A stretch of 64,000 nucleotides of DNA from an uncultured Candidatus Saccharibacteria bacterium (lineage in GTDB: Bacteria > Patescibacteriota > Minisyncoccia > UBA6257 > 1-14-0-10-40-38). Positions 1 to 64,000 of the stretch are shown here, piece by piece (the stretch's first letter is position 1; every line of letters begins with the position of its first letter). The DNA is taken from positions 104,577-168,576 of the forward strand of contig CAZIWN010000001.1 of assembly GCA_964543265.1 (NCBI GenBank). The letters are read 5' to 3'. The translations under genes and the position numbers were made by a program. The notes beneath the pieces are model-generated. The model ran no database searches. It was not told where the DNA came from and was given only the letters and a program-made list of their open reading frames with translations.

Positions 1-1
1 G

Positions 2-595
2 GTAAAATCTTTAGAGCAAGAGATGAATCAATTTTCCAAAAAACAAGAATTTGAAAAAGCAGAAAATATTAAAAAAAAGATTTTTGCCCTTAATCATATT
101 CAAGATATTTCTTTAATTAAAGAAGATGAGGTTTTATCTGGTCAAAATTCAAATCAATTCAGAATTGAGGGTTATGATATTTCAAACATCTCAGGAACTT
201 CTGCCGTCGGCTCCATGGTTGTTTTTATTAATGGCAAGCCAAATAAAAATGAATATAGAAAATTTAAGATTAAAACCATAACTGGTCCAAATGATACGGG
301 TATGTTGAAGGAGGTTTTATTAAGGCGTTTTAAAAATGATTGGAGAATGCCAAATTTAATTTTAATAGATGGCGGTGTTCCGCAGGTAAATTCAGCTCAA
401 GAAGTCTTAAATAATCTTAATTTAGAAATACCAATCATCGGAATTGCTAAGGGTCCCGACAGAGATAGAAATGATTTTATTGGAAATATTCCTCAAGGCG
501 TTGAAGAGAAAGTTTTAATTCAAGTTCGCGATGAAGCTCATAGATTTGCGATTAAGTTTCATAAAGAATTAAGAGGGAGGAATAGTTTTAAATAA
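2..595 (+). CDS. uvrC: Excinuclease ABC subunit C (UvrC), 3' part; the ORF is open to the window edge. The protein ends after the RNase H-like endonuclease region with no C-terminal HhH domain.
   Basis: Motifs RIEGYDISNISG...SMVVF..GKP.K..YRKFKI...ND...EVL.RR......PNL.LIDGG..Q and a terminal RDEAHRFAI are typical of UvrC. No in-frame stop lies between position 2 and the Met at 23. Confidence 0.75.
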   Translation, partial: VKSLEQEMNQFSKKQEFEKAENIKKKIFALNHIQDISLIKEDEVLSGQNSNQFRIEGYDISNISGTSAVGSMVVFINGKPNKNEYRKFKIKTITGPNDTGMLKEVLLRRFKNDWRMPNLILIDGGVPQVNSAQEVLNNLNLEIPIIGIAKGPDRDRNDFIGNIPQGVEEKVLIQVRDEAHRFAIKFHKELRGRNSFK

Positions 596-814
596 AATTT
601 CGCAAAAAAAAGAGCGGACGCTTCTTATTTTATTTAAGTAGAAGACGGCTTCGCTCCTTGTCATCAGTAATTGTTATTTTTACTGACTTTGTGATTGTTC
701 GGTTTTCGCTTGTTCTTTGGAGTCCTAATTTACTCATATGCATTTTGAGTAAAGACACAAGGAGGTTCGTGTAGGGTCACGCAAGGAACAGGATTGTACC
801 GAATAAGTTTTTGG

Positions 815-833
815 TTAGCAAAAAAGATTGCTA
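815..833. promoter_or_regulatory. Short palindrome TTAGCAA-N6-TTGCTA resembling CIRCE arms; possible auxiliary HrcA operator.
   Basis: Inverted repeat read from the sequence, about 100 nt upstream of the main CIRCE element. Confidence 0.3.
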
Positions 834-917
834 CCATTTATATTATTTTGTATGAAGTCCTGCTAATATTATACATTATTTAGCTTATTTTTATTGTGAA
901 TAACCGCCATTTGACAA

Positions 918-944
918 TTAGCAATCTGGCGTGTAGACTGCTAA
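918..944 (+). promoter_or_regulatory. CIRCE operator (HrcA binding site): TTAGCAATC-N9-GACTGCTAA. It overlaps the promoter region (TTGACA at 911-916) of the hrcA operon.
   Basis: 9-N9-9 inverted repeat matching the CIRCE consensus TTAGCACTC-N9-GAGTGCTAA at 15/18 positions, sited just upstream of hrcA-grpE-dnaK-dnaJ. Confidence 0.8.
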
Positions 945-969
945 TATATCAAATATTAAATAATATTAA

Positions 970-1689
970 ATGGAATTAAACGATCGTTCCAAAAGAATAT
1001 TAGAGGCAGTAATAAAAGAGTTTATCCGTCTTGGAAAACCTGTTTCTTCTTCAGAAATTTGTTCTGAATATGATTTAGGTGTTAAGTCGGCCACCGTAAG
1101 AAACGAGCTCAATAAACTCGAAGAGCTTGGCTATATTTATCAGCCCCACACCTCAGGAGGAAGAATTCCAACCGATGCCGGATACAAATTTTTTGTTTCT
1201 TCTTTTATGGATGGTGTCGCTATAGATTTAGCAAAAAAGGTGTCTGGAATTTTTGAATCTATTTTTGAAGAATTAAATTCTTCTGACACAAAAGGCATAG
1301 TTGAAACAATGTCTAGCGAATTAGGTCTTTTAAGTATAGGCAAATCTTCTCATGAAACAGAGGTGCATAAGAGCGGTTTAGATAATTTATTCGAAAAATT
1401 AGTTGGCAATTTTTTAATAGAAGACGAGCTTGAACTTTTCAGAGTCGTTCAAGATTTCGAAAATATAGATGAAAATATAGATGATTTAAAAAAATTTATT
1501 TCCACTAAACCATCTCCGCTGGTTTTCATTGGTAAAAGCCCGATAACCAAAAGTGAAAATTTATCAGTTATAGTAGATATATTCAAAAATGGAGATGAAG
1601 AAATAATTTTAGGAGCCATCGGGCCTAAATGGATGGATTACAGAAAACCACTGAAATTTTTTAGAGAATTAAAAGGTCTTGTAAATTAA
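970..1689 (+). CDS. hrcA: Heat-inducible transcription repressor HrcA, short form of 239 aa.
   Basis: N-terminal winged HTH (RSKRILEAVIKEFI..GKPVSSSEI......SATVRNEL..LEELGYI.QPHTSGGRIPTD.GY). It lies downstream of CIRCE and upstream of grpE-dnaK. Confidence 0.8.
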   Translation: MELNDRSKRILEAVIKEFIRLGKPVSSSEICSEYDLGVKSATVRNELNKLEELGYIYQPHTSGGRIPTDAGYKFFVSSFMDGVAIDLAKKVSGIFESIFEELNSSDTKGIVETMSSELGLLSIGKSSHETEVHKSGLDNLFEKLVGNFLIEDELELFRVVQDFENIDENIDDLKKFISTKPSPLVFIGKSPITKSENLSVIVDIFKNGDEEIILGAIGPKWMDYRKPLKFFRELKGLVN

Positions 1690-1702
1690 TCAATATAAAC
1701 CA

Positions 1703-2197
1703 ATGGAAGAAACAAAAAAAGACAATTCAATGTCAGAGCTAGAAGAACTTAAAGCAAAAATAGAAAATATAACCAAAGAAAGAGATGAATATTTAAATGG
1801 TTGGAAAAGAGCTAAGGCGGATCTGATGAATTTTCAGAAAGACGAAGAAAAAAGAATTACAGATTTAATCAAGTGGGGATTGAAAGATGTGATATCTGAA
1901 ATGATTCCAATTCTAGATAATTTCGAATTAGCCCTCGCCAACCTAGAGAAGGATGGAAAAGCGGAGAAAGGAATTCATATGATCAAGCTTCAGATGGAGG
2001 ATGCTTTAAAGAAAAAGGGTTTGGAAAAGATTTTAGTAGAGAAAGGCAAACCTTTTGATCCAAATTTTCAAGAGGCGATAGGCGAAGTTGAGTCGGAATT
2101 TGGAGAAGGGTGCGTAGTGAGAGAGATAGAGAAAGGATATTTGCTTAATGGAAAAGTTTTGCGTCCGTCTAGGGTAATGATTTCAAAAGCAAAATAA
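1703..2197 (+). CDS. grpE: Nucleotide exchange factor GrpE.
   Basis: Motifs RA.AD..N..KR typical of GrpE, plus its position in the operon. Confidence 0.9.
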   Translation: MEETKKDNSMSELEELKAKIENITKERDEYLNGWKRAKADLMNFQKDEEKRITDLIKWGLKDVISEMIPILDNFELALANLEKDGKAEKGIHMIKLQMEDALKKKGLEKILVEKGKPFDPNFQEAIGEVESEFGEGCVVREIEKGYLLNGKVLRPSRVMISKAK

Positions 2198-2230
2198 TTA
2201 TAATTTTTTTAATCAATTTAAATAAATAAT

Positions 2231-4126
2231 ATGGGAAAAATAATTGGTATAGATTTAGGAACAACTTATAGCGCAGTAGCAACAGTCGAAGGAGGATCTC
2301 CTAAGATTTTAGAAAACAGCGAAGGAATAAGAACTACTCCTTCTGTTGTCGCCATTTCAAAATCTGGCGAAAGATTAGTTGGAGTTTTAGCCAAGCGTCA
2401 GTCCGTTACAAATCCAAAAAACACCATCTTTTCAGTTAAGAGGTTGATTGGAAGAAAATATAACGATCCAGTCGTAACTCGCGACAAGGCTTGGCTTCCT
2501 TATGAAATAAAAGAATCTTCCGCTGGTTCGGTTGAGGTAAAAATGGGAGATAAATATTATAAGCCAGAAGAAATTTCTGCCATGGTCTTGCAGAAGCTAA
2601 AAGCCGATGCCGAAGCGCGTCTCGGGGAAAAAGTTGAAGAAGCAGTTATTACTGTTCCAGCTTATTTCGACGACTCTCAAAGACAAGCCACAAAAAACGC
2701 TGGAGAAATTGCTGGTCTTAAAGTTAGAAGAATTCTTCCAGAGCCAACAGCCGCCGCTTTGGCTTATGGATTAAATAAAAAGAAAAATGAAAAAATTGTA
2801 GTTTACGATTTTGGAGGCGGAACCTTCGACGTTTCAGTCTTGGAAGTCGGCGACGACACTATCGAAGTTAGGGCCACTGGCGGAGATACTCATTTAGGAG
2901 GAGACGATATAGATAAAATTATTATTGAATATTTAGTTAAAGAATACAAAGCTCAAGAGGGAGTAGATTTATCTAAAGACGCTTTAGCTCTTCAGAGATT
3001 AAAAGAAGCAGCCGAACGCACCAAGCACGAGCTTTCAACATCTTTTGAGGCAGAAGTTAATCTTCCATATATTACTTCAGACGCTTCTGGTCCAAAACAC
3101 TTCTTAATTAAAATTACCAGAGCAAAATTAGAAGAACTTACCAAGAGTTTAATCGATAGATCTATAGAATTATTAGATAAAACCATCAAGGAATCTGGAA
3201 TAGCTAAAGGAACTATAGATGAAATAGTTTTAGTTGGAGGTCAAACCAGAATGCCTGCTATTGCCGATGCTGTTAAAAAATATTTCGGCAAAGAACCGCA
3301 TAAAGGAGTAAACCCAGATGAGGTTGTGGCTTTAGGAGCTTCTATTCAGGCAGAAATTTTATCAGCCAAGGATGAAGGCAGACGTCCAGAAGGAGAGGTT
3401 AAAGATGTTTTGCTTTTAGACGTAACCCCACTTTCATTAGGAATAGAAACTCTCGGAGGAGTTTTCACAAAAATCATAGAAAAAAATACAACCATCCCGA
3501 CATCCAAATCTCAAACCTTCTCAACAGCTGCAGATAACCAGCCAGGAGTAGAGATTCATATCTTACAGGGAGAGCGCGAAATGGCTGCTGACAATAAAAC
3601 TTTAGGTAAATTTATGTTAGATGGAATTCCTCCAGCTCCTCGTGGAATTCCGCAGATTGAAGTTTCTTTCGATATAGACTCAAACGGAATCTTAAATGTT
3701 TCCGCTAAAGATAAAGCTTCTGGAAAATCTCAGTCAGTCAAAATCACAGCTTCAACCAATATGTCTAAAGAAGAAGTTGAAAGATTAAAAAACGAAGCTG
3801 CAAAATTTGCCGAGGAAGATAAAAAGAAAAGAGAGAATGCCGAAATTAAAATCAAGGCAGATCAATTAATCTTCCAGGCAGAACAAGCTTTGAAAAATGG
3901 AGGAGATAAGATTGCCGCAGACGTTAAAGATTCTGTACTTAAAAAAATAGAAAATTTAAGATCTATTAAAGACGGCATCGAATTCGAAAAAATAAAAACA
4001 GCTACCGACGAGCTTTTCACCGAAATGCAAAAAATAGGAGAAGCTATGTATAAAAAAGAAGAACCAAAGGCCGAAGGAAATAAGGATGGTGCCGCTGGAG
4101 CAAATCCTTCTGGAGAAAATAAATAA
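2231..4126 (+). CDS. dnaK: Chaperone DnaK (Hsp70).
   Basis: Motifs [29 protein letters not shown] and [16 protein letters not shown]. Confidence 0.97.
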
Positions 4127-4200
4127 TTTTAAATTGCGCTAAGACCAATCCACTTGGTCTTTCGCAATTTATAAATAAAAGCTATATAATTAATACAAAA

Positions 4201-5178
4201 ATGATTAATCAAGGTTCTGGATACTTTGAGAATAAGCCCCTTGCCGGATCAAGCCCGCAAGATATGAAAGAAAATAAAACCAAAGTTCTTCTTTATGGAA
4301 TATTTAACACTATTTCATCTTTAGCTTTAGGTTATTTCTTTTATGCTTTCTTAGATTCATTTTCTGTTTGGAATTTTATAGCACTTTGTTTATTCTTTGT
4401 GGTTTCTTTAGCTCTTTCTGTTTTTAATGCTATAGCCATCAAAGATCACTTAGAAAGGTTTATTCTAGTTCTTTTAGAGGTGCTTGCTATAATATTTTTC
4501 CCAGCAAAACTTGGCGGATTTTGGACAATATTCGCTGGTATAAGTTATTTAATATTTTCAATCTCTGCTCAAAGTATTGCTAGATCATATAGCGACAACG
4601 TTATTAAATTTAAATTTTACAATGTTGCCTATCATTTTTCTAAAAGCAAATCTACAGCTTTTGCGATTTTTATTTCTCTAGTTTTATTTGGCTACGGTTT
4701 TTATAACGGAGACAAGCTCGGTCAAGGTTTAGTTGATTCAACTATTAATTCTTCCAGATTTTTACTAGAGAGATATGTTCCTGGAATAAATTCATCATCT
4801 TCAGTTGATGATATCTTACTTGGTGTGGTTGAGAAGAAGGCCCCTGTTGGAACTAGTGTTTATGCCATCCAATCATCGGTTTCCGCTTTTAAAAAGAGCT
4901 TAGGGGAAACAATCGGATTAAATCTCACCGGCAAAGAAACAATTTTAGAATTGGTAAAAGACGGTACTTATGAAAAGACAAAAAATCTCCCATCTTTATA
5001 TAAAAATATTGGTTGGGTAATTTTAGGGCTCCTTGTTTTCTGGTCAATTAAAAGCCTCACTCATCTTTTCTCTTGGGCGATCTCAATAGTTGCATATATT
5101 TTTTACAAAATAATGTTATCCTCTGGATTTGTCCGCGTGAACGAAGAAATGATCACGAAAGAATCTATCATCATCTAG
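4201..5178 (+). CDS. Hypothetical polytopic membrane protein encoded between dnaK and dnaJ.
   Basis: Several hydrophobic helices and AT-rich native codon usage. No recognisable motif. Confidence 0.5.
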
Positions 5179-5215
5179 ACATCTCTCTTTATCCTTAATT
5201 CTTTATATCATTCCA

Positions 5216-6310
5216 ATGGCAGACGATTACTATAAAATTTTAGGCGTTGAAAAAAACGCTTCCGAAGAAGATATTAAGCGCGCTTATAGAAAAATGGCCC
5301 ACAAACATCACCCAGATAAATCTGGTGGCGATGAGGCCGCTTTTAAAAAGGTAAACGAGGCTTATCAAATTCTTTCTAATAAGGAAAAGCGTGCTCAATA
5401 CGATAAGTATGGTCGCGTTTTTGAGGGCGGCCAAGGGGGTGGTTTCAACGGCTTTCATGGTGGCAATCCTTTCGGCCAAGGAGGTTTTAATTTTGATTTC
5501 GGAAATATGGAAGATTTGGGCGATATGTTCGGCTCAATTTTCGAGGGTTTTGGAATGGGTGGCAAGCGCAAACAATATGAGCGCGGCGCCGATCTGGAAA
5601 TTCATCAAGAAATAGCTTTAAAAGAAGCCTATACGGGTATTGTTAAGAAACTTAAATTCAGCACAAAAATCAGTTGCGATAAATGTTCCGGAGTCGGACA
5701 CTTCCCAGAAAGCGGTTTCACTAAATGCGCCACCTGCGACGGCAAAGGAGAAATTAAAGAAACCAAGAGAACTTTCTTCGGTAATTTTGCCGAAGTTAGA
5801 AAATGCTCTAAATGTCGTGGGTTAGGCAAAATTCCTCATCGTCTCTGTTCTTCTTGTGAGGGTTTAGGTAGGCGAGTTGGAGAAAAAAATGTTGAGGTTA
5901 ATATTGGAGCCGGAATTGAGGATGGGCAGATTATAAAAGTAAATGGAGCCGGAGAATCTGGCGAGGCGGGAACTGACCCAGGGGACTTATATGTCAGAAT
6001 TAAGGTTTTAAAAGATAAAAAGTGGGAAAGACGAGGAGATGATCTTTTAGCTAGGCACGAAACAAGTTTAATAGATTTACTTATAACCAGATCTTTTGAG
6101 GTAGAAAATATTATAGGAGAAAAAATAAAATTAGAGCTTCCTGGAGGATTTAAGCTTGGAGATGAATTAGTTGTCTCTGGTGGTGGAATGCCCCGTCTAG
6201 GAGGATTTAGCAGGGGAAAGATGATTATTAAGCTAGAAGCTCAAATTCCAAAGAAATTAAATTCAAAAGCTAAAGAATTACTCGAACAACTTAAAAGAGA
6301 AGTAGATTAA
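5216..6310 (+). CDS. dnaJ: Chaperone DnaJ.
   Basis: J-domain with HPD (YYKILGV...HPDK), a G/F-rich linker and four CxxCxGxG zinc-finger repeats. Confidence 0.95.
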
Positions 6311-6317
6311 ATTTAAA

Positions 6318-6357
6318 ACCGCCTCCTGCATCTCGTTGGTGCAGTGGCGGTTTTTTG
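6318..6357 (+). terminator. Rho-independent terminator of the dnaK operon.
   Basis: Stem ACCGCC...GGCGGT followed by TTTTTT. Confidence 0.8.
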
Positions 6358-6363
6358 TTTGTA

Positions 6364-6483
6364 TCATCCCGTTGCAATAAACCACAGAATGATGAGAAAG
6401 ATGATGGTTGACCATCTCATGTTGAGGATCGAGCACTTCCATGGCTCAGGTTCGCTTACTGTTGGTTCTGGTCGCCTTTTCAT
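6364..6483 (-). CDS. 39-aa hydrophobic peptide (MKRRPEPTVSEPEPWKCSILNMRWSTIIFLIILWFIATG) in a GC-elevated segment.
   Basis: SD site AAGGGGG lies 6 nt upstream of the ATG. The C-terminal half is hydrophobic. It is absent from the 60-aa ORF track and I translated it by hand. Confidence 0.35.
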   Translation of the reverse strand: MKRRPEPTVSEPEPWKCSILNMRWSTIIFLIILWFIATG

Positions 6484-6522
6484 TTTTAACCCCCTTAATC
6501 TAATGAACTAATTTTATTATAT

Positions 6523-6585
6523 AAATTAAAACCACCCACAGCAACCGTAGTCGCTGGGGTGGTTCTGCGTCAGATTGTCTGACGC
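6523..6585 (-). terminator. Two tandem hairpins downstream of the islet lipoprotein gene: GCGTCAGA/TCTGACGC, then CCACCC...GGGTGG followed by a T-tract on the minus strand.
   Basis: Perfect 8-bp and 6-bp stems. The minus-strand sequence continues as TTTTAATTT. Confidence 0.6.
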
Positions 6586-6878
6586 TAGTTCGTCGCGGAG
6601 ATGGTCTCCGCGAGGCGCTCGAGGCCATCGTTCAGCTTCTCGAGGCCGTCGATGATCTTCTCCATCTCGATCGTCTGCTCGCGCATCCGCTCGAGATCGG
6701 TGTCGTCGCTCTTGACGACGTTCGGCAGCATGCGGTCGCGCATCTCGTCGTAGGCCTCCACCTTCTTCGTCGGCACCTCCTCCTTGGCGGGGGAGACGCA
6801 GCCGACGGACAGGAGGCAGAAGAAGGCGGCGATCCAGAACCCGTAGTTGAACGCGAGCATGTTTCGAAGCAAACGCAT
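6585..6878 (-). CDS. Small secreted or lipoprotein-like protein of 97 aa, GC-rich codons.
   Basis: Signal peptide with a lipobox-like LLSVGC. SD site CAAGGGAAAGGGAAAG is upstream of the ATG, and a consensus promoter lies upstream on the minus strand. Confidence 0.55.
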   Translation of the reverse strand: MRLLRNMLAFNYGFWIAAFFCLLSVGCVSPAKEEVPTKKVEAYDEMRDRMLPNVVKSDDTDLERMREQTIEMEKIIDGLEKLNDGLERLAETISATN

Positions 6879-6987
6879 TTTCTTCTTTCCCTTTCCCTTG
6901 GAAAGCTATTCTCTCGCAAGAAGGCGCTCGCCCTCATCGCAAAAGAATGCTTATTTGTTAATGTTCAATCTAACCCTAACCTTTGTA

Positions 6988-7017
6988 ATTATAGCACAAT
7001 ATATTGATATTTGTCAA
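6988..7017 (-). promoter_or_regulatory. Near-perfect sigma70 promoter with extended -10 (TTGACA-18-TGcTATAAT), copy A of the repeated promoter module.
   Basis: Read on the minus strand: CTATTGACAAATATCAATATATTGTGCTATAAT. Confidence 0.7.
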
Positions 7018-7020
7018 TAG

Positions 7021-7074
7021 ATAAGAAAGCCAATAAAATAATAGCCCCGGGTGCGCATTTGCGCATTCCGGGGC
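7021..7074 (-). terminator. Terminator of the 123-aa islet gene: GCCCCGG...CCGGGGC stem with an inner GTGCGCA/TGCGCAT palindrome, followed by a T-rich tract on the minus strand.
   Basis: Read from the sequence. Confidence 0.6.
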
Positions 7075-7080
7075 AGTAGT

Positions 7081-7452
7081 TCAGCTCGAAGCGGTAGCGG
7101 TGGCGGGGAACATCTCGCGAAGTTCCGCGCGAATCTCCTGGGCGAACCTGGTCATCGCCAAGCGCCATTCATCTTCATCGGTATGGATCCTGAGCTTTTT
7201 GGGCCAATACTTCGGGTCGCGCTTGGCCTTGGCCATGTCTGCAAGGTAGACCATCGCATCGAATCCTGTCTTGGCGTTGTTGTCTCCCGGCTTCAGTTCG
7301 AAGTCGAACGACATCTCGCCAATCCCATCGAAATCGGGCGCGGTCACGAAAGCAACGAGCTCTTCGTAGCTTCCAAGACCAAGCCATCCTTCCGGCGCCT
7401 GCTTCTTGCCGGGAAGAAAATGAAGGTCGTCAAGAAAAACATTCCTTTCCAT
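7081..7452 (-). CDS. Hypothetical 123-aa protein, GC-rich codons, unknown function.
   Basis: Clean ORF with SD site AAGGGA upstream of the ATG. Its own promoter (TTGACA-17-TAAACT at 7503-7531, minus strand) and its own terminator flank it. Composition is unlike that of the flanking genes. Confidence 0.5.
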   Translation of the reverse strand: MERNVFLDDLHFLPGKKQAPEGWLGLGSYEELVAFVTAPDFDGIGEMSFDFELKPGDNNAKTGFDAMVYLADMAKAKRDPKYWPKKLRIHTDEDEWRLAMTRFAQEIRAELREMFPATATASS

Positions 7453-7574
7453 TTTTCCCTTGTCTCCGCTTGGGTTTTTCTTTCCCTTAGGTGCTGACGT
7501 ATAGTTTAGCCCAAAACACCCAATTTGTCAAAGTTATATTAATCTACTATCTTATGCTAAAATTACATAAATAA

Positions 7575-7901
7575 ATGAGAAAAATATTATTATTTTCAAT
7601 AATTGGAATTATTTTAACTTCTTCTTTTGGATTTGCTTTAGCCAAAGAAGAAAGTCCAGAAGATATTCTTTTTATCGGTAAAATTACAAAAATCGGCCAA
7701 GATTCAATTAAATTCAAAACCGAAGACGGCGAAGAGTATTCTGCGCTTATAGACAGACTTACTCATCTCACAGATAAAAGCTACGACGAAATTATTTTTG
7801 AGAAATTTAAAAAAGGCCAAAATATTAGGGTTTGGGGTGTTCTAGCTACAGACGATTTTCATATATATTCTTCTTTTATCAGAAACCTTTCTCTTAAATA
7901 A
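7575..7901 (+). CDS. Small secreted protein (signal peptide), native AT-rich.
   Basis: N-terminal signal peptide MRKILLFSIIGIILTSSFGFALA. Confidence 0.5.
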   Translation: MRKILLFSIIGIILTSSFGFALAKEESPEDILFIGKITKIGQDSIKFKTEDGEEYSALIDRLTHLTDKSYDEIIFEKFKKGQNIRVWGVLATDDFHIYSSFIRNLSLK

Positions 7902-7922
7902 AAAATCCCCTTACGGGGATTT

Positions 7923-8558
7923 TTAAATCTTCAAGCAATCTTTTTCGGTATATTCTCCAACCCTAGTTCTAATTAAGGAATATAAATATCCTCCAGTTTT
8001 AAGTTCTGTTCCAAGATTTCTAGCAATAGAGCGTATGTAAACCCCTGGGCCGGTAGTGATCTGTAGTTTTAAAATAGGGAATTGATAAGCTAAGATTTTT
8101 ATATCTTTAACTAATACCTTTCTAGATTTTAATTCAGGGGTTTTTCCTTCGCGAGCATATTCATACAATTTTTTACCCCCAATCTTAATCGCGCTATAAA
8201 GTGGCGGAGTTTGATCAATTTCTCCAATAAATTTTTTTATAGCAAAATCAATTTCTCCACGAGTTGGTTCTTTTTCAAATTTTATTTCCGTTTTCATCCC
8301 TTGTGCGTCATCAGTCTCACTTTCTTCTCCAAGCTTAATTTCAGCAATATATTCTTTTTCCTTTTGAACTTCTGTTGAGAGTTTTTTAGTAAATTCTTTT
8401 CCCACAGCAATCACTAAAACACCCTCAGCGAGAGGGTCTAGCGTGCCAGCGTGTCCCACAATCTTTTCTCTGGCAATTCTGCGGACTTTAGCTACTATAT
8501 CGTGCGAAGTTGGTCCTTTCGGTTTCCAAACGCCCACAATTCCTTGTTTAATTAACAT
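7923..8558 (-). CDS. truB: tRNA pseudouridine(55) synthase TruB.
   Basis: Motif GHAGTLDPLAEGVLVIAVGK. Confidence 0.9.
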   Translation of the reverse strand: MLIKQGIVGVWKPKGPTSHDIVAKVRRIAREKIVGHAGTLDPLAEGVLVIAVGKEFTKKLSTEVQKEKEYIAEIKLGEESETDDAQGMKTEIKFEKEPTRGEIDFAIKKFIGEIDQTPPLYSAIKIGGKKLYEYAREGKTPELKSRKVLVKDIKILAYQFPILKLQITTGPGVYIRSIARNLGTELKTGGYLYSLIRTRVGEYTEKDCLKI

Positions 8559-8774
8559 TTATCTTATTTCAATCAATTTCTTCTTATATCGTAACCCAGA
8601 CTTGATAAATAAGCTATTTTTAGGGATTTTTAGATATTCTGCCAATATTTCAATCACTTTCAAGTTTGCCTCCATATCCTTAGCTTTTGCTTTAGTTTCT
8701 ATCTTATAAGAATTTTCTCCAATCTTTAAAATAGAATCCTTTTTCGCGTTAGTTTTTACGGTTATTTCAATCAT
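8559..8774 (-). CDS. DUF167/YggU-family small protein.
   Basis: Pattern I.VKV.P.AKK..I.....Y.I...A.A.D.EAN..VIE.LA..L. Confidence 0.55.
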   Translation of the reverse strand: MIEITVKTNAKKDSILKIGENSYKIETKAKAKDMEANLKVIEILAEYLKIPKNSLFIKSGLRYKKKLIEIR

Positions 8775-8804
8775 ATTTTATGATTATGGCACGTTATATT
8801 TTTT

Positions 8805-8833
8805 TTGACAAAAACATGATTTATCTGTATTTT
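8805..8833 (+). promoter_or_regulatory. Candidate promoter TTGACA-17-TATTTT for the islet ORF 8912-9421.
   Basis: Consensus -35 element with a weak -10. Confidence 0.4.
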
Positions 8834-8911
8834 AAATACAGCTCTTACGGTTAGAATCGAATCAATCAAACAAGCTTCCATTAAGTTGAGAAGCATAAGG
8901 GGGAGACTGAA

Positions 8912-9421
8912 ATGCCGGCAACCGCAACAATGATCGAAGTCTTCCAGATTCTCGGATTGGAGATGATAAAGCGTCCAGTTTTTTCGGATCTGCTTCCAAA
9001 AACTGGATGCGTGCCAGATAAGAGAATCACGGAACAAGTAATGGGCGAGCCGTATTCTCTATCAGCTACAAGAGATGACCATTGGCGATCCGGAACAAGA
9101 GAAATCGCTCTAGTTGAACATCCGCCAGTTTGGTCAATGTCTACTGTCTGCGCGAATTCAGCCAAGCTCGGTCTGGGTCTATTGGATCCATACGATGTTC
9201 TATATTTCGCCATCAAGCATCCAGGGGTCCAAAGGTCTGGCCCAATCGCCTTCGTTCATCAGCCGCTTTTTCTAGGCGAGAACCGGAGAGGCCTTTTTGC
9301 TCTCGTTCTCGGTTTTGATGGGCAAGACAGAACCATTAATCTTGTCAGCTGGTTCGATACTTGTGATGCCGTTCCCGGAGTTCGCTACGCCCTTTTGAAG
9401 AGGCCAGAGAAGAAGAAGTAG
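8912..9421 (+). CDS. Hypothetical 169-aa protein, intermediate to high GC, unknown function.
   Basis: Strong SD site AAGGGGGAG lies 7 nt upstream of the ATG, and a terminator follows the ORF. Its composition is foreign to the host. Confidence 0.55.
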   Translation: MPATATMIEVFQILGLEMIKRPVFSDLLPKTGCVPDKRITEQVMGEPYSLSATRDDHWRSGTREIALVEHPPVWSMSTVCANSAKLGLGLLDPYDVLYFAIKHPGVQRSGPIAFVHQPLFLGENRRGLFALVLGFDGQDRTINLVSWFDTCDAVPGVRYALLKRPEKKK

Positions 9422-9433
9422 TTCAAGGTCTCA

Positions 9434-9474
9434 AAATCCCGCGCATGAGGTAAGTCCAAAGCGCGGGTTTTTTA
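9434..9474. terminator. Bidirectional terminator CCCGCGC...GCGCGGG flanked by A- and T-tracts.
   Basis: Sits between convergent genes. Confidence 0.75.
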
Positions 9475-9885
9475 ATTCAAAAACAAATACGCCCAAATTG
9501 CTACGAAAAGAATGGGCAAAAATAGGAGCCAATTCCATAAGCGGTTTTTTCCAATCAAAACATCTTTAACAGATCCTTCTTTATGTGGCCACATCTGAAA
9601 ATCTTCATATCCAAGTTCTTTTTCAATCGCCCCGATTCTTCTAATCCAGGCATCTCTCCAAAGTTTCTGTTTCCTTAATAAGAAAAACCAATAGAAAGAC
9701 AGGATTAATCCCGTAAGCTGGGCGATATGTAGATATTCTGGGCTGACTTTGCCGGCAAATATCGCCACAAAGATGGCGCTTTCAATCGCAAAGAAAAAAT
9801 TGTATAGGCGATACAGCCCATCTATTTCAGATCGAACTTGAGCGATAAACCGATCATACTGCTTCTCCAAAAATTCTTTATTCAT
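9472..9885 (-). CDS. Hypothetical membrane protein of 137 aa.
   Basis: Two to three TM helices. The start overlaps the upstream gene by ATGA. Confidence 0.5.
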   Translation of the reverse strand: MNKEFLEKQYDRFIAQVRSEIDGLYRLYNFFFAIESAIFVAIFAGKVSPEYLHIAQLTGLILSFYWFFLLRKQKLWRDAWIRRIGAIEKELGYEDFQMWPHKEGSVKDVLIGKNRLWNWLLFLPILFVAIWAYLFLN

Positions 9886-10463
9886 TTTACATCAGTTTTT
9901 CTTTCTACTTTTAGAAGGGAGCTTGGAAATTCAACCGTCAACTTAGCCAATAAGTTCATTGGATTTTTATTGTTTTTATCAAATCTAAACTGTTCGTCTT
10001 CAAAATCTAGGAAAATTTGAGAATAATCATCCTTGGTTTGCTTACCTTTTATTTTCTCTCCAAAATATATAACCGCCATTCTCTTGCCATTTTTTTCACC
10101 AAGTCTTGCTTGTACCCAATAATTATCATCTTCAGCTTCGTCTATTACTTTAGTTGGGGGTAAATCAAGAGAGTGTATTGTGTAATCTAATGTGAGATAT
10201 CCATGCCAAGCTTTTTCTACATCTTTTCTGATCTGTCGATGATCTTTTTTGCATTCGTATTTTTTATCACATTTAACACATAAATAGCTATTTAATTCTT
10301 TATCTAAAATGTTGTGGCAATTCTGGTTTGGACAAAGAGGATTATCCCCAATAAATGCGACGCCATTTGGAGCAATAACTGGCATCCACAAAACCCCATG
10401 ACTTTTATATAATCTTTTTTCCTCCATATTATCTATAACTTGTTGGGCGGTGAGGCCTATCAA
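9882..10463 (-). CDS. Hypothetical protein of 193 aa with Cys/His clusters (CPNQNCHN, CVKCDKKYEC).
   Basis: ORF in native AT-rich sequence. Translationally coupled to its neighbours. Confidence 0.5.
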   Translation of the reverse strand: MIGLTAQQVIDNMEEKRLYKSHGVLWMPVIAPNGVAFIGDNPLCPNQNCHNILDKELNSYLCVKCDKKYECKKDHRQIRKDVEKAWHGYLTLDYTIHSLDLPPTKVIDEAEDDNYWVQARLGEKNGKRMAVIYFGEKIKGKQTKDDYSQIFLDFEDEQFRFDKNNKNPMNLLAKLTVEFPSSLLKVERKTDVK

Positions 10464-10620
10464 GTAGTTCTCCGTTAGGATCTCTTAATATTGTTAAATT
10501 TCCACAATTAGGACAAATTTCTAGATTTACAGAAGATCCCTTATTAATTTCAATCTTTCCCCTAAAAGAACAGTTTTTACAAAAAACATATTCATTGTAA
10601 GTAGTTTTATTATCTGTCAT
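10429..10620 (-). CDS. Small zinc-ribbon protein of 63 aa (CxxC...CPNC).
   Basis: Two CxxC pairs. First gene of a three-gene minus-strand operon. Confidence 0.5.
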   Translation of the reverse strand: MTDNKTTYNEYVFCKNCSFRGKIEINKGSSVNLEICPNCGNLTILRDPNGELLDRPHRPTSYR

Positions 10621-10702
10621 ATTTTTTTTAGATATTTTTTAACCCTTGTAATAAGTCTACAAATCAACGAAGACACTTGCAATAGATGATATAATTTATC
10701 AA

Positions 10703-11437
10703 ATGGCTAGGCTTAACGGAAAAAACAGTGGCTATTCCAATAAAATGGAAAAAACTACAAATATATTTTCTATTATTTGGTTATTAATGATTTTCTGGTT
10801 ATTTTATATATATTTTAAAAATATAAATAAAATTAATAATTTTCCAAGCCTAATTACTGCTTTAATTATTTTTAGTCCATTAACTGCATTTACCTATATT
10901 CAAATTATAAAATGGCAGAAAATTTCTAAAAAATTTCATCAAGGACAAGTCGGCGAAGCTTTAGTTCTTTTAGAATTATTAAAATTGCCGGACAATTATT
11001 CCATACTCCAAGACATAAAGTTTAATGGCGAATATTGGAATACTGATTTTGTTGTAATTGGTCCAACTGGGATTTTCACTATAGAGGTAAAAAGTCATAA
11101 GGGGTTTATTGAATTTAATAAAATAGAAAGACAGTTAACAATAAATAACTTACCATTTGAAAAAAATATTATATTTCAAGCAAACAGACAAGCAATGGGA
11201 TTACGAAGGTATTTAATGGAGTCAATAAATTTTTTTACACATATTAATCCCGTTATTGTTTTTTCAAGCTATTTTACTAAAATGCGCTTTGGTATGAAGT
11301 CAGTTGCTGATACGGGAGTTCAAGTTATTCAAAAAAGATGGCTAAGAAAAGTTATAGAAAAAGGAACAGGAAATCTAGATAATGAAATTATCTTAAAAAT
11401 AGAAAAAGCGATGATTAATTTAACATCTTTAAATTAA
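10703..11437 (+). CDS. Membrane-anchored NERD (nuclease-related domain) protein.
   Basis: N-terminal TM helices, then GEALVL..L..LPDNY.ILQDIKF......DFVVIGPTGIFTIEVKSHKG, which matches the NERD signature. Confidence 0.7.
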   Translation: MARLNGKNSGYSNKMEKTTNIFSIIWLLMIFWLFYIYFKNINKINNFPSLITALIIFSPLTAFTYIQIIKWQKISKKFHQGQVGEALVLLELLKLPDNYSILQDIKFNGEYWNTDFVVIGPTGIFTIEVKSHKGFIEFNKIERQLTINNLPFEKNIIFQANRQAMGLRRYLMESINFFTHINPVIVFSSYFTKMRFGMKSVADTGVQVIQKRWLRKVIEKGTGNLDNEIILKIEKAMINLTSLN

Positions 11438-11442
11438 TCTTT

Positions 11443-12048
11443 CTATGTCTTATCTTTTCTAAATTTTCTAAGCACAAAATATAAAATCACCACAAACACC
11501 GCCCCAGAGACATCCATCAGCATATCTTTTTGTGCATCCCAAATATCTCCCTGCGAACCCAAGAAAGCCGCCCCAGCATCTCCTCCCCAAATTTCTGCAT
11601 ATATCCACTCAATCCATTCATAAAGAACTGCCACAAAAGATATGGTAAAAATCGCATAAGTTGAAGCAATCCATTTTTTAGCCACAAGATTTCTACTTAA
11701 AAGATATTCCATTATAGGCAGGGCATAGAAGCCAACGGTAAAATGGGCAACTCGGTCAAACATATTCCTCTCAAAACCAAATAAATTTCCAAACCAATCA
11801 AATGGAACTTTTTCAAAAGTATAGTGTCCACCGATGGTATGTAAAAACGGCAAGACAAACATAAAAGCATAAGCCGTATTAGAAAAACGAATATTCTTAA
11901 AGTATAAAAATACGATAAAAGCGACGAGTATAAAAATCGGCCCATTCTCCGCATACCAAACATCTCGCGAAAATGGATGAATTCCCGCAATTATAAATTC
12001 AATAACATATATAGCCAGTAATAAGTGCGGAAAATACTTTTTAAGCAT
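11443..12048 (-). CDS. DUF2238/YjdF-family membrane protein.
   Basis: Motif GGHYTFEKVPF..W......RN.FDR..HF..GF. Confidence 0.5.
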   Translation of the reverse strand: MLKKYFPHLLLAIYVIEFIIAGIHPFSRDVWYAENGPIFILVAFIVFLYFKNIRFSNTAYAFMFVLPFLHTIGGHYTFEKVPFDWFGNLFGFERNMFDRVAHFTVGFYALPIMEYLLSRNLVAKKWIASTYAIFTISFVAVLYEWIEWIYAEIWGGDAGAAFLGSQGDIWDAQKDMLMDVSGAVFVVILYFVLRKFRKDKT

Positions 12049-12053
12049 TACCT

Positions 12054-13205
12054 TTATTTAATCACTTTCGCCACAGTCTTCACAAGTCGTTTATCAAAAA
12101 TCTTTGGCACGATATTTTGCTCTGTTGGTTTCTTAATTAATTTAGCAATTTCTCTCGCGGCTTTAATTTTCATCTCATCAGTTATTTTATTGACTCTATT
12201 ATCTAAGGCGCCCCTAAATACTCCAGGGAACACTTGCGCATTATTAAGCTGATTTGGAAAATCGCTTCTTCCAGTTGCCACAATTCTCGCTCCGGCTTTA
12301 AGTGCCTCCTCTGGCATAATCTCTGGCACTGGGTTGGCCAAAGTAAAAACGATCGAATCTTTATTCATAGAAGCGATCATCTCTGGGGTAACCAAATTCG
12401 GCCCAGAAACGCCGATAAATACATCGGCACCCATAAATGCGTCACTTGCCGTGCCAGTTTTATTATCTCTATTAGTAATAGAAGCTAATTCTGCTTTTTC
12501 TGCGGTTATGTCAGCGCGGTTTTTATGAATTATTCCAGAACGATCCAAAACTAAAATATTTTTAACTCCCGCCAAAAGCAAAATCTTAGTTATTGCCGTT
12601 CCAGCTGCTCCGGCTCCACTAATAACAACTCTCACATTTTCAATTTTCTTTTTTACCACCTTCAAAGCATTTAATAATCCTGCTAAAACAATAATTGCCG
12701 TGCCGTGTTGATCATCGTGCATCACTGGAATTGATAATTCTTCTTTTAATCTCCTTTCAATTTCAAAACATCGCGGAGCAGAAATATCTTCCAAATTAAT
12801 TCCTCCAAAAGCAGGGGATATCGCTTTTATGGTTTTTATTATCTCTTCTGTGTCTTGGGTATTTAAAACAATCGGCACCGCATCGATATTGGCAAACTTT
12901 TTAAACAACAAACATTTCCCCTCCATCACTGGCAACGCTCCTTCTGGACCAATATTCCCTAAGCCTAAAACTGCCGAACCGTCGGAAATCACCGCCACGC
13001 TATTTCCTTTCATTGTATAGTCTCGTGTCTTTTCTTTATTTTTGGCCACAAACGAACTCACCGCTCCAACTCCAGGGGTATAAGCCAAGCTCAAATCTTC
13101 CATATTGCGAATCGGCACCTTGCTTTCAATTGCAAAAACTCCAGTATGTTTTAAATGTAGCGCCAAAGATTTTTTATTTATCTTTTCAAGATTTCTTTTT
13201 TTCAT
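12054..13205 (-). CDS. NAD(P)-dependent malic enzyme, short form.
   Basis: Motif LAYTPGVG...ISDGSAVLGLGNIGPEGALPVMEGK, plus a Rossmann fold GAGAAG. Confidence 0.9.
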   Translation of the reverse strand: MKKRNLEKINKKSLALHLKHTGVFAIESKVPIRNMEDLSLAYTPGVGAVSSFVAKNKEKTRDYTMKGNSVAVISDGSAVLGLGNIGPEGALPVMEGKCLLFKKFANIDAVPIVLNTQDTEEIIKTIKAISPAFGGINLEDISAPRCFEIERRLKEELSIPVMHDDQHGTAIIVLAGLLNALKVVKKKIENVRVVISGAGAAGTAITKILLLAGVKNILVLDRSGIIHKNRADITAEKAELASITNRDNKTGTASDAFMGADVFIGVSGPNLVTPEMIASMNKDSIVFTLANPVPEIMPEEALKAGARIVATGRSDFPNQLNNAQVFPGVFRGALDNRVNKITDEMKIKAAREIAKLIKKPTEQNIVPKIFDKRLVKTVAKVIK

Positions 13206-13303
13206 AAATTTTAGTAGTTACATTCTATCATCTTAATTAGATTCAAAACTAGGCTTAAAAGCGCATATTTTTTAATTTTTTAAAAATAATCTACAATAGG
13301 TAT

Positions 13304-13696
13304 ATGAATAAATTTTTTAAAGATATTGGTGCTATCTTAAGCGGATTTATAAGCGTTGTTATTTTATCTGTCGGGACAGATGCCTTATTAGAGAAATTAA
13401 ATATATTTCCATCAGCGAGTGAAGGATTATTTGTTACTTGGATGTTGGTTCTGGCTTTTATATATAGAAGCATTTACGCGATTGTTGGTGGATACGTGAC
13501 AGCCAAATTAACTTCAACTAACCCAATGCGCAATGTTAAGATACTCGGATTTCTAGGAATCATAGGAGGAGTCGCTGGCGTGGTGGCTGGTTGGAATTTA
13601 TCTGATCATTGGTATCCGATTGCGCTCGCCGTCACGGCGTTTCCACTAACTTGGTTTGGTGGTAAATTAAAAAAAGATCAGCAACAAGTAAATTAA
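13304..13696 (+). CDS. Small membrane protein.
   Basis: Four hydrophobic helices. Confidence 0.5.
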   Translation: MNKFFKDIGAILSGFISVVILSVGTDALLEKLNIFPSASEGLFVTWMLVLAFIYRSIYAIVGGYVTAKLTSTNPMRNVKILGFLGIIGGVAGVVAGWNLSDHWYPIALAVTAFPLTWFGGKLKKDQQQVN

Positions 13697-13698
13697 AA

Positions 13699-13728
13699 AA
13701 ATCGCCCCCAAAGGGGCATTTTTTTATA
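13699..13728 (+). terminator. Terminator GCCCC caaa GGGGC followed by a T-tract.
   Basis: Read from the sequence. Confidence 0.7.
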
Positions 13729-13797
13729 AATATTTTTTACTCAAAAGTTATTAACACTTTACTTGCATAAAGCACTTTATTCTGCTAAAGTTAATGT

Positions 13798-14115
13798 ATG
13801 ATTAATTGGAGCAGTAAAGAAATTGAAAAATTAGTTACAGCAATTCTTCTTTTAGAAACAGAAGAAGATGCCAAAACATTTTTAAGAGATTTAATGACAG
13901 AAAAGGAAATTAGAGAATTTTCAAAACGCTTACAAGTCGCAGAAATGCTTAGTAATAAAATCTCTTATTCAGTTATTGAAAAAGAAACAGGTTTAAGCTC
14001 AACCACAATTGCCAGAGTTGCCAAATGGCTAAACGGCAAAGAGGGTGGATATAAAAATATTTTAGATAAACTGCATCGCCATAGCGCCTTACAGGTCGGT
14101 AGAAGGTTGTCTTAA
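13798..14115 (+). CDS. TrpR-like YerC/YecD family DNA-binding protein.
   Basis: Motif ...EEDAKTFLRDLMTEKEIREFSKRLQVAEML.......IEKETGLSSTTIARV. Confidence 0.75.
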   Translation: MINWSSKEIEKLVTAILLLETEEDAKTFLRDLMTEKEIREFSKRLQVAEMLSNKISYSVIEKETGLSSTTIARVAKWLNGKEGGYKNILDKLHRHSALQVGRRLS

Positions 14116-14216
14116 TGTTGGATAAATCATTAAGCTAACCTTCTCCTGAGTTGGAGAAAAGGGTCTGCTGGTCACCCTAAAAGACTAGCAACGGTTCTTT
14201 GACAAGGGAGAGAGTC

Positions 14217-14417
14217 ATGAACAGTCACATGCACCCGCACGATCACGATCACGGCGTTCGCGCTTCCGACGATCGGCATCACGGTGTTCACGGCGACCAC
14301 AGTGATCACAGCGACAGTGGCCACAGGCACCACAGGGGTGCGCACGGTCACGATCACAAGGCGCACGGTCACCACCACGGGTCGGTCCACAAGCAGAAGA
14401 GGGGCGGCGCGCACTGA
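14217..14417 (+). CDS. Histidine-rich 66-aa peptide (about 38% His) with GC-rich codons; likely metal binding.
   Basis: SD site AAGGGAG lies 6 nt upstream of the ATG at 14217. The run is MNSHMHPHDHDHG...HGHDHKAHGHHHGSVH. A terminator follows. Confidence 0.55.
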   Translation: MNSHMHPHDHDHGVRASDDRHHGVHGDHSDHSDSGHRHHRGAHGHDHKAHGHHHGSVHKQKRGGAH

Positions 14418-14493
14418 TTTCGTATTCCGCGATTTGTCAGAGATGTCATCATGAAGTCTTTTCCAAGTCCGAAGTCCGGTATTCAATACGAAA

Positions 14494-14538
14494 AAGGAGT
14501 TGATCACGATACGTCGAGATCAACTCCTTTTAATTTTT
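14494..14538. terminator. Bidirectional terminator AAGGAGTTGATC...GATCAACTCCTT followed by a T-tract.
   Basis: 12-bp perfect stem. Confidence 0.8.
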
Positions 14539-14775
14539 AAATAAAGATATTTTATCAACTCTTTTTAGTTTTTTAATCGCTGCCTCTCTCTGTTTAGCTT
14601 CTCGTAAAGTTTCAAAAGTTTCGTGATATACAAGCTTAACCGGACGGCGTATCTTCGTGTAGTGCGCCCCAGATTTTAATTCATTATGTTCTCTCAATCT
14701 TTTTTCTAAGTTATTAGTTGATCCTACGTAAAGTGTTTTATCTGCGCATTCAAGAATATAGGTAAAATATGGCAT
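14530..14775 (-). CDS. Stand-alone GIY-YIG domain protein (YhbQ/UPF0213-like).
   Basis: Motif YFTYILECADKTLYVGSTNNLEKRLREHN. Confidence 0.85.
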   Translation of the reverse strand: MPYFTYILECADKTLYVGSTNNLEKRLREHNELKSGAHYTKIRRPVKLVYHETFETLREAKQREAAIKKLKRVDKISLFKN

Positions 14776-14781
14776 TGCGGC

Positions 14782-14851
14782 TGCGGGACCTGGGCTCGAA
14801 CCAGGATACCAGCTTTCAGAGAGCTGTGTCCTACCATTAGACGATCCCGCA
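14782..14851 (-). tRNA. tRNA-Gln (anticodon CUG) with a U1:A72 pair; CCA is not encoded.
   Basis: Cloverleaf folded by hand: acceptor TGCGGGA/TCCCGCA, U8, anticodon stem CAGCT/AGCTG with loop CTCTGAA, and T-arm CTGG TTCGAGC CCAG. Confidence 0.8.
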
Positions 14852-14923
14852 ATATAAATAGGGTATAACCCTACTTCGTTTTTATAGTATAATTAAACCA
14901 ACTCATTTAGACAAATAAATCTG

Positions 14924-16255
14924 ATGTCATTTTTTTCTAGAAAAAAAACTCAAAAAGTAGAAGAAGAGAGGGTTTTAACTCAAGAAGAGAACGTTAAAAA
15001 ATTCCTTAGTGAAAGCCAGGGCCAAGAAAAAGATAAAAAACCAGAAGACGTTAAAACTCAAGCAGAAAATCAGAGCCAAGTTTCTATTATTAGAATAGTT
15101 GATCACTTAGTTTTAAACGCTTACGAAGCCGGAGCCTCTGATATTCATATCGACCCAGAAGAACACCAAATTAGAGTGCGCTTTAGGATAGACGGTATTT
15201 TACACGACCAATACACGTTTCCCAAAGACGTTCTTTCCGAAATTATAACCAGAATAAAAATTCTTTCAGGGCTAAGAACAGACGAACACCAAAAACCTCA
15301 AGACGGAAGATTTAAAGTTCCAATCAATGAAAAGAAAAACGAATTTATAGACGTCCGTGTATCCATTGCCCCAACTTATTATGGGGAAAATTGTGTTATG
15401 AGGCTTCTTGCAGAAACTGGTCAAATATTCTTTTTGGAAAATTTAGGTTTCTCTCCAGAAAATATTGAAAAAGTTTATCGCGCTATTAAAAAACCATACG
15501 GAATGATTCTAGCCACCGGTCCAACTGGATCCGGAAAAAGCTCAACTCTTTATGCAATTTTAAAGAAACTAAATACTAAAGATGTTTCAATTATTACCGT
15601 TGAAGACCCTATTGAATATTCAATCCAAGGAATAGACCAAATTCAGGTAAATAACACCACGGGATTAACATTTGCCCAAGGATTGCGTTTCATCTTGAGG
15701 CAAGATCCAAATATAATAATGGTAGGAGAAATCCGCGACGCCGAAACTGCTGGAATTGCTATTAACGCTTCTATGACTGGTCACTTATTGCTTTCAACCC
15801 TCCACACAAACGATGCCATCACAACTCTTCCAAGGTTGCTTGATATGGGCATTGAGCCATTTTTGATTGCTTCAACAATGAGTATCGCCATAGGTCAAAG
15901 ACTTGTGAGAACAATCTGTAAAGAGTGCAAAGTGGCAAAAACTTTAACCGAAAAAGAAATTTCTGCTGTCGGTGATGAAAATATTGCTAAATTTTTAAGA
16001 AAAAATAGTGATTTATATGTCGGTGTTGGATGTAAAAAATGCGATATGAGCGGATTTAAAGGTAGAGTTGGCATTCAGGAGGTTTTAGAGGTTAACGAAG
16101 AGATTAAAGATTTAATAATGAAACGCGCCAGCGCGAGCGAAGTTAAGGCAGCCGCTATTAGACACGGTATGAAAACCATGCTTGAAGATGGGTTGGAAAA
16201 AGTTAAAAACGGATTGACCACCATAGAAGAGGTCTTAAGAGTGTTTAGTGAATAA
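14924..16255 (+). CDS. pilB: Type IV pilus/type II secretion assembly ATPase (PilB/GspE family).
   Basis: Walker A GPTGSGKSS, Asp/His boxes and a tetracysteine motif. Confidence 0.9.
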   Translation: MSFFSRKKTQKVEEERVLTQEENVKKFLSESQGQEKDKKPEDVKTQAENQSQVSIIRIVDHLVLNAYEAGASDIHIDPEEHQIRVRFRIDGILHDQYTFPKDVLSEIITRIKILSGLRTDEHQKPQDGRFKVPINEKKNEFIDVRVSIAPTYYGENCVMRLLAETGQIFFLENLGFSPENIEKVYRAIKKPYGMILATGPTGSGKSSTLYAILKKLNTKDVSIITVEDPIEYSIQGIDQIQVNNTTGLTFAQGLRFILRQDPNIIMVGEIRDAETAGIAINASMTGHLLLSTLHTNDAITTLPRLLDMGIEPFLIASTMSIAIGQRLVRTICKECKVAKTLTEKEISAVGDENIAKFLRKNSDLYVGVGCKKCDMSGFKGRVGIQEVLEVNEEIKDLIMKRASASEVKAAAIRHGMKTMLEDGLEKVKNGLTTIEEVLRVFSE

Positions 16256-16266
16256 ATAAAATTAAA

Positions 16267-17310
16267 ATGTTTGGAATTTCACTTCAAGAAAAAACTTTAT
16301 TCTGCAGGCATATGGCCATCGCCCTAAAATCAGGAATGAGCCTTATTGATGGGCTGAAAATGATTAAGAATCAATCTGATTCTGGTCAGATGAAAAAAAT
16401 TGCCGAGCATTTAATCGGAACGGTTGAAAAAGGGGAATTTTTATCTAAAGGATTAGAAAAATACGAAAAAGTTTTCGGAAATTTATTCGTTAATATTATT
16501 CGCATTGCCGAGACGAGCGGAACTTTGCCCGAAAATTTAAATTATCTCGCTGAAGAATTAAAAAAGAAGCAGGAAATTATTTCTAAGGTTAGGGGAGCCA
16601 TGGTTTATCCAATAATCATTATGATAGTCACGATTTCTATGGCTGTTTTTATGATGATCTTCATTTTCCCTAAGATGTTGCCTATTTTTAAGGGATTAAA
16701 AGTTGATCTTCCTCTTTCTACAAAAATATTAATAGTTGTAGCTAACGCTGTTAATTCTTATGGATTATATATGTTAGGAGGATCGATAGCTCTTTTTGTA
16801 GGTTTTAGATTGATGTTGAATTGGAAAGGTTTTAGATATCCTATGCACTGGTTGTTGCTTAAGCTTCCAATTGTCGGAAAAATTTCTCAAGAAGTTAATC
16901 TCGCAAACATTTCAAGAACCCTCTGGCTCCTTTTAAGAGGAGGAATCAAAATTGTTGAGGGAGTTAATATTGTGGGCGATACGCTTCAAAACGCCGTTTT
17001 TAGGGAATATTTAAAAAAATCATCAAACACCATAAGGAGCGGAAAATTTCTTTCAGAAGCTTTATATGAAAAAAAATCTCTTTTTCCATTCGTTTTTTCA
17101 AATATGATTTCGGTTGGTGAAAGCACGGGAAATTTAACAGAAAATTTAAAATATTTATCAGAATATTATGATTCTGAAGTTGATGAATACTTAAAAAATT
17201 TATCCAGCACCTTAGAACCAATTCTTTTGGTATTTATGGGTGTCATTGTAGGATTTATTGCTATTTCGTTTATAACCCCAATTTATAAACTCACCCAAGG
17301 AGTAAGATAA
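16267..17310 (+). CDS. pilC: Type IV pilus platform protein (PilC/GspF family).
   Basis: Two GspF repeats (IAETSGTLPENL / VGESTGNLTENL) and three TM segments. Confidence 0.85.
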   Translation: MFGISLQEKTLFCRHMAIALKSGMSLIDGLKMIKNQSDSGQMKKIAEHLIGTVEKGEFLSKGLEKYEKVFGNLFVNIIRIAETSGTLPENLNYLAEELKKKQEIISKVRGAMVYPIIIMIVTISMAVFMMIFIFPKMLPIFKGLKVDLPLSTKILIVVANAVNSYGLYMLGGSIALFVGFRLMLNWKGFRYPMHWLLLKLPIVGKISQEVNLANISRTLWLLLRGGIKIVEGVNIVGDTLQNAVFREYLKKSSNTIRSGKFLSEALYEKKSLFPFVFSNMISVGESTGNLTENLKYLSEYYDSEVDEYLKNLSSTLEPILLVFMGVIVGFIAISFITPIYKLTQGVR

Positions 17311-17401
17311 TCCCGATTTTAAATTGCGAAGTAATATTAAAATCGAGGATCCCGATCTCTCTGATATAATTATAAAGAACATCGGGAAAATAAGAATTAA
17401 G

Positions 17402-17851
17402 ATGAAAAATAAAAAAACAAATTCTATCTATGGATTCAGCCTTACAGAGCTTATTCTTACTATGGGTATTATGATTACCATATTTGCCCTAACTATTCCC
17501 TTTATCTCAAAGCAATTTTCATATTTTGATCTTTCGGTTGAAAGAGACCGCTTAGTTGCCAATCTTCGAAGAGCAAGAATTATGGCCATGACTAATAGAA
17601 ATTCTTTACCTCACGGGCTCTATGTTGCTTCAAGCACTTTTTATGTTTTTGAAGGAACATCTTTCGCATCCAGAAATCAATCTTATGACGAATCCTATGA
17701 CAGGAGGCCAGAGGTTGGAATCTCCGGCGGGCCAGAAGTTGTTTTTACTTCTCTTTCGGGAACTACATCTAGTTCAACTTTTATATTAACTTCGCAATCT
17801 AACAGTGCAACGGTAGTCGTAAATCCAGAAGGTGGCGTATCTTATTATTAA
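17402..17851 (+). CDS. Prepilin-type pilin or pseudopilin.
   Basis: N-terminal G|FSLTELIL cleavage/methylation motif followed by a hydrophobic helix. Confidence 0.7.
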   Translation: MKNKKTNSIYGFSLTELILTMGIMITIFALTIPFISKQFSYFDLSVERDRLVANLRRARIMAMTNRNSLPHGLYVASSTFYVFEGTSFASRNQSYDESYDRRPEVGISGGPEVVFTSLSGTTSSSTFILTSQSNSATVVVNPEGGVSYY

Positions 17852-17855
17852 AAAT

Positions 17856-19268
17856 ATGAAAATTTTAAAAAACAATAAGGGTCAAAGTATTCTAGAGATA
17901 TTAATAGCGATTGGAATTGCTTTAGTTTCTATTAGCGCCGGCTCAATGCTATTTTTTGGCAACCAAACAACTTTTTTAGATCAAAAAAATTATCTTAAAG
18001 CTAGCGGTTTAGCCTCTGAATGCATAGAAGCTTCTAAGCAAATTTATAATAGAGATTGGAACGAACTTATTGTTGGCGGTCATGGTTTATTTTATGATGC
18101 CAGCGCTAAAAGCTGGTCTTATGCCAGCAGCTCTTCTGATGTTGTAGATATTTTTACCAGGGTTGCTACAGTGAGTACAACCTCTTCAAGTTTAGTAAAA
18201 GATCTAAAGTGCTCCATTTCTTGGAGTATAGATCCAGACAGGCCTCAACGCATAGATATGTATTATAAATTTTCAAACTGGTTTGGGCTTTATGGAGATT
18301 GGTCTAATCCAAGAACTTTAGGAACAATAGATTTAGGTGCAGGTAATCAAGGAACCGATCTTAAAGTTAGGAGTAAAATTGTTTATGTCACAACTAAGGC
18401 ATCTACAGCTTCAAAGAATGATTTTCACGTAGTTGATGCTACAAACGGAAATTTCCCGACTGTTCTAAAAAGCATCAACACTGGTCCAGGATTATTAGCT
18501 ATAGATATATATGGTGATTATGCCTATGTGGCAGCTGATTCTGACAGTAGGCAATTTCAAATAATTAATATCGCAACTAATAATAATCCATTTCTCGTAT
18601 CTTCATCCTCTATTCCAAGCAATGTTGCGAAGGGAGCTTCTGTTGCTTATAGAAATGGATACGTTTATTTAGGCACAAAAAACTCATCAGGAGGAAAAGA
18701 ATTAAATATTTTCAACGTATCTAATCCATCTTCGCCAACAATTACTGGTTCTTATGAGGTTGGGGGAGATGTAAATAAAATATTTCTTTATAATAACTAC
18801 GCCTATCTAGTGACTTCCTTAAATGATGGTCAAGTTTTTGTTTTAGACGTTTCAAATCCAGCATCTCCAACTCTAGCTAAAAAATACGATGTTTATGGAG
18901 ATACCGACGGAGATTCTATAGATATAGTCGGTAATTTAGTTTATTACGGAAGCTATCATGAATATGATCCGGTTGGTTTTGAGCTTAATATTTTAGATAC
19001 ATCTAATTTCCCAACCATAGTCGCTACTGGCACGAAAGACACCGCGGCAAATATTAACGATGTTTATGTAAAAGACTATATTGCTTTTATGGCTACAGAT
19101 GACAGTAACCAAGAGTTTCGAGCTTATGATATATCTAACCCTAAAAACGTAACTCTAATAAGTACTCTAAATTTTCCTCAGGTTGCAGCTGCTATAGATT
19201 ATGAAAATAATCTTGTTTATGTCGCAGTAAGAAGTAATGACACATTAAGAATAGTAACCTCTCAATGA
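17856..19268 (+). CDS. Large prepilin-like protein of about 470 aa with a repeat-rich C-terminal domain (beta-propeller-like LVYVA/YAYVA/YAYLV repeats); candidate pilus tip or adhesin pilin.
   Basis: G|QSILEIL prepilin motif. Recurring hydrophobic (L/Y)(V/A)Y(V/L) repeat units. Confidence 0.6.
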   Translation: MKILKNNKGQSILEILIAIGIALVSISAGSMLFFGNQTTFLDQKNYLKASGLASECIEASKQIYNRDWNELIVGGHGLFYDASAKSWSYASSSSDVVDIFTRVATVSTTSSSLVKDLKCSISWSIDPDRPQRIDMYYKFSNWFGLYGDWSNPRTLGTIDLGAGNQGTDLKVRSKIVYVTTKASTASKNDFHVVDATNGNFPTVLKSINTGPGLLAIDIYGDYAYVAADSDSRQFQIINIATNNNPFLVSSSSIPSNVAKGASVAYRNGYVYLGTKNSSGGKELNIFNVSNPSSPTITGSYEVGGDVNKIFLYNNYAYLVTSLNDGQVFVLDVSNPASPTLAKKYDVYGDTDGDSIDIVGNLVYYGSYHEYDPVGFELNILDTSNFPTIVATGTKDTAANINDVYVKDYIAFMATDDSNQEFRAYDISNPKNVTLISTLNFPQVAAAIDYENNLVYVAVRSNDTLRIVTSQ

Positions 19269-19789
19269 AGCCACTTATTTTCTTAAAAACCAAAAAAGAC
19301 GGATTCACTTTTATAGAGACACTTCTTTATTCAGCGATACTTGTGATTTTTTTAGGTTTTTCATATACGCTCTTAACTTCTTTTTTAAAGATTTCAAACC
19401 AATCAAGGTCTTCCATAGAAGCTTCGGATGAGGCTAATTTTATTTTAAGTAAAATTAATTATTCTTTAAATCAAGCTCAATACATTTCTTTTCCGGCCAC
19501 AAATACATCTTCTTTAATCGCTTTAGAGATATATGATTATAATAATGTAAAAAATAGATTTGATGTTTCAGGAAATAATATTTTATTTTCAAGAAATGGG
19601 CTCGGCACAACAACTTTAAATAGTAGCACTACAATTATTTCTTATTTTTCTATTGATAATAATTTTCAACCAGACAGCAATACTAGCGGGTTAAAAATTA
19701 ATTTTACCGTCAAGCAAAAATCAGTCGGAATCCAATTTGGGGAATTAGCCTCAACAACTATTTCAACAACTTATGTTTTACAAAAATAA
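19265..19789 (+). CDS. Prepilin-type minor pilin.
   Basis: G|FTFIETLL motif. Confidence 0.65.
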   Translation: MKPLIFLKTKKDGFTFIETLLYSAILVIFLGFSYTLLTSFLKISNQSRSSIEASDEANFILSKINYSLNQAQYISFPATNTSSLIALEIYDYNNVKNRFDVSGNNILFSRNGLGTTTLNSSTTIISYFSIDNNFQPDSNTSGLKINFTVKQKSVGIQFGELASTTISTTYVLQK

Positions 19790-20168
19790 AAAAAATAGCG
19801 GCTATATCGCCATAGTTACCGCAGTCATACTTTCTTCTATAGTTTATTTTCTTGCTTTTAGTTTTTCAGAAACATCAACTCTTGGGCGATATGATGCTTT
19901 AATTTTAAATAATAAAAAAGAGAGCAGATATCTGGCAGAAAGTTGTCTCGATTATGGAAAGCTTCAGTTGGCTCAAAATATAAATTATACCGGCAGCGAA
20001 ACAGTAACTCTTCCCAATGGAACTTGTTTTATCGGGGCCGTAACAACCCAAGGGAGCAATAAAATATTCACCTCAACAGCTTCTTTCGGTAACTCAAAAA
20101 CCGTGTTAAGATTAACATTAACACAGGTTAATCTTGGAAAAATAAAACTTGAAGAACTTCAATCGTAA
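19773..20168 (+). CDS. Pilin-like (PilX-like) protein.
   Basis: N-terminal hydrophobic helix after Gly, without the conserved Glu5. Confidence 0.45.
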   Translation: MFYKNKKNSGYIAIVTAVILSSIVYFLAFSFSETSTLGRYDALILNNKKESRYLAESCLDYGKLQLAQNINYTGSETVTLPNGTCFIGAVTTQGSNKIFTSTASFGNSKTVLRLTLTQVNLGKIKLEELQS

Positions 20169-20622
20169 AAATAAAGGTGTAACTCTTTCGGAAATATTAA
20201 TTTCAGTTTCAATATTAGCGATTTTAACCGCTGTTTTTATTATATCTTCAAATCCTGTTTCTACTCTGACAAATTCAAGAAACTTTGAGCGCCAAGCAGA
20301 ATTAAATTTGATTATGAACGCCATTTCTCAAAACATTGGGGATAATAACGGTAATTTCGGTTGTATCTCTGGTTCAATTCCCACGGCGACCACAACTATG
20401 GCTAGCACAACGTCATTAACCGGAGATTATAATATAGCTCCTTGTCTTGTCCCAGTTTATTTAGACGCTTTACCAATCGATCAAGGTTCATCTTCTGCTT
20501 ATTGGACCTCGACCACAAGTAACAATAGCGCCTATTCTATAATTATAAACTCTACCACCGGAAGAATAAAGGTATTTGCTCCATATTCGGAAGGATCAAC
20601 CACCATATCGGTTACTAGATAG
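20149..20622 (+). CDS. Prepilin-type pilin, candidate major pilin.
   Basis: G|VTLSEILISV motif and a Thr/Ser-rich body. Confidence 0.65.
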   Translation: MKNFNRKNKGVTLSEILISVSILAILTAVFIISSNPVSTLTNSRNFERQAELNLIMNAISQNIGDNNGNFGCISGSIPTATTTMASTTSLTGDYNIAPCLVPVYLDALPIDQGSSSAYWTSTTSNNSAYSIIINSTTGRIKVFAPYSEGSTTISVTR

Positions 20623-21466
20623 ATTTCGCTTCTTTTGGTTTTCCTCCCTCCTCTTGTATAGTTTTTAATTTAAGTTTCCCGTTTTCAATTTCCGCGCTTA
20701 GAATTTTTATTCTCTTATTATTTTTTATCACGTAAACTCCTGGCTCGTTTCCGAGGGCTCTAATTTTTTTATCAATTAAAATTGCTTTTTCTCCGCCAAT
20801 TTCCAGAGCTTCGCTTAAGTCATTTAATTCAATAAATCCATCTTGCGAAGAAAATTTTTTAGTATAAGTTGCTTCTTCTTCGTTTTGTTTAGTCGCCTTA
20901 ATTTCTTTTTTAAATAATTTAGGCAAAACTTCAACAACTAGATCTCCTCCAGCTTCTGCCGATTCCTTTTCTAATTCTAGATAATTTTTATTTTCAAGAC
21001 GTATTTTTTGAGTTTTAATCATTGATCCGCTATCAATTCCTTCATCTAAAGAATATATAGTTACTCCCGTTTCAGTCTCTTTAGAAAGTATTACTGATTG
21101 TATTGGTGTTGCTCCTCTGAATTTAGGCAAAATAGATGGATGGATTCCAATAGTGCCAAATTTTGGCATCTCTAAAACATCTTTTTTTAATATTTTAGAA
21201 TAAGCGGCAACCACAAAAAAATCTGGAGATATATTTAATTCTGATAATTTATCTAGTAAATCTGATTTATTTAATTTATCTTTTTGTAAAACAGGTATTT
21301 TATATTTTTCTGCTAATATTTTTGTCTCTGGGCTGGTTAATATTTTTTTTCTTCCCTTTGGTTTATCAATATTACAAACAACAAGAGAGGGGAGGACTCC
21401 TCCTTTAATTATTCTTTCCAAAGCTATTTCGGCAAATCTTGGTGATCCAAAAAATACAATCTGCAT
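20615..21466 (-). CDS. fmt: Methionyl-tRNA formyltransferase.
   Basis: N-terminal MQIVFFGSP.FA...L..I and a formyltransferase fold. Confidence 0.85.
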   Translation of the reverse strand: MQIVFFGSPRFAEIALERIIKGGVLPSLVVCNIDKPKGRKKILTSPETKILAEKYKIPVLQKDKLNKSDLLDKLSELNISPDFFVVAAYSKILKKDVLEMPKFGTIGIHPSILPKFRGATPIQSVILSKETETGVTIYSLDEGIDSGSMIKTQKIRLENKNYLELEKESAEAGGDLVVEVLPKLFKKEIKATKQNEEEATYTKKFSSQDGFIELNDLSEALEIGGEKAILIDKKIRALGNEPGVYVIKNNKRIKILSAEIENGKLKLKTIQEEGGKPKEAKSI

Positions 21467-21970
21467 TTATTTAGTTATTCCGTCTTCAATTTTATGAATA
21501 TCCGTAGCCCTATCTATAAACAATCCTCCATTTAAATGATCCATTTCGTGTTGAAAAATTCTTGCCAACAACCCCCAGGCTTTTATCTTTATATTTTTTC
21601 CATTAGCATCTAATCCAGTCAAAACAACATTTGTTGGTCTTTTTACTTTTCCAAATGTTTTTGGAACGCTTAAGCATCCCTCTTCAAAATCTACCGATTC
21701 TCCTTCTGATTTTACAATTTCAGGATTAAAAACCGCATAAAATTTACCTCTAGATTTTTGATTTCCCGGTATTTCTGCCACAAAAACTCTGGCATTGATT
21801 CCTATTTGATTTGCGGCAAGCCCTATTCCATCAGCCAACCTCATTGTCCTCTTCATCTCGGCAATTAAATCTTTTATTTCTTTTTTTGAATACTTCGAAA
21901 AATCAAAATCTTTGGTTTTTGATTTTAAGAATTTCTCATTTTCTTTTGAGGCTATTGTCAGTATTTCCAT
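21467..21970 (-). CDS. def: Peptide deformylase.
   Basis: Motifs EGCLSVP and HEMDHLNG. Confidence 0.95.
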   Translation of the reverse strand: MEILTIASKENEKFLKSKTKDFDFSKYSKKEIKDLIAEMKRTMRLADGIGLAANQIGINARVFVAEIPGNQKSRGKFYAVFNPEIVKSEGESVDFEEGCLSVPKTFGKVKRPTNVVLTGLDANGKNIKIKAWGLLARIFQHEMDHLNGGLFIDRATDIHKIEDGITK

Positions 21971-21984
21971 TTTTAAAATTCTTT

Positions 21985-22317
21985 TTAATTTTTAGCTACA
22001 GATTTTGTTTTTTGATCTTCCTTTTTACTCAGGGCTACCAATTTCATGAAATATGCCCCTCGATTTAAGACATTATTATTTTCTGAAACAGATTTAGCTA
22101 AGGCCAATAACTTGTCTTTATTATACATCTTTGCCAGCTTAATGTAAAGAGATTTATATTTGTGATCGCCCAGTATTTGTGAAATTAAAAGACCGGTCAT
22201 CTGATAATCTTTATATACCTTAGATTTTTTAGATTTATTTTTAATTTCAGTTAAATATTTGTCTTTATCAAATAAATCCTTATTCATACATTCAAGTCTA
22301 ACCCATATCCCTACCAC
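21985..22317 (-). CDS. Hypothetical protein.
   Basis: ORF only. Confidence 0.4.
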   Translation of the reverse strand: MVGIWVRLECMNKDLFDKDKYLTEIKNKSKKSKVYKDYQMTGLLISQILGDHKYKSLYIKLAKMYNKDKLLALAKSVSENNNVLNRGAYFMKLVALSKKEDQKTKSVAKN

Positions 22318-22342
22318 GAGCCAATATAAAAGTAATTGTTAG

Positions 22343-23653
22343 TTGGTGGTTGTTATTGGTGTGTGTTATCATTTTTTTATGCAAAATTTGTTTTTAAAGA
22401 TTAAAAATTATTTTGATATTCACTCTAAATTAATATTTCCGGCCATATTAGGAATTGGTTTAGTCGCTGGTTCGTATTATCTAGGATTTATTTTTGGAAC
22501 CCAACATCCAGATCATATTATTGTTGAGGGGATAAAAAATATGAGCGATAGCGATGTTAAAGCGGATATGGGTATATTTTGGGAAGCTTTTAAGAAGTTA
22601 AGGGTTAATCATTATGATTCTGACAAAACAACAGAAAAAGATTTTGTTTATGGAGCAATATCTGGTCTTGCCAGTACTTTTGGAGATCCAAATACGGTTT
22701 TTTTTAAACCCGTAGAATCAAAAAAATTTAAAGACGATATTTCAGGAACATTCGGTGGTATAGGCGCAGAAATAGGAATTAAAGACGGAACCTTGGTTAT
22801 CGTTGCTCCAATTAAAGACTCTCCATCAGATAAGGCTGGTTTAAAGCCGGGAGACAGGATTTTTAAAATTGAGGGAAAAATTACTTCTGGTATGACTGTT
22901 CCAGACGCTGTCAATATTATTAGAGGTAAAATTGGAACAAATATTAATTTAACTATGTATAGAGATTCTTGGGCCGCGCCAAGAGAATTTTCTATCACTA
23001 GGCAAGAAATAGTTTTACCAAATTTAGATTCAAAAATGCTGGACGATAAGATTATGTATATGAGGCTTCATAATTTTAATGAAAACAGCGTTAAGCAATT
23101 CTCTCAAGCAGTTTCAGAATTTTCAAAGAATGGGGGTAAGGGATTGATCTTTGATTTAAGGGGTAACCCAGGTGGATATCTACAGGTCGCAGTTGACCTT
23201 GCTGGTTGGTTCTTAAAAAACGGCTCCCTAGTTGTAACTCAAGATTATAAAAGTTCAATGGATTTTGGTTTTCATTCAAGCGGTAACGAATTTTTTGCCA
23301 ATATTCCAGTAGTTTTGTTATTAGATCAGGGATCCGCCTCAGCTTCAGAAATATTAGCAGGAGCTCTGAAATTCAATAGGCCAGATATAAAAATAGTTGG
23401 AGCAAAAAGTTTTGGTAAGGGAACGGTTCAAGACTTAGAAGATTTATCAGATGGTTCTCAGCTTAAAGTCACTATTGCTCATTGGATAATGCCAAATGGA
23501 GTTAGTATTGAGAAAAATGGCATAGCTCCAGATTATGAGGTTCAAATTTCTGAAGACGATCTAAAAAATAAAAACGACGCCCAGATGAATAAGGCCTTAG
23601 AGGTTTTGAGGTCTGAAATGTTCGGAACTTCTACGGCTTCAGTTAAAAAATAA
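22343..23653 (+). CDS. C-terminal processing peptidase (S41, CtpA/Prc-like) with a PDZ domain.
   Basis: Motifs GIGAEIG and DSPSDKAGLKPGDRI, with Ser/Lys catalytic context; a start at the later Met (22379) is possible. Confidence 0.8.
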   Translation: MVVVIGVCYHFFMQNLFLKIKNYFDIHSKLIFPAILGIGLVAGSYYLGFIFGTQHPDHIIVEGIKNMSDSDVKADMGIFWEAFKKLRVNHYDSDKTTEKDFVYGAISGLASTFGDPNTVFFKPVESKKFKDDISGTFGGIGAEIGIKDGTLVIVAPIKDSPSDKAGLKPGDRIFKIEGKITSGMTVPDAVNIIRGKIGTNINLTMYRDSWAAPREFSITRQEIVLPNLDSKMLDDKIMYMRLHNFNENSVKQFSQAVSEFSKNGGKGLIFDLRGNPGGYLQVAVDLAGWFLKNGSLVVTQDYKSSMDFGFHSSGNEFFANIPVVLLLDQGSASASEILAGALKFNRPDIKIVGAKSFGKGTVQDLEDLSDGSQLKVTIAHWIMPNGVSIEKNGIAPDYEVQISEDDLKNKNDAQMNKALEVLRSEMFGTSTASVKK

Positions 23654-23659
23654 AATAAT

Positions 23660-24088
23660 ATGAAAGTTTTACTTTTGGAAAATGTTAAAGGTATAGGTAA
23701 AAAAATGGAGATTAAGGAGGTAAAAGATGGTTACGCAAAAAATTTTCTTATAGCCAAAGGTTTAGCAACTCCAGCCAGTAGCGAATCGATGTCTATTAAG
23801 CACGGATATGATGAATCAAAAAAGAGCGACTTGGCTAAAAGAAAAGAGGCATCAGAAAAAGTTAAGTCCATCGTTTTAGAGTTTTCTGTTAAGGTTGGTT
23901 CTAAGGGTGAAGTCTTTGAAAGCGTTGGAGAAAAAGACATTGAAAAAGCTCTGCGATTAAAAGGAATTGATGGATTTAAAATTAATCTAGAGCATCATAT
24001 TAAATCTCTTGGAGAGCATTCTGTTTCTTTGAGTTTTGGAAAAGAATTTAATTCCTCAGTTAAGGTTGTGCTTAAGAAAAATAGTTAA
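23660..24088 (+). CDS. rplI: Ribosomal protein L9.
   Basis: N-terminal [36 protein letters not shown]. Confidence 0.9.
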
Positions 24089-24097
24089 TTAATTAAA

Positions 24098-24128
24098 AAA
24101 ACCGGTTTTCACCGGTTTTTTTAATCTT
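24098..24128. terminator. Bidirectional terminator AAACCGGT tttc ACCGGTTT.
   Basis: Sits between convergent rplI and rpmA. Confidence 0.8.
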
Positions 24129-24411
24129 ATTTCTTAACCTCTTCTATTTTAACCACCTTAACGTATCTTGTGCTTCTGTCGAAGTTGGATTTTTTCTTAT
24201 CTAAGAATTTAACCACTCCATTTTTCAACGCATATAATGTGTCATCTCCTCCAACTGCCACATTTGCTCCAGCGAGATATCTAGATCCTCTTTGCCTGAT
24301 GATTATTTCTCCAGCTCTAACAGCCTCGTTCTGATTTACCTTAATTCCAAGGCGTTGAGATCTCGAGTCTCTACCGTTTGCTGTTGAGCCTCCCGATTTA
24401 GTATGTGCCAT
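24127..24411 (-). CDS. rpmA: Ribosomal protein L27.
   Basis: Motif [16 protein letters not shown]...RLG.K. Confidence 0.95.
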
Positions 24412-24519
24412 TTTTTTTCAAAAAATAGAGCATGGCGATCTATTAAATTAGATAACTAATCGCCTAACCCTTATTTATAATGATATAATTAGTGGAATAA
24501 AGTATAGTATATTAAACAT

Positions 24520-25242
24520 ATGGCGTCAAATCAATCTAGGCTGGTTTTCGATATAGAAACAATAGGTGAAGATTTCAGTAAAATAGACAAAACAACCCAA
24601 GATAACTTAACAAATTGGATTAAAAGAGACGCTGAAGATAAGGATGATTATGAGAGAATGTTGGATGATCTCAAAAATGGTTTAGGCTTTTCCCCGTTAA
24701 CAGGGGAAATAGTGGCTATTGGAGTTTTAGATATTGATAAAGATAAGGGAGGTGTTTACTATCAGTCTCCAGATGTAAAATCTGAAAAATTCGAAGAAGA
24801 CGGCATTACCTATGAACCAATGGACGAAGCAGGAATTTTAAAAAAATTCTGGGACATAGCTTCAAAATATAGTGTCTTTGCCACCTTTAACGGCCGAGCT
24901 TTCGACGTTCCATTTATCATGGCTCGTTCGGCTATTAAGAAAGTTAAGCCGACAAAAAATCTGATGTTTAGTCGCTATCTCTATCAGCAGCATTCAGATT
25001 CAATTCATATAGATCTTTGCGACCAGCTTTCTTTCCAGGGAGCAGTTAGAAAAAAGGGGAGTCTTCATTTATGGAGTAGGGCACTGGGTATTAAAAGCCC
25101 CAAAGCCAGTGGAATTACCGGAGATGATGTTGGTTTCTTATTTAAAAAGAAAAAATATTTAGATATTGCTCGTTATAACGTGGGGGATTTAAAAGCCACA
25201 AAAGATCTTTTTAAGGTTTGGGAAGAATATTTTAATATCTAA
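24520..25242 (+). CDS. Predicted 3'-5' exonuclease (RNase H-like, PolB-exonuclease-related).
   Basis: Exo-I-like motif LVFDIETIG and later acidic motifs. Confidence 0.55.
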   Translation: MASNQSRLVFDIETIGEDFSKIDKTTQDNLTNWIKRDAEDKDDYERMLDDLKNGLGFSPLTGEIVAIGVLDIDKDKGGVYYQSPDVKSEKFEEDGITYEPMDEAGILKKFWDIASKYSVFATFNGRAFDVPFIMARSAIKKVKPTKNLMFSRYLYQQHSDSIHIDLCDQLSFQGAVRKKGSLHLWSRALGIKSPKASGITGDDVGFLFKKKKYLDIARYNVGDLKATKDLFKVWEEYFNI

Positions 25243-25248
25243 GAAAAA

Positions 25249-25407
25249 ATGTTTGAAAATTTTAAAAATTGGTTTAAAGAAAATGAAAAGAAGATATTAT
25301 TTATCCTTATAATATTTCTAAGTATCACTTTAAGTTTAGGATTAGGATTCTTGCTTGGAAAAAAATCAAAAGTCACACCAATTATTATCGAGAAAAATTC
25401 AAATTAA
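25249..25407 (+). CDS. 52-aa single-TM peptide (MFENFKNWFKENEKKILFILIIFLSITLSLGLGFLLGKK...).
   Basis: Hand-translated small ORF in native AT-rich sequence, followed by a strong terminator. Confidence 0.35.
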   Translation: MFENFKNWFKENEKKILFILIIFLSITLSLGLGFLLGKKSKVTPIIIEKNSN

Positions 25408-25414
25408 ATTTTAA

Positions 25415-25456
25415 GTGCCACCTCCAGCGCTTGCGCTAAATAGGTGGCACTTTTTC
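25415..25456. terminator. Terminator GTGCCACCT...AGGTGGCAC followed by TTTTT; also T-rich on the minus strand.
   Basis: 9-bp perfect stem. Confidence 0.8.
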
Positions 25457-25466
25457 TTCCCCGTCT

Positions 25467-25688
25467 TCAGTTCAGGACGGTGACGAATCTCCCGATTGGT
25501 GTGAAGACTTGTTCACCGTCGACGATCTCGAGTTGTCCGAGAACTTCGCCACATCCCGGTACGGGGCAAGAAACGTTTGAGTGTTTGCAGGACGGGGCAG
25601 CGACCTTGCACTGGCCATACCTTCCTTCCCACTTGCAAACGCACCTGATCTGCGTCTCCGCACCGCACTCCTTCTGACTCATCGTCAT
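25467..25688 (-). CDS. Cys-rich 73-aa protein with 8 Cys (CGAETQIRCVCKWEGRYGQCKVAAPSCKHSNVSCPVPGCG) and GC-rich codons.
   Basis: SD site AGGAGG lies 9 nt upstream of the ATG at 25688. It is wedged between a terminator and the rnpB promoter. Confidence 0.5.
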   Translation of the reverse strand: MTMSQKECGAETQIRCVCKWEGRYGQCKVAAPSCKHSNVSCPVPGCGEVLGQLEIVDGEQVFTPIGRFVTVLN

Positions 25689-25761
25689 TTCTTTCCGCCT
25701 CCTGAAGCTGGATTCGAAACTAGACATAATAATAACAATAATTAAGCCAAAAAGGCAAGAT

Positions 25762-25790
25762 TTGTCTATTTTTAATATTTATGGTATACT
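25762..25790 (+). promoter_or_regulatory. rnpB promoter TTGTCT-17-TATACT.
   Basis: Spacing places the transcription start near 25797, which is the first nucleotide of the P1 helix. Confidence 0.55.
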
Positions 25791-25796
25791 TTTAAA

Positions 25797-26141
25797 GTCG
25801 CTTAGGTGATTACACGGCATCGCAAAAAAATGCCGTGAGGAAAGTCTGGACTCCTGTCTTGCGAGAAATCGCAAGTAAACGTACCGGTTAAAAGCCGGCT
25901 GGGTAATCCAAGAGGTGCGAAAAGTGACGCTCAAAGACGAAAGAATTTGAGAATCCGCTTGCGGATTAACCTTCTCTATAGTGAAGGAGAGGGGTGCAAC
26001 GGCTAAATCCTTACGAGGTGCAAGATCGTGCTCTAAATTAAAACTTAGAGAGAATCGCTTGAGCCTTAAAGTAATTTAGGGCCTAGATAAATTATCACCG
26101 CTTCGCCGAAAGGCGGAAACAGAATCCGGCTTATTAGCGAC
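25797..26141 (+). ncRNA. rnpB: RNase P RNA (bacterial type A).
   Basis: Conserved GAGGAAAGUCUGGACUCC (P4 5' strand), ACAGAAUCCGGCUUA (P4 3' strand) and a P1 pairing GTCGCT/AGCGAC, followed by a terminator. Confidence 0.85.
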
Positions 26142-26155
26142 AAAAAATATCAGAA

Positions 26156-26180
26156 GTCCGCGCCTAAAGCGCGGATTTTT
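26156..26180 (+). terminator. rnpB terminator TCCGCGC ctaaa GCGCGGA followed by TTTTT.
   Basis: Read from the sequence. Confidence 0.8.
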
Positions 26181-26196
26181 GATATATGGTTTAATA

Positions 26197-26225
26197 TTGC
26201 TTTTATGACAACAATCTGTTATTAT
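26197..26225 (+). promoter_or_regulatory. Candidate promoter TTGCTT-17-TATTAT for the small membrane ORF.
   Basis: Read from the sequence. Confidence 0.4.
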
Positions 26226-26269
26226 GATTAACAGTTCTTCGGTTAAGGTCATTGGGAGGGAAGGCCTTG

Positions 26270-26458
26270 GTGGAATTCGGAAAGAGGCTTTGCTTCGCTC
26301 TGGTCTGGACTGTTTCCTGGGTTCTTCCGAAGGAATCTAGGGACGAGGAAGAAGAGGTGAGTGGTGTCTTGAAGCTTCTCCTCTTCGCCCTTGTCGGAGT
26401 TGGAACGGCCTTGGTTCTTCACTTCTATCGGATGAGGCAAAACTTCATCCAGATTTGA
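26270..26458 (+). CDS. Small two-TM membrane protein of 62 aa from the GTG start (68 aa if the TTG at 26252 is used), GC-rich.
   Basis: SD site GGGAGGGAAGG lies 5 nt upstream of the GTG. Two hydrophobic helices are separated by an acidic EEEE loop. A terminator follows. Confidence 0.45.
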   Translation: MEFGKRLCFALVWTVSWVLPKESRDEEEEVSGVLKLLLFALVGVGTALVLHFYRMRQNFIQI

Positions 26459-26477
26459 AAGAAGGCCAAGTGTCTCA

Positions 26478-26558
26478 AATGGCGTGCTGCCACCAAGTAG
26501 CGCGCCATTTTTTTTGTAAAAAAAGACCACCCATTACTCGCTCGCGAGCTAGGGTGGT
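26478..26558. terminator. Pair of convergent terminators sharing a central T8/A7 tract: ATGGCG...CGCCAT followed by T8 on the plus strand, and ACCACCC...GGGTGGT followed by a T-tract on the minus strand.
   Basis: Read from the sequence. Confidence 0.65.
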
Positions 26559-26570
26559 TTTCTGTCGCTG

Positions 26571-26789
26571 TTAACGAGGAGTAGTCGCTTCCCCGAACAG
26601 CATCGGTACTTCTATCAGATGCTTTTTATTGCATCCCTTCTTGCATTTCGGATGCGTCGAGCTCCCAAAATATGTATTGCCCTTTGGGATCTTACCACCG
26701 CACCCAGTGCAGGTACGATCCAAATGGGCAACATGATGTTCTGGAACCTCATCATCCTCTTCGTCGCTTCCGCCGTTGCCTCCACGCAT
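26571..26789 (-). CDS. Small zinc-ribbon protein of 72 aa from the ATG (CTGCGGKIPKGNTYFGSSTHPKCKKGC), acidic N-terminus.
   Basis: SD site GGGGAGGG lies upstream of the ATG. Its own promoter TTGAAA-17-TATAGT (26845-26873, minus strand) and its own terminator flank it. Confidence 0.5.
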   Translation of the reverse strand: MRGGNGGSDEEDDEVPEHHVAHLDRTCTGCGGKIPKGNTYFGSSTHPKCKKGCNKKHLIEVPMLFGEATTPR

Positions 26790-26876
26790 TGGGTTCGCCC
26801 TCCCCGTGAATGGATTGATGGTCAAGAAACGTGTACTGATATTTACTATAAAACATTCTTAAATAATTTTCAAAAT

Positions 26877-26920
26877 GAAAAGGCCCGGCTAGAACTATAC
26901 GTTCTATAACCGGACCTTTT
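26877..26920. terminator. Bidirectional terminator with a long imperfect stem GGCCCGGCTAGAAC tatac GTTCTATAACCGGACC, flanked by A4 and T4.
   Basis: Read from the sequence. Confidence 0.65.
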
Positions 26921-26946
26921 GCTCCGTCTTGCGGAGCCGTCGCCTT

Positions 26947-27153
26947 TCAGGCGGTGGCAACTGCGAGTTGCCGGCTCTCGGCGCGGAGCTCTGCGAGTTC
27001 TCCGCTCGAGAACAGATTGAGCAGTTCAGGCCACGTCGGCATCCTGCCGAGCTTCCGAGCCTTCCGCGCGATGATCTGCCGCATCGTGGGCACCGCGACC
27101 TCTTCTGAGCACTGATCGCAACCATTCGCGCAGCACTTGGATTCGCACGCCAT
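26947..27153 (-). CDS. Cys-rich 68-aa protein (N-terminal CESKCCANGCDQC, basic/helical C-terminus).
   Basis: A GGGGGG tract lies 7 nt upstream of the ATG. Copy B of the consensus promoter sits about 90 nt upstream. Confidence 0.5.
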   Translation of the reverse strand: MACESKCCANGCDQCSEEVAVPTMRQIIARKARKLGRMPTWPELLNLFSSGELAELRAESRQLAVATA

Positions 27154-27246
27154 CGTAGTTCCCCCCGAATGCCATTCTGATTTCGCCCTAAGGCTCGTCA
27201 GAGGACTTGTGAATGACTAGGGCCAATCCCTTATCATCACTCCTAT

Positions 27247-27276
27247 ATTATATCATACAATATATTAATTTGTCAA
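27247..27276 (-). promoter_or_regulatory. Near-perfect sigma70 promoter TTGACA-18-TGaTATAAT, copy B of the repeated promoter module.
   Basis: Read on the minus strand: CTATTGACAAATTAATATATTGTATGATATAAT. Confidence 0.7.
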
Positions 27277-27469
27277 TAGATAAAGCATAAAAAGCTAATA
27301 AAATAAGGATTTTAATATAAAAAATCTTAAAAATAAGGATTTTTTAACAACTCCAAATTTTCACCTCTTTACAAATTAAATTTACTTTGATATAATATGG
27401 AAATGAAGGTTGGACTCAAATCGTTATTAATAGTAGCGATGAGTCCAAAAAATAATTTAAAATAACTAT

Positions 27470-29485
27470 ATGTTTAAAAAAATTATACTTTTAAATATTG
27501 CAATTCTCTCGATATTCTTTATCGATTCAAACCATAGCAAAGCTTTGGCTTCTTTTCCTGGCTATTGTTCTGGTGAAACAATAATTTTTGCTCAAGACAT
27601 AGCGGGAGTTACCCCAGGGCATAACGCTGACACGGCTATTATTAATGATAGAAGCGGAACTCGTTTAGCAACTATTAATCAGGTTAGTGATGATTATGTG
27701 GTTTTTCCTAATGATTATTATATTAAGCTTTATTCTGGAGAAAGAATCGTTTATGCCGGAGCTCAAAAAGCTAATTTAACTTTTGAAATAACAGACAATA
27801 ATTATTCTGTTTTAAATAGTTATTCTTTCGGAGTTACTGGATCTGGTAGAAAAGAAGTTCCAATATCTCAAGATGGTTATATCCATTTTATTAAAAATTT
27901 TAAATCCAATCAGGCAAGCTGGGTAATTATTTGTCCAACATCAGGATATAATCCTCCAACATCTAATAATCAGATAACCTGGAATCAGATCCAAACCCAA
28001 TATGTAAATGTTGGCAGTCTTTTGCAGTTTTCTGTTTCCGCAAACAGCTCAACCGGAAGAACAATTTCATACAGCGTAGTTAATTTGGCCCAAGGAGCTT
28101 CTTTCGATTCTAATACGAGACAATTTTCTTGGACTCCAAATCAGCCAGGAACATTTAATGTAACTTTTAGAGCCAATGATGGAATTAATTCTTCTGATAT
28201 GAATGTTTCCATAATTGTAAACGGTATAGGTGGTGGCAACGGTTGTTACTACGGTTGCAATAATAGTTGCGGATATAATTACAGCAATGATTATATATAT
28301 TCAGGTCCTTCTGTTGTAGAGCGTTATGACATTTTCAATATATTCGGAAACTCAAATCATTATAATTACAATAATTGCAATACTAGTTGCGGTTATTATG
28401 GAAATTGTAATTACAACAGTGGTTATTACTATCAGACCTATAATGTCTATGGTCCAACTTGGAACATAATCACTAATCAAACTGGTTATGCTGGACAGCT
28501 TTTAAGATTCGTAGTTTTAGCTAATAGCCAAAACGCTTCCAATCTTTCTTATTCCGCTTTTAATCTTCCTTCTGGAGCATCTTTTGATTCTGTTACTAGA
28601 ACGTTTTCTTGGGTTCCAGGATTTAATCAAGTAGGAACTTATCATGTTTTATTTAGGGTAACAGATGGATTTTCAGCTTCTCAAGACATGAATGTGACGG
28701 TGACTATTTTAAATGGCGGCGCTTCAGCTCCAAACTTTACAGTCTTTGATCCTCCAACTACTGGAGTCGAAAATCAAACATGGACATATACAGTTCAAGC
28801 AGTTTCAACGGGAGGTGGTGGAGTTGTTTATAGATTACTAACCGCTCCAGCTGGTATGACTATCGGTCAATATTCCGGAACTATTAATTGGGTTCCAAAT
28901 TCTTCTCAAGGAAGACCAGCTCCATACCTAGTAACCGTTGGAGCCTCTTCTGGATATGCAGAAAATACAAGATCATTTAACTTAACCATAACCGACTTGG
29001 ATGGAAATTATTCCAACTACATTCCACCTTACCAATCACAAGGCTCTGGATCTTATGCCAGAAAACCAAACATCTATAATATAAACGTGGACAGTATAGA
29101 TGGAGGTATTCGTGTTTCTTGGAGTACAGATATTCCGGCTAAAGGAAGGGTGATTTACGGAAAAGAATCTCAAGCCAATAAAGGTGAGCCATATTCATAT
29201 TCCAACGCCACAAATTATTCCGAAGTTAATAAAGATAATTCAGTTAATTTAACTGGGTTAGAGGATAATCAAACTTATTATTTAAGAATCGTTGCTGATG
29301 CTTCTGGTGCAGTTTCTACTAGTGAAGAGTTTAGTCATGTGTTTATAGCTTCAGCTGGGTTAGGGCTTGGTCTTGCTCTAGCTTCTTTAGGTGCTCTACT
29401 TTCTAATGGATGGTTTTGGTTAATAGTTTTAATAGTTGTAACGATTTTCTACATCTATCCCAGATTTATTAAAAAAACATCATAA
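27470..29485 (+). CDS. Large secreted, surface-anchored protein with putative Ig-like (He_PIG-type) repeats, a Cys/Tyr/Asn-rich low-complexity segment and a C-terminal TM anchor.
   Basis: Signal peptide. Three repeats of the pattern YS..NL..GASFDS.TR.FSW.P...GT..V.FR..DG. C-terminal GLGLGLALASLGALL...WLIVLIVV. Confidence 0.6.
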   Translation: MFKKIILLNIAILSIFFIDSNHSKALASFPGYCSGETIIFAQDIAGVTPGHNADTAIINDRSGTRLATINQVSDDYVVFPNDYYIKLYSGERIVYAGAQKANLTFEITDNNYSVLNSYSFGVTGSGRKEVPISQDGYIHFIKNFKSNQASWVIICPTSGYNPPTSNNQITWNQIQTQYVNVGSLLQFSVSANSSTGRTISYSVVNLAQGASFDSNTRQFSWTPNQPGTFNVTFRANDGINSSDMNVSIIVNGIGGGNGCYYGCNNSCGYNYSNDYIYSGPSVVERYDIFNIFGNSNHYNYNNCNTSCGYYGNCNYNSGYYYQTYNVYGPTWNIITNQTGYAGQLLRFVVLANSQNASNLSYSAFNLPSGASFDSVTRTFSWVPGFNQVGTYHVLFRVTDGFSASQDMNVTVTILNGGASAPNFTVFDPPTTGVENQTWTYTVQAVSTGGGGVVYRLLTAPAGMTIGQYSGTINWVPNSSQGRPAPYLVTVGASSGYAENTRSFNLTITDLDGNYSNYIPPYQSQGSGSYARKPNIYNINVDSIDGGIRVSWSTDIPAKGRVIYGKESQANKGEPYSYSNATNYSEVNKDNSVNLTGLEDNQTYYLRIVADASGAVSTSEEFSHVFIASAGLGLGLALASLGALLSNGWFWLIVLIVVTIFYIYPRFIKKTS

Positions 29486-29496
29486 CCATTTTAAAA

Positions 29497-29526
29497 CCCC
29501 GCATAATGCGGGGTTTTAAATTTGAC
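29497..29526 (+). terminator. Terminator AAAACCCCGC ataat GCGGGGTTTT.
   Basis: Read from the sequence. Confidence 0.8.
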
Positions 29527-29822
29527 GAAGAATCTTTTTAGATTCAAAATTAAAAATAGCACGATCCGAAGGCAACATTTTGCCAAAGGAGAAGAACTTG
29601 GAAAAAACCCTGCCAAGAGAGGAGCGATTTCGCGAGTGGGGAGTCGCAGAAACACTATTTCGCGGCGCATTTCTTATTCTTTGCGGACCGCTAGGATATT
29701 TGATCGGAGGTTTTTTCGTGGGATATTTATTGAATGCTAAGTGACGATCTTCTGCCGCGCGAGTACAGGCGCGGCTTTTAATTTATAACAAAATTATATT
29801 ATTTCTTGTTATAATAATTCCT

Positions 29823-30302
29823 ATGGATAAAAAAATAGAAATCGCAACCTTTGCCGCTGGTTGTTTTTGGGGAGTTGAAGATAAATTTATGGAAACCAAG
29901 GGAGTAGTTAAAACAGAGGTTGGTTATACTGGAGGACACACTCAAAATCCAACATATAAAGAAGTCTGTACTGATAAGACTGGTCACGCTGAAGCTGTGA
30001 ATGTTTATTTTGATCCAAGTCAGGTTTCTTATGAGCAACTTTTAAATATCTTCTGGGATCTGCACGATCCAACCCAATTCAATCGCCAAGGACCAGATTA
30101 TGGCAGCCAATATCGCTCGACAATTTTTTATCACGACGAAAATCAAAAATCTTTAGCCGAAAAATCAAAATCCGAATTAGATCAAAGTAAAAAATATTCC
30201 AAAAAAATAGTTACAGAAATCACTAAAGCTACAGAATTTTATAGAGCTGAGGAATATCATCAACAATATATGAAAAAGACTGGATTAAAAGTTTGCCATT
30301 AA
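29823..30302 (+). CDS. msrA: Peptide methionine sulfoxide reductase MsrA.
   Basis: Motif FAAGCFWGVE. Confidence 0.95.
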   Translation: MDKKIEIATFAAGCFWGVEDKFMETKGVVKTEVGYTGGHTQNPTYKEVCTDKTGHAEAVNVYFDPSQVSYEQLLNIFWDLHDPTQFNRQGPDYGSQYRSTIFYHDENQKSLAEKSKSELDQSKKYSKKIVTEITKATEFYRAEEYHQQYMKKTGLKVCH

Positions 30303-30306
30303 TAAT

Positions 30307-30933
30307 ATGTCTAATCCACTAATTACAATATTTCAGCTTATAGTTTTAATTTTCTCGGTGATGATTCATGAGATTTCGCATGGAGCTATGGCTCTTAAAT
30401 TTGGCGACACCACAGCTAAAGATGCTGGCAGGTTAACATTAAATCCTTTGCGCCATATAGATCCAATATACTCAGTATTATTGCCATTAATCCTAATGCT
30501 TTCCGGAGCTCCGGTTTTTGGAATGGCCAAACCCGTTCCAGTTAATCCGTTCAATTTAAAAAATCCCAAAAAACAATATGGCCTAGTTGGTTTAGCTGGT
30601 CCATTAAGCAATTTTTTACTGGCTTTAATTTTTGGATTATTTCTAAGAATTATTCCATTAATAAATAGCAATCCATCTATCGCTCTAATTCTAGGTTTTG
30701 AAATTATAGTTTTGGTTAATATTAGTTTGGGAGTTTTTAATATGTTGCCAATTCCTCCATTAGATGGCTCAAATTTTTTATTTTCCTTTTTAAAGGATGA
30801 TTCAAGGGTTAAATATTTTTTGGCGCGATACGGAATGATAATTTTATTAGTTTTAATTTTTACAAATTCAATTAATTTTATTAGTCCAATAATCGGTTTT
30901 TTATTCAAATTATTTACAGGAATTAATCTCTAG
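30307..30933 (+). CDS. Site-2 protease family (M50) intramembrane metalloprotease, short form.
   Basis: HEISH in TM1 and the LPIPPLDGSNF (NPxxLDG-like) motif. Confidence 0.75.
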   Translation: MSNPLITIFQLIVLIFSVMIHEISHGAMALKFGDTTAKDAGRLTLNPLRHIDPIYSVLLPLILMLSGAPVFGMAKPVPVNPFNLKNPKKQYGLVGLAGPLSNFLLALIFGLFLRIIPLINSNPSIALILGFEIIVLVNISLGVFNMLPIPPLDGSNFLFSFLKDDSRVKYFLARYGMIILLVLIFTNSINFISPIIGFLFKLFTGINL

Positions 30934-30976
30934 TTTATTTTTTGACATTTAACCTCATAGATATAAGATTGTATAT

Positions 30977-31678
30977 ATGGCCAAAAAATATGTCGTTACT
31001 ATATATGGCGCCCCAGGTTCGGGCAAGACAATGCAAGCCGATCTTCTTTCTAGGAGATTGGGTATTTTGCATTTCGACATAGGACATTTTTTGGAAGAAA
31101 TTTTTAAAGATAAGAATTATTTAAGCGATAAAAAAGTAATTGAACAAAAACAAATTTTCGAAACAGGTGGAATGTGCGATCCTCTATGGGTTGTTTCTTT
31201 AGTTTCTAAGCGATTTAAAGAGATTTCAGATTCAGGATCTAGCTTGATTCTTAGCGGATCATTAAGAACGGTTTTAGAAACATTCGGCCACGAAAAGATG
31301 AAGGGGTTGATAGATGTTTTAGAAGATGGTTATGGTAAGGATAATATTTATTTCTATTTCTTAGACTCAAAGCCAGAAACTTCAATTAAGAGAAATAAAA
31401 ATAGATTGATTTGTTCAATTTGCGGAAGACCAGTTTTAAGCGATTCCTTTAAGACAAAGCCGATTGCCTGTCCGATTTGCGGAGGTAAGCTAAGCGCTAG
31501 AGCTCTAGATAAGCCAGAAATTATAAAGAAGCGCCTTATGGTTTTTAACTCAGACACAGCACCAGTTTTAGATGAATTGAGTAAGCGAGGCTACAAGATT
31601 ACTCATATTCAGGGAGAGAGAAAGCCGTACGAGGTTGAAGCAGATATTCTAAAAAGCCTGAATCATGATAAAAAATAA
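30977..31678 (+). CDS. Adenylate-kinase-like NMP kinase with a zinc-ribbon LID.
   Basis: P-loop GAPGSGKTMQA and CSICGRP...CPICGG; it overlaps map, as in the secY-adk-map arrangement. Confidence 0.6.
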   Translation: MAKKYVVTIYGAPGSGKTMQADLLSRRLGILHFDIGHFLEEIFKDKNYLSDKKVIEQKQIFETGGMCDPLWVVSLVSKRFKEISDSGSSLILSGSLRTVLETFGHEKMKGLIDVLEDGYGKDNIYFYFLDSKPETSIKRNKNRLICSICGRPVLSDSFKTKPIACPICGGKLSARALDKPEIIKKRLMVFNSDTAPVLDELSKRGYKITHIQGERKPYEVEADILKSLNHDKK

Positions 31679-32417
31679 AGAAGAGATAGAAAGAATAGGA
31701 AAATCTGGTAAAATTTTAGCTGAAGTTCTAAAGATATTAAAGAAAGAGGCAAAGATAGGAGTTTCACTTTTACAACTAGACGCACTAGCAAAAAAATCGA
31801 TTGAGTCGCTTGGTGGAATTCCAGCATTTTTAAATTATTTTCCATATGGAGCAAAGAAGCCGTATCCAAATACGCTGTGCGCTTCTTTGAATGAAGTGAT
31901 AGTTCACGGCGTACCAACAGAAAGAAAGTTGAGGGATGGGGACGTTTTAAAGCTTGATCTCGGTGTTGTGTTTGATGGTTTTTATTCTGATTCCGCAATC
32001 ACCGTTATTATTGGTAATCCTTCTAAGGAGGCTTTAAACCTAATCAAGGCAACGGAATTGGCTTTAGTAGAAGGGATTAAGTCAGCCAAGTCCGGCAATA
32101 CCTTGGGAGATGTAGGTTTTGCCATTCAATCAGTTGCTAGTAAGTATGGAGTTTCTGTTGTTCGTGGACTAGGTGGTCATGGAGTGGGTCGCGATCTTCA
32201 CGAAGAGCCCTTTATAGATAATATGGGAAGCCCAGGAAAGGGTCTTAAGTTGAAAGATGGAATGGTGGTTGCGTTAGAGCCAATGTTCTCTTTAGGTTCC
32301 GGAGAGATAAAAATTCTCCCAGATGATAGTTATGCCACAAAGGATGGATCCTTATCTGCTCAATTTGAGCATACGGTCCTTATAACTAAGGCTGGGGGCG
32401 AGATTTTAACCAAGTAA
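31665..32417 (+). CDS. map: Methionine aminopeptidase type I.
   Basis: Motif GHGVGRDLHEEP and the metal-ligand pattern. Confidence 0.9.
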   Translation: MIKNKEEIERIGKSGKILAEVLKILKKEAKIGVSLLQLDALAKKSIESLGGIPAFLNYFPYGAKKPYPNTLCASLNEVIVHGVPTERKLRDGDVLKLDLGVVFDGFYSDSAITVIIGNPSKEALNLIKATELALVEGIKSAKSGNTLGDVGFAIQSVASKYGVSVVRGLGGHGVGRDLHEEPFIDNMGSPGKGLKLKDGMVVALEPMFSLGSGEIKILPDDSYATKDGSLSAQFEHTVLITKAGGEILTK

Positions 32418-32541
32418 AACCTCGTCCAACAATATCGAGTTCTAATCTTGGTTGATGTGCGATAGATGATTTATTTTTGCTTTAAAATTTCAAATTTTAA
32501 CACTTTTTTGAATTTGATTAATATTATTAATTAATGTAAAC

Positions 32542-33015
32542 TTGATACTTAATTTTATGGAATACTACTTAACACCTGAAAAACTAAGCGAATTAAAAAC
32601 CGAATTGGAACGGTTAAAAACCGAAGCCAGAATTGAGATTTCAGAAAAGATAAAACGCGCCAAAGAATATGGTGATTTATCTGAGAATGCAGAATATTCA
32701 GAAGCCCGTGATGAGCAGGCCGAACTAGAGAAAAAAATTGCAGAAATGGAGGATTTAATAGGTAATGCAGTTTTAATTAAAAAAGCTCATAATAAAAAGG
32801 GATTGATAGAAATAGGATCAAGCTTCACGGTTTCTAAAAATGGTAAGGAAGCTAAGATGAGGCTCGTCGGTTCAAGCGAGGCAGATCCAGTAGCCGGCTT
32901 GATTTCTAATGAATCTCCTTTAGGAAAAGAGCTTTTAGGAAAGGAAAAAGGTGACACCATCACGATTAAGGCCCCAATGGGTGAGATAAAATACAAAATT
33001 TTACAAGTAGATTAA
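32542..33015 (+). CDS. greA: Transcription elongation factor GreA (the true start is probably the Met at 32557).
   Basis: N-terminal coiled coil YGDLSENAEY.EAR.EQ and a C-terminal FKBP-like domain. Confidence 0.9.
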   Translation: MILNFMEYYLTPEKLSELKTELERLKTEARIEISEKIKRAKEYGDLSENAEYSEARDEQAELEKKIAEMEDLIGNAVLIKKAHNKKGLIEIGSSFTVSKNGKEAKMRLVGSSEADPVAGLISNESPLGKELLGKEKGDTITIKAPMGEIKYKILQVD

Positions 33016-33026
33016 TTTTAATTTAA

Positions 33027-34484
33027 ATGGACTCATTAAGAGAAGAAAGAATTAAAAAACTAAACCTGCTTCGCAAGGCCAATATCGATCCATATCCTCC
33101 AAGAATTAAAAGAGATTTTGAAATTAATTCAGTCATATCGAATTTTAATAAATTTACTAAAGCCAAAAAGAAAATTTCTTTAGTTGGGCGCTTGGTTGGT
33201 TTAAGGGTTCAAGGAGCTTTATTTTTCGCTGACTTAAAAGATGAATCTGGAAAGATTCAAATTTTAGGTAAAAAAGATAATCTAAAAAATTTTGATATTT
33301 TTAAAGACGCCATAGATATAGGTGATTTTGTCGAAGTTTCTGGAGTTCCTTTTATTACCAAAAGAGGAGAAAAAAGCATAGAGGCAAAATCAATTAATAT
33401 TATCGTAAAAAGTTTGCGCCCAATACCATCAGATTGGTATGGCATACAAGACATTGAGCTTAAATTAAGAAAAAGATATTTAGATATTTTAGCCAATGAG
33501 GATATAAAAGAATTATTTAAAAAGAAAACTATTTTTTGGGCCACTTTCAGGGATGAATTAAAAAAGGAGGGTTTTTTAGAAGTTGAAACTCCAATTTTAG
33601 AGACTACTCCAGGAGGAGCTGATGCTGAGCCATTTAAGACGCATCACAACGCTCTTGATACTGATTTTTATTTAAGGATATCTTTAGAGATTGCTTTAAA
33701 AAAACTTTTAGTTGCTGGATATGAAAAAATTTTTGAAATAGGCAGAATTTTTAGAAATGAAGGCATAGACGCAGAACACTTACAAGACTATACCCAGATA
33801 GAATTTTATTGGGCTTATAAAGACTACAACGATTTAATGAAATTCATCGAACCTCTTTATAAAAAAATTATTAAAAATACTTTCGGAACTCTAAAAACCG
33901 AATGGAGGGGTATGAAAGTTGATTGGGGGAAAAAATGGCAAAAAATTTCATATTATGATCTTTTCAGAGAAAAATTAAGCATTGATTTAGAAAAAGCTTC
34001 AACCGCCGACCTAGAAAAGAAGGCTAAAAGTTTAAATCTAAAAATAGAACCAAATTTAAATCGTGGAAGATTAATCGATATTCTTTTCAAAACAATTCGC
34101 AAAGAGATTATTCAACCAGTGTTTTTAATCGACCAACCAGCAGAGCTTGAGCCGTTAGCTAAGCGCAATCCAGCTTCTCCTCATAAAGTTGAGAGGATGC
34201 AGATTATTGCTTGTGGAACAGAGCTTGGTAAGGGATTCTCTGAAGCTAATGATCCGTTAGATCAACGCGCTAGATTTGAAGAGCAAATGAAGATGAGGGA
34301 AGCGGGAGATAAAGAAGCTCAGATGTTAGATGAAGAATTTCTAGAAGCTCTTGAATACGGAATGCCTCCAACTGCGGGTTTTGGTATTTCGGAAAGATTA
34401 TTCGCTGTTTTAGCCGATAAACCAGTTCGAGAATGTGTATTTTTCCCTTTAATGAAAAGAGTTTCTAAAAAAGAAGACCAATAA
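33027..34484 (+). CDS. lysS: Lysyl-tRNA synthetase (class II).
   Basis: OB-fold N-terminus, class II motifs and GRIFRNEGID. Confidence 0.9.
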   Translation: MDSLREERIKKLNLLRKANIDPYPPRIKRDFEINSVISNFNKFTKAKKKISLVGRLVGLRVQGALFFADLKDESGKIQILGKKDNLKNFDIFKDAIDIGDFVEVSGVPFITKRGEKSIEAKSINIIVKSLRPIPSDWYGIQDIELKLRKRYLDILANEDIKELFKKKTIFWATFRDELKKEGFLEVETPILETTPGGADAEPFKTHHNALDTDFYLRISLEIALKKLLVAGYEKIFEIGRIFRNEGIDAEHLQDYTQIEFYWAYKDYNDLMKFIEPLYKKIIKNTFGTLKTEWRGMKVDWGKKWQKISYYDLFREKLSIDLEKASTADLEKKAKSLNLKIEPNLNRGRLIDILFKTIRKEIIQPVFLIDQPAELEPLAKRNPASPHKVERMQIIACGTELGKGFSEANDPLDQRARFEEQMKMREAGDKEAQMLDEEFLEALEYGMPPTAGFGISERLFAVLADKPVRECVFFPLMKRVSKKEDQ

Positions 34485-34502
34485 CGGTCTTCTTTTTTAA
34501 TC

Positions 34503-34532
34503 TTGACAATATATCTATTTAGGGAATAAAAT
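34503..34532 (+). promoter_or_regulatory. Consensus-like promoter TTGACA-18-TAAAAT at the start of a GC-rich islet.
   Basis: Read from the sequence. Confidence 0.6.
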
Positions 34533-34590
34533 TAAATTCCACGCGCTTTAAGAGGAAGCGCGCAGAAATCACTTGTCGAAGGGAGATTGA

Positions 34591-34821
34591 ATGGGTGCGA
34601 AGAGGGGATCTACGGTGAGGCAGGGATCTGTTGGCGGCGCCTCTTCTTCTACTGTCTTGAACCGACTGGCTCAACCCGACTGGAAGTTCAAGGGGGTTGA
34701 ACCGATTCGCGGGGCGATGAAGGGGTGCAGGTCTTGCACCTTCGATGGCGTGCCTCACGGTCAGTTCAGGGTGGGTGGTCCGAGGGGCGTCGTCTCCAGG
34801 TGTCCTTGCACGAACAGGTGA
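34591..34821 (+). CDS. Small 76-aa ORF (CRSC...CPC) in a GC-rich islet; coding status uncertain.
   Basis: SD site GAAGGGAG lies 6 nt upstream of the ATG. The Gly/Arg/Ser/Val-rich composition is typical of a random GC-rich translation. A 5' UTR hairpin CGCGCTT/AAGCGCG precedes it and a strong terminator follows. Confidence 0.35.
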   Translation: MGAKRGSTVRQGSVGGASSSTVLNRLAQPDWKFKGVEPIRGAMKGCRSCTFDGVPHGQFRVGGPRGVVSRCPCTNR

Positions 34822-34825
34822 TTTT

Positions 34826-34866
34826 TCAGCCCGGCTTTCCGAAAAGGAAGCCGGGCTGTATAATTT
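34826..34866 (+). terminator. Terminator CAGCCCGGCTTTCC gaaaa GGAAGCCGGGCTG followed by TATAATTTAT.
   Basis: 13-bp near-perfect stem. Confidence 0.8.
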
Positions 34867-34872
34867 ATATAA

Positions 34873-35256
34873 ATGAAAAAAGTTATGGTTTTCGGCGACT
34901 TCGATGGCCTTCATGAGGGTCATAGATTTTTTCTACGAAGCGCCAGAAAGTATGGAGATTATTTAATAGTGGCAGTTTCTCAAGATCATATTATCAAGCA
35001 TTTAAAAGGAGAATATCCAATAAAGAATTTTGCCGAACGCTTTGAGCACTTAGAAAATTATGACGATGTAAATCAAGTTGTCATTGGTGATCCGGAAAAC
35101 TCCCCAATTAATTTGATAAAAAAATATAATCCCGATATAGTTGTCTTATCTAAAAATCAAGAATTTTTACAAAACGAGATAGAAAGAAATTACGAAAATT
35201 TTTCTAAAAAAATTGAATTAAAGATAGTAGACGTTGGAGAAATAAAAATTTATTAA
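34873..35256 (+). CDS. Cytidylyltransferase-like (HxGH) nucleotidyltransferase domain protein (FMN adenylyltransferase-like).
   Basis: Motif VFGDFDGLHEGHRFFL. Confidence 0.55.
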   Translation: MKKVMVFGDFDGLHEGHRFFLRSARKYGDYLIVAVSQDHIIKHLKGEYPIKNFAERFEHLENYDDVNQVVIGDPENSPINLIKKYNPDIVVLSKNQEFLQNEIERNYENFSKKIELKIVDVGEIKIY

Positions 35257-35261
35257 TTAAT

Positions 35262-36557
35262 ATGCTAGATATAAAATTCATCAAAGAAAACGCTGATTTG
35301 GTTCAAAAAGTCAGTAATGAAAAAGGTTATAAGGTTGATGTTTCTGAGACTCTTAAGCTTTATAATGAGCAAAACTTAATTCTTCAGAAAATAGAAGGAT
35401 TGAGAAAAGAAAGAAATGAATTAGCAGCCCTTTCAAAAAATTCCAAACCCACAGAAGAGCATATTAAACGCGGAAAAGAGATAAAATCAGAAATTACCAA
35501 TCTTGAAGAATCTCTTAAAAAAGCCGAAAGCGATTTTTTAATTTCAATAAAAAAAATTCCAAACATTTATTCAGAAGATGTTCCTAAGGGAAAATCAGAA
35601 GATGAAAATGTTGTGGTTAAAACAGTAGGCGAAATTCCAAAATTTAAATTTACTCCCAAAAATCATTGGCAATTAGGTGAGGCTAAACACTGGATAGATA
35701 AAGAAAGAGCCACTAAAGTCGCCGGCACTCGTTTTGCGTATCTTATGGGAGATATGGTCCGCTTAGAATGGGCTCTTATGCGTTTTGCTATGGACGTTTT
35801 AACCGACGAAAAAACTTTAAAGAAAATAATTAAGGCTAATAATTTAAAAGTTTCTTCCAAACCATTTATTCCAGTTCTTCCTCCTTATATGATCAAAACA
35901 GAGCAATATGATGCTATGGATAGACTCGAGCCAAGAGAAGAAAGATATAAAATCGAAGGTGAAGATCTCTGGCTTCAAGGTTCCGCTGAGCACGTTTTAG
36001 GCAGTATGCACTCCGATGAAATTTTTAACGAAAGTGAATTACCGTTAAGATATGTCGGCTTTGCCACATCTTTTAGAAAAGAAGCTGGAAGCTATGGAAA
36101 AGATATGGAGGGCATTATCCGTCTTCATCAATTTAATAAGATGGAATTAGAAAGTTTTTCTGTAAAAGAAAATGGTATGCAAGAACATTTATTTTTTGTC
36201 GCCATTCAAGAGTATTTAATGAAAACACTAGAGCTTCCTTATAGGGTTGTAATGAAATGCACCGCAGATATCGGCAAACCAAACGCCAGAGGAATTGATA
36301 TTGATGTTTGGCTCCCTGGGCAAAATAAATATCGCGAAACTCACACAGCAGATTATATGACCGACTATCAAGCGCGCAGGCTTAAAACCAGAGTCAGAAG
36401 AGCCGATAATTCAGTTGAATTAATCCACACCAACGACGCCACTGCTCTTTCTCAAAGGCCATTAATAGCTATCTTAGAAAACAATCAAAGAGAAGACGGA
36501 TCAATCGAAATTCCTAAAGTTTTGCGTCCATACATGAACGGTAGAAAAGTTATTTAA
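35262..36557 (+). CDS. serS: Seryl-tRNA synthetase.
   Basis: N-terminal coiled-coil arm and the class II core (RFAYLMGDMVRLEWALMRFAMD). Confidence 0.85.
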   Translation: MLDIKFIKENADLVQKVSNEKGYKVDVSETLKLYNEQNLILQKIEGLRKERNELAALSKNSKPTEEHIKRGKEIKSEITNLEESLKKAESDFLISIKKIPNIYSEDVPKGKSEDENVVVKTVGEIPKFKFTPKNHWQLGEAKHWIDKERATKVAGTRFAYLMGDMVRLEWALMRFAMDVLTDEKTLKKIIKANNLKVSSKPFIPVLPPYMIKTEQYDAMDRLEPREERYKIEGEDLWLQGSAEHVLGSMHSDEIFNESELPLRYVGFATSFRKEAGSYGKDMEGIIRLHQFNKMELESFSVKENGMQEHLFFVAIQEYLMKTLELPYRVVMKCTADIGKPNARGIDIDVWLPGQNKYRETHTADYMTDYQARRLKTRVRRADNSVELIHTNDATALSQRPLIAILENNQREDGSIEIPKVLRPYMNGRKVI

Positions 36558-36565
36558 TTTTAAAT

Positions 36566-36600
36566 GCCCAACCATTTTCACGGTTGGGCATTTTATTTGT
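36566..36600. terminator. Terminator GCCCAACC attttcac GGTTGGGC followed by a T-tract (bidirectional).
   Basis: Read from the sequence. Confidence 0.8.
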
Positions 36601-36762
36601 TTATCTTTTCGGCTTTTTATTTGGTTTACATATCAACCATACCATTAAAGCCAAAAGCCCAAGGGCAATAAGTGCGATGTTCCAAGGATTTATCCCAAAA
36701 TCCTTAGCTGTTGTTATTATCTCTCGCGACCATCCTGGCATTGGACACTTGCTGTCTTGCAT
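36601..36762 (-). CDS. 53-aa protein with a C-terminal TM helix (MQDSKCPMPGWSREIITTAKDFGINPWNIALIALGLLALMVWLICKPNKKPKR).
   Basis: SD site AAGGGG lies 6 nt upstream of the ATG. Candidate promoter TTGATA-16-TAGACT lies upstream on the minus strand. Hand-translated. Confidence 0.4.
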   Translation of the reverse strand: MQDSKCPMPGWSREIITTAKDFGINPWNIALIALGLLALMVWLICKPNKKPKR

Positions 36763-36838
36763 CTTTTTCCCCTTAGTTTTTTGCCATTTGTGCTGTTTTC
36801 TAGTCTACAAGAATATTTTTAATTATCAAAACTTAAAT

Positions 36839-36884
36839 AAAAAAAAGAACCCGAGAACCGCTCTGGATGAGCTAGCTCTCGGGC
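36839..36884 (-). terminator. Minus-strand terminator CCCGAGA...TCTCGGG followed by TTCTTTTTTTT.
   Basis: Read from the sequence. Confidence 0.6.
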
Positions 36885-37089
36885 TGCAGAACAGTCCACA
36901 TTCACGATCCCGAAAAGAGTTACGACGATTTCCTCGAGGACTTACGTCTCAGGGTTCGATTGAGGGGAAGAAGCCAAGCTGAAGTTCGATCCAATTGCAC
37001 CATCTTTCGCCGGCGTTTGAATCTCTCCCTTATACGCTTTTCTAAAGATCGAGGTGAACTTTCCGCCCGTATATAATATCATATTTCTT

Positions 37090-37273
37090 TAAAAACAAAA
37101 AAATCCGAGAATCATGTACTTGCGCACAAGATTCTCGGATCCAGGAACCCTCTTTGCTAGGGACATCATTGGAAGGTTTGCAGTGCTATGGAATTAATCG
37201 TGCTCTGCGCAGGATCTTACCAAGGCTGTTGCATTCTTTCCGTTGGAAACCTAGCTCATACGGCTAACCTGGT
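37090..37273 (-). ncRNA. Candidate small RNA of about 180 nt. Promoter TTGACA-17-TATATT (37281-37309, minus strand), then an ORF-less body, then an 11-bp perfect hairpin terminator ATCCGAGAATC...GATTCTCGGAT with a T7 tract.
   Basis: No ORF longer than 26 aa and no SD site. Strong promoter and terminator. Identity unknown. Confidence 0.4.
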
Positions 37274-37334
37274 TAATTTAAATATAACAATATTACATCT
37301 TTATGTCAAATTTGTAACAAATTAACATTTATTT

Positions 37335-38399
37335 TTGTTGAACTATCTAATGAATAAAAAACTAAAAATCACTCTACTTTTTGGAGGAAAATCAGCCGAA
37401 CACGAAGTTTCTATGCTTTCGGCAAAAAATGTTTTTAATGCTCTTGATAAGAATAAATACGAAGTTTTTTTAATCGGAATTGATAAAACGGGTTATTGGA
37501 GTTTTTTTGAAGACTCCAAAATCTTATCCGAAAAAAGCATAGAAAAAATAAACAGAAATCATAATGGATTCTTAGATCCCAACTGCGGAAAAATTTTAGT
37601 TGATTCAGATGTAATTTTTCCAGTCCTCCACGGTGGCACAGGAGAAGATGGAACAATTCAAGGATTTTTCAAATTAATAAATAAACCATTCGTCGGCCCA
37701 GGAGTTTTAGGGTCTGCTTTGGGGATGGATAAAGATGTAGCTAAGCGCTTATTAAATCAAGCGGGGATTGCTACGGCTAAATTTATTACTCTTAGAGATT
37801 ATGAAAATATAGATTTTAAAAAAATAAAAAAACAGCTAGGGCTTCCGCTTTTTATAAAACCAGCCAACTCCGGTTCTTCGATCGGAGTTTCTAAAGTTAA
37901 AAAAGAATCAGAATTTACACTAGCCATTAAAGAGGCTTTTAAATACGATAGTAAAATATTAATCGAAGAATTTATAGACGGCAGACAAATTGAATGTTCT
38001 ATATTGGGAAATGATAATCCAATAGCTTCAATCCCAGGAGAAGTTATCACAACTCATGAATTTTATTCATACGAGGCAAAATATTTAGACAAAAACGGTG
38101 CAATTCTAGAAATTCCAGCTAAATTAAATAAAAAAATCTCTAAACAAATTCAAGAAATATCATTAAAAACTTTTAAAGTCTTAGAATGTTTTGGTTTAAG
38201 TCGTGTCGATCTTTTTTTAGATAAAAAGGGAAAGATTTATGTTAATGAAATAAACACTCTTCCAGGATTCACTTCAATCAGTATGTATCCCAAACTCTGG
38301 GAAGCTAGCGGAATAAGTTATTCAGATTTAATAGATAAACTCATCGAATTAGCAATAGAAAAATTTAAAAAAGACAGTAAATTAAAAACTTCTTATTAA
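37335..38399 (+). CDS. ddl: D-alanine--D-alanine ligase.
   Basis: N-terminal KI.LLFGGKSAEHEVS..SA and an ATP-grasp domain. Confidence 0.9.
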   Translation: MLNYLMNKKLKITLLFGGKSAEHEVSMLSAKNVFNALDKNKYEVFLIGIDKTGYWSFFEDSKILSEKSIEKINRNHNGFLDPNCGKILVDSDVIFPVLHGGTGEDGTIQGFFKLINKPFVGPGVLGSALGMDKDVAKRLLNQAGIATAKFITLRDYENIDFKKIKKQLGLPLFIKPANSGSSIGVSKVKKESEFTLAIKEAFKYDSKILIEEFIDGRQIECSILGNDNPIASIPGEVITTHEFYSYEAKYLDKNGAILEIPAKLNKKISKQIQEISLKTFKVLECFGLSRVDLFLDKKGKIYVNEINTLPGFTSISMYPKLWEASGISYSDLIDKLIELAIEKFKKDSKLKTSY

Positions 38400-38445
38400 A
38401 AATTAAACCGCCAGGACCCTTGTTGGGCGCTGGCGGCGTTTAGTT
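38400..38445. terminator. Bidirectional terminator CCGCCAG...CTGGCGG.
   Basis: A-tract upstream; T-tract on the minus strand. Confidence 0.65.
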
Positions 38446-38451
38446 CAATAC

Positions 38452-38802
38452 TTAGCCCGTAGGCTCAGTATACGTAGCATCAAGAATAAAACTCTTCTTT
38501 TGATCAAAGGTTCCACTGAATTTATCATCTCCGCGCTTAACAGCAATTCTAACAGGAACCCACACGTGTCCGAATGTTGCATCTGCCTTGCGATACATCG
38601 TACAGGTTACCGAAACCGGAAGCAGGCCCTGAGCTGGTCCACGATTTTTAAGACTTAAGGTAAATGTTCTGATGTCCAGAAACCGCGTAGCTTCGATATC
38701 CATAGCATTCCACACGGAGTCATTATCTCCGTCAACCGTGCTAATTGCGATTTGCGTCATCCTGATTGCCAAAAGCACGCCAGCAGCCAAGCTCATTTTC
38801 AT
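38452..38802 (-). CDS. Secreted 116-aa protein (signal peptide MKMSLAAGVLLAIRMTQIAIS), GC-rich codons.
   Basis: SD site GGAG lies 6 nt upstream of the ATG at 38802. Copy C of the consensus promoter lies upstream. Confidence 0.5.
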   Translation of the reverse strand: MKMSLAAGVLLAIRMTQIAISTVDGDNDSVWNAMDIEATRFLDIRTFTLSLKNRGPAQGLLPVSVTCTMYRKADATFGHVWVPVRIAVKRGDDKFSGTFDQKKSFILDATYTEPTG

Positions 38803-38940
38803 CGGACATCTCCTTGTCAAAAGGGGATTCACTCCAGGGGTCAACCCAGAAAGTGGCAGCCATCACGGCAGCACCTTAGAAGCAAGAATAAGTCTTCTTT
38901 CCAAAGTGCCACCGTGACAACCTCTCAATATGCTTATAAA

Positions 38941-38970
38941 ATTATAGCACAATATTACTATAAAAGTCAA
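38941..38970 (-). promoter_or_regulatory. Near-perfect sigma70 promoter TTGACT-18-TGcTATAAT, copy C of the repeated promoter module.
   Basis: Read on the minus strand: CTATTGACTTTTATAGTAATATTGTGCTATAAT. Confidence 0.7.
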
Positions 38971-39029
38971 TAGTCACAAAACCCATATAAATTAGTCAAA
39001 ATAGGTCATTTAGGTTATTATAAATTCCA

Positions 39030-40157
39030 ATGAAAGAGGAAAAAATCTACAAAACCTGGATTGAGCTCAATAGCAAAAATCTAAAAAACAATATCTCGAT
39101 ATTTAAAGGTTTATTAGATAAAAAAACCAAGCTTTTCGCTGTTGTTAAATCTAATGCCTATGGCCATGGATTAGAGGATTTTTCTAGAATTGCGGATAAA
39201 TTCAAAGTTGATGGTTTTTGCGTTGATTCAATAATTGAAGGAATTAAATTGAGAAATATCGGCATCACAAAACCAATTCTAGTTATAGGGCCTTCAATTC
39301 CAGGAAATTCATTATTAGATGCCAAGAAAAACGACATAACTATTTCCATTTCCAATTTAGAGGCTTTAAAAATTTATTCTACCTCAAAAGCCAAGCCAGA
39401 TTTTCATCTTAAAATAGATACGGGCATGCATCGCCAAGGATTGCAGATTTTTGAAATAAACGATGCTATTAATATTATTAAAAAGAAAAAACTTCCAATT
39501 AATGGCGTTTATACCCATTTTGCCTCAGCTAAAGATCCTAAAAATACCGAATTCACCAATAAACAATTTAATGAATTTAAAGAAGTTATTAAATTATTAG
39601 AAACTGCCGGCTTGAAAGATTTAGCCAAACACTGTTCCGCAACTGGTGGAACTTTATTAGATAAAAAATATCATCTAGATATGGTTCGTGTCGGCATCGG
39701 TCTTTATGGAATTTATCCAAGCGATGAGCTTAAAAAAGAATTTCAGGAAAAATATAAATTACTTCCAGTTTTATCCTGGAAAGCGCTTGTAAGCGAAATA
39801 AAAGAAGTTAAATCTGGCGAAGGAATAAGTTATGACTTAACCGAAAAATTAAATAAAAATTCAAAAATTGCCATCATTCCAATTGGTTATTGGCACGGCT
39901 ATCCTAGAAGCCTAACCAGTGTTGGAAAAATTTTAATAAATGGCATTGAGTGTAAGGTTTTGGGCAGAGTTTGTATGGATATGATTATAGTTGATGTTTC
40001 TAGTATGAAAGATGTGAATCTGGGAAATATTTCTATTTTAATTGGAAAATCTGAAACTGCAGAAATATCTTTGGAAAATATTTCTGAATTAGCAGGAGTT
40101 TCTACTTATGAGTTTGTTACCAGAATAAATCCATTAATTAAAAAAGTAGTAATTTAA
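39030..40157 (+). CDS. alr: Alanine racemase.
   Basis: PLP site AVVKSNAYGHG. Confidence 0.9.
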   Translation: MKEEKIYKTWIELNSKNLKNNISIFKGLLDKKTKLFAVVKSNAYGHGLEDFSRIADKFKVDGFCVDSIIEGIKLRNIGITKPILVIGPSIPGNSLLDAKKNDITISISNLEALKIYSTSKAKPDFHLKIDTGMHRQGLQIFEINDAINIIKKKKLPINGVYTHFASAKDPKNTEFTNKQFNEFKEVIKLLETAGLKDLAKHCSATGGTLLDKKYHLDMVRVGIGLYGIYPSDELKKEFQEKYKLLPVLSWKALVSEIKEVKSGEGISYDLTEKLNKNSKIAIIPIGYWHGYPRSLTSVGKILINGIECKVLGRVCMDMIIVDVSSMKDVNLGNISILIGKSETAEISLENISELAGVSTYEFVTRINPLIKKVVI

Positions 40158-40158
40158 A

Positions 40159-40950
40159 ATGGAAATTCATCAGAGCAATATTAAAAGAAAAAAAAGAAAG
40201 CTTAAATTTGAAATCTATTTTTTATTAGTGATTTTTTTATGTGGACCAATCTTGGCTCTTAAGGCGATAAAAGAAACTTCAATTTTTCAAATTAAAAATA
40301 TAGAAATATCTGGTATTGATAATTCAGAAAAATCTTTTTTCCTTGAGAATCTTAAAAAATACGCCTTTAGGCCAAGCATTTTAGCTCTATTGGGAGACAA
40401 TAATATTTTTTCTTGGAAAAGCGATATCCGGTCTTTGGAATTTCTTCAATTCAATAATGTCAGTATCGAAAAAGATGTCGCCGATATGTCTATAAAAATA
40501 AAAGCGGAAAAAGTTGGCAAATTTGGTATTTGGTGTTTTGCGGTTAATTCTATAAATGGTAATTGTTTCTGGATCTCTTCTAGTGATGGTGTTGTTTTAG
40601 AAGAAGCCCCTCAAACATCTGGCGGTCTTTATCCTGGAATTTTTGAAGATTCATCGCGCTCTGGTTTTTTGGGATTAAAGATCGTGGAAGATATAAAATT
40701 TTCTAATCTTAAAAAAATATTACAAGAACTAAATTCTTTTAGTGTAGTTGCTGAAAAAATTGAATATAAAAAAACCGGTGATATTTTAAGTATTCACAAT
40801 AAAACCGGTTCAAAATTAATTTTTAATTTAAATTTCGATCCATCTCTTAATTTAGAAGCTTTGGGTAAAATTATTAAAAAATCTTCATTAAAAGACATTG
40901 ATTATATAGATCTTTCTGTTGAGGGTAAAATTTACGTAAAACCCAAATAA
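40159..40950 (+). CDS. FtsQ-like cell division protein (TM anchor plus a POTRA-like domain).
   Basis: Motif IKNIEISGIDNSEKSFFLENL, plus its position after ddl-alr. Confidence 0.5.
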   Translation: MEIHQSNIKRKKRKLKFEIYFLLVIFLCGPILALKAIKETSIFQIKNIEISGIDNSEKSFFLENLKKYAFRPSILALLGDNNIFSWKSDIRSLEFLQFNNVSIEKDVADMSIKIKAEKVGKFGIWCFAVNSINGNCFWISSSDGVVLEEAPQTSGGLYPGIFEDSSRSGFLGLKIVEDIKFSNLKKILQELNSFSVVAEKIEYKKTGDILSIHNKTGSKLIFNLNFDPSLNLEALGKIIKKSSLKDIDYIDLSVEGKIYVKPK

Positions 40951-40962
40951 TTTTCAGCTTTT

Positions 40963-41352
40963 ATGTTTATAAAATTTCCTAAAGATACTCCAAGTATTTC
41001 TTGGACACGCCATATTAAAAATAAGATGGCTTTTTATGGCCTTTCTGAATCAAAAATAAAATCTATACTTGCTTATCCAAAACGCAAAGAAGAGGGTATT
41101 GCTCCTGATACTTTTGCTTCAATGAAGCGAAATGATAAAAAAGAAAAAAAGGAAGAGATTTGGATAATGTATCTAGATAAAAAAGAAAAAATGAAGGTAT
41201 CAAAGCTCAAAAAAAGATCAAAGATTTTAATGATCAGTGCTTGGCGTTATCCGGGAATTTCAAAGCCAGGCTCTCAAATACCAATTCCTGAAGATATTTT
41301 AAATGAAGTAAAAGGATTTTTTAAAATTCAGGAAAATTCTAGTCTTTTGTAA
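40963..41352 (+). CDS. Hypothetical protein.
   Basis: ORF only. Confidence 0.4.
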   Translation: MFIKFPKDTPSISWTRHIKNKMAFYGLSESKIKSILAYPKRKEEGIAPDTFASMKRNDKKEKKEEIWIMYLDKKEKMKVSKLKKRSKILMISAWRYPGISKPGSQIPIPEDILNEVKGFFKIQENSSLL

Positions 41353-41353
41353 A

Positions 41354-41382
41354 TTGACATTTAGATTCCTTATTGTTAAAAT
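41354..41382 (+). promoter_or_regulatory. Consensus promoter TTGACA-17-TAAAAT.
   Basis: Read from the sequence. Confidence 0.65.
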
Positions 41383-41389
41383 TGTAGGA

Positions 41390-41707
41390 CAAGCGAGTTT
41401 AGAGGTCGCAAGTCAGCCTTCTGACGCCAAAGTTCTCAAGCTCCTTCTTCGCACTTCGCAAGCGTCTTTAGGTCTAAAAAATGGACTCTCGACCTTCATC
41501 GGGAGTTGACCTTCCGTTTTCACTGGTCACAAATCCAGTGACCGCTGGCTAACCGATTACGACCAGGTTATCCGACACGGTGAGTAATCTCTGGGACAAT
41601 TAGATGTAACTAACCAGGGAGCGGTAAGAAATTGCGCCTCAAAAACTCGCGCGGTGCCCCAAGCTTCGAGCAGGGTGAAAGACAACCCTGCTCGAAGCTA
41701 CTTTTTT
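41390..41707 (+). ncRNA. Candidate ncRNA of about 320 nt (GC about 50%), bounded by the consensus promoter and a 15-bp perfect hairpin terminator AGCTTCGAGCAGGGT...ACCCTGCTCGAAGCT followed by T6.
   Basis: No ORF longer than 28 aa on either strand and no SD site. Identity unknown; I found no match to tmRNA, SRP RNA or RNase P RNA motifs. Confidence 0.45.
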
Positions 41708-41723
41708 AAAATAAATATAAAAC

Positions 41724-42719
41724 ATGAAATTATCCATAGGTATAGTTGGTCTCCCAAACGTTGGTAAATCGACTTTATTTAAAATAATCACAAAAAACGA
41801 AGTTAATATAGCTAATTATCCATTTTGCACAATTGATCCAAACGTAGGAGTCGTTTCTGTACCAGATGAAAGATTGGATAAATTAAGCGATATGTCTAAG
41901 TCTGCCAAAAAAGTACCAGCTATTATTGAATTTTATGATATTGCTGGTCTTGTTAAGGGCGCCTCTTCTGGTGAGGGATTGGGTAATCAGTTTTTATCTC
42001 ACATCAAAGAAACGGAGGTAATAGTCCAAGTATTAAGATGTTTTTCTTCTGAAGAAATAATTCACGTTGAAAACAGAGTTGATCCTTTAACTGATTTAGA
42101 AATTATAAATACCGAATTAATTTTAAAAGACTTAGACGTTGTCTCTAAAAGATTTGCCAAAATAGATTCAGAAATAAAATCAGGCAACAAACAGGCAGTT
42201 AAAAACAAAGAGGTTTTAGCTAAAATAAAAGAAAAGCTTGAAAAAGGGGAATTAATTAGCGATTTTAGAGATGAATTAATAGTTAAAGAACTCCAGCTTT
42301 TAACTGCTAAAAAGCAAATCTATTTTTTAAATGGTAAACCAGAAGATGTTAGTGAAAAATTGAAAGCCAAAATAGCTTCTTTAAATTGTGAGTATGTCGT
42401 TTCTGACTTATCTACCGCAGAAAATATTCCGGAACTGATTAAAAAAGCTTACAAAGTTCTAGATCTTATTAGTTTTTTCACTACTGGAGAAGACGAATCA
42501 CGCGCTTGGACTATTAAGCGTGGTTGGAAAGCGCCACAAGCTTCAGGGGTTATTCATACCGACTTTGAAAAGAAATTTATTCGCGCAGAGGTAATTGCTT
42601 CAGATAAATTATTAGAATGCGGTTCTTGGGTTAAAGCAAAAGAAAAAGGATTAATCAGGGTAGAGGGTAAAGAATACGAGGTGAAAGATGGTGATGTTTT
42701 AGTTGTCCGACACAGCTAA
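41724..42719 (+). CDS. ychF: Ribosome-binding ATPase YchF (Obg-family GTPase).
   Basis: Motifs GIVGLPNVGKSTLF and ANYPFCTIDPNVG, plus a C-terminal TGS domain. Confidence 0.9.
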   Translation: MKLSIGIVGLPNVGKSTLFKIITKNEVNIANYPFCTIDPNVGVVSVPDERLDKLSDMSKSAKKVPAIIEFYDIAGLVKGASSGEGLGNQFLSHIKETEVIVQVLRCFSSEEIIHVENRVDPLTDLEIINTELILKDLDVVSKRFAKIDSEIKSGNKQAVKNKEVLAKIKEKLEKGELISDFRDELIVKELQLLTAKKQIYFLNGKPEDVSEKLKAKIASLNCEYVVSDLSTAENIPELIKKAYKVLDLISFFTTGEDESRAWTIKRGWKAPQASGVIHTDFEKKFIRAEVIASDKLLECGSWVKAKEKGLIRVEGKEYEVKDGDVLVVRHS

Positions 42720-42768
42720 TTTTTAGGCTGTTAATTAATGACCACGCTAAAAATGATATAATTTTAGT

Positions 42769-44331
42769 ATGTCTTTTTTAGCATTCTCGCTTATTCCAGT
42801 TTTTATATTGGGAATTTTTGTTTATCTGACTTCATTAAAGAAACATAAAATATATAAAAATTTTTATTCAAATTTTGGATTTTCTTTATCTAATTTTAAA
42901 GTTGCTAAGCCAGAAGAGGAAAAATTTAAATTTGAAATATTTTCAGATTTTTTAATTGAGAAAAATATTAGATCAGTCTTTGAGGTTTACAAATCGAGGC
43001 TTTCAGACGACGTTCGATTTGAAATATGTGTTCCTAATTTTGTTTTTCCTATAGTTAAAGCAAAATTTTCAGAAATATGGCCAGAAATTAAATTAATTGA
43101 TTTTCCCGAATCGGGTCTTCATTTTGAAACCAATTCCAATATTGGTGGAGAATTTTCCTTCCCCAAAAACGAATCTTTTCAGGGGTTTTTGGGTTTTATT
43201 TTTTCATTTCTTAAAGAAATATCCTTTGGTTCCGGATATATTTTTCAAGCCATAGCCAATCCTCATCTAGAAGGCAACCTAGACGCCGATGTTAGAATTC
43301 TTATTTCTTCTAGTGATAAGCTGGAGAATGAGCATGTCTTTGATAATTTTATTAGTAGGTTTAAGGAAAATTTTAAAAATTCTGGGATAAAATTTATTAA
43401 ATCTAGAAATTCCGAAGATTTAAAATCAAAAATCATTTCTAGACAAAATTTATCGTCATCTTTTCTTTCTTCTAGAGATTTTTCAAATATCTTTAATTTT
43501 TCGTTGGGTGAAAAAGATAAGGTTTATAAAAAACTGAAAATTTCAGAAATATCTGGAAAATCAAGAAAAAAGGGAAATTCTTTAGCGATTAGTTCCAAAA
43601 AATCTTTAATACTCGGATCAGACGAGGAAAGTCTTTCTGATTTTATAGCCACGCTTGCTTTAAACGATATTCATCTAGGTAAAAATGTCATTTTCTTGGA
43701 AAAAAATCTATCAGTCATAGAAAAAATAGTTTCCAATTTTCCAAAAGAAAAAGCTAATGATTTAATACTTTTAGATCAAAAAGATGCTTTTAAGATTCTT
43801 AAATTAAAAAATCTTCAACTCGAAGGCAAGGATTATAAGGCTGCCGTTTTCTCTCCTCACAATTTTAATAAGGAAAAATTTCTTCCAAGAGAAACAAAAA
43901 TTTATGCCGGTATGATGAGCGGCTTTAATTCTAGGCTGATAGAAGAAATCTTGGCTAAGAATTTTTTTAATAATATAGAAATAGTTTTAGCATCTAACCA
44001 ATTATCTATTTTAGCCCCAAATATTAAAAATCTATTAAAATTAAAAATAGGCACAGCCGCTTTTCTTAAGTTAGATAAAGAAGAATTGCGAAAAATAGAA
44101 GATGAATTCCCAGAAATTATAAATTCAGATTCAATGCATAACTTAAATGACGATACGGCAATTCTAAATAATCTTGAAAGTGGAGGCTTCAATTCCGGAG
44201 ATTTGCGTTTAGTTAAATTTAATAAGATTATAAGTAATGTGTCTGAAATGAAGAAAATGGAGACATATGCCAATCTCGTTTATTGGTCTAATAAAAAATA
44301 TATAGATGAAATTATAAGTAAATTAGTTTAA
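42769..44331 (+). CDS. Hypothetical 520-aa protein.
   Basis: ORF only; N-terminal TM segment. Confidence 0.45.
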   Translation: MSFLAFSLIPVFILGIFVYLTSLKKHKIYKNFYSNFGFSLSNFKVAKPEEEKFKFEIFSDFLIEKNIRSVFEVYKSRLSDDVRFEICVPNFVFPIVKAKFSEIWPEIKLIDFPESGLHFETNSNIGGEFSFPKNESFQGFLGFIFSFLKEISFGSGYIFQAIANPHLEGNLDADVRILISSSDKLENEHVFDNFISRFKENFKNSGIKFIKSRNSEDLKSKIISRQNLSSSFLSSRDFSNIFNFSLGEKDKVYKKLKISEISGKSRKKGNSLAISSKKSLILGSDEESLSDFIATLALNDIHLGKNVIFLEKNLSVIEKIVSNFPKEKANDLILLDQKDAFKILKLKNLQLEGKDYKAAVFSPHNFNKEKFLPRETKIYAGMMSGFNSRLIEEILAKNFFNNIEIVLASNQLSILAPNIKNLLKLKIGTAAFLKLDKEELRKIEDEFPEIINSDSMHNLNDDTAILNNLESGGFNSGDLRLVKFNKIISNVSEMKKMETYANLVYWSNKKYIDEIISKLV

Positions 44332-44340
44332 TAAAATAAA

Positions 44341-45318
44341 ATGCCAAAAATATTTATTACAAGAAACATTCCAGAATCCGGAATTAAAATGCTCCGCGAT
44401 AAGGGTTATGAATTAGTTATTAATCCAAAAGACAGAGTTCTTTCCAAATCCGAATTAATCAAATCCATAAAAGGTAAGAATTACGATGCTGTTTTATGTC
44501 TTTTAACTGACAAAATAGATCAAGAAGTCTTCGATGCTTCTTCGTCATCTGTAAAAATCTTTGCTAATTACGCTGTTGGCACTGATAATATAGATCTTAA
44601 GTATGCTGCCACTAAAAATATTTTAATTTCTAATACTCCAGACGTTTTAACTAATTCAGTGGCCGAACATGCCTTTGCTTTAATACTTTCAATTTCAAAA
44701 AGAATTGTTGAGGCAGACGATTTTATGAGAACGGGAAAATACAAGGGTTGGGAGCCTAAATTATTATTAGGATCAGACGTTTACGGCAAAACTCTTGGTA
44801 TAGTTGGTTTGGGTCGTATTGGTGCCAGAGTCGCTCATTTTGCCATTAATGGGTTTGGTATGAGAGTTTTATATTATGATCCAAAACGAAATGAAAACTT
44901 TGAAAAAGATCAGCCAGGAGCAACCTACACTTCTAACTTGGATGATGTCTTAAAGGGTTGCGATTACATTAGTATCCATGTTCCACTTCTTCCAACCACC
45001 AAGCATTTAATTAATGAAGAAAAGTTAAAATTAATGAAGCCGACAGCTTATTTAATTAATACTTCTCGCGGACCAATAGTTGATGAAATAGCTCTTTCTA
45101 ATGCTTTAAAAAATAACACCATTAAAGGAGCCGCTTTAGACGTTTTTGAATTTGAACCTAAACTGTATTCCGGCCTCAAAAAACTTAAAAATATTATAGT
45201 AACCCCACATACAGCTTCTGCCACCATAGAAACCAGAGAAAGTATGTCAAAAATGTGCGCAGAAAATATTATCGCCGCTCTAGAGGGGAAAACTCCTCCA
45301 AATCTTGTGAAAATATAA
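44341..45318 (+). CDS. D-isomer-specific 2-hydroxyacid dehydrogenase (glyoxylate/hydroxypyruvate reductase-like).
   Basis: NAD-binding motif GIVGLGRIGARVA and catalytic-domain motifs. Confidence 0.85.
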   Translation: MPKIFITRNIPESGIKMLRDKGYELVINPKDRVLSKSELIKSIKGKNYDAVLCLLTDKIDQEVFDASSSSVKIFANYAVGTDNIDLKYAATKNILISNTPDVLTNSVAEHAFALILSISKRIVEADDFMRTGKYKGWEPKLLLGSDVYGKTLGIVGLGRIGARVAHFAINGFGMRVLYYDPKRNENFEKDQPGATYTSNLDDVLKGCDYISIHVPLLPTTKHLINEEKLKLMKPTAYLINTSRGPIVDEIALSNALKNNTIKGAALDVFEFEPKLYSGLKKLKNIIVTPHTASATIETRESMSKMCAENIIAALEGKTPPNLVKI

Positions 45319-45332
45319 ATTCTAAACTTTAA

Positions 45333-45366
45333 AAAGGCAAATCTTGTATAGATTTGCCTTTTTAAA
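45333..45366 (+). terminator. Terminator GGCAAATCT tgtata AGATTTGCC followed by TTTTT.
   Basis: Read from the sequence. Confidence 0.8.
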
Positions 45367-45379
45367 TACTATATGTTAT

Positions 45380-45638
45380 CCTTATAAGCGTCGGTAGGGC
45401 TGACTTTGTCTTAGCTCTGATAAGTGGGACACTTTGTGCCCACAACGAAATTCGGCGAATAGAGAGGCGTGGTCGCAAGATCACAATAGCTCCTCTCGTC
45501 AGAGTACGAGCAAATCAGCCCTACCGACACCATTTCAAAAACAAGGCACACGGTGCTGCTGGTACCCCCCCGTACCAGACACCGCTGAGTCACTGGTCCG
45601 ACGCTACCCGCAAGGGCGCGCTCGGACCTATTTTTTTA
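45380..45638 (+). ncRNA. Candidate structured ncRNA of about 260 nt. A 14-bp long-range helix (45390-45403 pairing with 45515-45528) encloses 111 nt. Then a GGTAC-C6-GTACC hairpin and a terminator GTCCGA...TCGGAC followed by T7.
   Basis: No credible ORF. Helices read directly from the sequence. Possible promoter TTGTAT-18-TACTAT (45344-45373). Confidence 0.4.
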
Positions 45639-45649
45639 CAATCTTAATT

Positions 45650-45676
45650 AAAACCCCGCCAATCGGCGGGGTTTTC
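45650..45676. terminator. Bidirectional terminator AAAACCCCGCC aatc GGCGGGGTTTT; it also terminates typA.
   Basis: Read from the sequence. Confidence 0.8.
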
Positions 45677-47479
45677 TTATTCAGTTCTCTTTCTTAGCGC
45701 ATTCTTTAAAATTCTTTTTCTTAATCTTATAGATGTTGGAGTGGCTTCTACCAATTCATCATCTCCAATATACTCCAAGGCCTCTTCAAGGGTTAATTTT
45801 TTAGCTGGCACCAAATCATCAGTTACAGCATCTGTTTTTGCTCTAAAGTTAGTCAACTGTTTAGCTTTACAAACATTTACCACCAAATCTTCTGATTTTG
45901 CATTTTGTCCTACAACTTGTCCTTCATAAACATCTTCTGCTGGAGCCACAAACATAACTCCTCTTTCTTGAGAGCTTAATAGAGCATAGGCGGTAGATTT
46001 TCCGGCCTCATGTGCAACCAAGGATCCATGTGGGCTAGTTTCTAATCCCTGTATTTTTGGGAAATATCCAGCGCTTAAACTATTTATAATTCCCATACCT
46101 TTAGTTTCTATAAGTAATTGATTTCTAAATCCAATAAGGCCCCTGGTAGGAATAAAGAAGTGAAACGCCACAGTTCCATTATCAACTGCCATATTTTTCA
46201 TTTCTCCCTTACGTTCACTTATCTTTTGAATAACCATTCCCGAATATTTTTCTGGTGCTTCAATCCAAACATCTTCGAATGGCTCCATGGTTACTCCGTT
46301 TTCTTCATTGAAAATAACTTCTGGTCTCGAAACTTGAAGTTCGTATCCTTCGCGTCTCATTTTTTCAATTAAAATTGAAAGGTGAAGTTCTCCTCTTCCG
46401 CTTACAATAAATTCGTCTGCAGATTTACCCTGCACAACCTGTAGCGCAACATCGCTATCTAATTCTTTCTCTAATCTTTCTTTTAGGTTTCTTGAAGTGC
46501 AATATTCTCCCTCTCTGCCAGCAAAAGGGGACGTATTTACTCCAAAAATCATTTTAACCGTAGGTTTTTCTATAACGATTGGCTTCATTCCTTTTGGATT
46601 TTCAGCTTCAGAAATAGTGTCTCCAATCATAATATTATCCACTCCAGCCACAGCTCCGATATCTCCAGCCACAAGCTCTGGAACTTCAACTTTTCCAAGT
46701 CCCGAAAAGACCATTAAGTTTGTAAGCTTAACTTTAGAAATTTCTCCATTTCTATGAACTACAGAAATCATCTGCCCAGATTTCATCTTTCCAGCAGTCA
46801 CTCTTCCAATTCCAATTTTTCCCTTAAAGTTGTCATAAGCTAAGGAAACAACCATCATTTGTAGTGTTTCATTTATTTCTGCTTTAGGTGTTGGGATGTG
46901 TTTAATAATCTCTTCAATTAATGGTTTAACTCCAGTCATATTCTCAAGTTCTGGGGCCATTCCAGTCTTTCCCAATCTTCCAGAAGCATAAACGATAGGG
47001 AAATTAAGCTGATCGTTATTTGCTCCTAATTCTATAAATAATTCTATAGTTTTTTCTAAAACATAATTAATTCTTGCATTGGGTTTATCAATTTTATTTA
47101 TAACTACAATAATCTTATGTCCCATCGCCAATGCTTTCTTTAAAACGAATCTTGTTTGAGGCATTGGGCCTTCTTGAGCATCGATAAGTAAAAGCGAACC
47201 ATCAGCCATATTTAAAACGCGCTCAACTTCTCCTCCGAAGTCTGCGTGTCCAGGGGTGTCTATGATATTAATTTTATATTCACCATAACGAACAGAAGCA
47301 TTTTTAGAGAATATAGTAATTCCTCTTTCTCTTTCAATTTCGTTAAAGTCCATTATCATCGATCCACCCTCTCCAAGCCTTCCAAGATCAGTTTCGGATT
47401 GTCTCAAAAGCGCATCAACTAAAGTTGATTTTCCGTGGTCGACGTGAGCAATAATTGCGATATTTCTTAAGTTATTCAT
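45677..47479 (-). CDS. typA: Translational GTPase BipA/TypA.
   Basis: G1 motif AIIAHVDHGKSTLVD and an EF-G-like domain organisation. Confidence 0.95.
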   Translation of the reverse strand: MNNLRNIAIIAHVDHGKSTLVDALLRQSETDLGRLGEGGSMIMDFNEIERERGITIFSKNASVRYGEYKINIIDTPGHADFGGEVERVLNMADGSLLLIDAQEGPMPQTRFVLKKALAMGHKIIVVINKIDKPNARINYVLEKTIELFIELGANNDQLNFPIVYASGRLGKTGMAPELENMTGVKPLIEEIIKHIPTPKAEINETLQMMVVSLAYDNFKGKIGIGRVTAGKMKSGQMISVVHRNGEISKVKLTNLMVFSGLGKVEVPELVAGDIGAVAGVDNIMIGDTISEAENPKGMKPIVIEKPTVKMIFGVNTSPFAGREGEYCTSRNLKERLEKELDSDVALQVVQGKSADEFIVSGRGELHLSILIEKMRREGYELQVSRPEVIFNEENGVTMEPFEDVWIEAPEKYSGMVIQKISERKGEMKNMAVDNGTVAFHFFIPTRGLIGFRNQLLIETKGMGIINSLSAGYFPKIQGLETSPHGSLVAHEAGKSTAYALLSSQERGVMFVAPAEDVYEGQVVGQNAKSEDLVVNVCKAKQLTNFRAKTDAVTDDLVPAKKLTLEEALEYIGDDELVEATPTSIRLRKRILKNALRKRTE

Positions 47480-47526
47480 ATTGGGTTGAGCGTTTATTCT
47501 ACTATATTTTGATTTAAAGAGTCAAT

Positions 47527-47554
47527 TTGACTAAAGATAATATTTGTCTATAAT
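47527..47554 (+). promoter_or_regulatory. Consensus promoter TTGACT-16-TATAAT.
   Basis: Read from the sequence. Confidence 0.6.
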
Positions 47555-47599
47555 AATAAAACCCTTAATTTTGAGGGGGTAAAAGGGAGGGATTGATAG

Positions 47600-47791
47600 A
47601 TGAGCTCTTCTGGTTCTGCGACGGCTGCACCAATCATCAGGGGACGTTGCTTAGAGCTTCGCTCCAACGCCCTTTCTCGTCGGGCTAGAAACGTGAATCA
47701 TCGCGCATTGAGCGATCACGCTCGCACCTGCGCCAGCTGCAGGGACCACCTTGCATCGCTCGCCGCCAAGCAATCGAGCTCGGCGTCTTGA
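47600..47791 (+). CDS. Small 63-aa ORF with an HxxxCxxC (ZAS-like) motif (HARTCASC); coding status uncertain.
   Basis: SD site AAGGGAGGG lies 9 nt upstream of the ATG. The Arg/Ser/Ala-rich composition could be a random GC-rich translation. A terminator follows. Confidence 0.35.
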   Translation: MSSSGSATAAPIIRGRCLELRSNALSRRARNVNHRALSDHARTCASCRDHLASLAAKQSSSAS

Positions 47792-47796
47792 GCCAA

Positions 47797-47838
47797 ATAC
47801 TCCGATAGGCCACGGGTCTGTCGGAGTATTTTATTTTC
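47797..47838 (+). terminator. Terminator ATACTCCGA...TCGGAGTAT followed by TTTATTTT.
   Basis: Read from the sequence. Confidence 0.75.
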
Positions 47839-48940
47839 CTAAGCTTTCAATAATCGCAATCTCAAGCGGTATAAAAGAAAAAGGAGAATACCTCATTTCA
47901 GAATAAGCTCTAATTAACGATTTTAATAGATTAATTAAAAACTTTTCATCAGCGCTAATGGAAAGATTTTTTAATTTATTCAGTTCGGTAGTCGTAAATT
48001 CTTCCACAAATATTTTTTCAAAATCAGGATTTGCTTTCAGGGCTAAAATTTTTCTCAAAAAATGTATCAATTCTTTAGCTGAATCAACAATACTTATTCC
48101 GTTGTTATAAATCGCATTTACCGCCTCGATAGATTCTTTAGTTTTTTTATTTAATATCAACTCTGCTAAATTAGAAATCTTTTTAAATCCGGCTTTTCCT
48201 AAAATAGATTCAACCTTGTCGGCGGTAATTTTTTCTTCCAAACTTCCCATTTGGTCAAGTATAGATTCGGCGTCTCTAAATCCTCCTTCTGCGGTTTCTG
48301 CAATGAGTTCTAATGCCTCATCTTCTATGTCGATTTTTTCAGTTTTAGAGATGTCTTTTAATTTTTTAAATAATTTCTGAATAGGAATTTTCCTAAAATT
48401 AAATTTTTGGACACGCGACAAGATCGTTCCAGGAACTTTTTCATATTCCGTCGTAGCTAAAATAAATACAGCGTGAGCTGGTGGCTCTTCTAATGTCTTT
48501 AATAGCGCATTAAAAGCTTCTTTAGTTAACTGATGAACTTCGTCTATAATAAAAACCTTATATTTTGAAGATGTGGGGGATAGTTTAATAGATTCTTTTA
48601 AATCTCTAATTTCATCTATGCCCCTATTTGAAGCCGCATCCATTTCCACGACATCTAATGATTTTCCAGAATCGACATCTATACATTTAAGGCATTCATT
48701 GCAAGGCTCTCCTTTGGCGGCAAATTTTTTATCACTTTGGCGCGTTTCGCAATTTAATATTTTAGCCAAAATTCTAGCAACCGTCGTTTTTCCTGTTCCT
48801 CGACTGCCATAAAAAAGATAGGCATGCGAAATTCTGTCTTGAATTGCCGCGTTTTTTAATGTTTCAGTAATATGGTCTTCACCTAAAACATCTTCTAATT
48901 TTTTAGGTCTATATTTTCTATATAAAGCTCCTCCTTTCAC
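47831..48940 (-). CDS. dnaX: DNA polymerase III gamma/tau subunit (short form).
   Basis: Motifs GSRGTGKTT and a zinc module C..C..C. Confidence 0.9.
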   Translation of the reverse strand: MKGGALYRKYRPKKLEDVLGEDHITETLKNAAIQDRISHAYLFYGSRGTGKTTVARILAKILNCETRQSDKKFAAKGEPCNECLKCIDVDSGKSLDVVEMDAASNRGIDEIRDLKESIKLSPTSSKYKVFIIDEVHQLTKEAFNALLKTLEEPPAHAVFILATTEYEKVPGTILSRVQKFNFRKIPIQKLFKKLKDISKTEKIDIEDEALELIAETAEGGFRDAESILDQMGSLEEKITADKVESILGKAGFKKISNLAELILNKKTKESIEAVNAIYNNGISIVDSAKELIHFLRKILALKANPDFEKIFVEEFTTTELNKLKNLSISADEKFLINLLKSLIRAYSEMRYSPFSFIPLEIAIIESLGK

Positions 48941-49096
48941 GGTTTTATTCTTTTATTTTTGAATCTCTTATTCAAAAATGATTATAACAGAATAAAATTG
49001 CTTCGCGAAATTTTTGGACAAAAAATGAGCGAGTTAGATGCCTTAGCGTTAATTTAGAAAATATTCTTAATCTGTTAAACTTAATATATTACTCCA

Positions 49097-50344
49097 ATGG
49101 CAAAAAGCTTATTTTTAAGCACGATAGCCGCCTCGGCACTTTTCGCTGTGTCTTATTTTTATATTAATAATGAAAAAAATATTATAACTATAAATAACGA
49201 ACCAATTGTTGCCCAAAAAGAAGACGCAATGGTTTCAAAAGCTGTTAACGATAAAATAACTAACGAAGTTATTGAGACTGATAAGCCATTACAAGAGGTT
49301 GATCAATCTTTAATACTGCCAATTGAAAATAAAACAGATAAAATTGAAACACCAGAAGAAGTTCGTGGTCTTTATTTTACTTCGCTATTTTTTAATCAAA
49401 AATATTTTTTAGATTTTGCTCGTAAAATGAAAAATTCTAATAAAATAAATACCTTAGTTATTGACCTTAAAGATTCGGATGGATTTGTTTCATATGATTC
49501 AAAAGTAAAAGAAGTGTCAGACTACGGAACAGGAAAACCATTTATTAGAAATATTAAAAATAAATTAGAAGATCTTCACAAGGAGGGATTCTATTTAATC
49601 GCAAGAATTAATATTTTTAATGATCAGGCCCTAGCTAAATCACGGCCTGGTTTTGCTTTAAAATCGATTACTGGAGATTCTTGGAAGACAGATAAAGGTA
49701 CTTTTTGGCTTAATCCATCTAATGTAAACGTTTGGCTTTATAATGCTAATCTAGGAATAGAGGCTTATAATCTTGGTTTTGACGAAATTAATTTTGATTA
49801 TATTAGATTTCCCTCAGAGGGAGATATGAATGCTCTGGATTTGGGTGAAATAACAAGTTATTCATCAACTATAAGAAATTTCTCCTCATTTTTAAGAGAC
49901 ACTTTTAAAAATGTTAAAATATCTGCTGATATTTTTGCCTATTCCTTAATAGAGAAAAATAATTTAGGCATAGGTCAAAGATATGAAGATTTTTTTGGAT
50001 ATTTTGATTATATTTGCCCGATGATGTATCCATCTCATTACAATAAAAATTTTTTAGGTTTTGAAAATTCAGCTCTTCATCCCTATGAAGTGGTAAGATA
50101 TTCTTTAATTATAGGTAAAAATAGGGCCTTGGATTTTTTCGCCAATAATCCAGATAAAAATCAATCATTCAAAATGAGGCCTTGGTTCCAGGCCTTTAGT
50201 CTTTCTGACCATTATGATTCAAATATGATCAATGCTCAGATATCTGCATTAAACGACGAGGTTTTGATTAATAAAAATTTTTGGAACGGTTATTTAATGT
50301 GGGACGCTTCCAATATTTATAATGATTTTTCCATAGCTAAATAA
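49097..50344 (+). CDS. Secreted hypothetical protein, possibly glycoside-hydrolase-like (TIM barrel).
   Basis: N-terminal TM or signal sequence and the motif EINFDYIRFP; weak call. Confidence 0.35.
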   Translation: MAKSLFLSTIAASALFAVSYFYINNEKNIITINNEPIVAQKEDAMVSKAVNDKITNEVIETDKPLQEVDQSLILPIENKTDKIETPEEVRGLYFTSLFFNQKYFLDFARKMKNSNKINTLVIDLKDSDGFVSYDSKVKEVSDYGTGKPFIRNIKNKLEDLHKEGFYLIARINIFNDQALAKSRPGFALKSITGDSWKTDKGTFWLNPSNVNVWLYNANLGIEAYNLGFDEINFDYIRFPSEGDMNALDLGEITSYSSTIRNFSSFLRDTFKNVKISADIFAYSLIEKNNLGIGQRYEDFFGYFDYICPMMYPSHYNKNFLGFENSALHPYEVVRYSLIIGKNRALDFFANNPDKNQSFKMRPWFQAFSLSDHYDSNMINAQISALNDEVLINKNFWNGYLMWDASNIYNDFSIAK

Positions 50345-50345
50345 T

Positions 50346-51134
50346 ATGAACGAATATCTTGTAAAAGTTAAAGACTTCGAGGGCCCCCTCTATAAACTTC
50401 TCGAATTAATAGAAGAAAAACACTTAGAGATAACAGAGATGAGTTTAGGTGCTGTTACTTCTGATTTTCTGGATTTTTTAAGAAAATCTGAAACAAATAT
50501 GCCAAGCGATATTATTTCAGATTTTTTAGTAGTAGCCTCAAGACTTATCTTAATTAAATCAAAAGAACTTATTCCTGGGGTTGAGCTTAAAAGCTCTGAA
50601 GATTCGGAAATTAAAGATTTAGAAAATCGTCTTAAAATATATAGAGAATTTTTACTTAGGGCTAAGGTTGGCGAAGATAAGCGTCCAGGGGCAGCTTATG
50701 TTATTAGAGGGATTCTTTCTAGTGGATTTTATTTTACGTCTAGAGGTTATTTAAGAGGTGTTTGGAAAAATCCAATTTTTATATTTCCTAAAAACGTTTC
50801 ATTAAAATCTATAAAAGAATATGCAGAAAAAGCTTTTATTTTAGAAAATTTCAAAATAAAAGATCCTGAAGGAGCTGTTAAGAAGTTAGTTGTCAGGCTA
50901 GAAGAAAAAATTATTGAACTTTTAGATCGTTTAGGTAAAGAAGGTAAAAATAGTTTTAATTTATTAGCTAAAACAAAACCTAAAATGGAAATTATAGTTT
51001 TGTTTTTAGCAGTTTTGCATTTAGCTAGAGATAGAAAATTAAAATTTGAGCAGAAAGAAAAATTTGGTGATATAATTTTAGAAAAGGAAAAGGAATTGGA
51101 AGCAGAAAATATTTCAAGCCCAAATGGAAACTGA
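50346..51134 (+). CDS. scpA: Segregation and condensation protein A.
   Basis: N-terminal F.GPL..LL.LIE....I.......VT.DFL. Confidence 0.8.
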   Translation: MNEYLVKVKDFEGPLYKLLELIEEKHLEITEMSLGAVTSDFLDFLRKSETNMPSDIISDFLVVASRLILIKSKELIPGVELKSSEDSEIKDLENRLKIYREFLLRAKVGEDKRPGAAYVIRGILSSGFYFTSRGYLRGVWKNPIFIFPKNVSLKSIKEYAEKAFILENFKIKDPEGAVKKLVVRLEEKIIELLDRLGKEGKNSFNLLAKTKPKMEIIVLFLAVLHLARDRKLKFEQKEKFGDIILEKEKELEAENISSPNGN

Positions 51135-51720
51135 AAATCAAAAAGAAATTAGCCTAAAAGGCAGAATAGAGGGGGTGCTTTTTGCTTATGGAGAAGCAAT
51201 ATCTAAAGACAAATTAATGCCTTTGCTTTTTGGTGATAAAAATAACCTTCCAGAATCGGATTTAGCCTTCAATTCAGCTATTGCGGATTTGAAATTAAAA
51301 TACGAATCAGACCTAAGCTGTGGTCTTTGTTTATTAGAGTCTAATAATAAGTTTGAATTGGTGGCTAGATCAGAATTAGGACCAATTATTTCCAGTTTAA
51401 TTAAGAGCGAAATGGAGGGTGATTTATCAGAAAGTGCATTAGAGGTTTTATCTATAATTATTTACGGAGGCCCCATAGAAAAACATTTAATAGACTATAT
51501 CAGAGGTGTAAATTCAACTTTAGCCATTAAAAATCTAGAGATGAGGGGATTGATTGAAAAAAAATCTTCAGAAAATAAAAATGTATTTAAATATTTAGCG
51601 TCTACTGATCTAATTTTAAAATTAGGAGTCGCTAATTTAGAAGAAGTTCCAGAATATCAGCGCTTTAAAGGCTTGGTCGAGTCAGCTAGGGCTAATTTTT
51701 CATCTCAGAATGTTAAATAG
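51124..51720 (+). CDS. scpB: Segregation and condensation protein B.
   Basis: Motif IEG.LFAYGE.IS and tandem wHTH; overlaps scpA. Confidence 0.8.
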   Translation: METENQKEISLKGRIEGVLFAYGEAISKDKLMPLLFGDKNNLPESDLAFNSAIADLKLKYESDLSCGLCLLESNNKFELVARSELGPIISSLIKSEMEGDLSESALEVLSIIIYGGPIEKHLIDYIRGVNSTLAIKNLEMRGLIEKKSSENKNVFKYLASTDLILKLGVANLEEVPEYQRFKGLVESARANFSSQNVK

Positions 51721-52762
51721 TAAAAAAAAGGTATTTTTTTTATCTTTAATAATATTATATTTTGCATTCACTGCTCATTTTTTAATTTTTAAAAAATTTG
51801 AAAATCGCAATAATAATCTATTAAAAGCCAATCTTGTTGATTTGGGGATAGTAGCTTCGGATGATGATATCGATAATAGTTCCGAATCAAATTTATTTAA
51901 GCCATTAAAAATACAATCCTTTGAGAGCTATAAAAAAGCTCCAATATTTTTTAAACCAGAAATCAAAAAAGAAGTAACAAAAAAAGAAGTTAGTAAAACC
52001 ACCTCAATAAAGGAAGATAAAGATAATCCCATTCTCTCTGCCCATTCTATTTTATTAAGAGACATTTCTTCTAATAATGTTTTAATGAAAAAAAATGAAT
52101 CCGTTGAGTGGCCAATGGCTTCCCTGACAAAATTAATGACAGCAACCATTGCTATAGAAAATATGGATTTGTCTTCAAAAATTACAATTTCAGAAAAATC
52201 TGCAAATCAATCCAGTAATTCTCTTTTTAAGGCTGGTGAATCTTATTCTGCTCTAGATATGATTAAAGCGTCACTAATTCTATCCAATAATGCTTCAGCT
52301 ATGGCGCTCTCCGAATCTTTTGGATATCAGAGGTTTATGGGGCTTATGCAGTCTAAGGCAGATTTTTTAGGAATGAAAAAAACAAAATTTTATGAGCCAA
52401 CAGGTCTTTCTCCTTTAAATAAATCAACAGCTTTAGATTTCGAAATTTTAGCAAAATATATTTATACCAATCATAAAGAAATATTGGATATAACTTCAGA
52501 AAAAATCGCAGAAATTAAAGAATTATCCTCCGGCAACACAAAAACCCTTAACAGCACCAATATATTTGCGGGAGAGGAATATTTTATAGGTGGTAAAACT
52601 GGCTATACGGCTGAAGCTCAGGGTAATCTATTTTCAATATTTAAAGCTGGAAATAAGGTCTTATTAAGTATAGTATTAGGTTCTACCTCTAGATTCGAAG
52701 ACACTCAAAAAATATATATATTAGGCTTAAGAAAACTCCTCGGACTTTCTGTTTCGAAATAA
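51710..52762 (+). CDS. D-alanyl-D-alanine carboxypeptidase (S11, PBP5-like).
   Basis: SxxK motif (MASLTK), plus SNN and KTG motifs. Confidence 0.75.
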   Translation: MLNSKKKVFFLSLIILYFAFTAHFLIFKKFENRNNNLLKANLVDLGIVASDDDIDNSSESNLFKPLKIQSFESYKKAPIFFKPEIKKEVTKKEVSKTTSIKEDKDNPILSAHSILLRDISSNNVLMKKNESVEWPMASLTKLMTATIAIENMDLSSKITISEKSANQSSNSLFKAGESYSALDMIKASLILSNNASAMALSESFGYQRFMGLMQSKADFLGMKKTKFYEPTGLSPLNKSTALDFEILAKYIYTNHKEILDITSEKIAEIKELSSGNTKTLNSTNIFAGEEYFIGGKTGYTAEAQGNLFSIFKAGNKVLLSIVLGSTSRFEDTQKIYILGLRKLLGLSVSK

Positions 52763-52779
52763 CTTTATTTTATTAATTT

Positions 52780-53820
52780 ATGATTACTCTACAAGTTGTT
52801 AAGGTTTTAATAGTTTCAATAATTTCTTTCCTTTTTGCTTTTATTTTTACACCATCAATTTATAAAATTTTAATAAACATCAAGGCCAGAAAAAGAATTC
52901 GCTCAAAAGAAGAGGCTCCAATTATGGCCTCTTTGCACGAAAAAAAAGCTGGAACTCCAACGATGGCCGGTGTTTTAATTTGGGGAACCGTTGCCGCTTT
53001 ATCTCTATTTCTTTTTATTATGGATTTATTTTTTGATGGTTTCTGGGGCTATATGAATTTCATTAGCCGTCCAGAAACATATCTTCCTTTAACGGCTATG
53101 ATCATAGCCGGATTATTAGGTCTTTTAGATGATTTTATAGGTGTTTTTAGAATTAAGAATTCTAGTGGACTAAAGATAAAGCATAAGCTTCTAGCTTATT
53201 TATTTTTAGGAATCATAGGGGCTTCTTGGTTTTATTTCAGATTAGGTTGGGACACTTTGATGATCCCATTTATAGGTAACGTTACGGTTGGATGGCTTTA
53301 TATTCCAATATTTATCTTTGTAATTATAGCCACGACATTCTCGGCTAATGAAACTGATGGTTTAGATGGTTTGTTGGGCGGTACAGTTCTTTTTGGTTAT
53401 ATCGCTTTAACCATAGTTGCTTTCGCTCTTGGAAAATACAATCTAGCAACTTTTGGAGGAGCAATTATTGGATCACTCTTAGCTTTTCTTTGGTTTAATA
53501 TTTATCCAGCGAAATTTATGATGGGCGACACTGGATCTATGGCTTTGGGAATGACCTTGGGGGTTATTGCAATGCTTACTAATACAACCCTACTATTACC
53601 ATTTTTTGCCTTTATCTTTGTTTTAGAATCTGCCTCCGTTATAATTCAAGTTACAAGTAAGAAGCTTAGGGGTAAAAAGATTTTTCTTTCTGCTCCTATA
53701 CATCATCATTTTGAGGCTTTGGGTTGGGGAGAAACAAAGGTTACTATGAGGTTTTGGATTATTTCTGCTATGGCTTCCACTATAGGTTTAATTATTTTCT
53801 TTCTTAATCGTTATCTATAA
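52780..53820 (+). CDS. mraY: Phospho-N-acetylmuramoyl-pentapeptide transferase.
   Basis: Polytopic membrane protein with LLGLLDDFIGV and NETDGLDGL motifs, in a cell-wall gene context. Confidence 0.8.
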   Translation: MITLQVVKVLIVSIISFLFAFIFTPSIYKILINIKARKRIRSKEEAPIMASLHEKKAGTPTMAGVLIWGTVAALSLFLFIMDLFFDGFWGYMNFISRPETYLPLTAMIIAGLLGLLDDFIGVFRIKNSSGLKIKHKLLAYLFLGIIGASWFYFRLGWDTLMIPFIGNVTVGWLYIPIFIFVIIATTFSANETDGLDGLLGGTVLFGYIALTIVAFALGKYNLATFGGAIIGSLLAFLWFNIYPAKFMMGDTGSMALGMTLGVIAMLTNTTLLLPFFAFIFVLESASVIIQVTSKKLRGKKIFLSAPIHHHFEALGWGETKVTMRFWIISAMASTIGLIIFFLNRYL

Positions 53821-53829
53821 ATAAAATAT

Positions 53830-54708
53830 ATGAATTTTTTAAATCAAATTAAGTCTTCAATTTATAATCCTCAGTTTTATAAAGACTTAGAGCATCAACC
53901 AGTGTCTTTTTCTATAAAATATTTCATCAAACTTGTTTTCTGTGCATCGTTTTTATCCTTGTTAATTATTGGAATATTTAATAAGTCATTTTTTTCAAAT
54001 ACAAAAACTTTAATAGAAAAAGGATTTGATACTATTCCAGAAGACTTAGAAATAAATATTAATAATTCTAGTGGAATTATTGAGTCGAACAAAAAAGAGC
54101 CATATTTTTTAAACGAAAACGCCATTATTAATAATAATGGAAATATTAAAAAATTAGATTCTTCCCATCTTTTATTTGTAAATACAAATATTGATTTTTC
54201 TGTTAATGCCCTAAACGAATCAAATTCAGTTGTTTCCGTATTCAGAGATTCAATCGCTTTCTATAACCCCAAAGATCAAAATATAAGAATTTATAAAGCA
54301 ACAGACTTGCCAGATTTAAAAATTTCAAAAAGTGAAGTTCTTAAGTGGAAAAATAAATTCTTTAAATTCTGGCCATTAATTGTTGTGCTTCTTAATTTAA
54401 TTATGTTTTTTGGTTTGATTATTTCCTCATTTAAATATTTGATTTTGGGTGTTGTTTTTGGGCTTATCTTAATGTTTTTATTAAGAATTAAAAATAACAA
54501 AGTTTCTTTCAAATATTCTTTTAAAATAGCTATTCATTTATTTACCATATCTATAATTTTTAGCATCATTGAAGAGTCATTCTTCGTATATGGATTTGGT
54601 TCGAGTTATGGATATTTTTCAATTCTTTCCTTTATCACAATTTTGAATTTAAAGGATTTTGGTAAGCAGGAAAACTTAAATTCTGAAAATCCAGGATCAT
54701 CTGTTTAA
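53830..54708 (+). CDS. Hypothetical membrane protein.
   Basis: ORF with TM helices. Confidence 0.4.
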   Translation: MNFLNQIKSSIYNPQFYKDLEHQPVSFSIKYFIKLVFCASFLSLLIIGIFNKSFFSNTKTLIEKGFDTIPEDLEININNSSGIIESNKKEPYFLNENAIINNNGNIKKLDSSHLLFVNTNIDFSVNALNESNSVVSVFRDSIAFYNPKDQNIRIYKATDLPDLKISKSEVLKWKNKFFKFWPLIVVLLNLIMFFGLIISSFKYLILGVVFGLILMFLLRIKNNKVSFKYSFKIAIHLFTISIIFSIIEESFFVYGFGSSYGYFSILSFITILNLKDFGKQENLNSENPGSSV

Positions 54709-54791
54709 TTACTTCTATCGTTATTTGTTTTGACATTAGGGGCCATTTTATTTTTTTGCTATAATAATAAGAATCATCTCTTGATAAAAAG

Positions 54792-56282
54792 ATGCTTCTT
54801 ATTAAAAACGCCAAAATAATAGATGGTACTGGTGGTCTGCCTTTTTTGGGTGACGTTTTAATTGATAAAAATATTATTTTAGACGTCGGCAATTTAGTGA
54901 ATAATAAGACAAAGAATATTTTTAATGCAGAGGGAAATTATTTAATACCAGGAATTATAGATATTAATTCTTCTTCGGATCATTATTTCACTATTTTTTC
55001 AGATCGGGGACAGGAAAGTCTTTTAAGTCAGGGCGTCACAACAATTATAGGTGGTCATTGCGGAGTTTCCCTGGCTCCATCTTTTTACGGAGAATTTTTT
55101 GGTATAGAAAACTGGTCAACGCCACATAGTTATAATATTGCTTGGCATGGAGTTGATGAGTTTTTAGATGTTATAGAAAAAAATGGTCTTAGTTTAAATT
55201 TTGGAACCTTTATTGGCTACAACTCTATAAGAGGAAGTGTTTTAGGCGATCACAAGAGAGATGCAACTATTAATGAATTAAAAGTCATTAAGAAAATAAT
55301 TAATCTAGGTCTAAAGGAGGGGGCGCTCGGCCTGTCTTTTGGTTTGGGTTTTATTGATGGTAGATCTATAAACTTTAAAGAGATAATTGAAGCCTTAAAA
55401 CCAGTAAAAAGATTTGATCGTCCTTTTTCTATTCATCTTAAGGACTATAAAAATAATTTAGAAAATTCTATTAGCGAAGTTGTTAGTATTTCTAAAAAAT
55501 CTGGCACAACAGCGATTATTAACCATTTAAAACCTGTATTGGGTTTCGAGAAGTCTTTTGGAAATGCTTTATCTGCTATTTCTTCAGATTTAAATAATCA
55601 AATATATTTCGACTCATATGCATCTCATTGGTCCCTAGCTCCAATTCAATTTATGCTTCCCGATTGGATTAAATTTGGTAAAAAGGAGGATATTTTAAAA
55701 AGCATAAAGGATAAGCATTTAAAAAGTAAAATCATTTCTGAAATAGAAGATTTTAATCCCAACAATATCAAAATAGCTCATTCAAAAATTTTATCCCATT
55801 TAGACGGAATATCTTTAAAGGATTATTCAGCCAATCGCTCTATTTCTGGCAAAGAAGCTATATTGGAGTTATTAGAAAAATCAAAATTCGAAATGGTTCT
55901 TCTGGTAAAAAATATCAATTATGATTATTCACTAATGACACTTTGCCAAAAAAATGCAATTTTATCTTCAAATTCTCCAGGATTTAATTTAAATAAATCT
56001 GGTCTTAGTCACGAAAGAAATTTAGATATTTTTTCCATATTTTTTAAATTTGCGGAGCACTCAAAAGCAATATCAATAGAGAGAGCTATTCAGAAAGCCA
56101 CTAGTTTACCAGCTTCAATATTGGGTATTAAAAATAGGGGAATTATAGGAAAAAATTTTATAGCCGACATAGCTATTTTAGATAAGGATTGGAAAGCAAG
56201 AGAAGTTTTTATTTCTGGTGATAAGGTTTTTTCAAATGGAAAATCTTTAAATAAATTAAATGGCAGAATTTTAAAGAAATAA
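54792..56282 (+). CDS. Amidohydrolase-family protein (D-aminoacylase-like).
   Basis: N-terminal LIKNAKIIDGTG...GDVLI....I and a metal-dependent hydrolase fold. Confidence 0.5.
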   Translation: MLLIKNAKIIDGTGGLPFLGDVLIDKNIILDVGNLVNNKTKNIFNAEGNYLIPGIIDINSSSDHYFTIFSDRGQESLLSQGVTTIIGGHCGVSLAPSFYGEFFGIENWSTPHSYNIAWHGVDEFLDVIEKNGLSLNFGTFIGYNSIRGSVLGDHKRDATINELKVIKKIINLGLKEGALGLSFGLGFIDGRSINFKEIIEALKPVKRFDRPFSIHLKDYKNNLENSISEVVSISKKSGTTAIINHLKPVLGFEKSFGNALSAISSDLNNQIYFDSYASHWSLAPIQFMLPDWIKFGKKEDILKSIKDKHLKSKIISEIEDFNPNNIKIAHSKILSHLDGISLKDYSANRSISGKEAILELLEKSKFEMVLLVKNINYDYSLMTLCQKNAILSSNSPGFNLNKSGLSHERNLDIFSIFFKFAEHSKAISIERAIQKATSLPASILGIKNRGIIGKNFIADIAILDKDWKAREVFISGDKVFSNGKSLNKLNGRILKK

Positions 56283-56283
56283 T

Positions 56284-57390
56284 ATGATGCCCATATCTTC
56301 AAAAAGAAAATACACTTGGCCAGACACTTTTTTTACAGCCATTTTTTTTGTTTTAATTTTTTGGGGATTGATTATATTAGGAAGCGCATCTTCAAATTTT
56401 TCCAATTTAAAATTCGGAGACAGTTTTTATATGTTAAAAAAACAAATTGTTTTTGGATTTTTAATAGGTTTAGCTGGTTTCTTCTTGGCTTTAAAAATAC
56501 CATATAAAAATTACAAAAAAATAGCTCCACTTCTCCTTATAGGTTCAATATCTCTTTTAGTTCTAGTGTTTACGCCTCTTGGGCTTACTATTAAGGGTTC
56601 TGCAAGATGGGTTGATTTTAAGTTATTTTCTTTTCAACCATCGGAAGTTGCTAAATTTCTTTCTATTATTTACTTTGCCTATTGGTTTAGTAAAAAAAAT
56701 ACAGGGGAACTATCTTTTAAAGAAATTATTCCATTTTTTATAATTTTAGGAACAATCTTAACTCTTTTATTTTTAGAGCCGGCCACGAGCGTCGCTGTTA
56801 TTATATTTCTATCATCTTTTGCTATTTATTTCTTCGCCGGAGCCAGATTCAGTCACGTAGCCGCTTCTATTGCTTGTCTTTTATTAATTCTCGGCGGAAT
56901 TATTTATTCCACCCCATATAGATTTTCAAGAATTCAGGGATTTTTTAATAGTCAGGAATTTTCTCAAACTAGCGGATTTCATATAGATCAAGCAATGATT
57001 GCAATTGGATCAGGAAGATTAACGGGCGTAGGATTCGGGCAATCAACAACTAAATTAAGATTTTTACCAGAACCATATGGAGATTCTATCTTTGCTGTTT
57101 TAAGCGAAGAATTCGGATTTTTAGGATCTATTTTCACAATTTTACTTTTTGGATTATTGATTTTAAGGATTTTTATTTTAGCAAAAAAAATTCCAGATAA
57201 ATTTGGTTCCTATCTCTTAATAGGATTTGGATCAATGATAGGGATTCAAGCTTTTATTAATATTGCTGCAATCTCCGGTCTAATTCCTTTAACTGGAATG
57301 CCTTTGCCTTTTATAAGTTATGGAGGAACGGCTTTGGCAGTTTTTATGACAATATCAGGCATTATAGCCAATGTTTCCAAGTCGGCTTAA
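56284..57390 (+). CDS. ftsW: SEDS-family peptidoglycan glycosyltransferase FtsW/RodA.
   Basis: Ten TM segments and the motif LPEPYGDSIFAVL; adjacent to murG. Confidence 0.8.
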   Translation: MMPISSKRKYTWPDTFFTAIFFVLIFWGLIILGSASSNFSNLKFGDSFYMLKKQIVFGFLIGLAGFFLALKIPYKNYKKIAPLLLIGSISLLVLVFTPLGLTIKGSARWVDFKLFSFQPSEVAKFLSIIYFAYWFSKKNTGELSFKEIIPFFIILGTILTLLFLEPATSVAVIIFLSSFAIYFFAGARFSHVAASIACLLLILGGIIYSTPYRFSRIQGFFNSQEFSQTSGFHIDQAMIAIGSGRLTGVGFGQSTTKLRFLPEPYGDSIFAVLSEEFGFLGSIFTILLFGLLILRIFILAKKIPDKFGSYLLIGFGSMIGIQAFINIAAISGLIPLTGMPLPFISYGGTALAVFMTISGIIANVSKSA

Positions 57391-57415
57391 TAAAAAGTTA
57401 TGATAAAATAAATTT

Positions 57416-58549
57416 ATGTCTAAAATCAGAATACTCCTAGCGGGTGGTGGCAGTGGTGGGCACATAATGCCCCTTTTAGCTGTTGCTGATGAGGCTTGGA
57501 GATATGCGGATGAAAATAAGTTAGAACTTAAGATGAGATATTTTGGTAATCCTCTGGAATATAAAAATGAACTATTGCTTCGCAAAATTCCAATATCTAA
57601 AGTTGCTTCTTCAAAAATCAGAAGATATTTTGATCTTCGTAATTTTTTAGATATTTTTAAGTTTTTTTTCAGTCTTTTTCAGTCTTTTTGGAAAGTTTAT
57701 CTTTTTATGCCTAATGTATGTTTTTCCAAAGGTGGTCCTGGGGCTATTTCTGTGATCTTGGCCTGTAGATTCTATAGAATTCCAGTCATTATTCACGAAT
57801 CAGATTCAATTCCCAGCATAACAACTAAAATATCTTGTAGATTCGCCAAGTCTGTACAATTAGCTTTTCCGTCTGCTAAAGACTATTTTCCTGGATGGAA
57901 AAATATAAAAATAGTTGGCAATCCTGTAAGAAAGATAGTTTCTCAGATTATTAGCAAGAGAGAAGCAAAAGAATTTTTTGGTTTTAATCCAGATCTTCCA
58001 GTAGTTCTTTTTGCTGGCGGATCTCAAGGCTCGAATCATATTAATGATTTTGTTTTGGTTAATTTAAAAAAATTTCTGCCAAATTTTCAGATACTTCACC
58101 AAGTTGGAGTAGAAAATATTAATGCCTATAAAGCGGAGTATGAGGTTATGTCTAGAGATTTATTACCAGAATTAAAATCGAAATATAAATTTTTTGCTTT
58201 TTTTAAAAATGAGATAGGGGAAAGTTATAATTCGGCAGATGTTTTTGTTGGCCGTGCCGGAGCCGGACAAATATTCGAAGTGGCCTCATTAAAAATCCCA
58301 AGCATTTTAATTCCTCTTCCAGATTCAGCCAATAATCATCAATTTGAAAATGCAATTAAGTATGAAGAATCAGGGTCGTCTTTTACCATAGAGCAAGACA
58401 ATTTAATCCCAGAAGTTTTAATTCAAGAAATCGATAGTATCTTAAATAATCCAGATAAAAGAAAACAGATGGAGTCTTCGGCCGGGCAATTTTACAACCC
58501 AAACTCAGCAAGGCTTATCGTCCAAGATATTTTCGCTTCAGTTAAATAA
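57416..58549 (+). CDS. murG: UDP-GlcNAc:lipid I GlcNAc transferase MurG.
   Basis: Motif GGGSGGHIMP and a GT-B fold. Confidence 0.9.
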   Translation: MSKIRILLAGGGSGGHIMPLLAVADEAWRYADENKLELKMRYFGNPLEYKNELLLRKIPISKVASSKIRRYFDLRNFLDIFKFFFSLFQSFWKVYLFMPNVCFSKGGPGAISVILACRFYRIPVIIHESDSIPSITTKISCRFAKSVQLAFPSAKDYFPGWKNIKIVGNPVRKIVSQIISKREAKEFFGFNPDLPVVLFAGGSQGSNHINDFVLVNLKKFLPNFQILHQVGVENINAYKAEYEVMSRDLLPELKSKYKFFAFFKNEIGESYNSADVFVGRAGAGQIFEVASLKIPSILIPLPDSANNHQFENAIKYEESGSSFTIEQDNLIPEVLIQEIDSILNNPDKRKQMESSAGQFYNPNSARLIVQDIFASVK

Positions 58550-58618
58550 AAAATCATATTTTTTTACCCTATTTACAGGGTGGATTTTTTATTATTTAAA
58601 TGATACTATTTATAGACA

Positions 58619-60097
58619 ATGCCACCCAAAGAACTCAAAGAAATAAGGGTTCGTATAGCCCCAAGCCCTACGGGTTTTTTTCACTTTGGAACCGCAAGAA
58701 CAGCTCTTTTTAACTATCTTTTTGCCAAAAAAAACAATGGCAAATTTATCGTAAGAATTGAAGATACTGACAAGGAGAGATCAAAGCCAGAATATGAGAA
58801 AGATATTTTAGATGGTCTGCGATGGCTTGGACTTAATTCGGACGAAGATCCGGTTAATGGTGGTAAATTTGGTCCATATCGCCAAAGTGAAAGAACAGAC
58901 ATTTATGCAAAATATTTAGAAAAGCTTTTAAAAGAAAATAAAGCTTATTATTGTTTTTGTAGGGCCGAAGATTTAGAAGAAGAAAGAAAGGCTATGATGG
59001 AATCTGGTATTGCTCCAAAATATTCCGGAAAATGCAGAAACATATCTCATAAAGAATCTGAAGATAAAGTTAAGCAAGGAGCTCCATCTGTAATCAGATT
59101 TAAAATGCCAGAAGAAAAAATTCATTTCAATGACTTAATTAAGGGCAAGATAGAAATGGATTTATCTTTGTTTGGAGATCAAGTCATAGCCAAAAATATT
59201 CGTGAACCTCTTTATAATTTTGCAGTTGTCGTTGATGATCACGAAATGAAAATCTCTCACGTTATAAGAGGGGAAGATCATTTATCAAACACTCCTAAAC
59301 AAATTCCATTGCAAAAAGCTCTCGGTTTTGAACATGTCATATATGCTCATTTGCCTCTTATTTTAAATCCAGATAGAAGTAAGATGTCTAAAAGATTTTT
59401 AGACGTTTCTATTAAGGATTATAAGGACAAGGGCTATCTTCCTTCGGCCATGGTTAATTTCATGGCTTTAATTGGTTGGCATCCAGAAGCAAAGTCTGGA
59501 ACTTCTGAAAAAGAAATTTTTAATATAAAAGAATTAATTTCAGAATTTAATTTAGAAAGAGTTCAAAAGGGTGGAGGTATTTTTAGCGAAGAAAAATTAG
59601 ATTGGATTAATTCTCAATTTATTAAAAGTATGGAAGATTCCCATCTCTTAGAAGAACTTAAATTAAGGGGTGAAATAAGTGCTGAAAACAAATTTTTAGA
59701 TAAAGATTCTATCTTAAAAATAATTAAAATATCTAAAGAGAGAATGAAAAAATTAAGCGACTTTAAAGATTTAGCTCAATTTTTCTTTATGCTTCCTTCT
59801 TATGATAAAAATCTTTTAATTTGGAAAAAATCTAATTTAGCCGGCGCAGTTGTTTCTCTTAATAAATGTTTAGAGGTTATGGAATCTATTAAAATAGATA
59901 ATTTTAAAAAAGAAATTATAGAAAAAGAATTAAACGTTTTTGCCGATAAAATGGGGAAGGGTGATATCTATTGGCCTCTTAGAGTCGCTCTTTCTGGAAA
60001 GGAGTTTTCTCCTCCTCCGCAAGAAATTATGGATATAATTGGCAAAGAAGAGTCTATTAAGAGAGTAAAATTTGCCATAGAGCATATAGAAAAATAA
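58619..60097 (+). CDS. gltX: Glutamyl-tRNA synthetase.
   Basis: Motif RIAPSPTGFFHFGTARTALFNY (HIGH region) and KMSKR. Confidence 0.9.
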   Translation: MPPKELKEIRVRIAPSPTGFFHFGTARTALFNYLFAKKNNGKFIVRIEDTDKERSKPEYEKDILDGLRWLGLNSDEDPVNGGKFGPYRQSERTDIYAKYLEKLLKENKAYYCFCRAEDLEEERKAMMESGIAPKYSGKCRNISHKESEDKVKQGAPSVIRFKMPEEKIHFNDLIKGKIEMDLSLFGDQVIAKNIREPLYNFAVVVDDHEMKISHVIRGEDHLSNTPKQIPLQKALGFEHVIYAHLPLILNPDRSKMSKRFLDVSIKDYKDKGYLPSAMVNFMALIGWHPEAKSGTSEKEIFNIKELISEFNLERVQKGGGIFSEEKLDWINSQFIKSMEDSHLLEELKLRGEISAENKFLDKDSILKIIKISKERMKKLSDFKDLAQFFFMLPSYDKNLLIWKKSNLAGAVVSLNKCLEVMESIKIDNFKKEIIEKELNVFADKMGKGDIYWPLRVALSGKEFSPPPQEIMDIIGKEESIKRVKFAIEHIEK

Positions 60098-60098
60098 A

Positions 60099-61367
60099 AT
60101 GAAAACTCTTTATTCAAAACTATTTCTAGTAGTAATATTTTTTTCACTTATTTTTTTGAGTTCTTTTAATAGATCTCTTGCTTTAACGGAGGTTGAATTA
60201 AATTTAAAATCAGCTATTGAAGATAAGTCCAAAGATCTTCAGGAAATAACAAAAAAAATAGAAGAAACTCAAAATCAGCTTTTTGAAACACAAGAAAAGG
60301 GCACAACCTTAAAACAAGAAGTTAAAAGAACAGACAATCTTCTTAATCAAATAAATTTAAATATTAAATCCAGTGAAATTAAAATAGATAAACTAACTCT
60401 AGAGCTTCAAAATCTTAGTTCTACTAAAAAAGATAAAGAAGATAAGATAGTAGAAAAAAAGACAGCTATTGAAGAACTTTTAAGGCAGATTATGAAGAAA
60501 AGTAGAGAGTCTGGTTTGAGATTAATTTTAGAAAGCAAAAGCATCTCTCAGGGTGTTTTGGATTCTAGATCCATAGAATATATGAGCAAAAGCCTCGCTT
60601 CGGAGGTGGACGATTTAGAGATTTTAAAACAGGACCTATCAAGCCAGATCCAAGAAGCAGCAGATAAAAAAAGATCTCTCGAGGGAGAAAAAACTAATCT
60701 TAAATATAAAAAAAATATCGCAGAAGATGAAAAAAATAATAAACAATATATTTTAAGCACCACCAAAAACCAAGAAAAATTATATCAGGCACAATTAAAA
60801 GAATTAGAAAAAAAACAAGAAGAAATAGCCGCGGAGGTTGAAGCTATTGAATCAGAGCTTCGCGCCAAAATAGACCCAAGCCTTCTTCCTAGCGCCATAC
60901 CAGGAGTTCTTCTTTGGCCAGTTGCTGGCGGAAGATTAACTCAAGGGTATGGTTCCACCGCCTTTGCTCTTAAGACTTATAAAGGCAAACACCACAACGG
61001 AGTTGATGTCGGAGCCCCTATAGGAACGCCTATTTATAGCGCCGAAGACGGTGAGGTTGTTTTTGTTGCTAATCAAGATAATTTTTGCAGAGGAGCAGGA
61101 TATGGAAAGGTAATAGTAGTTAAACATAATAATAATTTAACAACTCTTTATGGCCATCTTTCTCAGCAGGCAGTTTACGTTGGCCAAAAAGTTAAAAAAG
61201 GAGATACTATCGGTTATCTTGGAAAATCGGGATGGGCAACAGGACCGCACCTACATTTCACAGTTTTTGAAAGCGCAACCTATTATGTAAAACCAACAAG
61301 ATCTTGCGGGCCTATGCCAGTAGGAGGAGATATGGATCCTAATAAGTATCTTTCACACGCACCTTAA
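60099..61367 (+). CDS. M23 peptidase with an N-terminal coiled coil (EnvC-like).
   Basis: Motifs HHNGVDVGAPIGTPIYSAEDGEVVF and GHLHF. Confidence 0.85.
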   Translation: MKTLYSKLFLVVIFFSLIFLSSFNRSLALTEVELNLKSAIEDKSKDLQEITKKIEETQNQLFETQEKGTTLKQEVKRTDNLLNQINLNIKSSEIKIDKLTLELQNLSSTKKDKEDKIVEKKTAIEELLRQIMKKSRESGLRLILESKSISQGVLDSRSIEYMSKSLASEVDDLEILKQDLSSQIQEAADKKRSLEGEKTNLKYKKNIAEDEKNNKQYILSTTKNQEKLYQAQLKELEKKQEEIAAEVEAIESELRAKIDPSLLPSAIPGVLLWPVAGGRLTQGYGSTAFALKTYKGKHHNGVDVGAPIGTPIYSAEDGEVVFVANQDNFCRGAGYGKVIVVKHNNNLTTLYGHLSQQAVYVGQKVKKGDTIGYLGKSGWATGPHLHFTVFESATYYVKPTRSCGPMPVGGDMDPNKYLSHAP

Positions 61368-61376
61368 TTTTCTTTA

Positions 61377-62318
61377 ATGTTGAAGCACTCTTTTCTTCAA
61401 TCTCAAGAATGGGCTGATTTTCAAAAATCTTTAAATAGAGATTTTTTAAATTGCGAAATTAATGGAATAAAATCTTTTTTTCAAAAAAATAATTTTCCTT
61501 TAAGGTTTCATTATTTTTATTTTCCTCGTGGACCAATCTTTAAAAAAGAAATAGATGATTCAGAGCTCAATAGCTTAATTAATATATTTAAACAGGGGAG
61601 AGTAGCCTCCAAAAAAACAATTTCTTTTAAAATAGAGCCGAATGAAAATTATTCAGAAAAATTAGAACAAGTATTATTTAGAGCTGGATTTAAAAAGGCC
61701 AAATCAATACAACCACAAGAAACTATTATTTTAAATCTGGATAATACCGAAGAAGTGCTTCTTCGAGAAATGGAACATGATACTCGTTATGCAATAAGAT
61801 ATTCAATTCGTCAAGGCGTTGAAATTATTAAATCAGAAACTTTAGAAGATAAGGAAAAATTATTCGAAAAATTCTGGGATATTTTTAAAGAAACAAATAC
61901 AAAACATAACCTTAAAGCTTACGATAAAGCTTATTATAAAAAATTATCTGAAATTGATGGAAAATTAAAATCTTATATATATCTTGCCCAAATTAACGGC
62001 CAAAGTATTGCTTCAGCCATATTTTTATCTTACGGCAGTGAAACATTCTATATGTTTGCCGGCTCGCGTACGGGGTTTGCCAAGTTTAACGCTCCAAGCC
62101 TGATCATCTGGACCGCCATAAGGGATTTTAAGCTTAAGGGCTTTAAAACGCTTGATTTATGGGGTGTTAGCGATACAAATACTAAATGGCTTGGTGTAAC
62201 TAGGTTTAAAAGAGGTTTTGGAGGCAAATCTATAAAGTATATAGGAACTTACGAATATGTATTAAATAAATTTAATTATTATATATTTAATTTAATAAAA
62301 TTTATTTTAAGAAAATAA
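61377..62318 (+). CDS. FemAB-family peptidoglycan bridge transferase-like protein.
   Basis: N-terminal FLQSQEWADFQ, which is typical of FemAB/acyltransferases. Confidence 0.5.
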   Translation: MLKHSFLQSQEWADFQKSLNRDFLNCEINGIKSFFQKNNFPLRFHYFYFPRGPIFKKEIDDSELNSLINIFKQGRVASKKTISFKIEPNENYSEKLEQVLFRAGFKKAKSIQPQETIILNLDNTEEVLLREMEHDTRYAIRYSIRQGVEIIKSETLEDKEKLFEKFWDIFKETNTKHNLKAYDKAYYKKLSEIDGKLKSYIYLAQINGQSIASAIFLSYGSETFYMFAGSRTGFAKFNAPSLIIWTAIRDFKLKGFKTLDLWGVSDTNTKWLGVTRFKRGFGGKSIKYIGTYEYVLNKFNYYIFNLIKFILRK

Positions 62319-62469
62319 TTTAAATAAAAGGGTAGAAATATGATAAATAATCATAAAATCATATAAAGTTTATTTTATATAGTTTTATGACTATATATGT
62401 CGCAAAAGGTATATTGGGCGACAGGTAATAGATATAGTCCCCGATAGATCAAGATAAGATTTTTTTGAA

Positions 62470-62520
62470 AATTAAAAAGCCCCTCTCCTATCTCTTTCGA
62501 GTATAGGATTGGGGCTTTCG
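62470..62520 (-). terminator. Minus-strand terminator AAAGCCCC...GGGGCTTT followed by a T-tract on the minus strand.
   Basis: Read from the sequence. Confidence 0.6.
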
Positions 62521-62521
62521 T

Positions 62522-63220
62522 TCAGTGATTCCAGTTTGTAGCGACTTCGCTACCAAACTGGTTTGCCAGACAATTCCTGAAGCGTTCGTCTTCCTCCTTT
62601 TCCCTCTTCAGGATGTCTCCAATTCCCTGCTGGTTCTCTTCGAGCTTCTCGAAGCTCATTCCGCAGAAGGCGCTTCTCGCCAATTCTTCGCAGTTGCGAA
62701 GCTTGGCAAAGCCGACGACGAGATCATTCAGCTGGGACGGCGACAAATCGTGGGGGTTGATCTCAGGCAAGGTCTCGAATAGATTCATCGCCATCTTTTG
62801 GAGATGATCGAGATCCATCTTGCCTTCTGGGTCCTGCAAGTAATTCCAGGATTGATGATCAACCAAGCTCTTCTTATGGAGCTTGGTAAGTTCGTGCTTG
62901 AGAAAATCGTTTTCCTTCTTCAGGGCTTCGATTTCCTCGTGAGCGCTTGTGAGCTCTTGGGTGAGCTCGAGGATGTTGCTCTGGCTCTCGCCAGTTTCGA
63001 TCTGAGGCTCGATTGCGCTCCTCTCGGCAACGATCTCCGTTTCCGGAGCCGTCGGCGCAAGTGTCACAGCCTGGTAGGCTTCGATCTTGGTAGGGTCATC
63101 TCCAACGAAGTTTTGTTGAGGGTGACAACCATAATCGACGCCGTGATTGTTGTTTCCTGAAATTGCGAACATGGCAACGCAGAAAACAACAAGCGCAATC
63201 AATCCGACAATTCGCTTCAT
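62522..63220 (-). CDS. Secreted coiled-coil protein of 232 aa with GC-rich codons.
   Basis: Signal or TM anchor MKRIVGLIALVVFCVAMFAISG, heptad-rich middle and SD site AAAGGAG upstream. Second gene of a two-gene minus-strand operon. Confidence 0.55.
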   Translation of the reverse strand: MKRIVGLIALVVFCVAMFAISGNNNHGVDYGCHPQQNFVGDDPTKIEAYQAVTLAPTAPETEIVAERSAIEPQIETGESQSNILELTQELTSAHEEIEALKKENDFLKHELTKLHKKSLVDHQSWNYLQDPEGKMDLDHLQKMAMNLFETLPEINPHDLSPSQLNDLVVGFAKLRNCEELARSAFCGMSFEKLEENQQGIGDILKREKEEDERFRNCLANQFGSEVATNWNH

Positions 63221-63249
63221 AGCTGACAGCTCCTTTGTCTTTCGAGTGA

Positions 63250-63295
63250 TCCCGGAAGGATCTCTTTCACTACTTAAGCCGAGATCCTTCCGGGA
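63250..63295 (-). promoter_or_regulatory. Perfect 15-bp intercistronic hairpin TCCCGGAAGGATCTC...GAGATCCTTCCGGGA with no U-tract.
   Basis: Sits between two co-oriented genes; possible processing, stability or attenuation element. Confidence 0.45.
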
Positions 63296-63311
63296 ATCTT
63301 CTCGGCTGCCG

Positions 63312-63851
63312 TCAGTTGTGGATCTTGTTGTTCGAGCCCTGGTAGTTTTCGACGTTGGCGTCGCTCCTGCCGTTCAAGTCAACGTCGTTGCCGTTGTTCC
63401 CGCCATCGGGACCAGTGAGCAACCCACCACCTTCGAAGTCGTGATCGTTGTTGTCGCAGTTCTTCTCGTTGACGCCGCCACCGTTCTTGATGTCGATGTC
63501 ATTCCCGTCGCAATCGTCCAGCTTGATCTTGCCGCCATCGGCATCGATCTCGTCGCCGTTCAGGCCTTCACCGCGGGCCAGTACGCCCTTCTTGATGGTG
63601 ATCTTGGCCTTCACGTAGTCGCCGTGATTCCAGATCTCTTCGACGACGACGTTGTCCGCGCTGTCTGGGCTGTTGGTGACCTTTCCTTCTCCGTCCGGAG
63701 CGGTCCAGGTCTGGCCAGGTCCCAGGCGAGTCGTGTGCGTTCCCGATGACGATCCGCTCGTCGCCGCGTTGGCGACCGACGTCCCTCCTCCGATCGCGAA
63801 GATCGCGACCAGAGCGAGTGCGAGCAAGGCGAAAATCTTCCTCGGATTCAT
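63312..63851 (-). CDS. Secreted Asp/Gly/Asn-rich protein with DxDxDG-like repeats; putative Ca2+-binding protein.
   Basis: Signal peptide MNPRKIFALLALALVAIFAIGGGTSVANA. Loops DADGGKIKLDD, DGNDIDIKNGG and DNNDHDFEGGG. SD site AGGAG upstream. Confidence 0.55.
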   Translation of the reverse strand: MNPRKIFALLALALVAIFAIGGGTSVANAATSGSSSGTHTTRLGPGQTWTAPDGEGKVTNSPDSADNVVVEEIWNHGDYVKAKITIKKGVLARGEGLNGDEIDADGGKIKLDDCDGNDIDIKNGGGVNEKNCDNNDHDFEGGGLLTGPDGGNNGNDVDLNGRSDANVENYQGSNNKIHN

Positions 63852-64000
63852 GCGTTCACTCCTGTGTTTTGGCCCGTTTTCGGTTCTTAAGCGAAATCGG
63901 GCTTAAGCCTACCTCCCCTTCTTTCGTCGCTGTTTTGTCAAGGTGCTACGAATCTAGGGCTACACACCCCAGTTTCATACTTAACATTACTCCTTTAACA

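Follow-up and report, generated by a model that had tools for sequence, protein, structure and literature searches.

The sequence analysed here is a 64-kb window (64,000 nt in all) from the genome of an uncultured Paceibacterota bacterium of the Candidate Phyla Radiation (CPR). The CPR, or Patescibacteria, are tiny, uncultured and probably host-dependent bacteria. Between a dehydrogenase gene and typA, the window contains a region that folds strongly and resembles a gene for a structured RNA. Three versions of this region were found in total: the window copy and two syntenic copies in related Paceibacterota, L009 (SIBX01000001, a Baikal MAG) and L048 (ENA ERZ27280321 k141_13127). The features of the locus are as follows (window coordinates; MFE, minimum-energy fold).

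44341-45318, + strand: 2-hydroxyacid (D-glycerate) dehydrogenase gene, the upstream neighbour
45328-45366, both strands: bidirectional terminator hairpin of the dehydrogenase gene, with perfect 17-nt arms, a 5-nt loop and A5/T5 flanks
45354-45382, + strand: promoter-like element TTGCCT-17-(TGn)TATCCT, read from the sequence
45354-45359, + strand: -35 hexamer TTGCCT of the promoter-like element
45377-45382, + strand: -10 hexamer TATCCT, preceded by a 17-nt spacer ending in TGT (extended -10)
45390-45637, + strand: putative RNA gene, about 248 nt
45390-45403, + strand: P1 5' arm GUCGGUAGGGCUGA, perfect 14-bp helix, base GUCGG invariant in the three homologues
45404-45514, + strand: fast-evolving interior of the 5' domain, MFE and centroid structures identical
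45515-45528, + strand: P1 3' arm UCAGCCCUACCGAC, terminal CCGAC invariant in the three homologues
45529-45544, + strand: A/U-rich linker ACCAUUUCAAAAACAA with conserved CYAUUUC, unpaired in the MFE
45545-45591, + strand: penultimate hairpin, apical loop 45566-45571 within a C7 run
45595-45637, + strand: intrinsic terminator GGUCCGACGC...GCG.UCGGACC, inner CCC-GCAA-GGG, stem 45595-45628, U7 45631-45637
45650-45675, both strands: bidirectional terminator of typA, separate from the RNA, AAAACCCCGCC-N4-GGCGGGGTTTT
45677-47479, - strand: typA, convergent with the RNA gene

The region is thus laid out as a G+C-rich 5' domain closed by the P1 helix, an A/U-rich linker, a C-loop hairpin and an intrinsic terminator. 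A preliminary description of this DNA had proposed a structured RNA of about 260 nt, convergent with typA. The structured unit stands, with a predicted transcript nearer 248 nt (45390-45637). The convergence is real in the window but is not a meaningful trait, since a gene for a Pif1-type helicase intervenes in the relatives. The 3' arm of the dehydrogenase terminator overlaps the -35 element of the putative RNA promoter.

The closing helix was confirmed as a perfect 14-bp pairing of GTCGGTAGGGCTGA (45390-45403) with TCAGCCCTACCGAC (45515-45528), with 111 nt between the arms, and an inverted-repeat search could extend it to 24 nt at 83%. Dinucleotide shuffling of the 261-nt region, repeated 1,000 times, gave a longest perfect inverted repeat of 13 nt in a single shuffle and never one of 14 nt; nowhere else in the window do widely spaced arms form a G+C-rich perfect inverted repeat of such length (14 nt or more). 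The fold energy is -114.3 kcal/mol, compared with -73.6 ± 4.9 kcal/mol for the shuffles (z=-8.3). When folding was left unconstrained, each P1 pair of the window had an ensemble probability of at least 0.986, and the value was at least 0.97 across all three homologues. Both sub-helices noted earlier, GGGACAC/GTGCCC and GAGAGG/CCTCTC, form in the unconstrained minimum-energy fold. P1 is prolonged as an interrupted rod (UUUG/CAAA, CUU/GAG and GCUCUGAU/GUCAGAGU) that totals 29 bp in the window and is capped by three hairpins (45424-45443, 45446-45454 and 45462-45497), the last topped by a GCAA (GNRA) tetraloop at 45475-45478. The junction is multibranched and, in both the MFE and the centroid, has no unpaired nucleotides on its 3' side.

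Downstream of P1, the sequence CCGAC-R-CYAUU(UC), which runs into the linker, is conserved in the window, L009 and L048. The hairpin originally noted as GGTAC-C6-GTACC is present at 45561-45576, its C run (45565-45571) comprising seven C in all. The unpaired probability of this run is 0.86 in the window and 1.0 in both L009 and L048. The apical loop is CCCCCC in the window copy; L009 has CCCC and L048 has UCCCC, and the C-rich loop sequence of the relatives is CUCCCC. The CCCC loop is retained while the hairpin stems differ among all three versions. The terminator, first noted as GTCCGA...TCGGAC followed by T7, has a stem at 45595-45628 (GGTCCGA...TCGGACC) and its T7 at 45631-45637. In its homologues in L009 and L048, stem positions 3 and 5 have changed on both sides, position 7 is A-U, G-C or G-U across the versions, and the hairpin is followed by T6 in L009 and T7 in L048.

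Upstream, the promoter-like element would place the start of transcription about 7 nt past the -10 hexamer, at or near G45390. The block from ATACTATATG to GTCGG is identical at 23 of 29 positions, ungapped, between the window and L009. By comparison, 4-fold degenerate sites in the flanking genes match at only 46-57% when the window is set against its relatives (67% for L009 against L048). The element is predicted to function as a promoter. Its score of 8 of 12, one short of the threshold of 9, kept it off the list of a simple consensus promoter scan. The signals of a stand-alone gene, a promoter-like element and a Rho-independent terminator, are present and conserved as sequence, their activity being predicted.

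Common to the three versions are the promoter-like block, the helix base (GUCGG/CCGAC), the linker with CYAUUUC, the hairpin with its CCCC loop, and the covarying terminator; both relatives have kept the modular plan together with the promoter-like sequence. The preliminary description had staked its reading on a stem that relatives conserve or compensate, and they do: beyond the helix base, seven of the nine variable P1 positions have changed on both sides and the helix is still fully paired. This comparison was made by hand from the helix base, rather than by a formal pair count on an alignment with the interior removed, because a one-base bulge in L009 and L048 shifts the register. Between L009 and L048, whose RNAs are 79.6% identical, 13 of 85 predicted pairs have changed (11 on one side, two on both) and none is broken. 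Covariation statistics are thin, because the three versions amount to two lineages.

The interior of the 5' domain behaves differently from its closing helix. The flanking proteins are 91-93% identical, yet the RNA interior is unconserved, the local alignment score between the window and L009 falling under the shuffle mean. Nor are its length (111 nt in the window, against about 170 nt) and its branching conserved: three short hairpins sit on the 29-bp rod in the window, against two long hairpins plus a single-stranded stretch. A fold of the domain is nonetheless kept in each of the three homologues (z=-8.3, -7.0 and -6.3), and a hairpin of the form AUAG(A)GAGG...CUCCUC is seen in the window and again in L009 and L048.

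Composition also sets the region apart. The RNA has 54-55% G+C in all three versions, in a source genome of 35% G+C and next to genes whose 4-fold degenerate sites are 78% A+T. Selection must be maintaining this G+C content in the face of a strong mutational bias towards A/T. The + strand carries the promoter-like element upstream and the T runs downstream, and its folds, which hold 5-10 G-U pairs, are more stable than those of the - strand in all three versions (-114.5 against -109.2, -138.1 against -116.1 and -132.0 against -123.6 kcal/mol).

The RNA is not coding. In line with the earlier remark that it holds no credible ORF, no ATG occurs in the RNA copies of the window and L009, neither strand has a reading frame that persists in the relatives, the indels between L009 and L048 are not multiples of three, and a Pfam search of translations of the region returned no match. 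A small protein gene led by a Shine-Dalgarno (SD) sequence was rejected for these reasons: ATG is missing from the window and L009, indels break the frame, a minus-strand GTG ORF is not kept and Pfam gives no match. Since the stem is conserved and compensated in relatives, the indels are not multiples of three and no ORF is conserved, these comparisons support a structured, independently transcribed non-coding RNA and, as first proposed, not a spacer. We put the probability that the + strand locus at 45390-45637 is a functional structured RNA gene at roughly 85%.

Searches for further copies point to a narrow distribution. A typA synteny search of GTDB genomes returned L009 as the sole close relative, and neither blastn nor nhmmer found an RNA homologue in L001-L003 (73-74% relatives), Lactobacillus or other loci. 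A dehydrogenase synteny search of JGI and ENA metagenomes yielded 28 loci at 28-66% identity, and the RNA was absent downstream in the 15 closest (48-66%). Three extra contigs (L049, L051 and L052) proved identical to versions already found. The protein searches show a sampling gap: dehydrogenases drop from at least 90% identity (three members) directly to 69%, and pif1 from 100% to 64%. A pattern combining the promoter and the 5' end had no match in IMG/VR, and a blastn of the RNA islet and of 14 islets against one another gave no similarity.

The RNA also falls outside described families. An Rfam 15 scan (4,227 covariance models), which the preliminary description had called for, returned only a tRNA-Gln (14781-14851) in the 64-kb window at the gathering threshold. 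At E values up to 10, positions 45300-45700 (401 nt) gave only look-alikes of terminator hairpins, and within 45390-45590 there was a lone 34-nt match to P27, at 19 bits versus a gathering score of 50. The homologues likewise matched no described family. The locus constitutes a new orphan RNA family of narrow distribution, even if the mechanism proposed below is wrong.

Several known systems offer points of comparison. RoxS is the Bacillus counterpart of RsaE, and 6C is a short RNA with two C-loop hairpins. In Staphylococcus aureus, the Rsa RNAs, including RsaE, and RNAIII bind SD sequences through unpaired C-rich motifs (PMC2790875). Like them, the RNA described here appears to have a gene of its own, with structured hairpins in its 5' domain and a terminator of classical type, and it displays an unpaired (U)CCC(C) motif in a hairpin loop within its most conserved part; this motif stays while the stems vary, and it is complementary to G-rich ribosome-binding sites. 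A conserved unpaired C-rich motif, the mark of C-rich-loop sRNAs of the RsaE/RoxS, 6C or LhrC type, is thus found here. RsaE differs in being about 100 nt long, versus 250-300 nt here, and shares no sequence or covariance-model similarity; unlike the RsaE group, the present RNA has a large, very fast-evolving multibranched 5' domain, and its host is a CPR bacterium in which the ordinary genes of the window lack an SD and the targets are predicted only. The actinobacterial 6C RNA of Mycobacterium tuberculosis, according to PMC6486639, binds multiple mRNA targets with C-rich loops and without an RNA chaperone, and has, like the present RNA, a hairpin loop of at least six C. Unlike 6C, the RNA has a single C loop, placed after a 140-nt domain, belongs to an unrelated phylum and matches no Rfam model. 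The RsaE and 6C models were absent among the matches at E values up to 10. The likeness to RsaE and 6C would accordingly be one of logic, not of membership.

A comparison with 6S RNA (SsrS) is suggested by the ends paired in a long interrupted closing rod and by fast sequence change with structure kept. The present RNA differs in its 110-nt 3' extension with two further hairpins, its distribution in three close relatives and its lack of any Rfam match; 6S RNA was rejected, as neither the MFE nor the centroid has a central bubble on both strands and no 6S model matched. A retron ncRNA (msr-msd) was also rejected, the neighbours being the dehydrogenase, typA and, in the relatives, the PIF1 helicase, with no reverse transcriptase. 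A parallel in setting is with the orphan ncRNAs of G+C-rich intergenic regions (GC-IGR; PMC6429828, PMC11109978), which are likewise G+C-rich, ORF-free islands in A/T-rich genomes with structure and covariation; these surveys do not mention CPR or Patescibacteria genomes (PMC11109978).

As to function, we tentatively favour, at somewhat below even odds, an sRNA that acts in trans and uses its C-rich loop to pair with G-rich, SD-like leaders. A sigma-70-type extended -10 promoter would start the transcript at about G45390, and the U7 terminator would end it. The RNA would act in trans by base pairing, with the unpaired C-rich loop as the proposed seed, and pairing of this loop with G-rich SD-like leaders would control the access of ribosomes. 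The P1-closed 5' domain would shield the RNA's 5' terminus and perhaps bind a protein as well; so long as it folds, its sequence would be free to drift. All 22 long genes in the window have A/T-rich upstream regions and no SD, whereas small islet ORFs have GGGGG or GGGAGG leaders. Because G-rich leaders precede the small G+C-rich islet genes and none of the 22 ordinary long genes, the former would be the natural targets.

Predicted duplexes fit this proposal, although in a nearly circular way. Among 86 start regions, which average -6.6 ± 3.9 kcal/mol in their duplexes with the C-loop hairpin, the four best are islet ORFs with G-rich leaders (-22.6, -20.5, -17.2 and -13.7 kcal/mol), a ranking that composition alone would yield, because a C7 loop must prefer G runs, which are rare in an A/T-rich genome and located in islets. 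The sole candidate target common to all three genomes is a small HxxxCxxC ORF upstream of typA; when paired by hand, its GGAGGG leader was not complementary to the CUCCCC loop of L048. The mechanism also gives no reason for maintaining a 5' domain that is stable and 140-205 nt long.

In another reading, the activity resides in the P1-closed 5' domain, as a protein scaffold, sponge or ribozyme, and the C hairpin only stabilises the 3' end. In stability and G+C content the domain exceeds the rest of the RNA, and it is folded in all three versions; it presents a GNRA (GCAA) tetraloop, its GUCGG/CCGAC base is invariant, and the window shares the AUAG(A)GAGG...CUCCUC hairpin with L009/L048. We nevertheless consider this reading unlikely, if still a serious contender, given that the interior is unconserved in sequence, length (111 versus about 170 nt) and branching, a pattern not expected of a catalytic core or of a site for a specific protein, and that no Rfam ribozyme or RNP RNA matches at E values up to 10. 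For catalysis in particular, which the preliminary description had also entertained, nothing in the sequence or fold analysis points that way. A very divergent housekeeping RNA (6S, SRP, RNase P, tmRNA or Y RNA) missed by the Rfam models is the least probable reading of all. CPR RNAs are often atypical, and a long closing helix joins the two ends, as in 6S, Y and RNase P RNAs. Against this, the 401-nt region gave no match to any of these families at E values up to 10, nor did the homologues, and ARAGORN found no tmRNA. The fold lacks a two-sided central bubble, and the three versions show neither the GGAA/AGCA motif of SRP domain IV nor CR-I/CR-V of RNase P; the unconserved interior, next to flanking proteins 91-93% identical, also speaks against it.

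The two remaining readings place the region under its neighbours or under no function. Non-functional or selfish G+C-rich DNA, whether a MITE-like element or a decaying small-protein islet, would explain why perfect 14-bp terminal inverted repeats bound a 139-bp unit, and the other G+C-rich islets of the window are mostly small SD-led ORFs. An SD-led GTG ORF of 40 codons does lie on the minus strand (45362-45484), where the window reads GAGAGGAG-N5-GTG and L009 reads AAGGAGGA-N5-GTG; however, its product would be 40 aa long in the window but 27 aa in L009, in L048 its start is lost and its frame changed, and the minus strand has no promoter-terminator arrangement. A MITE or IS-derived element was rejected: neither the window nor 358 kb of related loci contains a second copy, no target-site duplication flanks it, and the arms are not conserved between relatives yet stay complementary, which is unexpected for a transposase site. 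With G+C also held at 54-55% against a neutral composition of 78% A+T, we regard this reading as very improbable. There is even less to be said for a role in cis, as leader or attenuator of the gene for the Pif1-type helicase; the window copy would then be a remnant after loss of this gene. Such a role would account for the 547-aa PIF1-family gene that lies about 50 nt past the RNA terminator, in the same orientation, in L009 and L048, and a distant pif1 clade (L053, L058-L060) has a G+C-rich, hypervariable upstream region of about 350 nt. Yet tblastn finds no pif1 in the window, where the promoter-like element, P1, the C loop and a strong terminator are all kept. The pif1 genes of L009 and L048 have their own -10-like box, TGnTAAGAT, 7 nt before the ATG, as in other genes of this genome; in L054-L056 there is no gap at all upstream of pif1, and the L053 region shares no sequence signature with the RNA and has no terminator. 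The RNA was found in none of five further pif1 contexts. A riboswitch or cis leader was rejected, given that the next gene in the window, typA, is convergent, with two terminators in between, and that pif1 in the relatives has its own -10-like box.

The trans-acting C-loop sRNA, if it is one, would have implications beyond the locus. Our literature search retrieved no paper describing regulatory RNAs of CPR/Patescibacteria, and searches for CPR or Parcubacteria sRNAs gave nothing specific. With its gene-like signals, compensatory helix changes, selected composition and exposed C-rich loop, the RNA is a clean candidate for a CPR sRNA. Its context may outweigh the RNA itself, as SD-like leaders occur at small G+C-rich islet genes and at none of the 22 ordinary long genes, and a C-loop sRNA could be a switch specific to islet genes with such leaders. 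That it is one of a set of CPR-specific 'anti-SD mimic' sRNAs, gating a whole class of accessory genes with G-rich leaders, is an improbable extension. If true, core genes would be translated without an SD (leaderless or SD-independent) and strong G-rich leaders would be confined to accessory genes, a fast-evolving, G+C-rich and small class that is often rich in Cys/His, with the sRNAs competing with the ribosome for the leaders. This would amount to a two-tier control of translation, undescribed for Patescibacteria.

Two other sRNA-like units were observed in related bacteria and count in favour of the proposed C-loop mechanism, one in L009 (about 8025-7905, - strand), with C-rich sequence in a predicted loop, and one in L003 (1035-1180), with a predicted 30-nt C-rich loop.

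The window has a G+C content of 35% and is most closely related to metagenome-assembled Candidatus Paceibacterota (Parcubacteria, Candidate Phyla Radiation). The RNA unit lies between two terminators, and homologues were found downstream of orthologous dehydrogenase genes (protein 91% identical to that of the window) in a Lake Baikal MAG (L009, SIBX01000001) and in a metagenomic contig (L048, ENA ERZ27280321 k141_13127):

44341-45318, +: 2-hydroxyacid/D-glycerate dehydrogenase gene
45328-45366: bidirectional terminator hairpin of the dehydrogenase gene
45390-45637, +: RNA unit, about 248 nt
45650-45675: second bidirectional terminator
45677-47479, -: typA, convergent, its end adjoining the second terminator
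L009, 7832 to about 7535, -: RNA unit
L048, 6100 to about 6398, +: RNA unit

The elements that the preliminary description had assigned to this region were all recovered. GTCGGTAGGGCTGA (45390-45403) and TCAGCCCTACCGAC (45515-45528) pair without mismatch in a closing helix (P1) whose arms enclose 111 nt. The sub-helices GGGACAC/GTGCCC and GAGAGG/CCTCTC are present, the GGTAC-C6-GTACC hairpin lies at 45561-45576, and the terminator stem (45595-45628) is followed by T7 (45631-45637). Folding 45380-45640 without constraining the closing helix still yielded every one of these elements, including P1 and both sub-helices, with a minimum free energy (MFE) of -114.3 kcal/mol, compared to -73.6 ± 4.9 in dinucleotide shuffles (z = -8.3). 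The centroid structure coincides with the MFE structure, and every P1 pair has a probability of at least 0.986. A perfect inverted repeat of 13 nt arose in just one of 1000 shuffles of the region, and none of them contained one as long as 14 nt. In the whole window, no other G+C-rich perfect inverted repeat with widely separated arms reaches 14 nt; the remaining repeats of that length are terminator hairpins or A/T-rich. The helix and hairpins are confirmed and are not a chance feature. Additionally, AGCGTCGG at the RNA 5' end (45387-45394) is the exact complement of CCGACGCT, which forms part of the terminator's 5' arm (45598-45605). Pairing of the two would be an alternative that could compete with both P1 and the terminator; this complementarity is absent from L009 and L048.

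Seven bases upstream of P1, TTGCCT is separated from TATCCT by a 17-nt spacer ending in TGT. This promoter-like element is laid out like an extended -10 promoter; owing to its score of 8/12, it was missing from the output of a simple consensus scan. In all three versions of the RNA, the promoter-like element lies upstream and T runs lie downstream on the plus strand, whose folds contain 5-10 G-U pairs and are more stable than those of the minus strand each time (-114.5/-109.2, -138.1/-116.1 and -132.0/-123.6 kcal/mol).

An Rfam 15 search of the whole window matched only a single tRNA, and the scan proposed in the preliminary description, run with E up to 10, returned nothing across the RNA body. 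No tmRNA was found with ARAGORN. For each of the readings as a MITE, a retron, 6S, SRP or RNase P RNA, or a small ORF, a feature that defines the class is lacking. The earlier statement that there is no credible ORF also holds: ATG is absent from the RNA, and the one open frame of the window copy, which is a chance occurrence, is not kept in the relatives. Translated open frames of both strands had no Pfam match. A minus-strand GTG ORF with a Shine-Dalgarno (SD)-like GAGAGGAG (45362-45484) encodes 40 aa in the window and 27 aa in L009; direct reading of the sequences showed that in L048 its start is lost and its frame shifted.

A typA scan of GTDB genomes retrieved L009 as the single close relative (typA 93% identical), while the dehydrogenase cluster at ≥90% had three members and led to L048 and to L049 (Logan SRR12487045). 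L049 is identical to the window, and two further contigs, L051 and L052, are identical to L048. Three versions are therefore available, those of the window, L009 and L048, representing two lineages. In the next relatives (dehydrogenase ≤69%, typA ≤74%, helicase ≤64%), synteny is lost and no RNA homologue was found. Every search converged on one small clade.

Common to all three versions are the promoter-like block, the first five pairs of P1 (GUCGG/CCGAC), the linker R-CYAUUUC, the penultimate hairpin with its C-rich apical loop, and the terminator hairpin GGYCYGRA...UYCRGRCC followed by a T run. From ATACTATATG to GTCGG, the window and L009 align without gaps and agree at 23 of 29 positions. 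From the helix base onward, P1 runs U-A, A-U, G-C, G-C, G-C, C-G, U-A, G-C, A-U in the window and G-C, G-C, (bulge), G-C, G-C, U-A, G-C, C-G, A-U, G-C in the relatives. The closing stem, whose lack of conservation or compensation would have counted against a structured RNA, is therefore compensated: at seven of nine positions both partners have changed and still pair. In the terminator stem, positions 3 and 5 show both-sided changes, and position 7 is A-U, G-C and G-U across the three versions. RNAalifold on L009 and L048 gave 85 pairs, with 11 one-sided pairing-preserving changes, 2 two-sided and 0 broken, a count biased towards the structure, as the fold had been chosen on these very sequences. 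Indels between these two are confined to loops, with lengths not divisible by three.

Inside the 5' domain, the window has 111 nt and L009 about 170 nt. These interiors cannot be aligned (local score 12, compared to a shuffle mean of 15), and the branching of the domain differs between versions. In the flanking genes, identity of the window to its relatives at 4-fold degenerate sites is only 46-57%, compared to 34% by chance, so neutral sequence is near saturation and an unalignable interior is no evidence of cassette replacement. Neutral sites are 78% A+T, whereas the RNA remains 54-55% G+C and strongly folded in all three versions. Its identity between L009 and L048 is 79.6%, compared to 67% at neutral sites, and the promoter-like block and module boundaries are nearly invariant. 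Selection therefore keeps the 5' domain folded but not its sequence, and selection on specific sequence is limited to the helix base, linker and C loop (within the C7 run 45565-45571).

The fold, the compensated P1 and the lack of a kept ORF support, at the sequence level, the structured non-coding RNA proposed earlier. We conclude that the unit is a real gene for a structured, non-coding RNA on the plus strand, single-copy and restricted to a narrow clade, with predicted expression. The family is new, and its kind, a stand-alone bacterial sRNA, is an ordinary one. A role as leader of the Pif1-type helicase gene could be envisaged, as a 547-aa PIF1-family helicase gene follows the RNA, before typA, in L009 (5846-7489, -) and L048 (6450-8093, +). 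This is unlikely, however, since that gene is absent from the whole window, where the RNA unit is intact, and has its own -10-like box in both relatives. A function carried by the 5' domain, as a protein scaffold or ribozyme, remains a contender, albeit one opposed by the unconserved interior.

The stand-alone sRNA has only two conserved single-stranded sequences, the linker and the C-rich apical loop. The loop reads CCCCCC, CCCC and UCCCC in the three versions, above stems that differ in all three, with an unpaired probability of 0.86-1.0. In the Staphylococcus aureus Rsa RNAs, RNAIII and RsaE, an unpaired C-rich loop motif binds SD sequences and blocks initiation (PMC2790875); as in those RNAs, the motif here lies between a 5' hairpin domain and the terminator. 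Mycobacterium tuberculosis 6C is likewise reported to bind targets via C-rich loops (PMC6486639). By analogy with the Rsa RNAs, the loop would pair with SD-like G-rich leaders. All 22 long genes in the window (for example, those at 10703, 12054 (-), 24520, 42769 and 44341) have A/T-rich upstream regions without an SD, and several carry a TATAAT-like -10 box with the ATG 7-9 nt downstream. These features suggest that ordinary genes are translated leaderless or independently of an SD. SD-like leaders precede the small ORFs of G+C-rich islets, where they are strong and G-rich (GGGGGAG, GGGAGGG, GGGGGG), and none of the 22 long genes. Of 86 start regions, the four that form the best duplexes with the C-loop hairpin belong to islet ORFs, although a C7 loop must prefer G runs. 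This gene context agrees with such pairing and is suggestive only. The lone shared candidate target is a 63-aa ORF upstream of typA (window 47600-47791, +; L048 about 10150-10350; L009 about 3900-3700, -), whose complementarity, paired by hand, is not kept in L048. Its motif RC.ELR...N.RAL.DHAR.CA.C is kept in all three genomes while the rest of the protein diverges fast, and its HxxxCxxC resembles the zf-HC2 zinc finger of anti-sigma factors. The C-loop mechanism is plausible but unproven.

Other sRNA-like units were observed. Between the dehydrogenase gene and the RNA, L009 carries one of about 115 nt (about 8025-7905, -), with CCCC in a predicted interior loop, a strong terminator and z = -4.9. 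It is absent from the window and L048; thus, the intergenic region gains and loses small transcription units. Another lies upstream of typA in the Paceibacterota MAG JAGVPS010000042 (L003, 1035-1180, +), where a promoter-like TTGACA-17-TGATAAT precedes a 15-bp perfect closing helix doubling as terminator stem (T7 after). Within the helix lies a hairpin whose 30-nt loop, UAUCCUCCCCUCCCCCAUUCCAACCCUCAC (UAUCCUCCCCUCCCCCAUUCC...), is unpaired, C-rich and anti-SD-like; folding gave z = -4.7, and the unit had no Rfam match. The C-rich predicted loops of these two units hint at a recurrent class.

Rather than RNAs, the majority of the remaining G+C-rich islets in the window are genes for small proteins. 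Each has a promoter-like site, a strong G-rich SD (GGGAGAG, GGGAGGG, GGGGGAG, GGGGGG), a terminator, and a short ORF with a high content of His, Cys, Arg or Gly; three islet ORFs were tested, and none had a Pfam match. These islets include:

14217-14417, 34591-34822, 47600-47791 and 8912-9421, +: small-protein islets
27153-26947, 26789-26571, 25727-25467 and 6483, -: small-protein islets

The 2.2 kb at 25243-27469 lack an ORF of at least 100 aa and any Rfam match. This stretch contains several G+C-rich blocks and, on the minus strand, a few candidate ORFs that are small and Cys-rich. At 62565-63973 lies the window's largest block, also its richest in G+C (up to 71%), whose two strands carry overlapping ORFs; two of these are SD-led (starts 63220 and 63851, both -). 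In another Patescibacteria clade, a G+C-rich block occupies 335-390 nt upstream of pif1:

L053, 1166-1500: G+C-rich block upstream of pif1
L058, 1147-1500: the same
L059, 789-1142: the same
L060, 699-1085: the same

Its flanks are 100% identical between strains and its centre is rearranged and unalignable; hypervariable G+C-rich intergenic islets may be common in these bacteria.

Follow-up and report, generated by a model that had tools for sequence, protein, structure and literature searches.

Organization of the small gene between typA and dnaX

Positions 47527-47840 of the window (the whole 64-kb stretch of DNA analysed here, taken from a Candidatus Paceibacterota metagenome-assembled genome of the CPR) hold a complete monocistronic gene with its own promoter, Shine-Dalgarno (SD) site, open reading frame (ORF) and intrinsic terminator. 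Its neighbours are typA, which is divergently oriented, and dnaX. The features of the locus are as follows:

47496-47525, - strand: divergent typA promoter, TTGACT-18-TAGAAT
47527-47554, + strand: sigma-70-type promoter of the small gene, -35 TTGACT at 47527-47532, 16-nt spacer, -10 TATAAT at 47549-47554
47529-47826: GC-rich islet carrying the small gene, 53% GC; its DNA is unalignable to the closest relatives, whereas both flanks align at 83-85% identity
47562-47577, + strand: small 5'-UTR hairpin, CCCTTAATTTTGAGGG
47583-47591, + strand: SD site AAGGGAGGG, GGAGG core at 47586-47590, 9 nt 5' of the ATG
47600-47791, + strand: small protein ORF, 63 codons and stop, product MSSSGSATAAPIIRGRCLELRSNALSRRARNVNHRALSDHARTCASCRDHLASLAAKQSSSAS
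47648-47650, 47717-47719, 47729-47731 and 47738-47740, + strand: codons of the putative metal ligands Cys17, His40, Cys44 and Cys47, respectively
47795-47840, + strand: intrinsic terminator, 17-bp stem (47795-47811 paired with 47815-47831) followed by the T-run TTTTATTTT

The promoter matches the sigma-70 consensus at 11 of 12 positions and is the best among six promoter-like sites in 800 nt, where 1.7 are expected; transcription is predicted to start near 47561. An earlier reading of the DNA made from its letters alone (the sequence-only reading) had proposed a TTGACT-16-TATAAT promoter, an SD site, a 63-residue ORF with an H-x3-C-x2-C motif and a hairpin terminator behind it, and all four are indeed present where it had placed them. 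That reading had missed the upstream Cys17; with this residue the pattern becomes C-x22-H-x3-C-x2-C, with four putative ligands.

In two relatives, L009 and L031, the corresponding site is occupied by an ORF of 63 or 59 codons, likewise divergent from typA. Promoter boxes, SD and terminator are found in all three alleles (window, L009 and L031): TTGACT and TATTAT boxes also lie 5' of the L009 and L031 ORFs, and SD equivalents occur at the corresponding position (AGGAGGG in L009, AAGGAGGG in L031). The 5'-UTR hairpin has no counterpart in the other alleles. In the window, a single nucleotide separates the back-to-back -35 boxes of typA and the small gene, which together make up the palindrome AGTCAATTTGACT; both relatives keep the AGTCAA box as well as the typA leader. 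The terminator, whose T-run overlaps the final dnaX codons on the other strand, is 82% identical to that of the L031 allele and falls within the blastn match to L031.

Evidence for selection on the encoded protein

The three alleles stem from a single narrow lineage and remain open at 59-63 codons, with their DNA just 48-61% identical. Across a 36-codon core shared by the window and L009, 18 residues are identical, 13 of these being encoded by different codons, and identity at codon positions 1, 2 and 3 is 0.64, 0.64 and 0.25, respectively. The closest pair, L009 and L031, has a pN of 0.27 and a pS of 0.78 (0.42 and 0.72 for the window against L031). Invariant residues occupy 18 of the 52 gap-free columns (35%), and tblastx of islet against islet recovers the annotated frame as the only conserved one (E 1.6e-5; next best 0.7). 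Since divergence is specific to third positions and amino acids are retained, the ORF is, judged by its substitution pattern, a real and hitherto unannotated gene under selection as a protein. Gene callers left it uncalled in L031/L032, and it exemplifies how annotation of metagenome-assembled genomes, those of CPR included, systematically overlooks small proteins.

Two alternatives would deny the protein its role, and the codon-position pattern bears on both. According to one, the ORF arose by chance in foreign GC-rich DNA and is untranslated or non-functional. Its length alone is not significant because the sequence has 59% GC, at which we estimate from base composition a chance of ~12% per frame for 63 stop-free codons, so that ORFs of some 60 codons are not rare; moreover, the ORF is uncalled in L031/L032, absent from protein databases and missing from three close relatives. 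This reading sits poorly with three open alleles at such low DNA identity, with pN below pS, with a conserved SD and with invariance of every Cys; the codon-position pattern largely refutes it, and we regard it as highly improbable. According to the other, the islet is a structured non-coding or dual-function RNA that merely happens to contain the ORF. In AT-rich genomes a GC-rich island usually marks a structural RNA, and here an islet of 55-62% GC lies within a 35% GC genome, with a promoter and a terminator of its own, and holds GC3 near 0.6 though silent sites are saturated. The full transcript folds with a z-score of -4.3 on the + strand versus -1.8 on the - strand, but this strong score is due to the terminator, the ORF bodies of the three alleles giving -1.0, -1.8 and -0.6. 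RNAalifold returned a penalising covariation term (+2), most helices are disrupted in one or more alleles, and Rfam was empty both for the window at gathering thresholds and for the islet at E <= 10. Third-position-specific divergence with amino acids retained is, besides, a protein signature. We therefore rejected a structured RNA on Rfam, folding z-scores and RNAalifold; the idea is largely refuted and, like the chance ORF, has very little probability left. SRP RNA adjoins dnaX in many bacteria, and L027 has a hairpin element; on neither strand, however, did Rfam back the idea of the islet as a degenerate SRP RNA.

A conserved CHCC pattern in an orphan protein

The motif takes the forms DHARTCASC, DHARQCGRC and DHARQCARC in the three alleles, and the invariant columns include each Cys of every allele (three Cys) together with the sole shared His. 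In contrast to ORF length, the motif is significant by sequence statistics: of 200,000 shuffles that preserve the composition of the ORF, only 38 produced it, and six-frame translation of the window and 28 loci revealed no further occurrence. The upstream Cys precedes the His by 23 (window), 24 (L009) and 25 (L031) residues, within the range of 23-26 residues at which the definition of CHCC-type zinc anti-sigma (ZAS) domains places the fourth ligand N-terminal of the motif His (PMC4960319). The sequence-only reading had named absence of the motif from homologues as grounds for abandoning it, and had left a choice between a minimal zinc-binding peptide and a chance motif in GC-rich sequence. 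All four putative ligands proved to be kept in the three alleles. The shuffling result and retention in two syntenic homologues dispose of the chance motif, while ligand retention and codon-level selection lend support to a putative zinc-binding peptide.

No known protein family accounts for the product. An exhaustive phmmer search of 1.84 billion representative proteins yielded no real homologue; its sole match, P0001, is a low-complexity 13-fold tandem repeat without CxxC or an upstream Cys and was judged spurious. A word-indexed profile search of 5.8 billion protein clusters gave no match, exact look-ups of the protein were empty, and neither phage genomes (tblastn) nor viral contigs contained relatives. 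Pfam and NCBIfam offered nothing credible and PADLOC had no match, while the best PHROGs hits (E 0.04-0.06) are not significant and point to a different family of unknown function for each allele.

Comparison with zinc anti-sigma and Fe-S proteins

The sequence-only reading had likened the motif to RsrA/ChrR-type anti-sigma factors. As a minimal stand-alone ZAS-type factor, the protein would use a CHCC zinc site to organise helices that bind a sigma factor and keep it sequestered until thiol oxidation releases it; this sigma factor would be encoded at another locus and could be the primary one, given that CPR genomes have few alternatives. The likeness is real at the level of the motif: CHCC ZAS proteins (RsrA of Streptomyces coelicolor, RshA and Neisseria MseR/NMB2145) have in common with the small protein the H-x3-C-x2-C and the upstream fourth Cys of the published definition (PMC4960319). 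Like it they are soluble and small, and they are helical, as the small protein is predicted to be, and the Cys-rich site of the small protein could be redox-sensitive as theirs is. Furthermore, in hhalign the motif lines up in register with that of five ZAS domains verified in the PDB (pairwise E 0.003), although at a probability of only 10% over 21 columns. Beyond the motif, no sequence or profile homology to this group was detectable. Pfam zf-HC2 (PF13490) has no match at E <= 10 in any allele, whereas the positive controls RsrA, RsiW and RslA (59-64 aa) score 31.6-41.6 bits (E 1e-7 to 1e-10) against a cutoff of 22.2, and the PDB profile search listed no anti-sigma factor among its matches. 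The AF2 model (single-sequence, low confidence, mean pLDDT 65) has helices at residues 9-25, 27-30 and 33-61, two of them main helices where an anti-sigma domain (ASD) has four, and Foldseek against the PDB found generic hairpins only (E at least 2.5) and no ASD.

Genomic context and composition point the same way. We searched the window and CPR loci (410 kb) by tblastn with RpoE, SigW, SigR and SigA, obtaining the positive control in L017, and found neither an ECF sigma gene nor any other member of the sigma-70 family in the 64-kb window or in the CPR relatives. In 1264 of 1265 cases an ASD gene shares its transcript with a group IV sigma (PMC2893595), unlike the small gene, which is monocistronic under its own sigma-70-type promoter and has no adjacent or co-transcribed ECF sigma in the window. 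In RsrA, hydrophobic residues on helices III and IV make the contact with sigma (PMC4960319), whereas our protein is basic, poor in hydrophobic residues and leaves no room for helix IV. Verified ZAS domains (RsrA, RsiW, RslA and ChrR) have a pI of 4.4-6.3 and a hydrophobic fraction of 0.26-0.30; the three alleles have pI values of 11.5, 10.2 and 10.8 and roughly half the hydrophobic content (0.15-0.19). Because their chains end 12-18 residues past the CxxC, the sigma-contacting part of helix III and the entire helix IV would be missing. The RsrA/ChrR-type reading is thus unsupported, for want of a zf-HC2 match and of a sigma gene in the window or the CPR loci, and given the basic, hydrophobic-poor character of the protein. 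The small protein resembles ZAS factors in motif alone and is probably not one; we consider a minimal anti-sigma factor unlikely. The case cautions that an HxxxCxxC motif by itself is insufficient for anti-sigma annotation.

Ligand conservation fits equally well with a [2Fe-2S] or [4Fe-4S] cluster, or with a redox-active disulfide, in place of structural zinc, which would make the protein a small redox or iron sensor or an electron carrier instead of a zinc-clamped binder. Three-Cys-one-His ligation of Fe-S clusters is known, for example in mitoNEET-type proteins. However, the small protein is similar to no Fe-S family in Pfam or NCBIfam, and the predicted i, i+4, i+7 helix spacing with a distal Cys corresponds to the zinc geometry of ZAS domains, making this an improbable explanation.

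A proposed zinc-clamped helical hairpin

The reading we find the most convincing, and hold to be probable, is that of an orphan protein of ~60 residues, a zinc-clamped helical hairpin that binds a polyanion and is encoded on a GC-rich accessory islet. We postulate that the chain folds as the predicted hairpin, with Cys17 on helix 1 and His40, Cys44 and Cys47 on helix 2 forming a tetrahedral CHCC metal site. Being spaced at i, i+4 and i+7, the latter three would share one face of helix 2. The metal is most likely Zn(II), which would clamp the two helices together, and the other invariant residues (Leu20, Ala24, Ala36, Leu37 and Ala41) may pack about the site. The pI of 10-11.5, the scarcity of hydrophobic residues and the end of the chain 12-18 residues after the CxxC suggest polyanion binding and not a hydrophobic core around an ECF sigma. 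The positively charged surface would most likely accept RNA, DNA or an acidic protein surface, a partner that is guessed from charge since no homologue has a known function. The Cys-rich site could render this binding sensitive to thiol oxidation.

Small, basic proteins that bind both zinc and nucleic acid are familiar from bL36, bL32, bL33 and the small prokaryotic zinc-finger proteins. By general knowledge and not by homology, our protein is like these in size (~40-65 aa), in its very high pI and in having one four-ligand Cys/His site, putative here, as its main structural element. It differs in the arrangement of that site, C-x22-25-H-x3-C-x2-C on predicted helices as opposed to CxxC...CxxC knuckles or ribbons, and, unlike core zinc ribosomal proteins, it is accessory (3 of 6 close relatives) and has no match in Pfam or NCBIfam. 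As this gene shows, the CHCC ligand pattern by which ZAS domains are defined can occur in a highly basic protein of ~60 residues, with no ECF sigma in the available sequence. Either the protein has converged on a simple zinc clamp made of helices, or it is what remains of a ZAS domain that has diverged far and been repurposed.

A GC-rich accessory islet

The islet is present in the window, L009 and L031/L032 and absent from L033 and L029/L030, where a spacer of ~100 nt takes its place; in L009 the site carries an extra 2.4 kb. The small gene is one of a set of GC-rich accessory islets of one Paceibacterota sub-lineage. Like orphan genes in variable genomic islands, it is polymorphic for presence among close relatives, has a composition unlike that of its host and occupies a site that holds other insertions in relatives, such as the one in L009. 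In contrast to such islands, each islet measures just ~300 bp, comprises a single gene and lies in an ordinary intergenic spacer. Neither an integrase nor att-like sites were found at the islets, and a repeat or mobile-element family was rejected, as the islets share no DNA similarity with one another and are not flanked by repeats, whether direct or inverted. Mobile DNA is usually AT-richer than its host; the islets are GC-richer, and their high GC3 seems to have been maintained over long divergence.

Silent sites are about twice as diverged in the small gene as in typA (pS 0.78 vs 0.40), and third-position identity is 9/36 compared with 0.62 for typA (P = 7e-6). GC3 is nevertheless near 0.6, against 0.22-0.26 in host genes, and the small gene and neighbouring accessory genes together span 0.6-0.95. 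A plain model of a small regulator gene fails to account for silent divergence this great with GC3 near 0.6. Recent transfer from a high-GC donor, with decay since, was addressed by an amelioration test; three-taxon parsimony gave S>W:W>S changes of 29:28, by a method visibly biased in the typA control. The comparison with L034 argues for a maintained GC3. One speculative proposal, to which we assign little likelihood, is that AT-rich Paceibacterota genomes harbour an undescribed class of accessory cassettes, each GC-rich and with one gene, and that the small gene is one of these and encodes a stand-alone CHCC zinc/thiol switch. Each cassette would be inserted in an ordinary intergenic spacer together with a promoter and a terminator of its own, and its high silent-site GC would be actively maintained; selection on the mRNA, or GC-biased gene conversion in recombination hot spots, are examples of how this might come about. 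In an organism lacking ECF sigma factors, the switch, convergent with ZAS domains or extremely diverged from them, would have RNA polymerase, the ribosome or the primary sigma factor as its target. The contrast between a GC3 of 0.6-0.95 in accessory genes and one near 0.23 in the genome, seen across lineages with saturated silent sites, may be of use to studies of gene flow and of the evolution of base composition in ultra-small bacterial episymbionts. A search for a donor of the most GC-skewed islet gene led only to another AT-rich CPR contig, which carries the same islet pair.

A small gene divergent from typA

The spacer between typA/bipA and dnaX is occupied by a GC-rich islet (55–62% GC, compared with 35% for the window) that carries an ORF with its own expression signals:

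45677-47479, minus strand: typA/bipA, one neighbour
47527-47554, plus strand: sigma-70-type promoter TTGACT-16-TATAAT, matching 11 of 12 consensus positions
47583-47591, plus strand: Shine-Dalgarno (SD) site AAGGGAGGG, its GGAGG core 9 nt 5' of the ATG
47600-47791, plus strand: small ORF of 63 codons
47795-47840, plus strand: terminator, a 17-bp hairpin followed by a T-run
47831-48940, minus strand: dnaX, the other neighbour

Promoter, SD site, terminator and a 63-aa ORF with an HxxxCxxC motif had all been proposed in a sequence-only reading of this DNA, and each is present. As Cys17 lies further upstream in the peptide, its full pattern is C-x22-H-x3-C-x2-C. The -35 boxes of the small gene and of a typA promoter stand back-to-back, an arrangement that suggests possible coupling of the small gene to typA expression.

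By its TypA the window belongs to Candidatus Paceibacterota (CPR/Patescibacteria). This TypA is 100% identical to cluster member P0124, encoded on a 307-kb NCBI contig, so the window is natural sequence of a public MAG. Close relatives were recovered by synteny-anchored searches through TypA. A 63-codon ORF occupies the same place and orientation in L009, a Lake Baikal MAG (TypA 93% identical), and a 59-codon ORF, missed by gene callers, lies there in L031/L032, ENA assemblies of the same 90% TypA cluster. In L033 and L029/L030, also of this cluster, the dnaX-typA spacer is only ~100 nt and the islet is absent, as is the small gene from more distant Paceibacterota loci (TypA 68–84% identical). 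Word-indexed, viral and phage searches found no homologue of the small protein, and exhaustive phmmer against 1.84 billion representatives returned one match, a 1360-aa low-complexity tandem repeat without CxxC that we regard as spurious. The small gene is an orphan, lineage-restricted and unannotated.

The islet encodes a protein

For a GC-rich stretch carrying its own promoter and terminator within an AT-rich genome, a structured RNA was the first hypothesis; it failed every test run (Rfam, folding z-scores and RNAalifold). Rfam gave no match in the islet at gathering thresholds, nor when relaxed to E <= 10. The whole transcript does fold well (z = -4.3), owing to inclusion of the terminator; taken alone, the ORF bodies of the window, L009 and L031 alleles are no more stably folded than shuffled sequences (z = -1.0, -1.8 and -0.6), and RNAalifold gives the three alleles a positive covariation term, with helices broken in at least one of them.

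Divergence among the alleles instead follows the reading frame. Over a 36-codon core, the window and L009 share 18 identical residues, 13 of them encoded by different codons, and identity at codon positions 1, 2 and 3 is 0.64, 0.64 and 0.25, the last being at chance (0.26). Nei-Gojobori pN versus pS is 0.27 versus 0.78 for L009-L031, 0.42 versus 0.72 for window-L031 and 0.51 versus 0.69 for window-L009, and tblastx of islet against islet detects conservation in the annotated frame only. Each of the three alleles comes with an SD, TTGACT/TAT(A/T)AT boxes and a terminator. Invariant residues fill only 18 of the 52 ungapped columns; all Cys residues of all alleles are among them, as is the sole shared His. 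Composition-preserving shuffling generated the full motif in 38 of 200,000 trials, and six-frame translation of the window plus 28 loci showed it nowhere else. From protein-level selection, conserved signals, ligand invariance and motif rarity we conclude that the small ORF is a real, translated gene whose four residues are putative functional ligands. The earlier suggestion of a zinc-binding mini-protein is thus supported, its motif being kept in the L009 and L031 homologues.

Relationship to ZAS anti-sigma factors

The sequence-only reading had also likened the motif to that of zinc-binding anti-sigma (ZAS) factors. CHCC/HHCC ZAS motifs are defined by a fourth ligand 23–26 residues upstream (PMC4960319); the small protein carries the ZAS signature HxxxCxxC, and its fourth ligand lies 23, 24 or 25 residues upstream in the alleles, inside this range. 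In hhalign against five verified ZAS domains the motif falls in register, but with a probability of 10% over 21 columns. Pfam zf-HC2 matched none of the three alleles at E <= 10, while equal-length fragments of RsrA, RsiW and RslA (checked against PDB 5FRF, 5WUQ and 3HUG) served as positive controls with E of 1e-7 to 1e-10. No anti-sigma factor emerged when every PDB chain was searched with a profile, and NCBIfam, PHROGs and PADLOC gave nothing for the small protein.

Anti-sigma domain genes are co-transcribed with group IV sigma genes in 1264 of 1265 cases (PMC2893595). The ECF sigma partner implied by the anti-sigma claim did not turn up: no ECF or other sigma-70-family gene was detectable in the window or any CPR locus searched, despite probes that found one sigma gene in a Dehalococcoidia control locus. 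Helices III and IV of RsrA contact sigma through their hydrophobic residues (PMC4960319), whereas the small proteins stop 12–18 residues past CxxC and contain 15–19% hydrophobic residues, compared with 26–30% in RsrA, RsiW, RslA and ChrR; their pI is 10.2–11.5, compared with 4.4–6.3. The claim therefore holds for motif and ligand spacing and fails at the family level, so the small protein has ZAS-like metal-site geometry but should not be filed as a ZAS. It adds a new variation to the CHCC zinc-motif theme.

A single-sequence AF2 model (low confidence, pLDDT 65) predicts helices at residues 9–25, 27–30 (short) and 33–61, for which Foldseek returned generic helical hairpins only. On the predicted helices, His40, Cys44 and Cys47 (i, i+4, i+7) lie on one side of helix 2, and Cys17, Leu20 and Ala24 share one face of helix 1. 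Invariant residues would thus line the helix-helix interface, with the two helices held together by a tetrahedral Zn(Cys)3(His) site. The rest of the predicted surface is Arg/Lys-rich, which would indicate a polyanionic partner, whether a nucleic acid (RNA or DNA) or an acidic surface on a protein, and thiol oxidation could modulate partner binding through the Cys3 site.

GC-richness of the islets appears to be maintained

Flanks align at 83–86% DNA identity among the window, L009 and L031; the islet DNA is unalignable, and the alleles are mosaic. Promoter and 5'-UTR are 86% identical between L009 and L031 compared with only 61% for the CDS, terminators are 82% identical between the window and L031 compared with only 48% for the CDS, and the L009 allele ends in an unrelated terminator, beyond which lie 2.4 kb of additional DNA. 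Silent sites of the small gene have diverged further than typA silent sites in these genome pairs (pS 0.78 versus 0.40 for L009-L031; P = 7e-6 for window-L009). GC3 is nevertheless 0.59–0.64, compared with 0.22–0.26 in host genes; S>W changes balance W>S changes, by a method biased at saturation. Two mutually adjacent islet genes, 6585-6878(-) and 7081-7449(-), behave alike, recurring together in the AT-rich Logan contig L034 (30-305 and 452-820; SRR26991424) at 66% and 71% aa identity, with GC3 (window/L034) of 0.95/0.92 and 0.67/0.62; the core gene next to the pair has a GC3 of 0.24. Islet GC-richness therefore appears to be maintained, and not to be the decaying remnant of a recent transfer. 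Candidate causes are selection for silent-site GC, recurrent exchange with a pool of GC-rich genes and, where recombination hot spots occur, GC-biased gene conversion. The small gene alone is of moderate interest, and this compositional puzzle may be the more interesting lead.

Other islets and spacers

About a dozen GC-rich islets (0.3–0.7 kb, 47–59% GC versus 35% overall) occupy part or all of the intervals separating AT-rich genes of the window, without mutual DNA similarity. Several hold plausible small ORFs (GC3 0.6–0.95).

Other GC-rich islets of the window
6521-6892
7020-7439
9106-9468
14161-14481
25412-25727
26095-27241
34536-34867
38402-38917
45397-45678
62576-63978

Gene 7081-7449(-) encodes a protein with a cREC_REC domain (PF20274, E 1.7e-9). 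Gene 6585-6878(-) (GC3 0.95) encodes one of 97 aa whose signal peptide is lipoprotein-like; for this second gene pS (0.28) about equals pN (0.22) between the window and L034, an unusual ratio. The region 25242-27470 spans >2.2 kb without an ORF of at least 100 aa, and comprises three GC-rich blocks; it also holds small Cys-rich ORFs at 25467-25727(-) (86 aa) and 26947-27153(-) (68 aa, weak HNH_repeat match).

A further islet, at 41384-41708, separates a 129-aa ORF from ychF; its longest ORFs do not exceed 51 aa, and it is a candidate structured RNA of ~330 nt. It has a TTGACA-type promoter near 41354 and a strong terminator at 41667-41702, folds at z = -5.8 (+) and -5.2 (-), and aligns at 79% with L031:15586-15966(-); it is missing in L033 (spacer 103 nt). 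Against Rfam it matches no family, the sole permissive match being the terminator hairpin. The only RNA gene reaching threshold in the 64 kb, with no other Rfam family, is tRNA-Gln CTG at 14779-14851(-).

In relatives, the spacers on either side of typA are hot spots for insertions (L009 3281-5958 and 7809-10109; L031 9809-11954). Between dnaX and the small gene, L009 has two ORFs, one AT-rich (439 aa) and the other a GC-rich orphan (241 aa, GC3 0.68; no Pfam, NCBIfam, PHROG or PADLOC match). Downstream of typA, L009 and L031 have a Pif1-family helicase gene where the window has islet 45397-45678. In L027 (TypA 84% identical), a GC-rich long hairpin of ~110 nt replaces the small gene in the dnaX-typA spacer (1249-1442), behind a TTGACA...TATAAT promoter on the strand shared with dnaX and typA; by eye it resembles a small SRP (4.5S-like) RNA, with no Rfam match at gathering thresholds. 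Just 5' of typA, a hairpin with a T-run, TGTA(C/T)GTCGCTCA...TGAGCGACATGATTTTT in typA orientation, is absent from the window and conserved in relatives (L031 ~7930-7965, L033 ~7990-8030, L029 ~970-1010), where it is probably a dnaX terminator or typA leader element.

Follow-up and report, generated by a model that had tools for sequence, protein, structure and literature searches.

Here we show that a GC-rich stretch at the end of a 64,000-nucleotide piece of DNA, the whole of which we refer to as the window, is a complete operon encoding two conserved proteins, A and B. The host is a Paceibacterota bacterium of the candidate phyla radiation, tiny and AT-rich. On balance we favour, with moderate confidence, the reading that the operon specifies a surface-protein module composed of an exported A and an anchored B, in which the A:B ratio is set by the structure of the spacer between the two genes and the transcript has been selected to be GC-rich and U-poor. 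The pair was found in nine lineages, and the two genes are adjacent in the loci designated L003, L005, L006, L008, L014, L015 and L016.

According to the model that we propose, transcription would begin at a sigma-70-type promoter and run through a leader of ~125 nt, gene A, a structured spacer of 91 nt and gene B before ending at an intrinsic terminator (Table 1). An 18-nt spacer separates TTGACA from TAATGT; the promoter sequence TTGACAAAA is unchanged in five loci, with TTGACA present in L008 too, and no further copy of the promoter sequence occurs in the window. Both boxes already lie in AT-rich DNA, as does the DNA next outward. The GC content steps sharply from 25% to 51-60% at the operon, a rise that the preliminary description had recognised, and it takes in the untranslated parts (51% in the leader and 53% in the spacer, against 25% in the adjoining intergenic DNA). 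The borders of the GC-rich domain coincide with the predicted transcript start and with the terminator, with no fading into the flanks. At the latter border a GC-rich stem and a U-tract close the operon, the stem being followed on the minus strand by TTTTTAATTTT / UUUUUAAUUUU (the U-tract). This terminator was missed by a simple scanner because its loop is 11 nt long; the sequence TAGGAGAGGGGCUUUUU is unchanged at all loci whose sequence covers the operon end, and its exact pattern gave no match in JGI metagenomes. The two reading frames, the Shine-Dalgarno sites (AGGAG and AAGGAG, each 9 nt before the respective ATG) and the terminator stand as they were first described. The suggestion that an island continues beyond the window does not: extension of the sequence with locus L001 places the end of the GC-rich domain at ~63976, followed by the AT-rich promoter and further AT-rich DNA. 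An unchanged GC profile past position 64000 had been named as the sign of a chimera, and the fall in GC beyond the window is the opposite result.

Table 1. Features of the A-B operon in window coordinates.
Feature	Coordinates	Strand	Basis or remarks
Operon unit	62467-63989, plus the -35 box just outside the window	-	Complete, self-contained
-35 box TTGACA	64008-64013 (window-equivalent), corresponding to L001 2038-2043	-	8-13 nt past the window end
-10 box TAATGT	63984-63989	-	Operon promoter; read from sequence
Predicted 5' leader, ~125 nt	63852-63976	-	Start inferred from the -10 box
Leader hairpin P1 (CUGGGG / CCCUAG, loop with GUGUA)	63954-63972	-	Sequence comparison
Leader box GCACCUUGACAA	63935-63946	-	Sequence comparison
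Shine-Dalgarno AGGAG of gene A	63859-63863	-	Sequence
Gene A, 179 aa	63312-63851	-	Open reading frame, homologues, AlphaFold2
Three-tier intercistronic RNA structure, 93 nt	63223-63315	-	Predicted fold, -45.5 kcal/mol, z -5.8
Apical hairpin, perfect 15 bp, 16-nt loop, no U-tract	63250-63295	-	Arms 63250-63264 / 63281-63295
Shine-Dalgarno AAGGAG of gene B	63230-63235	-	Partly occluded by the outer stem of the spacer (fold)
Gene B, 232 aa	62522-63220	-	Open reading frame, homologues, structure model
Intrinsic terminator (GC stem and U-tract)	62467-62518	-	Stem 62476-62491 / 62503-62518

Protein A is probably exported via the Sec pathway, to judge from its sequence. Residues 1-29 have the layout of a type I signal peptide, in which a positively charged n-region precedes 10-15 hydrophobic residues (the h-region) and cleavage takes place at AxA: MNPRK is followed by IFALLALALVAIFAI, with a mean Kyte-Doolittle hydropathy of 3.17, and by a c-region ending in VANA/A, with cleavage between ANA and A. 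The signal peptide had been correctly called from the outset, and its pattern is kept in the homologues, as are the start codons and Shine-Dalgarno sites. The mature protein has 150 aa, of which 43% are D+N+G, and a net charge of -14. Its AlphaFold2 model (pLDDT ~88 over residues 34-179) is all-beta and displays both the stacked coils of short beta-strands and the structural matches to solved beta-helices by which this fold class is recognised, so that protein A is predicted to form a right-handed beta-solenoid.

Ca2+ possibly stabilises this solenoid, through binding that draws no family-level support. The preliminary description had spoken of DxDxDG-like loops in protein A, which was an overstatement: only DVDLNG, at residues 156-161, fits, and RTX and EF-hand patterns are lacking. 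Checks for Ca2+-binding families found none of the tandem GGxGxDxUx nonapeptides of RTX proteins and, among 12 family members, no Pfam match at E<=1 to HemolysinCabind (PF00353); nothing by regular expression or Pfam for the EF-hand, a 12-residue DxDxDG...E loop between helices, in a protein whose model is all-beta; and, for Excalibur, dockerin and TSP3, which repeat DxDxDGxxD(C), one lone DVDLNGRSD motif with no Pfam match at E<=1. Protein A differs from the RTX beta-rolls in that GGxGxD and xGTGND repeats are absent and the DxDxNG motif occurs once; its sequence identity to MpAFP RIV (PDB 3p4g), a Ca2+-dependent beta-helical antifreeze/adhesin domain, is 3%. The small beta-helix 'putative adhesin' domains (DUF2807/GIN domain, DUF3060 and DUF4097-like; PDB 3ljy, 3pet and 4ygu) and autotransporter passengers are among the closest known domains, with all matches below the curated cut-offs; DUF3060 and DUF2807 were each matched by one of the 12 family members (E 0.0035 and 0.048, neither reported past its curated cut-off), and neither was matched by protein A of the window. 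Unlike these domains, protein A is free-standing, at 150 aa; it carries a signal peptide of its own, and a helical partner is encoded by a gene dedicated to it. The curlin repeat (by HMM) and the homologous pair of major and nucleator subunits that characterise the curli proteins CsgA/CsgB were not found.

The partner, protein B, begins with a single N-terminal hydrophobic helix, in agreement with the signal anchor first proposed. Its model starts with an anchor helix at residues 2-22, after which residues 23-76 form a disordered linker, residues 78-120 a coiled-coil helix and residues 123-229 a helical bundle; the long helix at 78-120, 43 residues that draw weak coiled-coil-type matches, accounts for the coiled coil of the earlier account. 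B would stay anchored by its N-terminal helix, with linker, coiled coil and helical bundle outside the cell. The order of an N-terminal membrane helix and then a coiled coil of leucine-zipper type recalls the bitopic proteins FtsB, DivIC and FtsL, and gene B adjoins a cell-wall/division cluster (MraY, FtsW, MurG, M23 peptidase, FemAB). However, B is twice as long as these proteins, its disordered linker taking up 55 residues and its helical bundle 105, the module stands in unrelated contexts in other lineages, and scores against the corresponding families (PF04977, TIGR02209) fell below the cut-offs, at 19.2 against 28.9 bits for DivIC and 12.6 against 42.45 bits for FtsL. Neither A nor B was assigned to a family by Pfam, NCBIfam, PADLOC, PHROGs or PDB sequence searches, and protein-pattern scans for A returned nothing in GTDB genomes, JGI metagenomes or IMG/VR. 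A is the conserved and B the variable partner, B retaining 38% identity where neighbouring genes keep 74-86%. A 200-aa antisense open reading frame at 63147-63749 is read as the shadow that a GC-rich gene usually casts.

The perfect 15-bp intercistronic hairpin without a U-tract, which lies where it was previously reported and has a 16-nt loop, has a chance expectation within the islet of ~3e-5 and forms the tip of a larger fold. In the outer stem of this fold CUGACGGC, which holds the UGA stop codon of A, pairs with GCUGUCAG, which lies between the Shine-Dalgarno site and the AUG of B; this stem is predicted in the window, L003 and L006 only. After gene A, 7-8 of the nine lineages have a strong stem-loop that lacks a U-tract; a stem of at least 13 bp is present there in eight. 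The hairpin is retained in L007 through compensatory changes, and unrelated hairpins occupy the same place in L005, L008, L014 and L015. The spacers of seven lineages (window, L003, L005, L006, L007, L008 and L015), unrelated in sequence, fold with z-scores of -3.2 to -6.5; that of L014 has a comparable stem with z -1.85, and that of L016 gives no signal. Covariation within the alignable set is weak (three double changes, a number matched in 39 of 500 shuffles). The recurrence of equivalent stem-loops of unrelated sequence in most lineages makes the hairpin look functional, as had been suggested.

A stable stem-loop directly 3' of an upstream cistron is the structural signature of operons governed by differential decay or selective stabilisation (SRPS), such as malEFG, puf and Clostridium cip-cel, in which protective 3' structures reshape operon stoichiometry (PMC5927463, PMC8219983). 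The A-B operon resembles these systems in that the predicted stem-loop lacks a U-tract and comes directly after the first cistron, presumably the more abundant one, the operon ends in a true terminator and the position of the structure is kept among relatives. By analogy, the spacer hairpin would act post-transcriptionally to set the A:B ratio, shielding the A segment from 3'-to-5' decay. The A-B hairpin differs from those of the malEFG, puf and cip-cel type in tipping a larger fold that pairs the stop codon of A with the ribosome-binding region of B, a translational-coupling element that has not been described for them. Since the outer stem ties these two sites together in this sub-lineage, B would be translated there mainly once ribosomes finishing A open the stem.

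Further RNA elements are predicted in the leader, which is 51% GC and 15% U. Hairpin P1 occurs at each of the six Paceibacterota-type loci, where its stem takes at least four different sequences. The core GCACCUUGA of the leader box is unchanged in six of six lineages and occurs once in the window, and the box itself (GCACCTTGA) has no second copy elsewhere there. The box pairs with CAGGAGUG in three of five minimum-free-energy folds and may be an anti-Shine-Dalgarno sequence or a factor-binding site. Searches of the leader, the spacer and the whole operon against Rfam 15 gave no match at the gathering threshold, nor any at E<=5, save a chance-level match of ohsC to the terminator. The coding RNA of gene B is itself strongly folded in the window (z -7.2 with dinucleotide shuffles as the reference and -7.3 with synonymous-codon shuffles); the excess is lineage-specific, with z of only -0.4 to -1.8 in L005, L008 and L015, and the pairs checked in L006 (22 kept, 30 broken) are suggestive only.

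GC3 is 0.79 in gene A and 0.63 in gene B, compared with 0.21-0.23 in their neighbours, and lysine is encoded in A and B by AAG 25 times and by AAA not once, against 90 and 334 times, respectively, in background genes. The GC3 of gene A persists at 0.70-0.85 in all lineages, on backgrounds that range from 0.22 to 0.94 and include ~0.46 and 0.94. Among four close A sequences the invariant third positions comprise 51 G/C and three A/T, and polarised changes number 19 GC-to-AT and 10 AT-to-GC, where we estimate ~14:1 for neutral decay; as GC-to-AT changes exceed the reverse 2:1, there is still room for slow decay. Highly expressed housekeeping genes of the window (DnaK and L27, for example) are not GC-rich, so high expression alone does not explain the bias. 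An enrichment of GATC/TCGA, 3.6 times the mononucleotide expectation, was rejected as a separate feature, being fully explained by trinucleotide content, here codon usage (20 observed, 19.3 expected). We attribute the GC-richness neither to recent transfer nor to misassembly. It spans the whole transcript, including its untranslated parts, and is kept in every lineage across genome backgrounds. We infer that selection has favoured an mRNA that is poor in U, rich in GC, structured and long-lived.

Other explanations for this composition have to be weighed against selection on the transcript. Horizontal acquisition of the operon as an island from a GC-rich donor, either recent or ancient with slow amelioration and not yet drifted to the composition of the host, is in our view unlikely. 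It would fit the sharp compositional step, the tiny size of both protein families (eight representatives of A among 1.84 billion), the presence of the module in unrelated contexts, including L014 and the 69% GC organism L016, the 19:10 excess of GC-to-AT changes and the lack of the operon in the close relative L009. (In L014 a cut gene carries PF01599, an archaeal hint that is not confirmed.) The absence from L009, however, reflects a deletion that spared the 3' end of B and the terminator, together with a remnant of the promoter. The operon, whose immediate neighbours are FemAB and a small open reading frame, is syntenic in L003, and likewise in the distant L008, with FemAB, M23 peptidase and GltX, and its divergence does not conflict with that of the flanking core genes: gene A of the window is 80% identical to that of L003 and 46% to that of L008, with 74-86% and 41-56% for these three neighbours. 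From synteny and a divergence equal to that of the housekeeping neighbours it follows, at the level of sequence comparison, that the operon has been inherited vertically among the Paceibacterota relatives, and the recent acquisition implied by the word island is not supported. Moreover, dS among the compared lineages is 0.6-1.5, yet the high GC3 is found in every one. The unit shares with classical genomic islands its atypical composition, sharp borders and presence/absence variation among relatives, and departs from them in being GC-richer rather than AT-richer than its host, in lacking an integrase, flanking direct repeats and an adjacent tRNA (the sole tRNA of the window is at 14779-14851), in having co-diverged with its neighbours and in a composition that has not moved toward that of the host. 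GC-biased gene conversion at a recombination hot spot, arising for example from diversifying selection on B and acting without RNA-level selection, is quite improbable: although B evolves fast and GC3 is raised at pyrimidine- and purine-ending codons alike, the GC domain is bounded by the transcript rather than graded into its flanks, the slowly evolving gene A is the GC-richer of the two and the same GC3 is reached in very different genomes. We give next to no credence to an assembly chimera or contig join, for which the abrupt step at the window edge is the sole argument; L001 (SRR12487045) and L002 (DRR736439), from other sequencing runs, match the window without a difference over 4802 and 1637 nt, respectively, and exactly reproduce both junctions, which excludes a chimera, and the orthologous loci share the layout.

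Two further alternatives concern what the operon encodes. A could act as a secreted toxin or bacteriocin for which B would provide immunity or export at the membrane, as might be suggested by a patchy distribution and by a compact two-gene unit in which a secreted protein, small and glycine-rich, is paired with a membrane protein. We think this very unlikely, since it is A that is conserved and B that varies, B is predicted to lie almost wholly outside the cell on one anchor helix whereas typical immunity proteins are multi-pass, and neither protein has a PADLOC, PHROG or toxin Pfam match. It is scarcely credible that the islet is a structured non-coding RNA locus whose reading frames are artefacts of GC-rich sequence, even though other GC-rich islets in the window have no convincing reading frames, one of them being the RNase P RNA, the long antisense frame exists and the RNA of gene B is hyper-structured. 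The genes are truly coding, as had been supposed for an operon of exported and anchored proteins: dN/dS for gene A is ~0.12-0.37 across pairs, third-position differences are the highest in both genes, a pattern of purifying selection, the start codons, Shine-Dalgarno sites and signal peptides have been kept, AlphaFold2 gives confident models and homologues are detectable at the protein level down to 27-36% identity.

If the operon is read as a surface-protein module, A would be its abundant surface or extracellular subunit, held or assembled by B as an anchored stalk or partner. The two proteins would then interact. A bolder extension, which we offer tentatively and hold to be doubtful, is that the ultra-small, AT-rich genome keeps a distinct class of strongly promoted, GC-rich and U-poor transcripts, both coding and non-coding, of which A-B is the most extreme coding member; composition would then serve as an RNA-level 'stability code', for example by evading AU-specific RNases, held by selection beyond synonymous turnover whatever the background.

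Attachment to other cells is the way of life of bacteria of the candidate phyla radiation, whose surface proteins are for the most part without an assigned function. The A-B operon adds a conserved two-protein extracellular module that lies outside all curated families and is defined with its full regulatory anatomy. A GC3 of ~0.8 within a genome at 0.22, outlasting synonymous turnover and with borders that are those of the transcript, is hard to account for by mutation bias or transfer alone. Should selection at the RNA level prove to be the cause, GC-rich islets in AT-rich genomes would not be simply foreign DNA or non-coding RNA, and synonymous composition would carry regulatory information.

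The GC-rich segment at 62461-63980 (53% GC, against 35% for the window overall) holds a real and complete operon encoding an anchored coiled-coil protein together with its partner, a predicted exported beta-solenoid. Its two minus-strand open reading frames, A and B, lie exactly where the preliminary description had placed them (see the table); the Shine-Dalgarno sequences it had claimed are found upstream of the two start codons (AGGAG and AAGGAG), and a GC stem (62476-62518) followed by UUUUUAAUUUU closes the operon as the proposed terminator. An island running on past the window had also been proposed, with a GC profile unchanged beyond 64000 named as the mark of a chimera. Instead, the GC-rich domain ends at about 63976 and gives way to AT-rich DNA, as seen in L001, a 6.85-kb contig from another sequencing run (SRR12487045). 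L001 and a second such contig, L002 (DRR736439), both recovered by exact-protein look-ups, match the window without a difference over 4802 and 1637 nt and cover both GC junctions, so the chimera reading was rejected.

Coordinates of the operon, of RNase P RNA and of further GC-rich islets and their open reading frames
Feature	Position	Strand	Description
Gene A ORF	63851..63312	minus	179 aa
Gene B ORF	63220..62522	minus	232 aa
Operon -10 box	63984-63989	minus	TAATGT
Operon -35 box	8-13 nt beyond window end	minus	TTGACA; L001 extension
RNase P class A (bacterial) RNA	25797-26145	plus	95.5 bits vs Rfam gathering score 100
Lipoprotein candidate	about 6585-6878	minus	97 aa; lipobox LSVGC; coiled coil; Shine-Dalgarno-preceded
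Islet ORF	8912-9421	plus	169 aa; Shine-Dalgarno-preceded
Predicted secreted ORF	38452-38844	minus	about 125 aa; Shine-Dalgarno-preceded
Other GC-rich islets	6380-7560, 8805-9560, 26150-27276, 34503-35000, 38380-38970, 41354-41760, 47527-47950		near-consensus sigma-70 promoters

The neighbours of the operon are the genes for GltX, an M23 peptidase and FemAB. Past the window end, small GC-rich units stand apart from the operon in L001, along with an AT-rich gene encoding a 255-aa PD-(D/E)XK/Cas4-like exonuclease. Two GC-rich units there (L001 340-540 and 600-880) have AT-rich promoters, U-tracts and long stems closing the 5' and 3' ends; they resemble small structured RNAs and matched no Rfam family. 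Directly upstream of the operon is a 67-aa ORF (L001 1765-1968; GC 0.50) with one transmembrane helix, its own promoter-like sequence and a hairpin terminator; its position is taken by an ABC-transporter gene in L003, a homologous locus from another lineage.

Homologues of both genes are very rare: a set of 5.8 billion proteins yielded 4 clusters for A, and one of 1.84 billion yielded 8 representatives, while B has 4 clusters. The order A then B is common to the homologous loci L003, L005, L006, L008, L014, L015 and L016, and in L003 and the distant L008 the pair is adjoined by FemAB, M23 and GltX, as in the window. For gene A, identity to the window copy is 80% in L003 and 46% in L008, similar to its neighbours (74-86% and 41-56%, respectively), and the operon has therefore co-diverged with the genome. 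The dN/dS of A is about 0.12-0.37 across pairs (dS 0.6-1.5); B evolves fast (38% identity, window vs L003), its third positions still changing most. The nearest GTDB representative, a deep-Lake-Baikal MAG of Candidatus Paceibacterota (Baikal-deep-G188) whose M23 peptidase is 81% identical, is without the operon (L009 10233-10653). An empty insertion site was rejected as a reading of this locus because the operon's terminator, about 170 nt of the B 3' end and a promoter remnant persist between FemAB and the next gene, marking a deletion. No tRNA, integrase or flanking repeat was found around the operon. On the strength of conserved synteny, co-divergence with neighbours and the deletion in L009, the recent-island reading was rejected; the operon is vertically inherited. 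Two further copies of the A-B module stand in unrelated contexts, one in L014 (ENA ERZ21828290, an 81.8-kb contig), from a 46% GC genome, and one in L016 (JGI 3300037479), from a 69% GC genome; in L014 a match of a cut gene to ribosomal S27 (archaeal/eukaryotic-type) is a tentative hint of an archaeon.

Protein A has the previously claimed signal peptide, in a typical layout (MNPRK, a hydrophobic core and VANA/A). The several DxDxDG-like loops also attributed to it reduce to a single motif, DVDLNG, without RTX or EF-hand patterns. Mature A (150 aa, 43% D+N+G, net charge -14) is all-beta in an AlphaFold2 model built from four sequences (pLDDT about 88 over residues 34-179). A CxxCD(H/x)N motif in most of the distant A homologues (alignment A13, P0007-P0012), where the window protein has EKNCDNN, may represent a metal or redox site lost in the window's sub-lineage. 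Protein B is predicted to start with an anchor helix (2-22) and a disordered linker (23-76), followed by a 43-residue helix (78-120) and, at 123-229, a helical bundle; its structural matches are generic, and its DivIC and FtsL scores are sub-threshold. Since B has almost no cytoplasmic part, both proteins would act outside the cell where, as we infer their functions, B would tether or assemble A.

The spacer between A and B holds a conserved structure that would act in post-transcriptional control. The perfect 15-bp hairpin without a U-tract noted in the preliminary description is present (inverted repeat 63250-63264/63281-63295, loop 16 nt; chance expectation within the islet about 3e-5) and forms the tip of a three-tiered, 93-nt fold (-45.5 kcal/mol, z -5.8), in whose outer stem CUGACGGC, holding the A stop codon, pairs with GCUGUCAG, between the B Shine-Dalgarno and AUG. 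The spacers of L003 and L006 have the same predicted fold, L007 maintains the apical stem by compensatory changes, and at the same location L005, L008, L014 and L015 carry stems of unrelated sequence, 13 bp or longer and also without a U-tract; GC-rich L016 alone among the loci examined gave no signal for a spacer stem. Because covariation statistics are weak in the small alignable set, the case rests on a structure that recurs although its sequences are unrelated. Among known mechanisms, the closest is the protective 3' structure of differential-decay or SRPS (selective RNA processing and stabilisation) operons (PMC5927463, PMC8219983), which may be combined here with translational coupling.

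The leader before A retains a hairpin whose stem has four or more distinct sequences across the loci, and after it comes an invariant GCACCUUGA box that can pair with the A Shine-Dalgarno region in some predicted folds; no covariation backs this pairing. In the terminator, TAGGAGAGGGGCUUUUU does not vary even where B proteins are about 30% identical, and the arm TAGGAGAGGGGCTTTTT (window 62474-62490) is invariant in every locus retaining the operon end, an unusual degree of conservation for a terminator.

Of the nine best matches to a sigma-70 promoter in the window, six lie immediately before DNA with a GC content of 50% or more (P about 2e-6), and the islets thus look like units transcribed from strong promoters. 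The other islets vary, some with plausible small ORFs (GC3, the third-codon-position GC, of about 0.44-0.6 in three of them, milder than in gene A) and some apparently non-coding; several lack both a convincing ORF and an Rfam match, and RNase P RNA explains part of one. L009 carries at 5890-6340 a GC-rich unit of ~450 nt with a TTGACA...TATACT promoter and no obvious ORF, between a MurG-family gene and GltX. This unit is not present at the equivalent window site (58549-58619), from which it follows that islets are gained and lost.

GC3 is 0.79 in A and 0.63 in B, against 0.21-0.23 in the neighbours; all 25 lysine codons of the operon are AAG (AAA/AAG 334/90 in background genes), and its genes contain no TTA or ATA codons. 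In every lineage the GC3 of A is 0.70-0.85, with backgrounds of 0.22, about 0.46, 0.33-0.58 and 0.94. The leader (51% GC) and spacer (53%) match the genes, adjoining intergenic DNA being 25% GC, so the anomaly tracks the transcript and not codons alone; U content is 14-20% along the transcript. An apparent excess of GATC (20) and TCGA (18), at 3.3-3.6 times mononucleotide expectation, is fully explained by trinucleotide/codon content (GATC at 62465-63980: 20 observed, 19.3 expected from trinucleotide content). The coding RNA of B folds about 60 kcal/mol better than shuffles (62522-63220, minus strand; z -7.2 against dinucleotide and -7.3 against synonymous-codon shuffles) and forms many local perfect hairpins, the neighbouring genes giving z of 0.1 to -1.5. 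This excess recurs in L006 (z -6.1) and L003 (-3.4) and is weaker in distant orthologues; in the comparison of the window with L006, B has about half the dS of A.

Slow amelioration following an ancient transfer is a possible cause of the GC bias, as is biased gene conversion. Polarised changes among four close A sequences number 19 GC-to-AT and 10 AT-to-GC, against the ratio of about 14:1 that neutral decay with the background bias would give by our estimate, and their third positions include 51 invariant G/C and 3 invariant A/T. Transcript-wide GC-richness is a long-maintained, unusual trait of this operon, and with moderate confidence we attribute it to selection acting on the mRNA itself.
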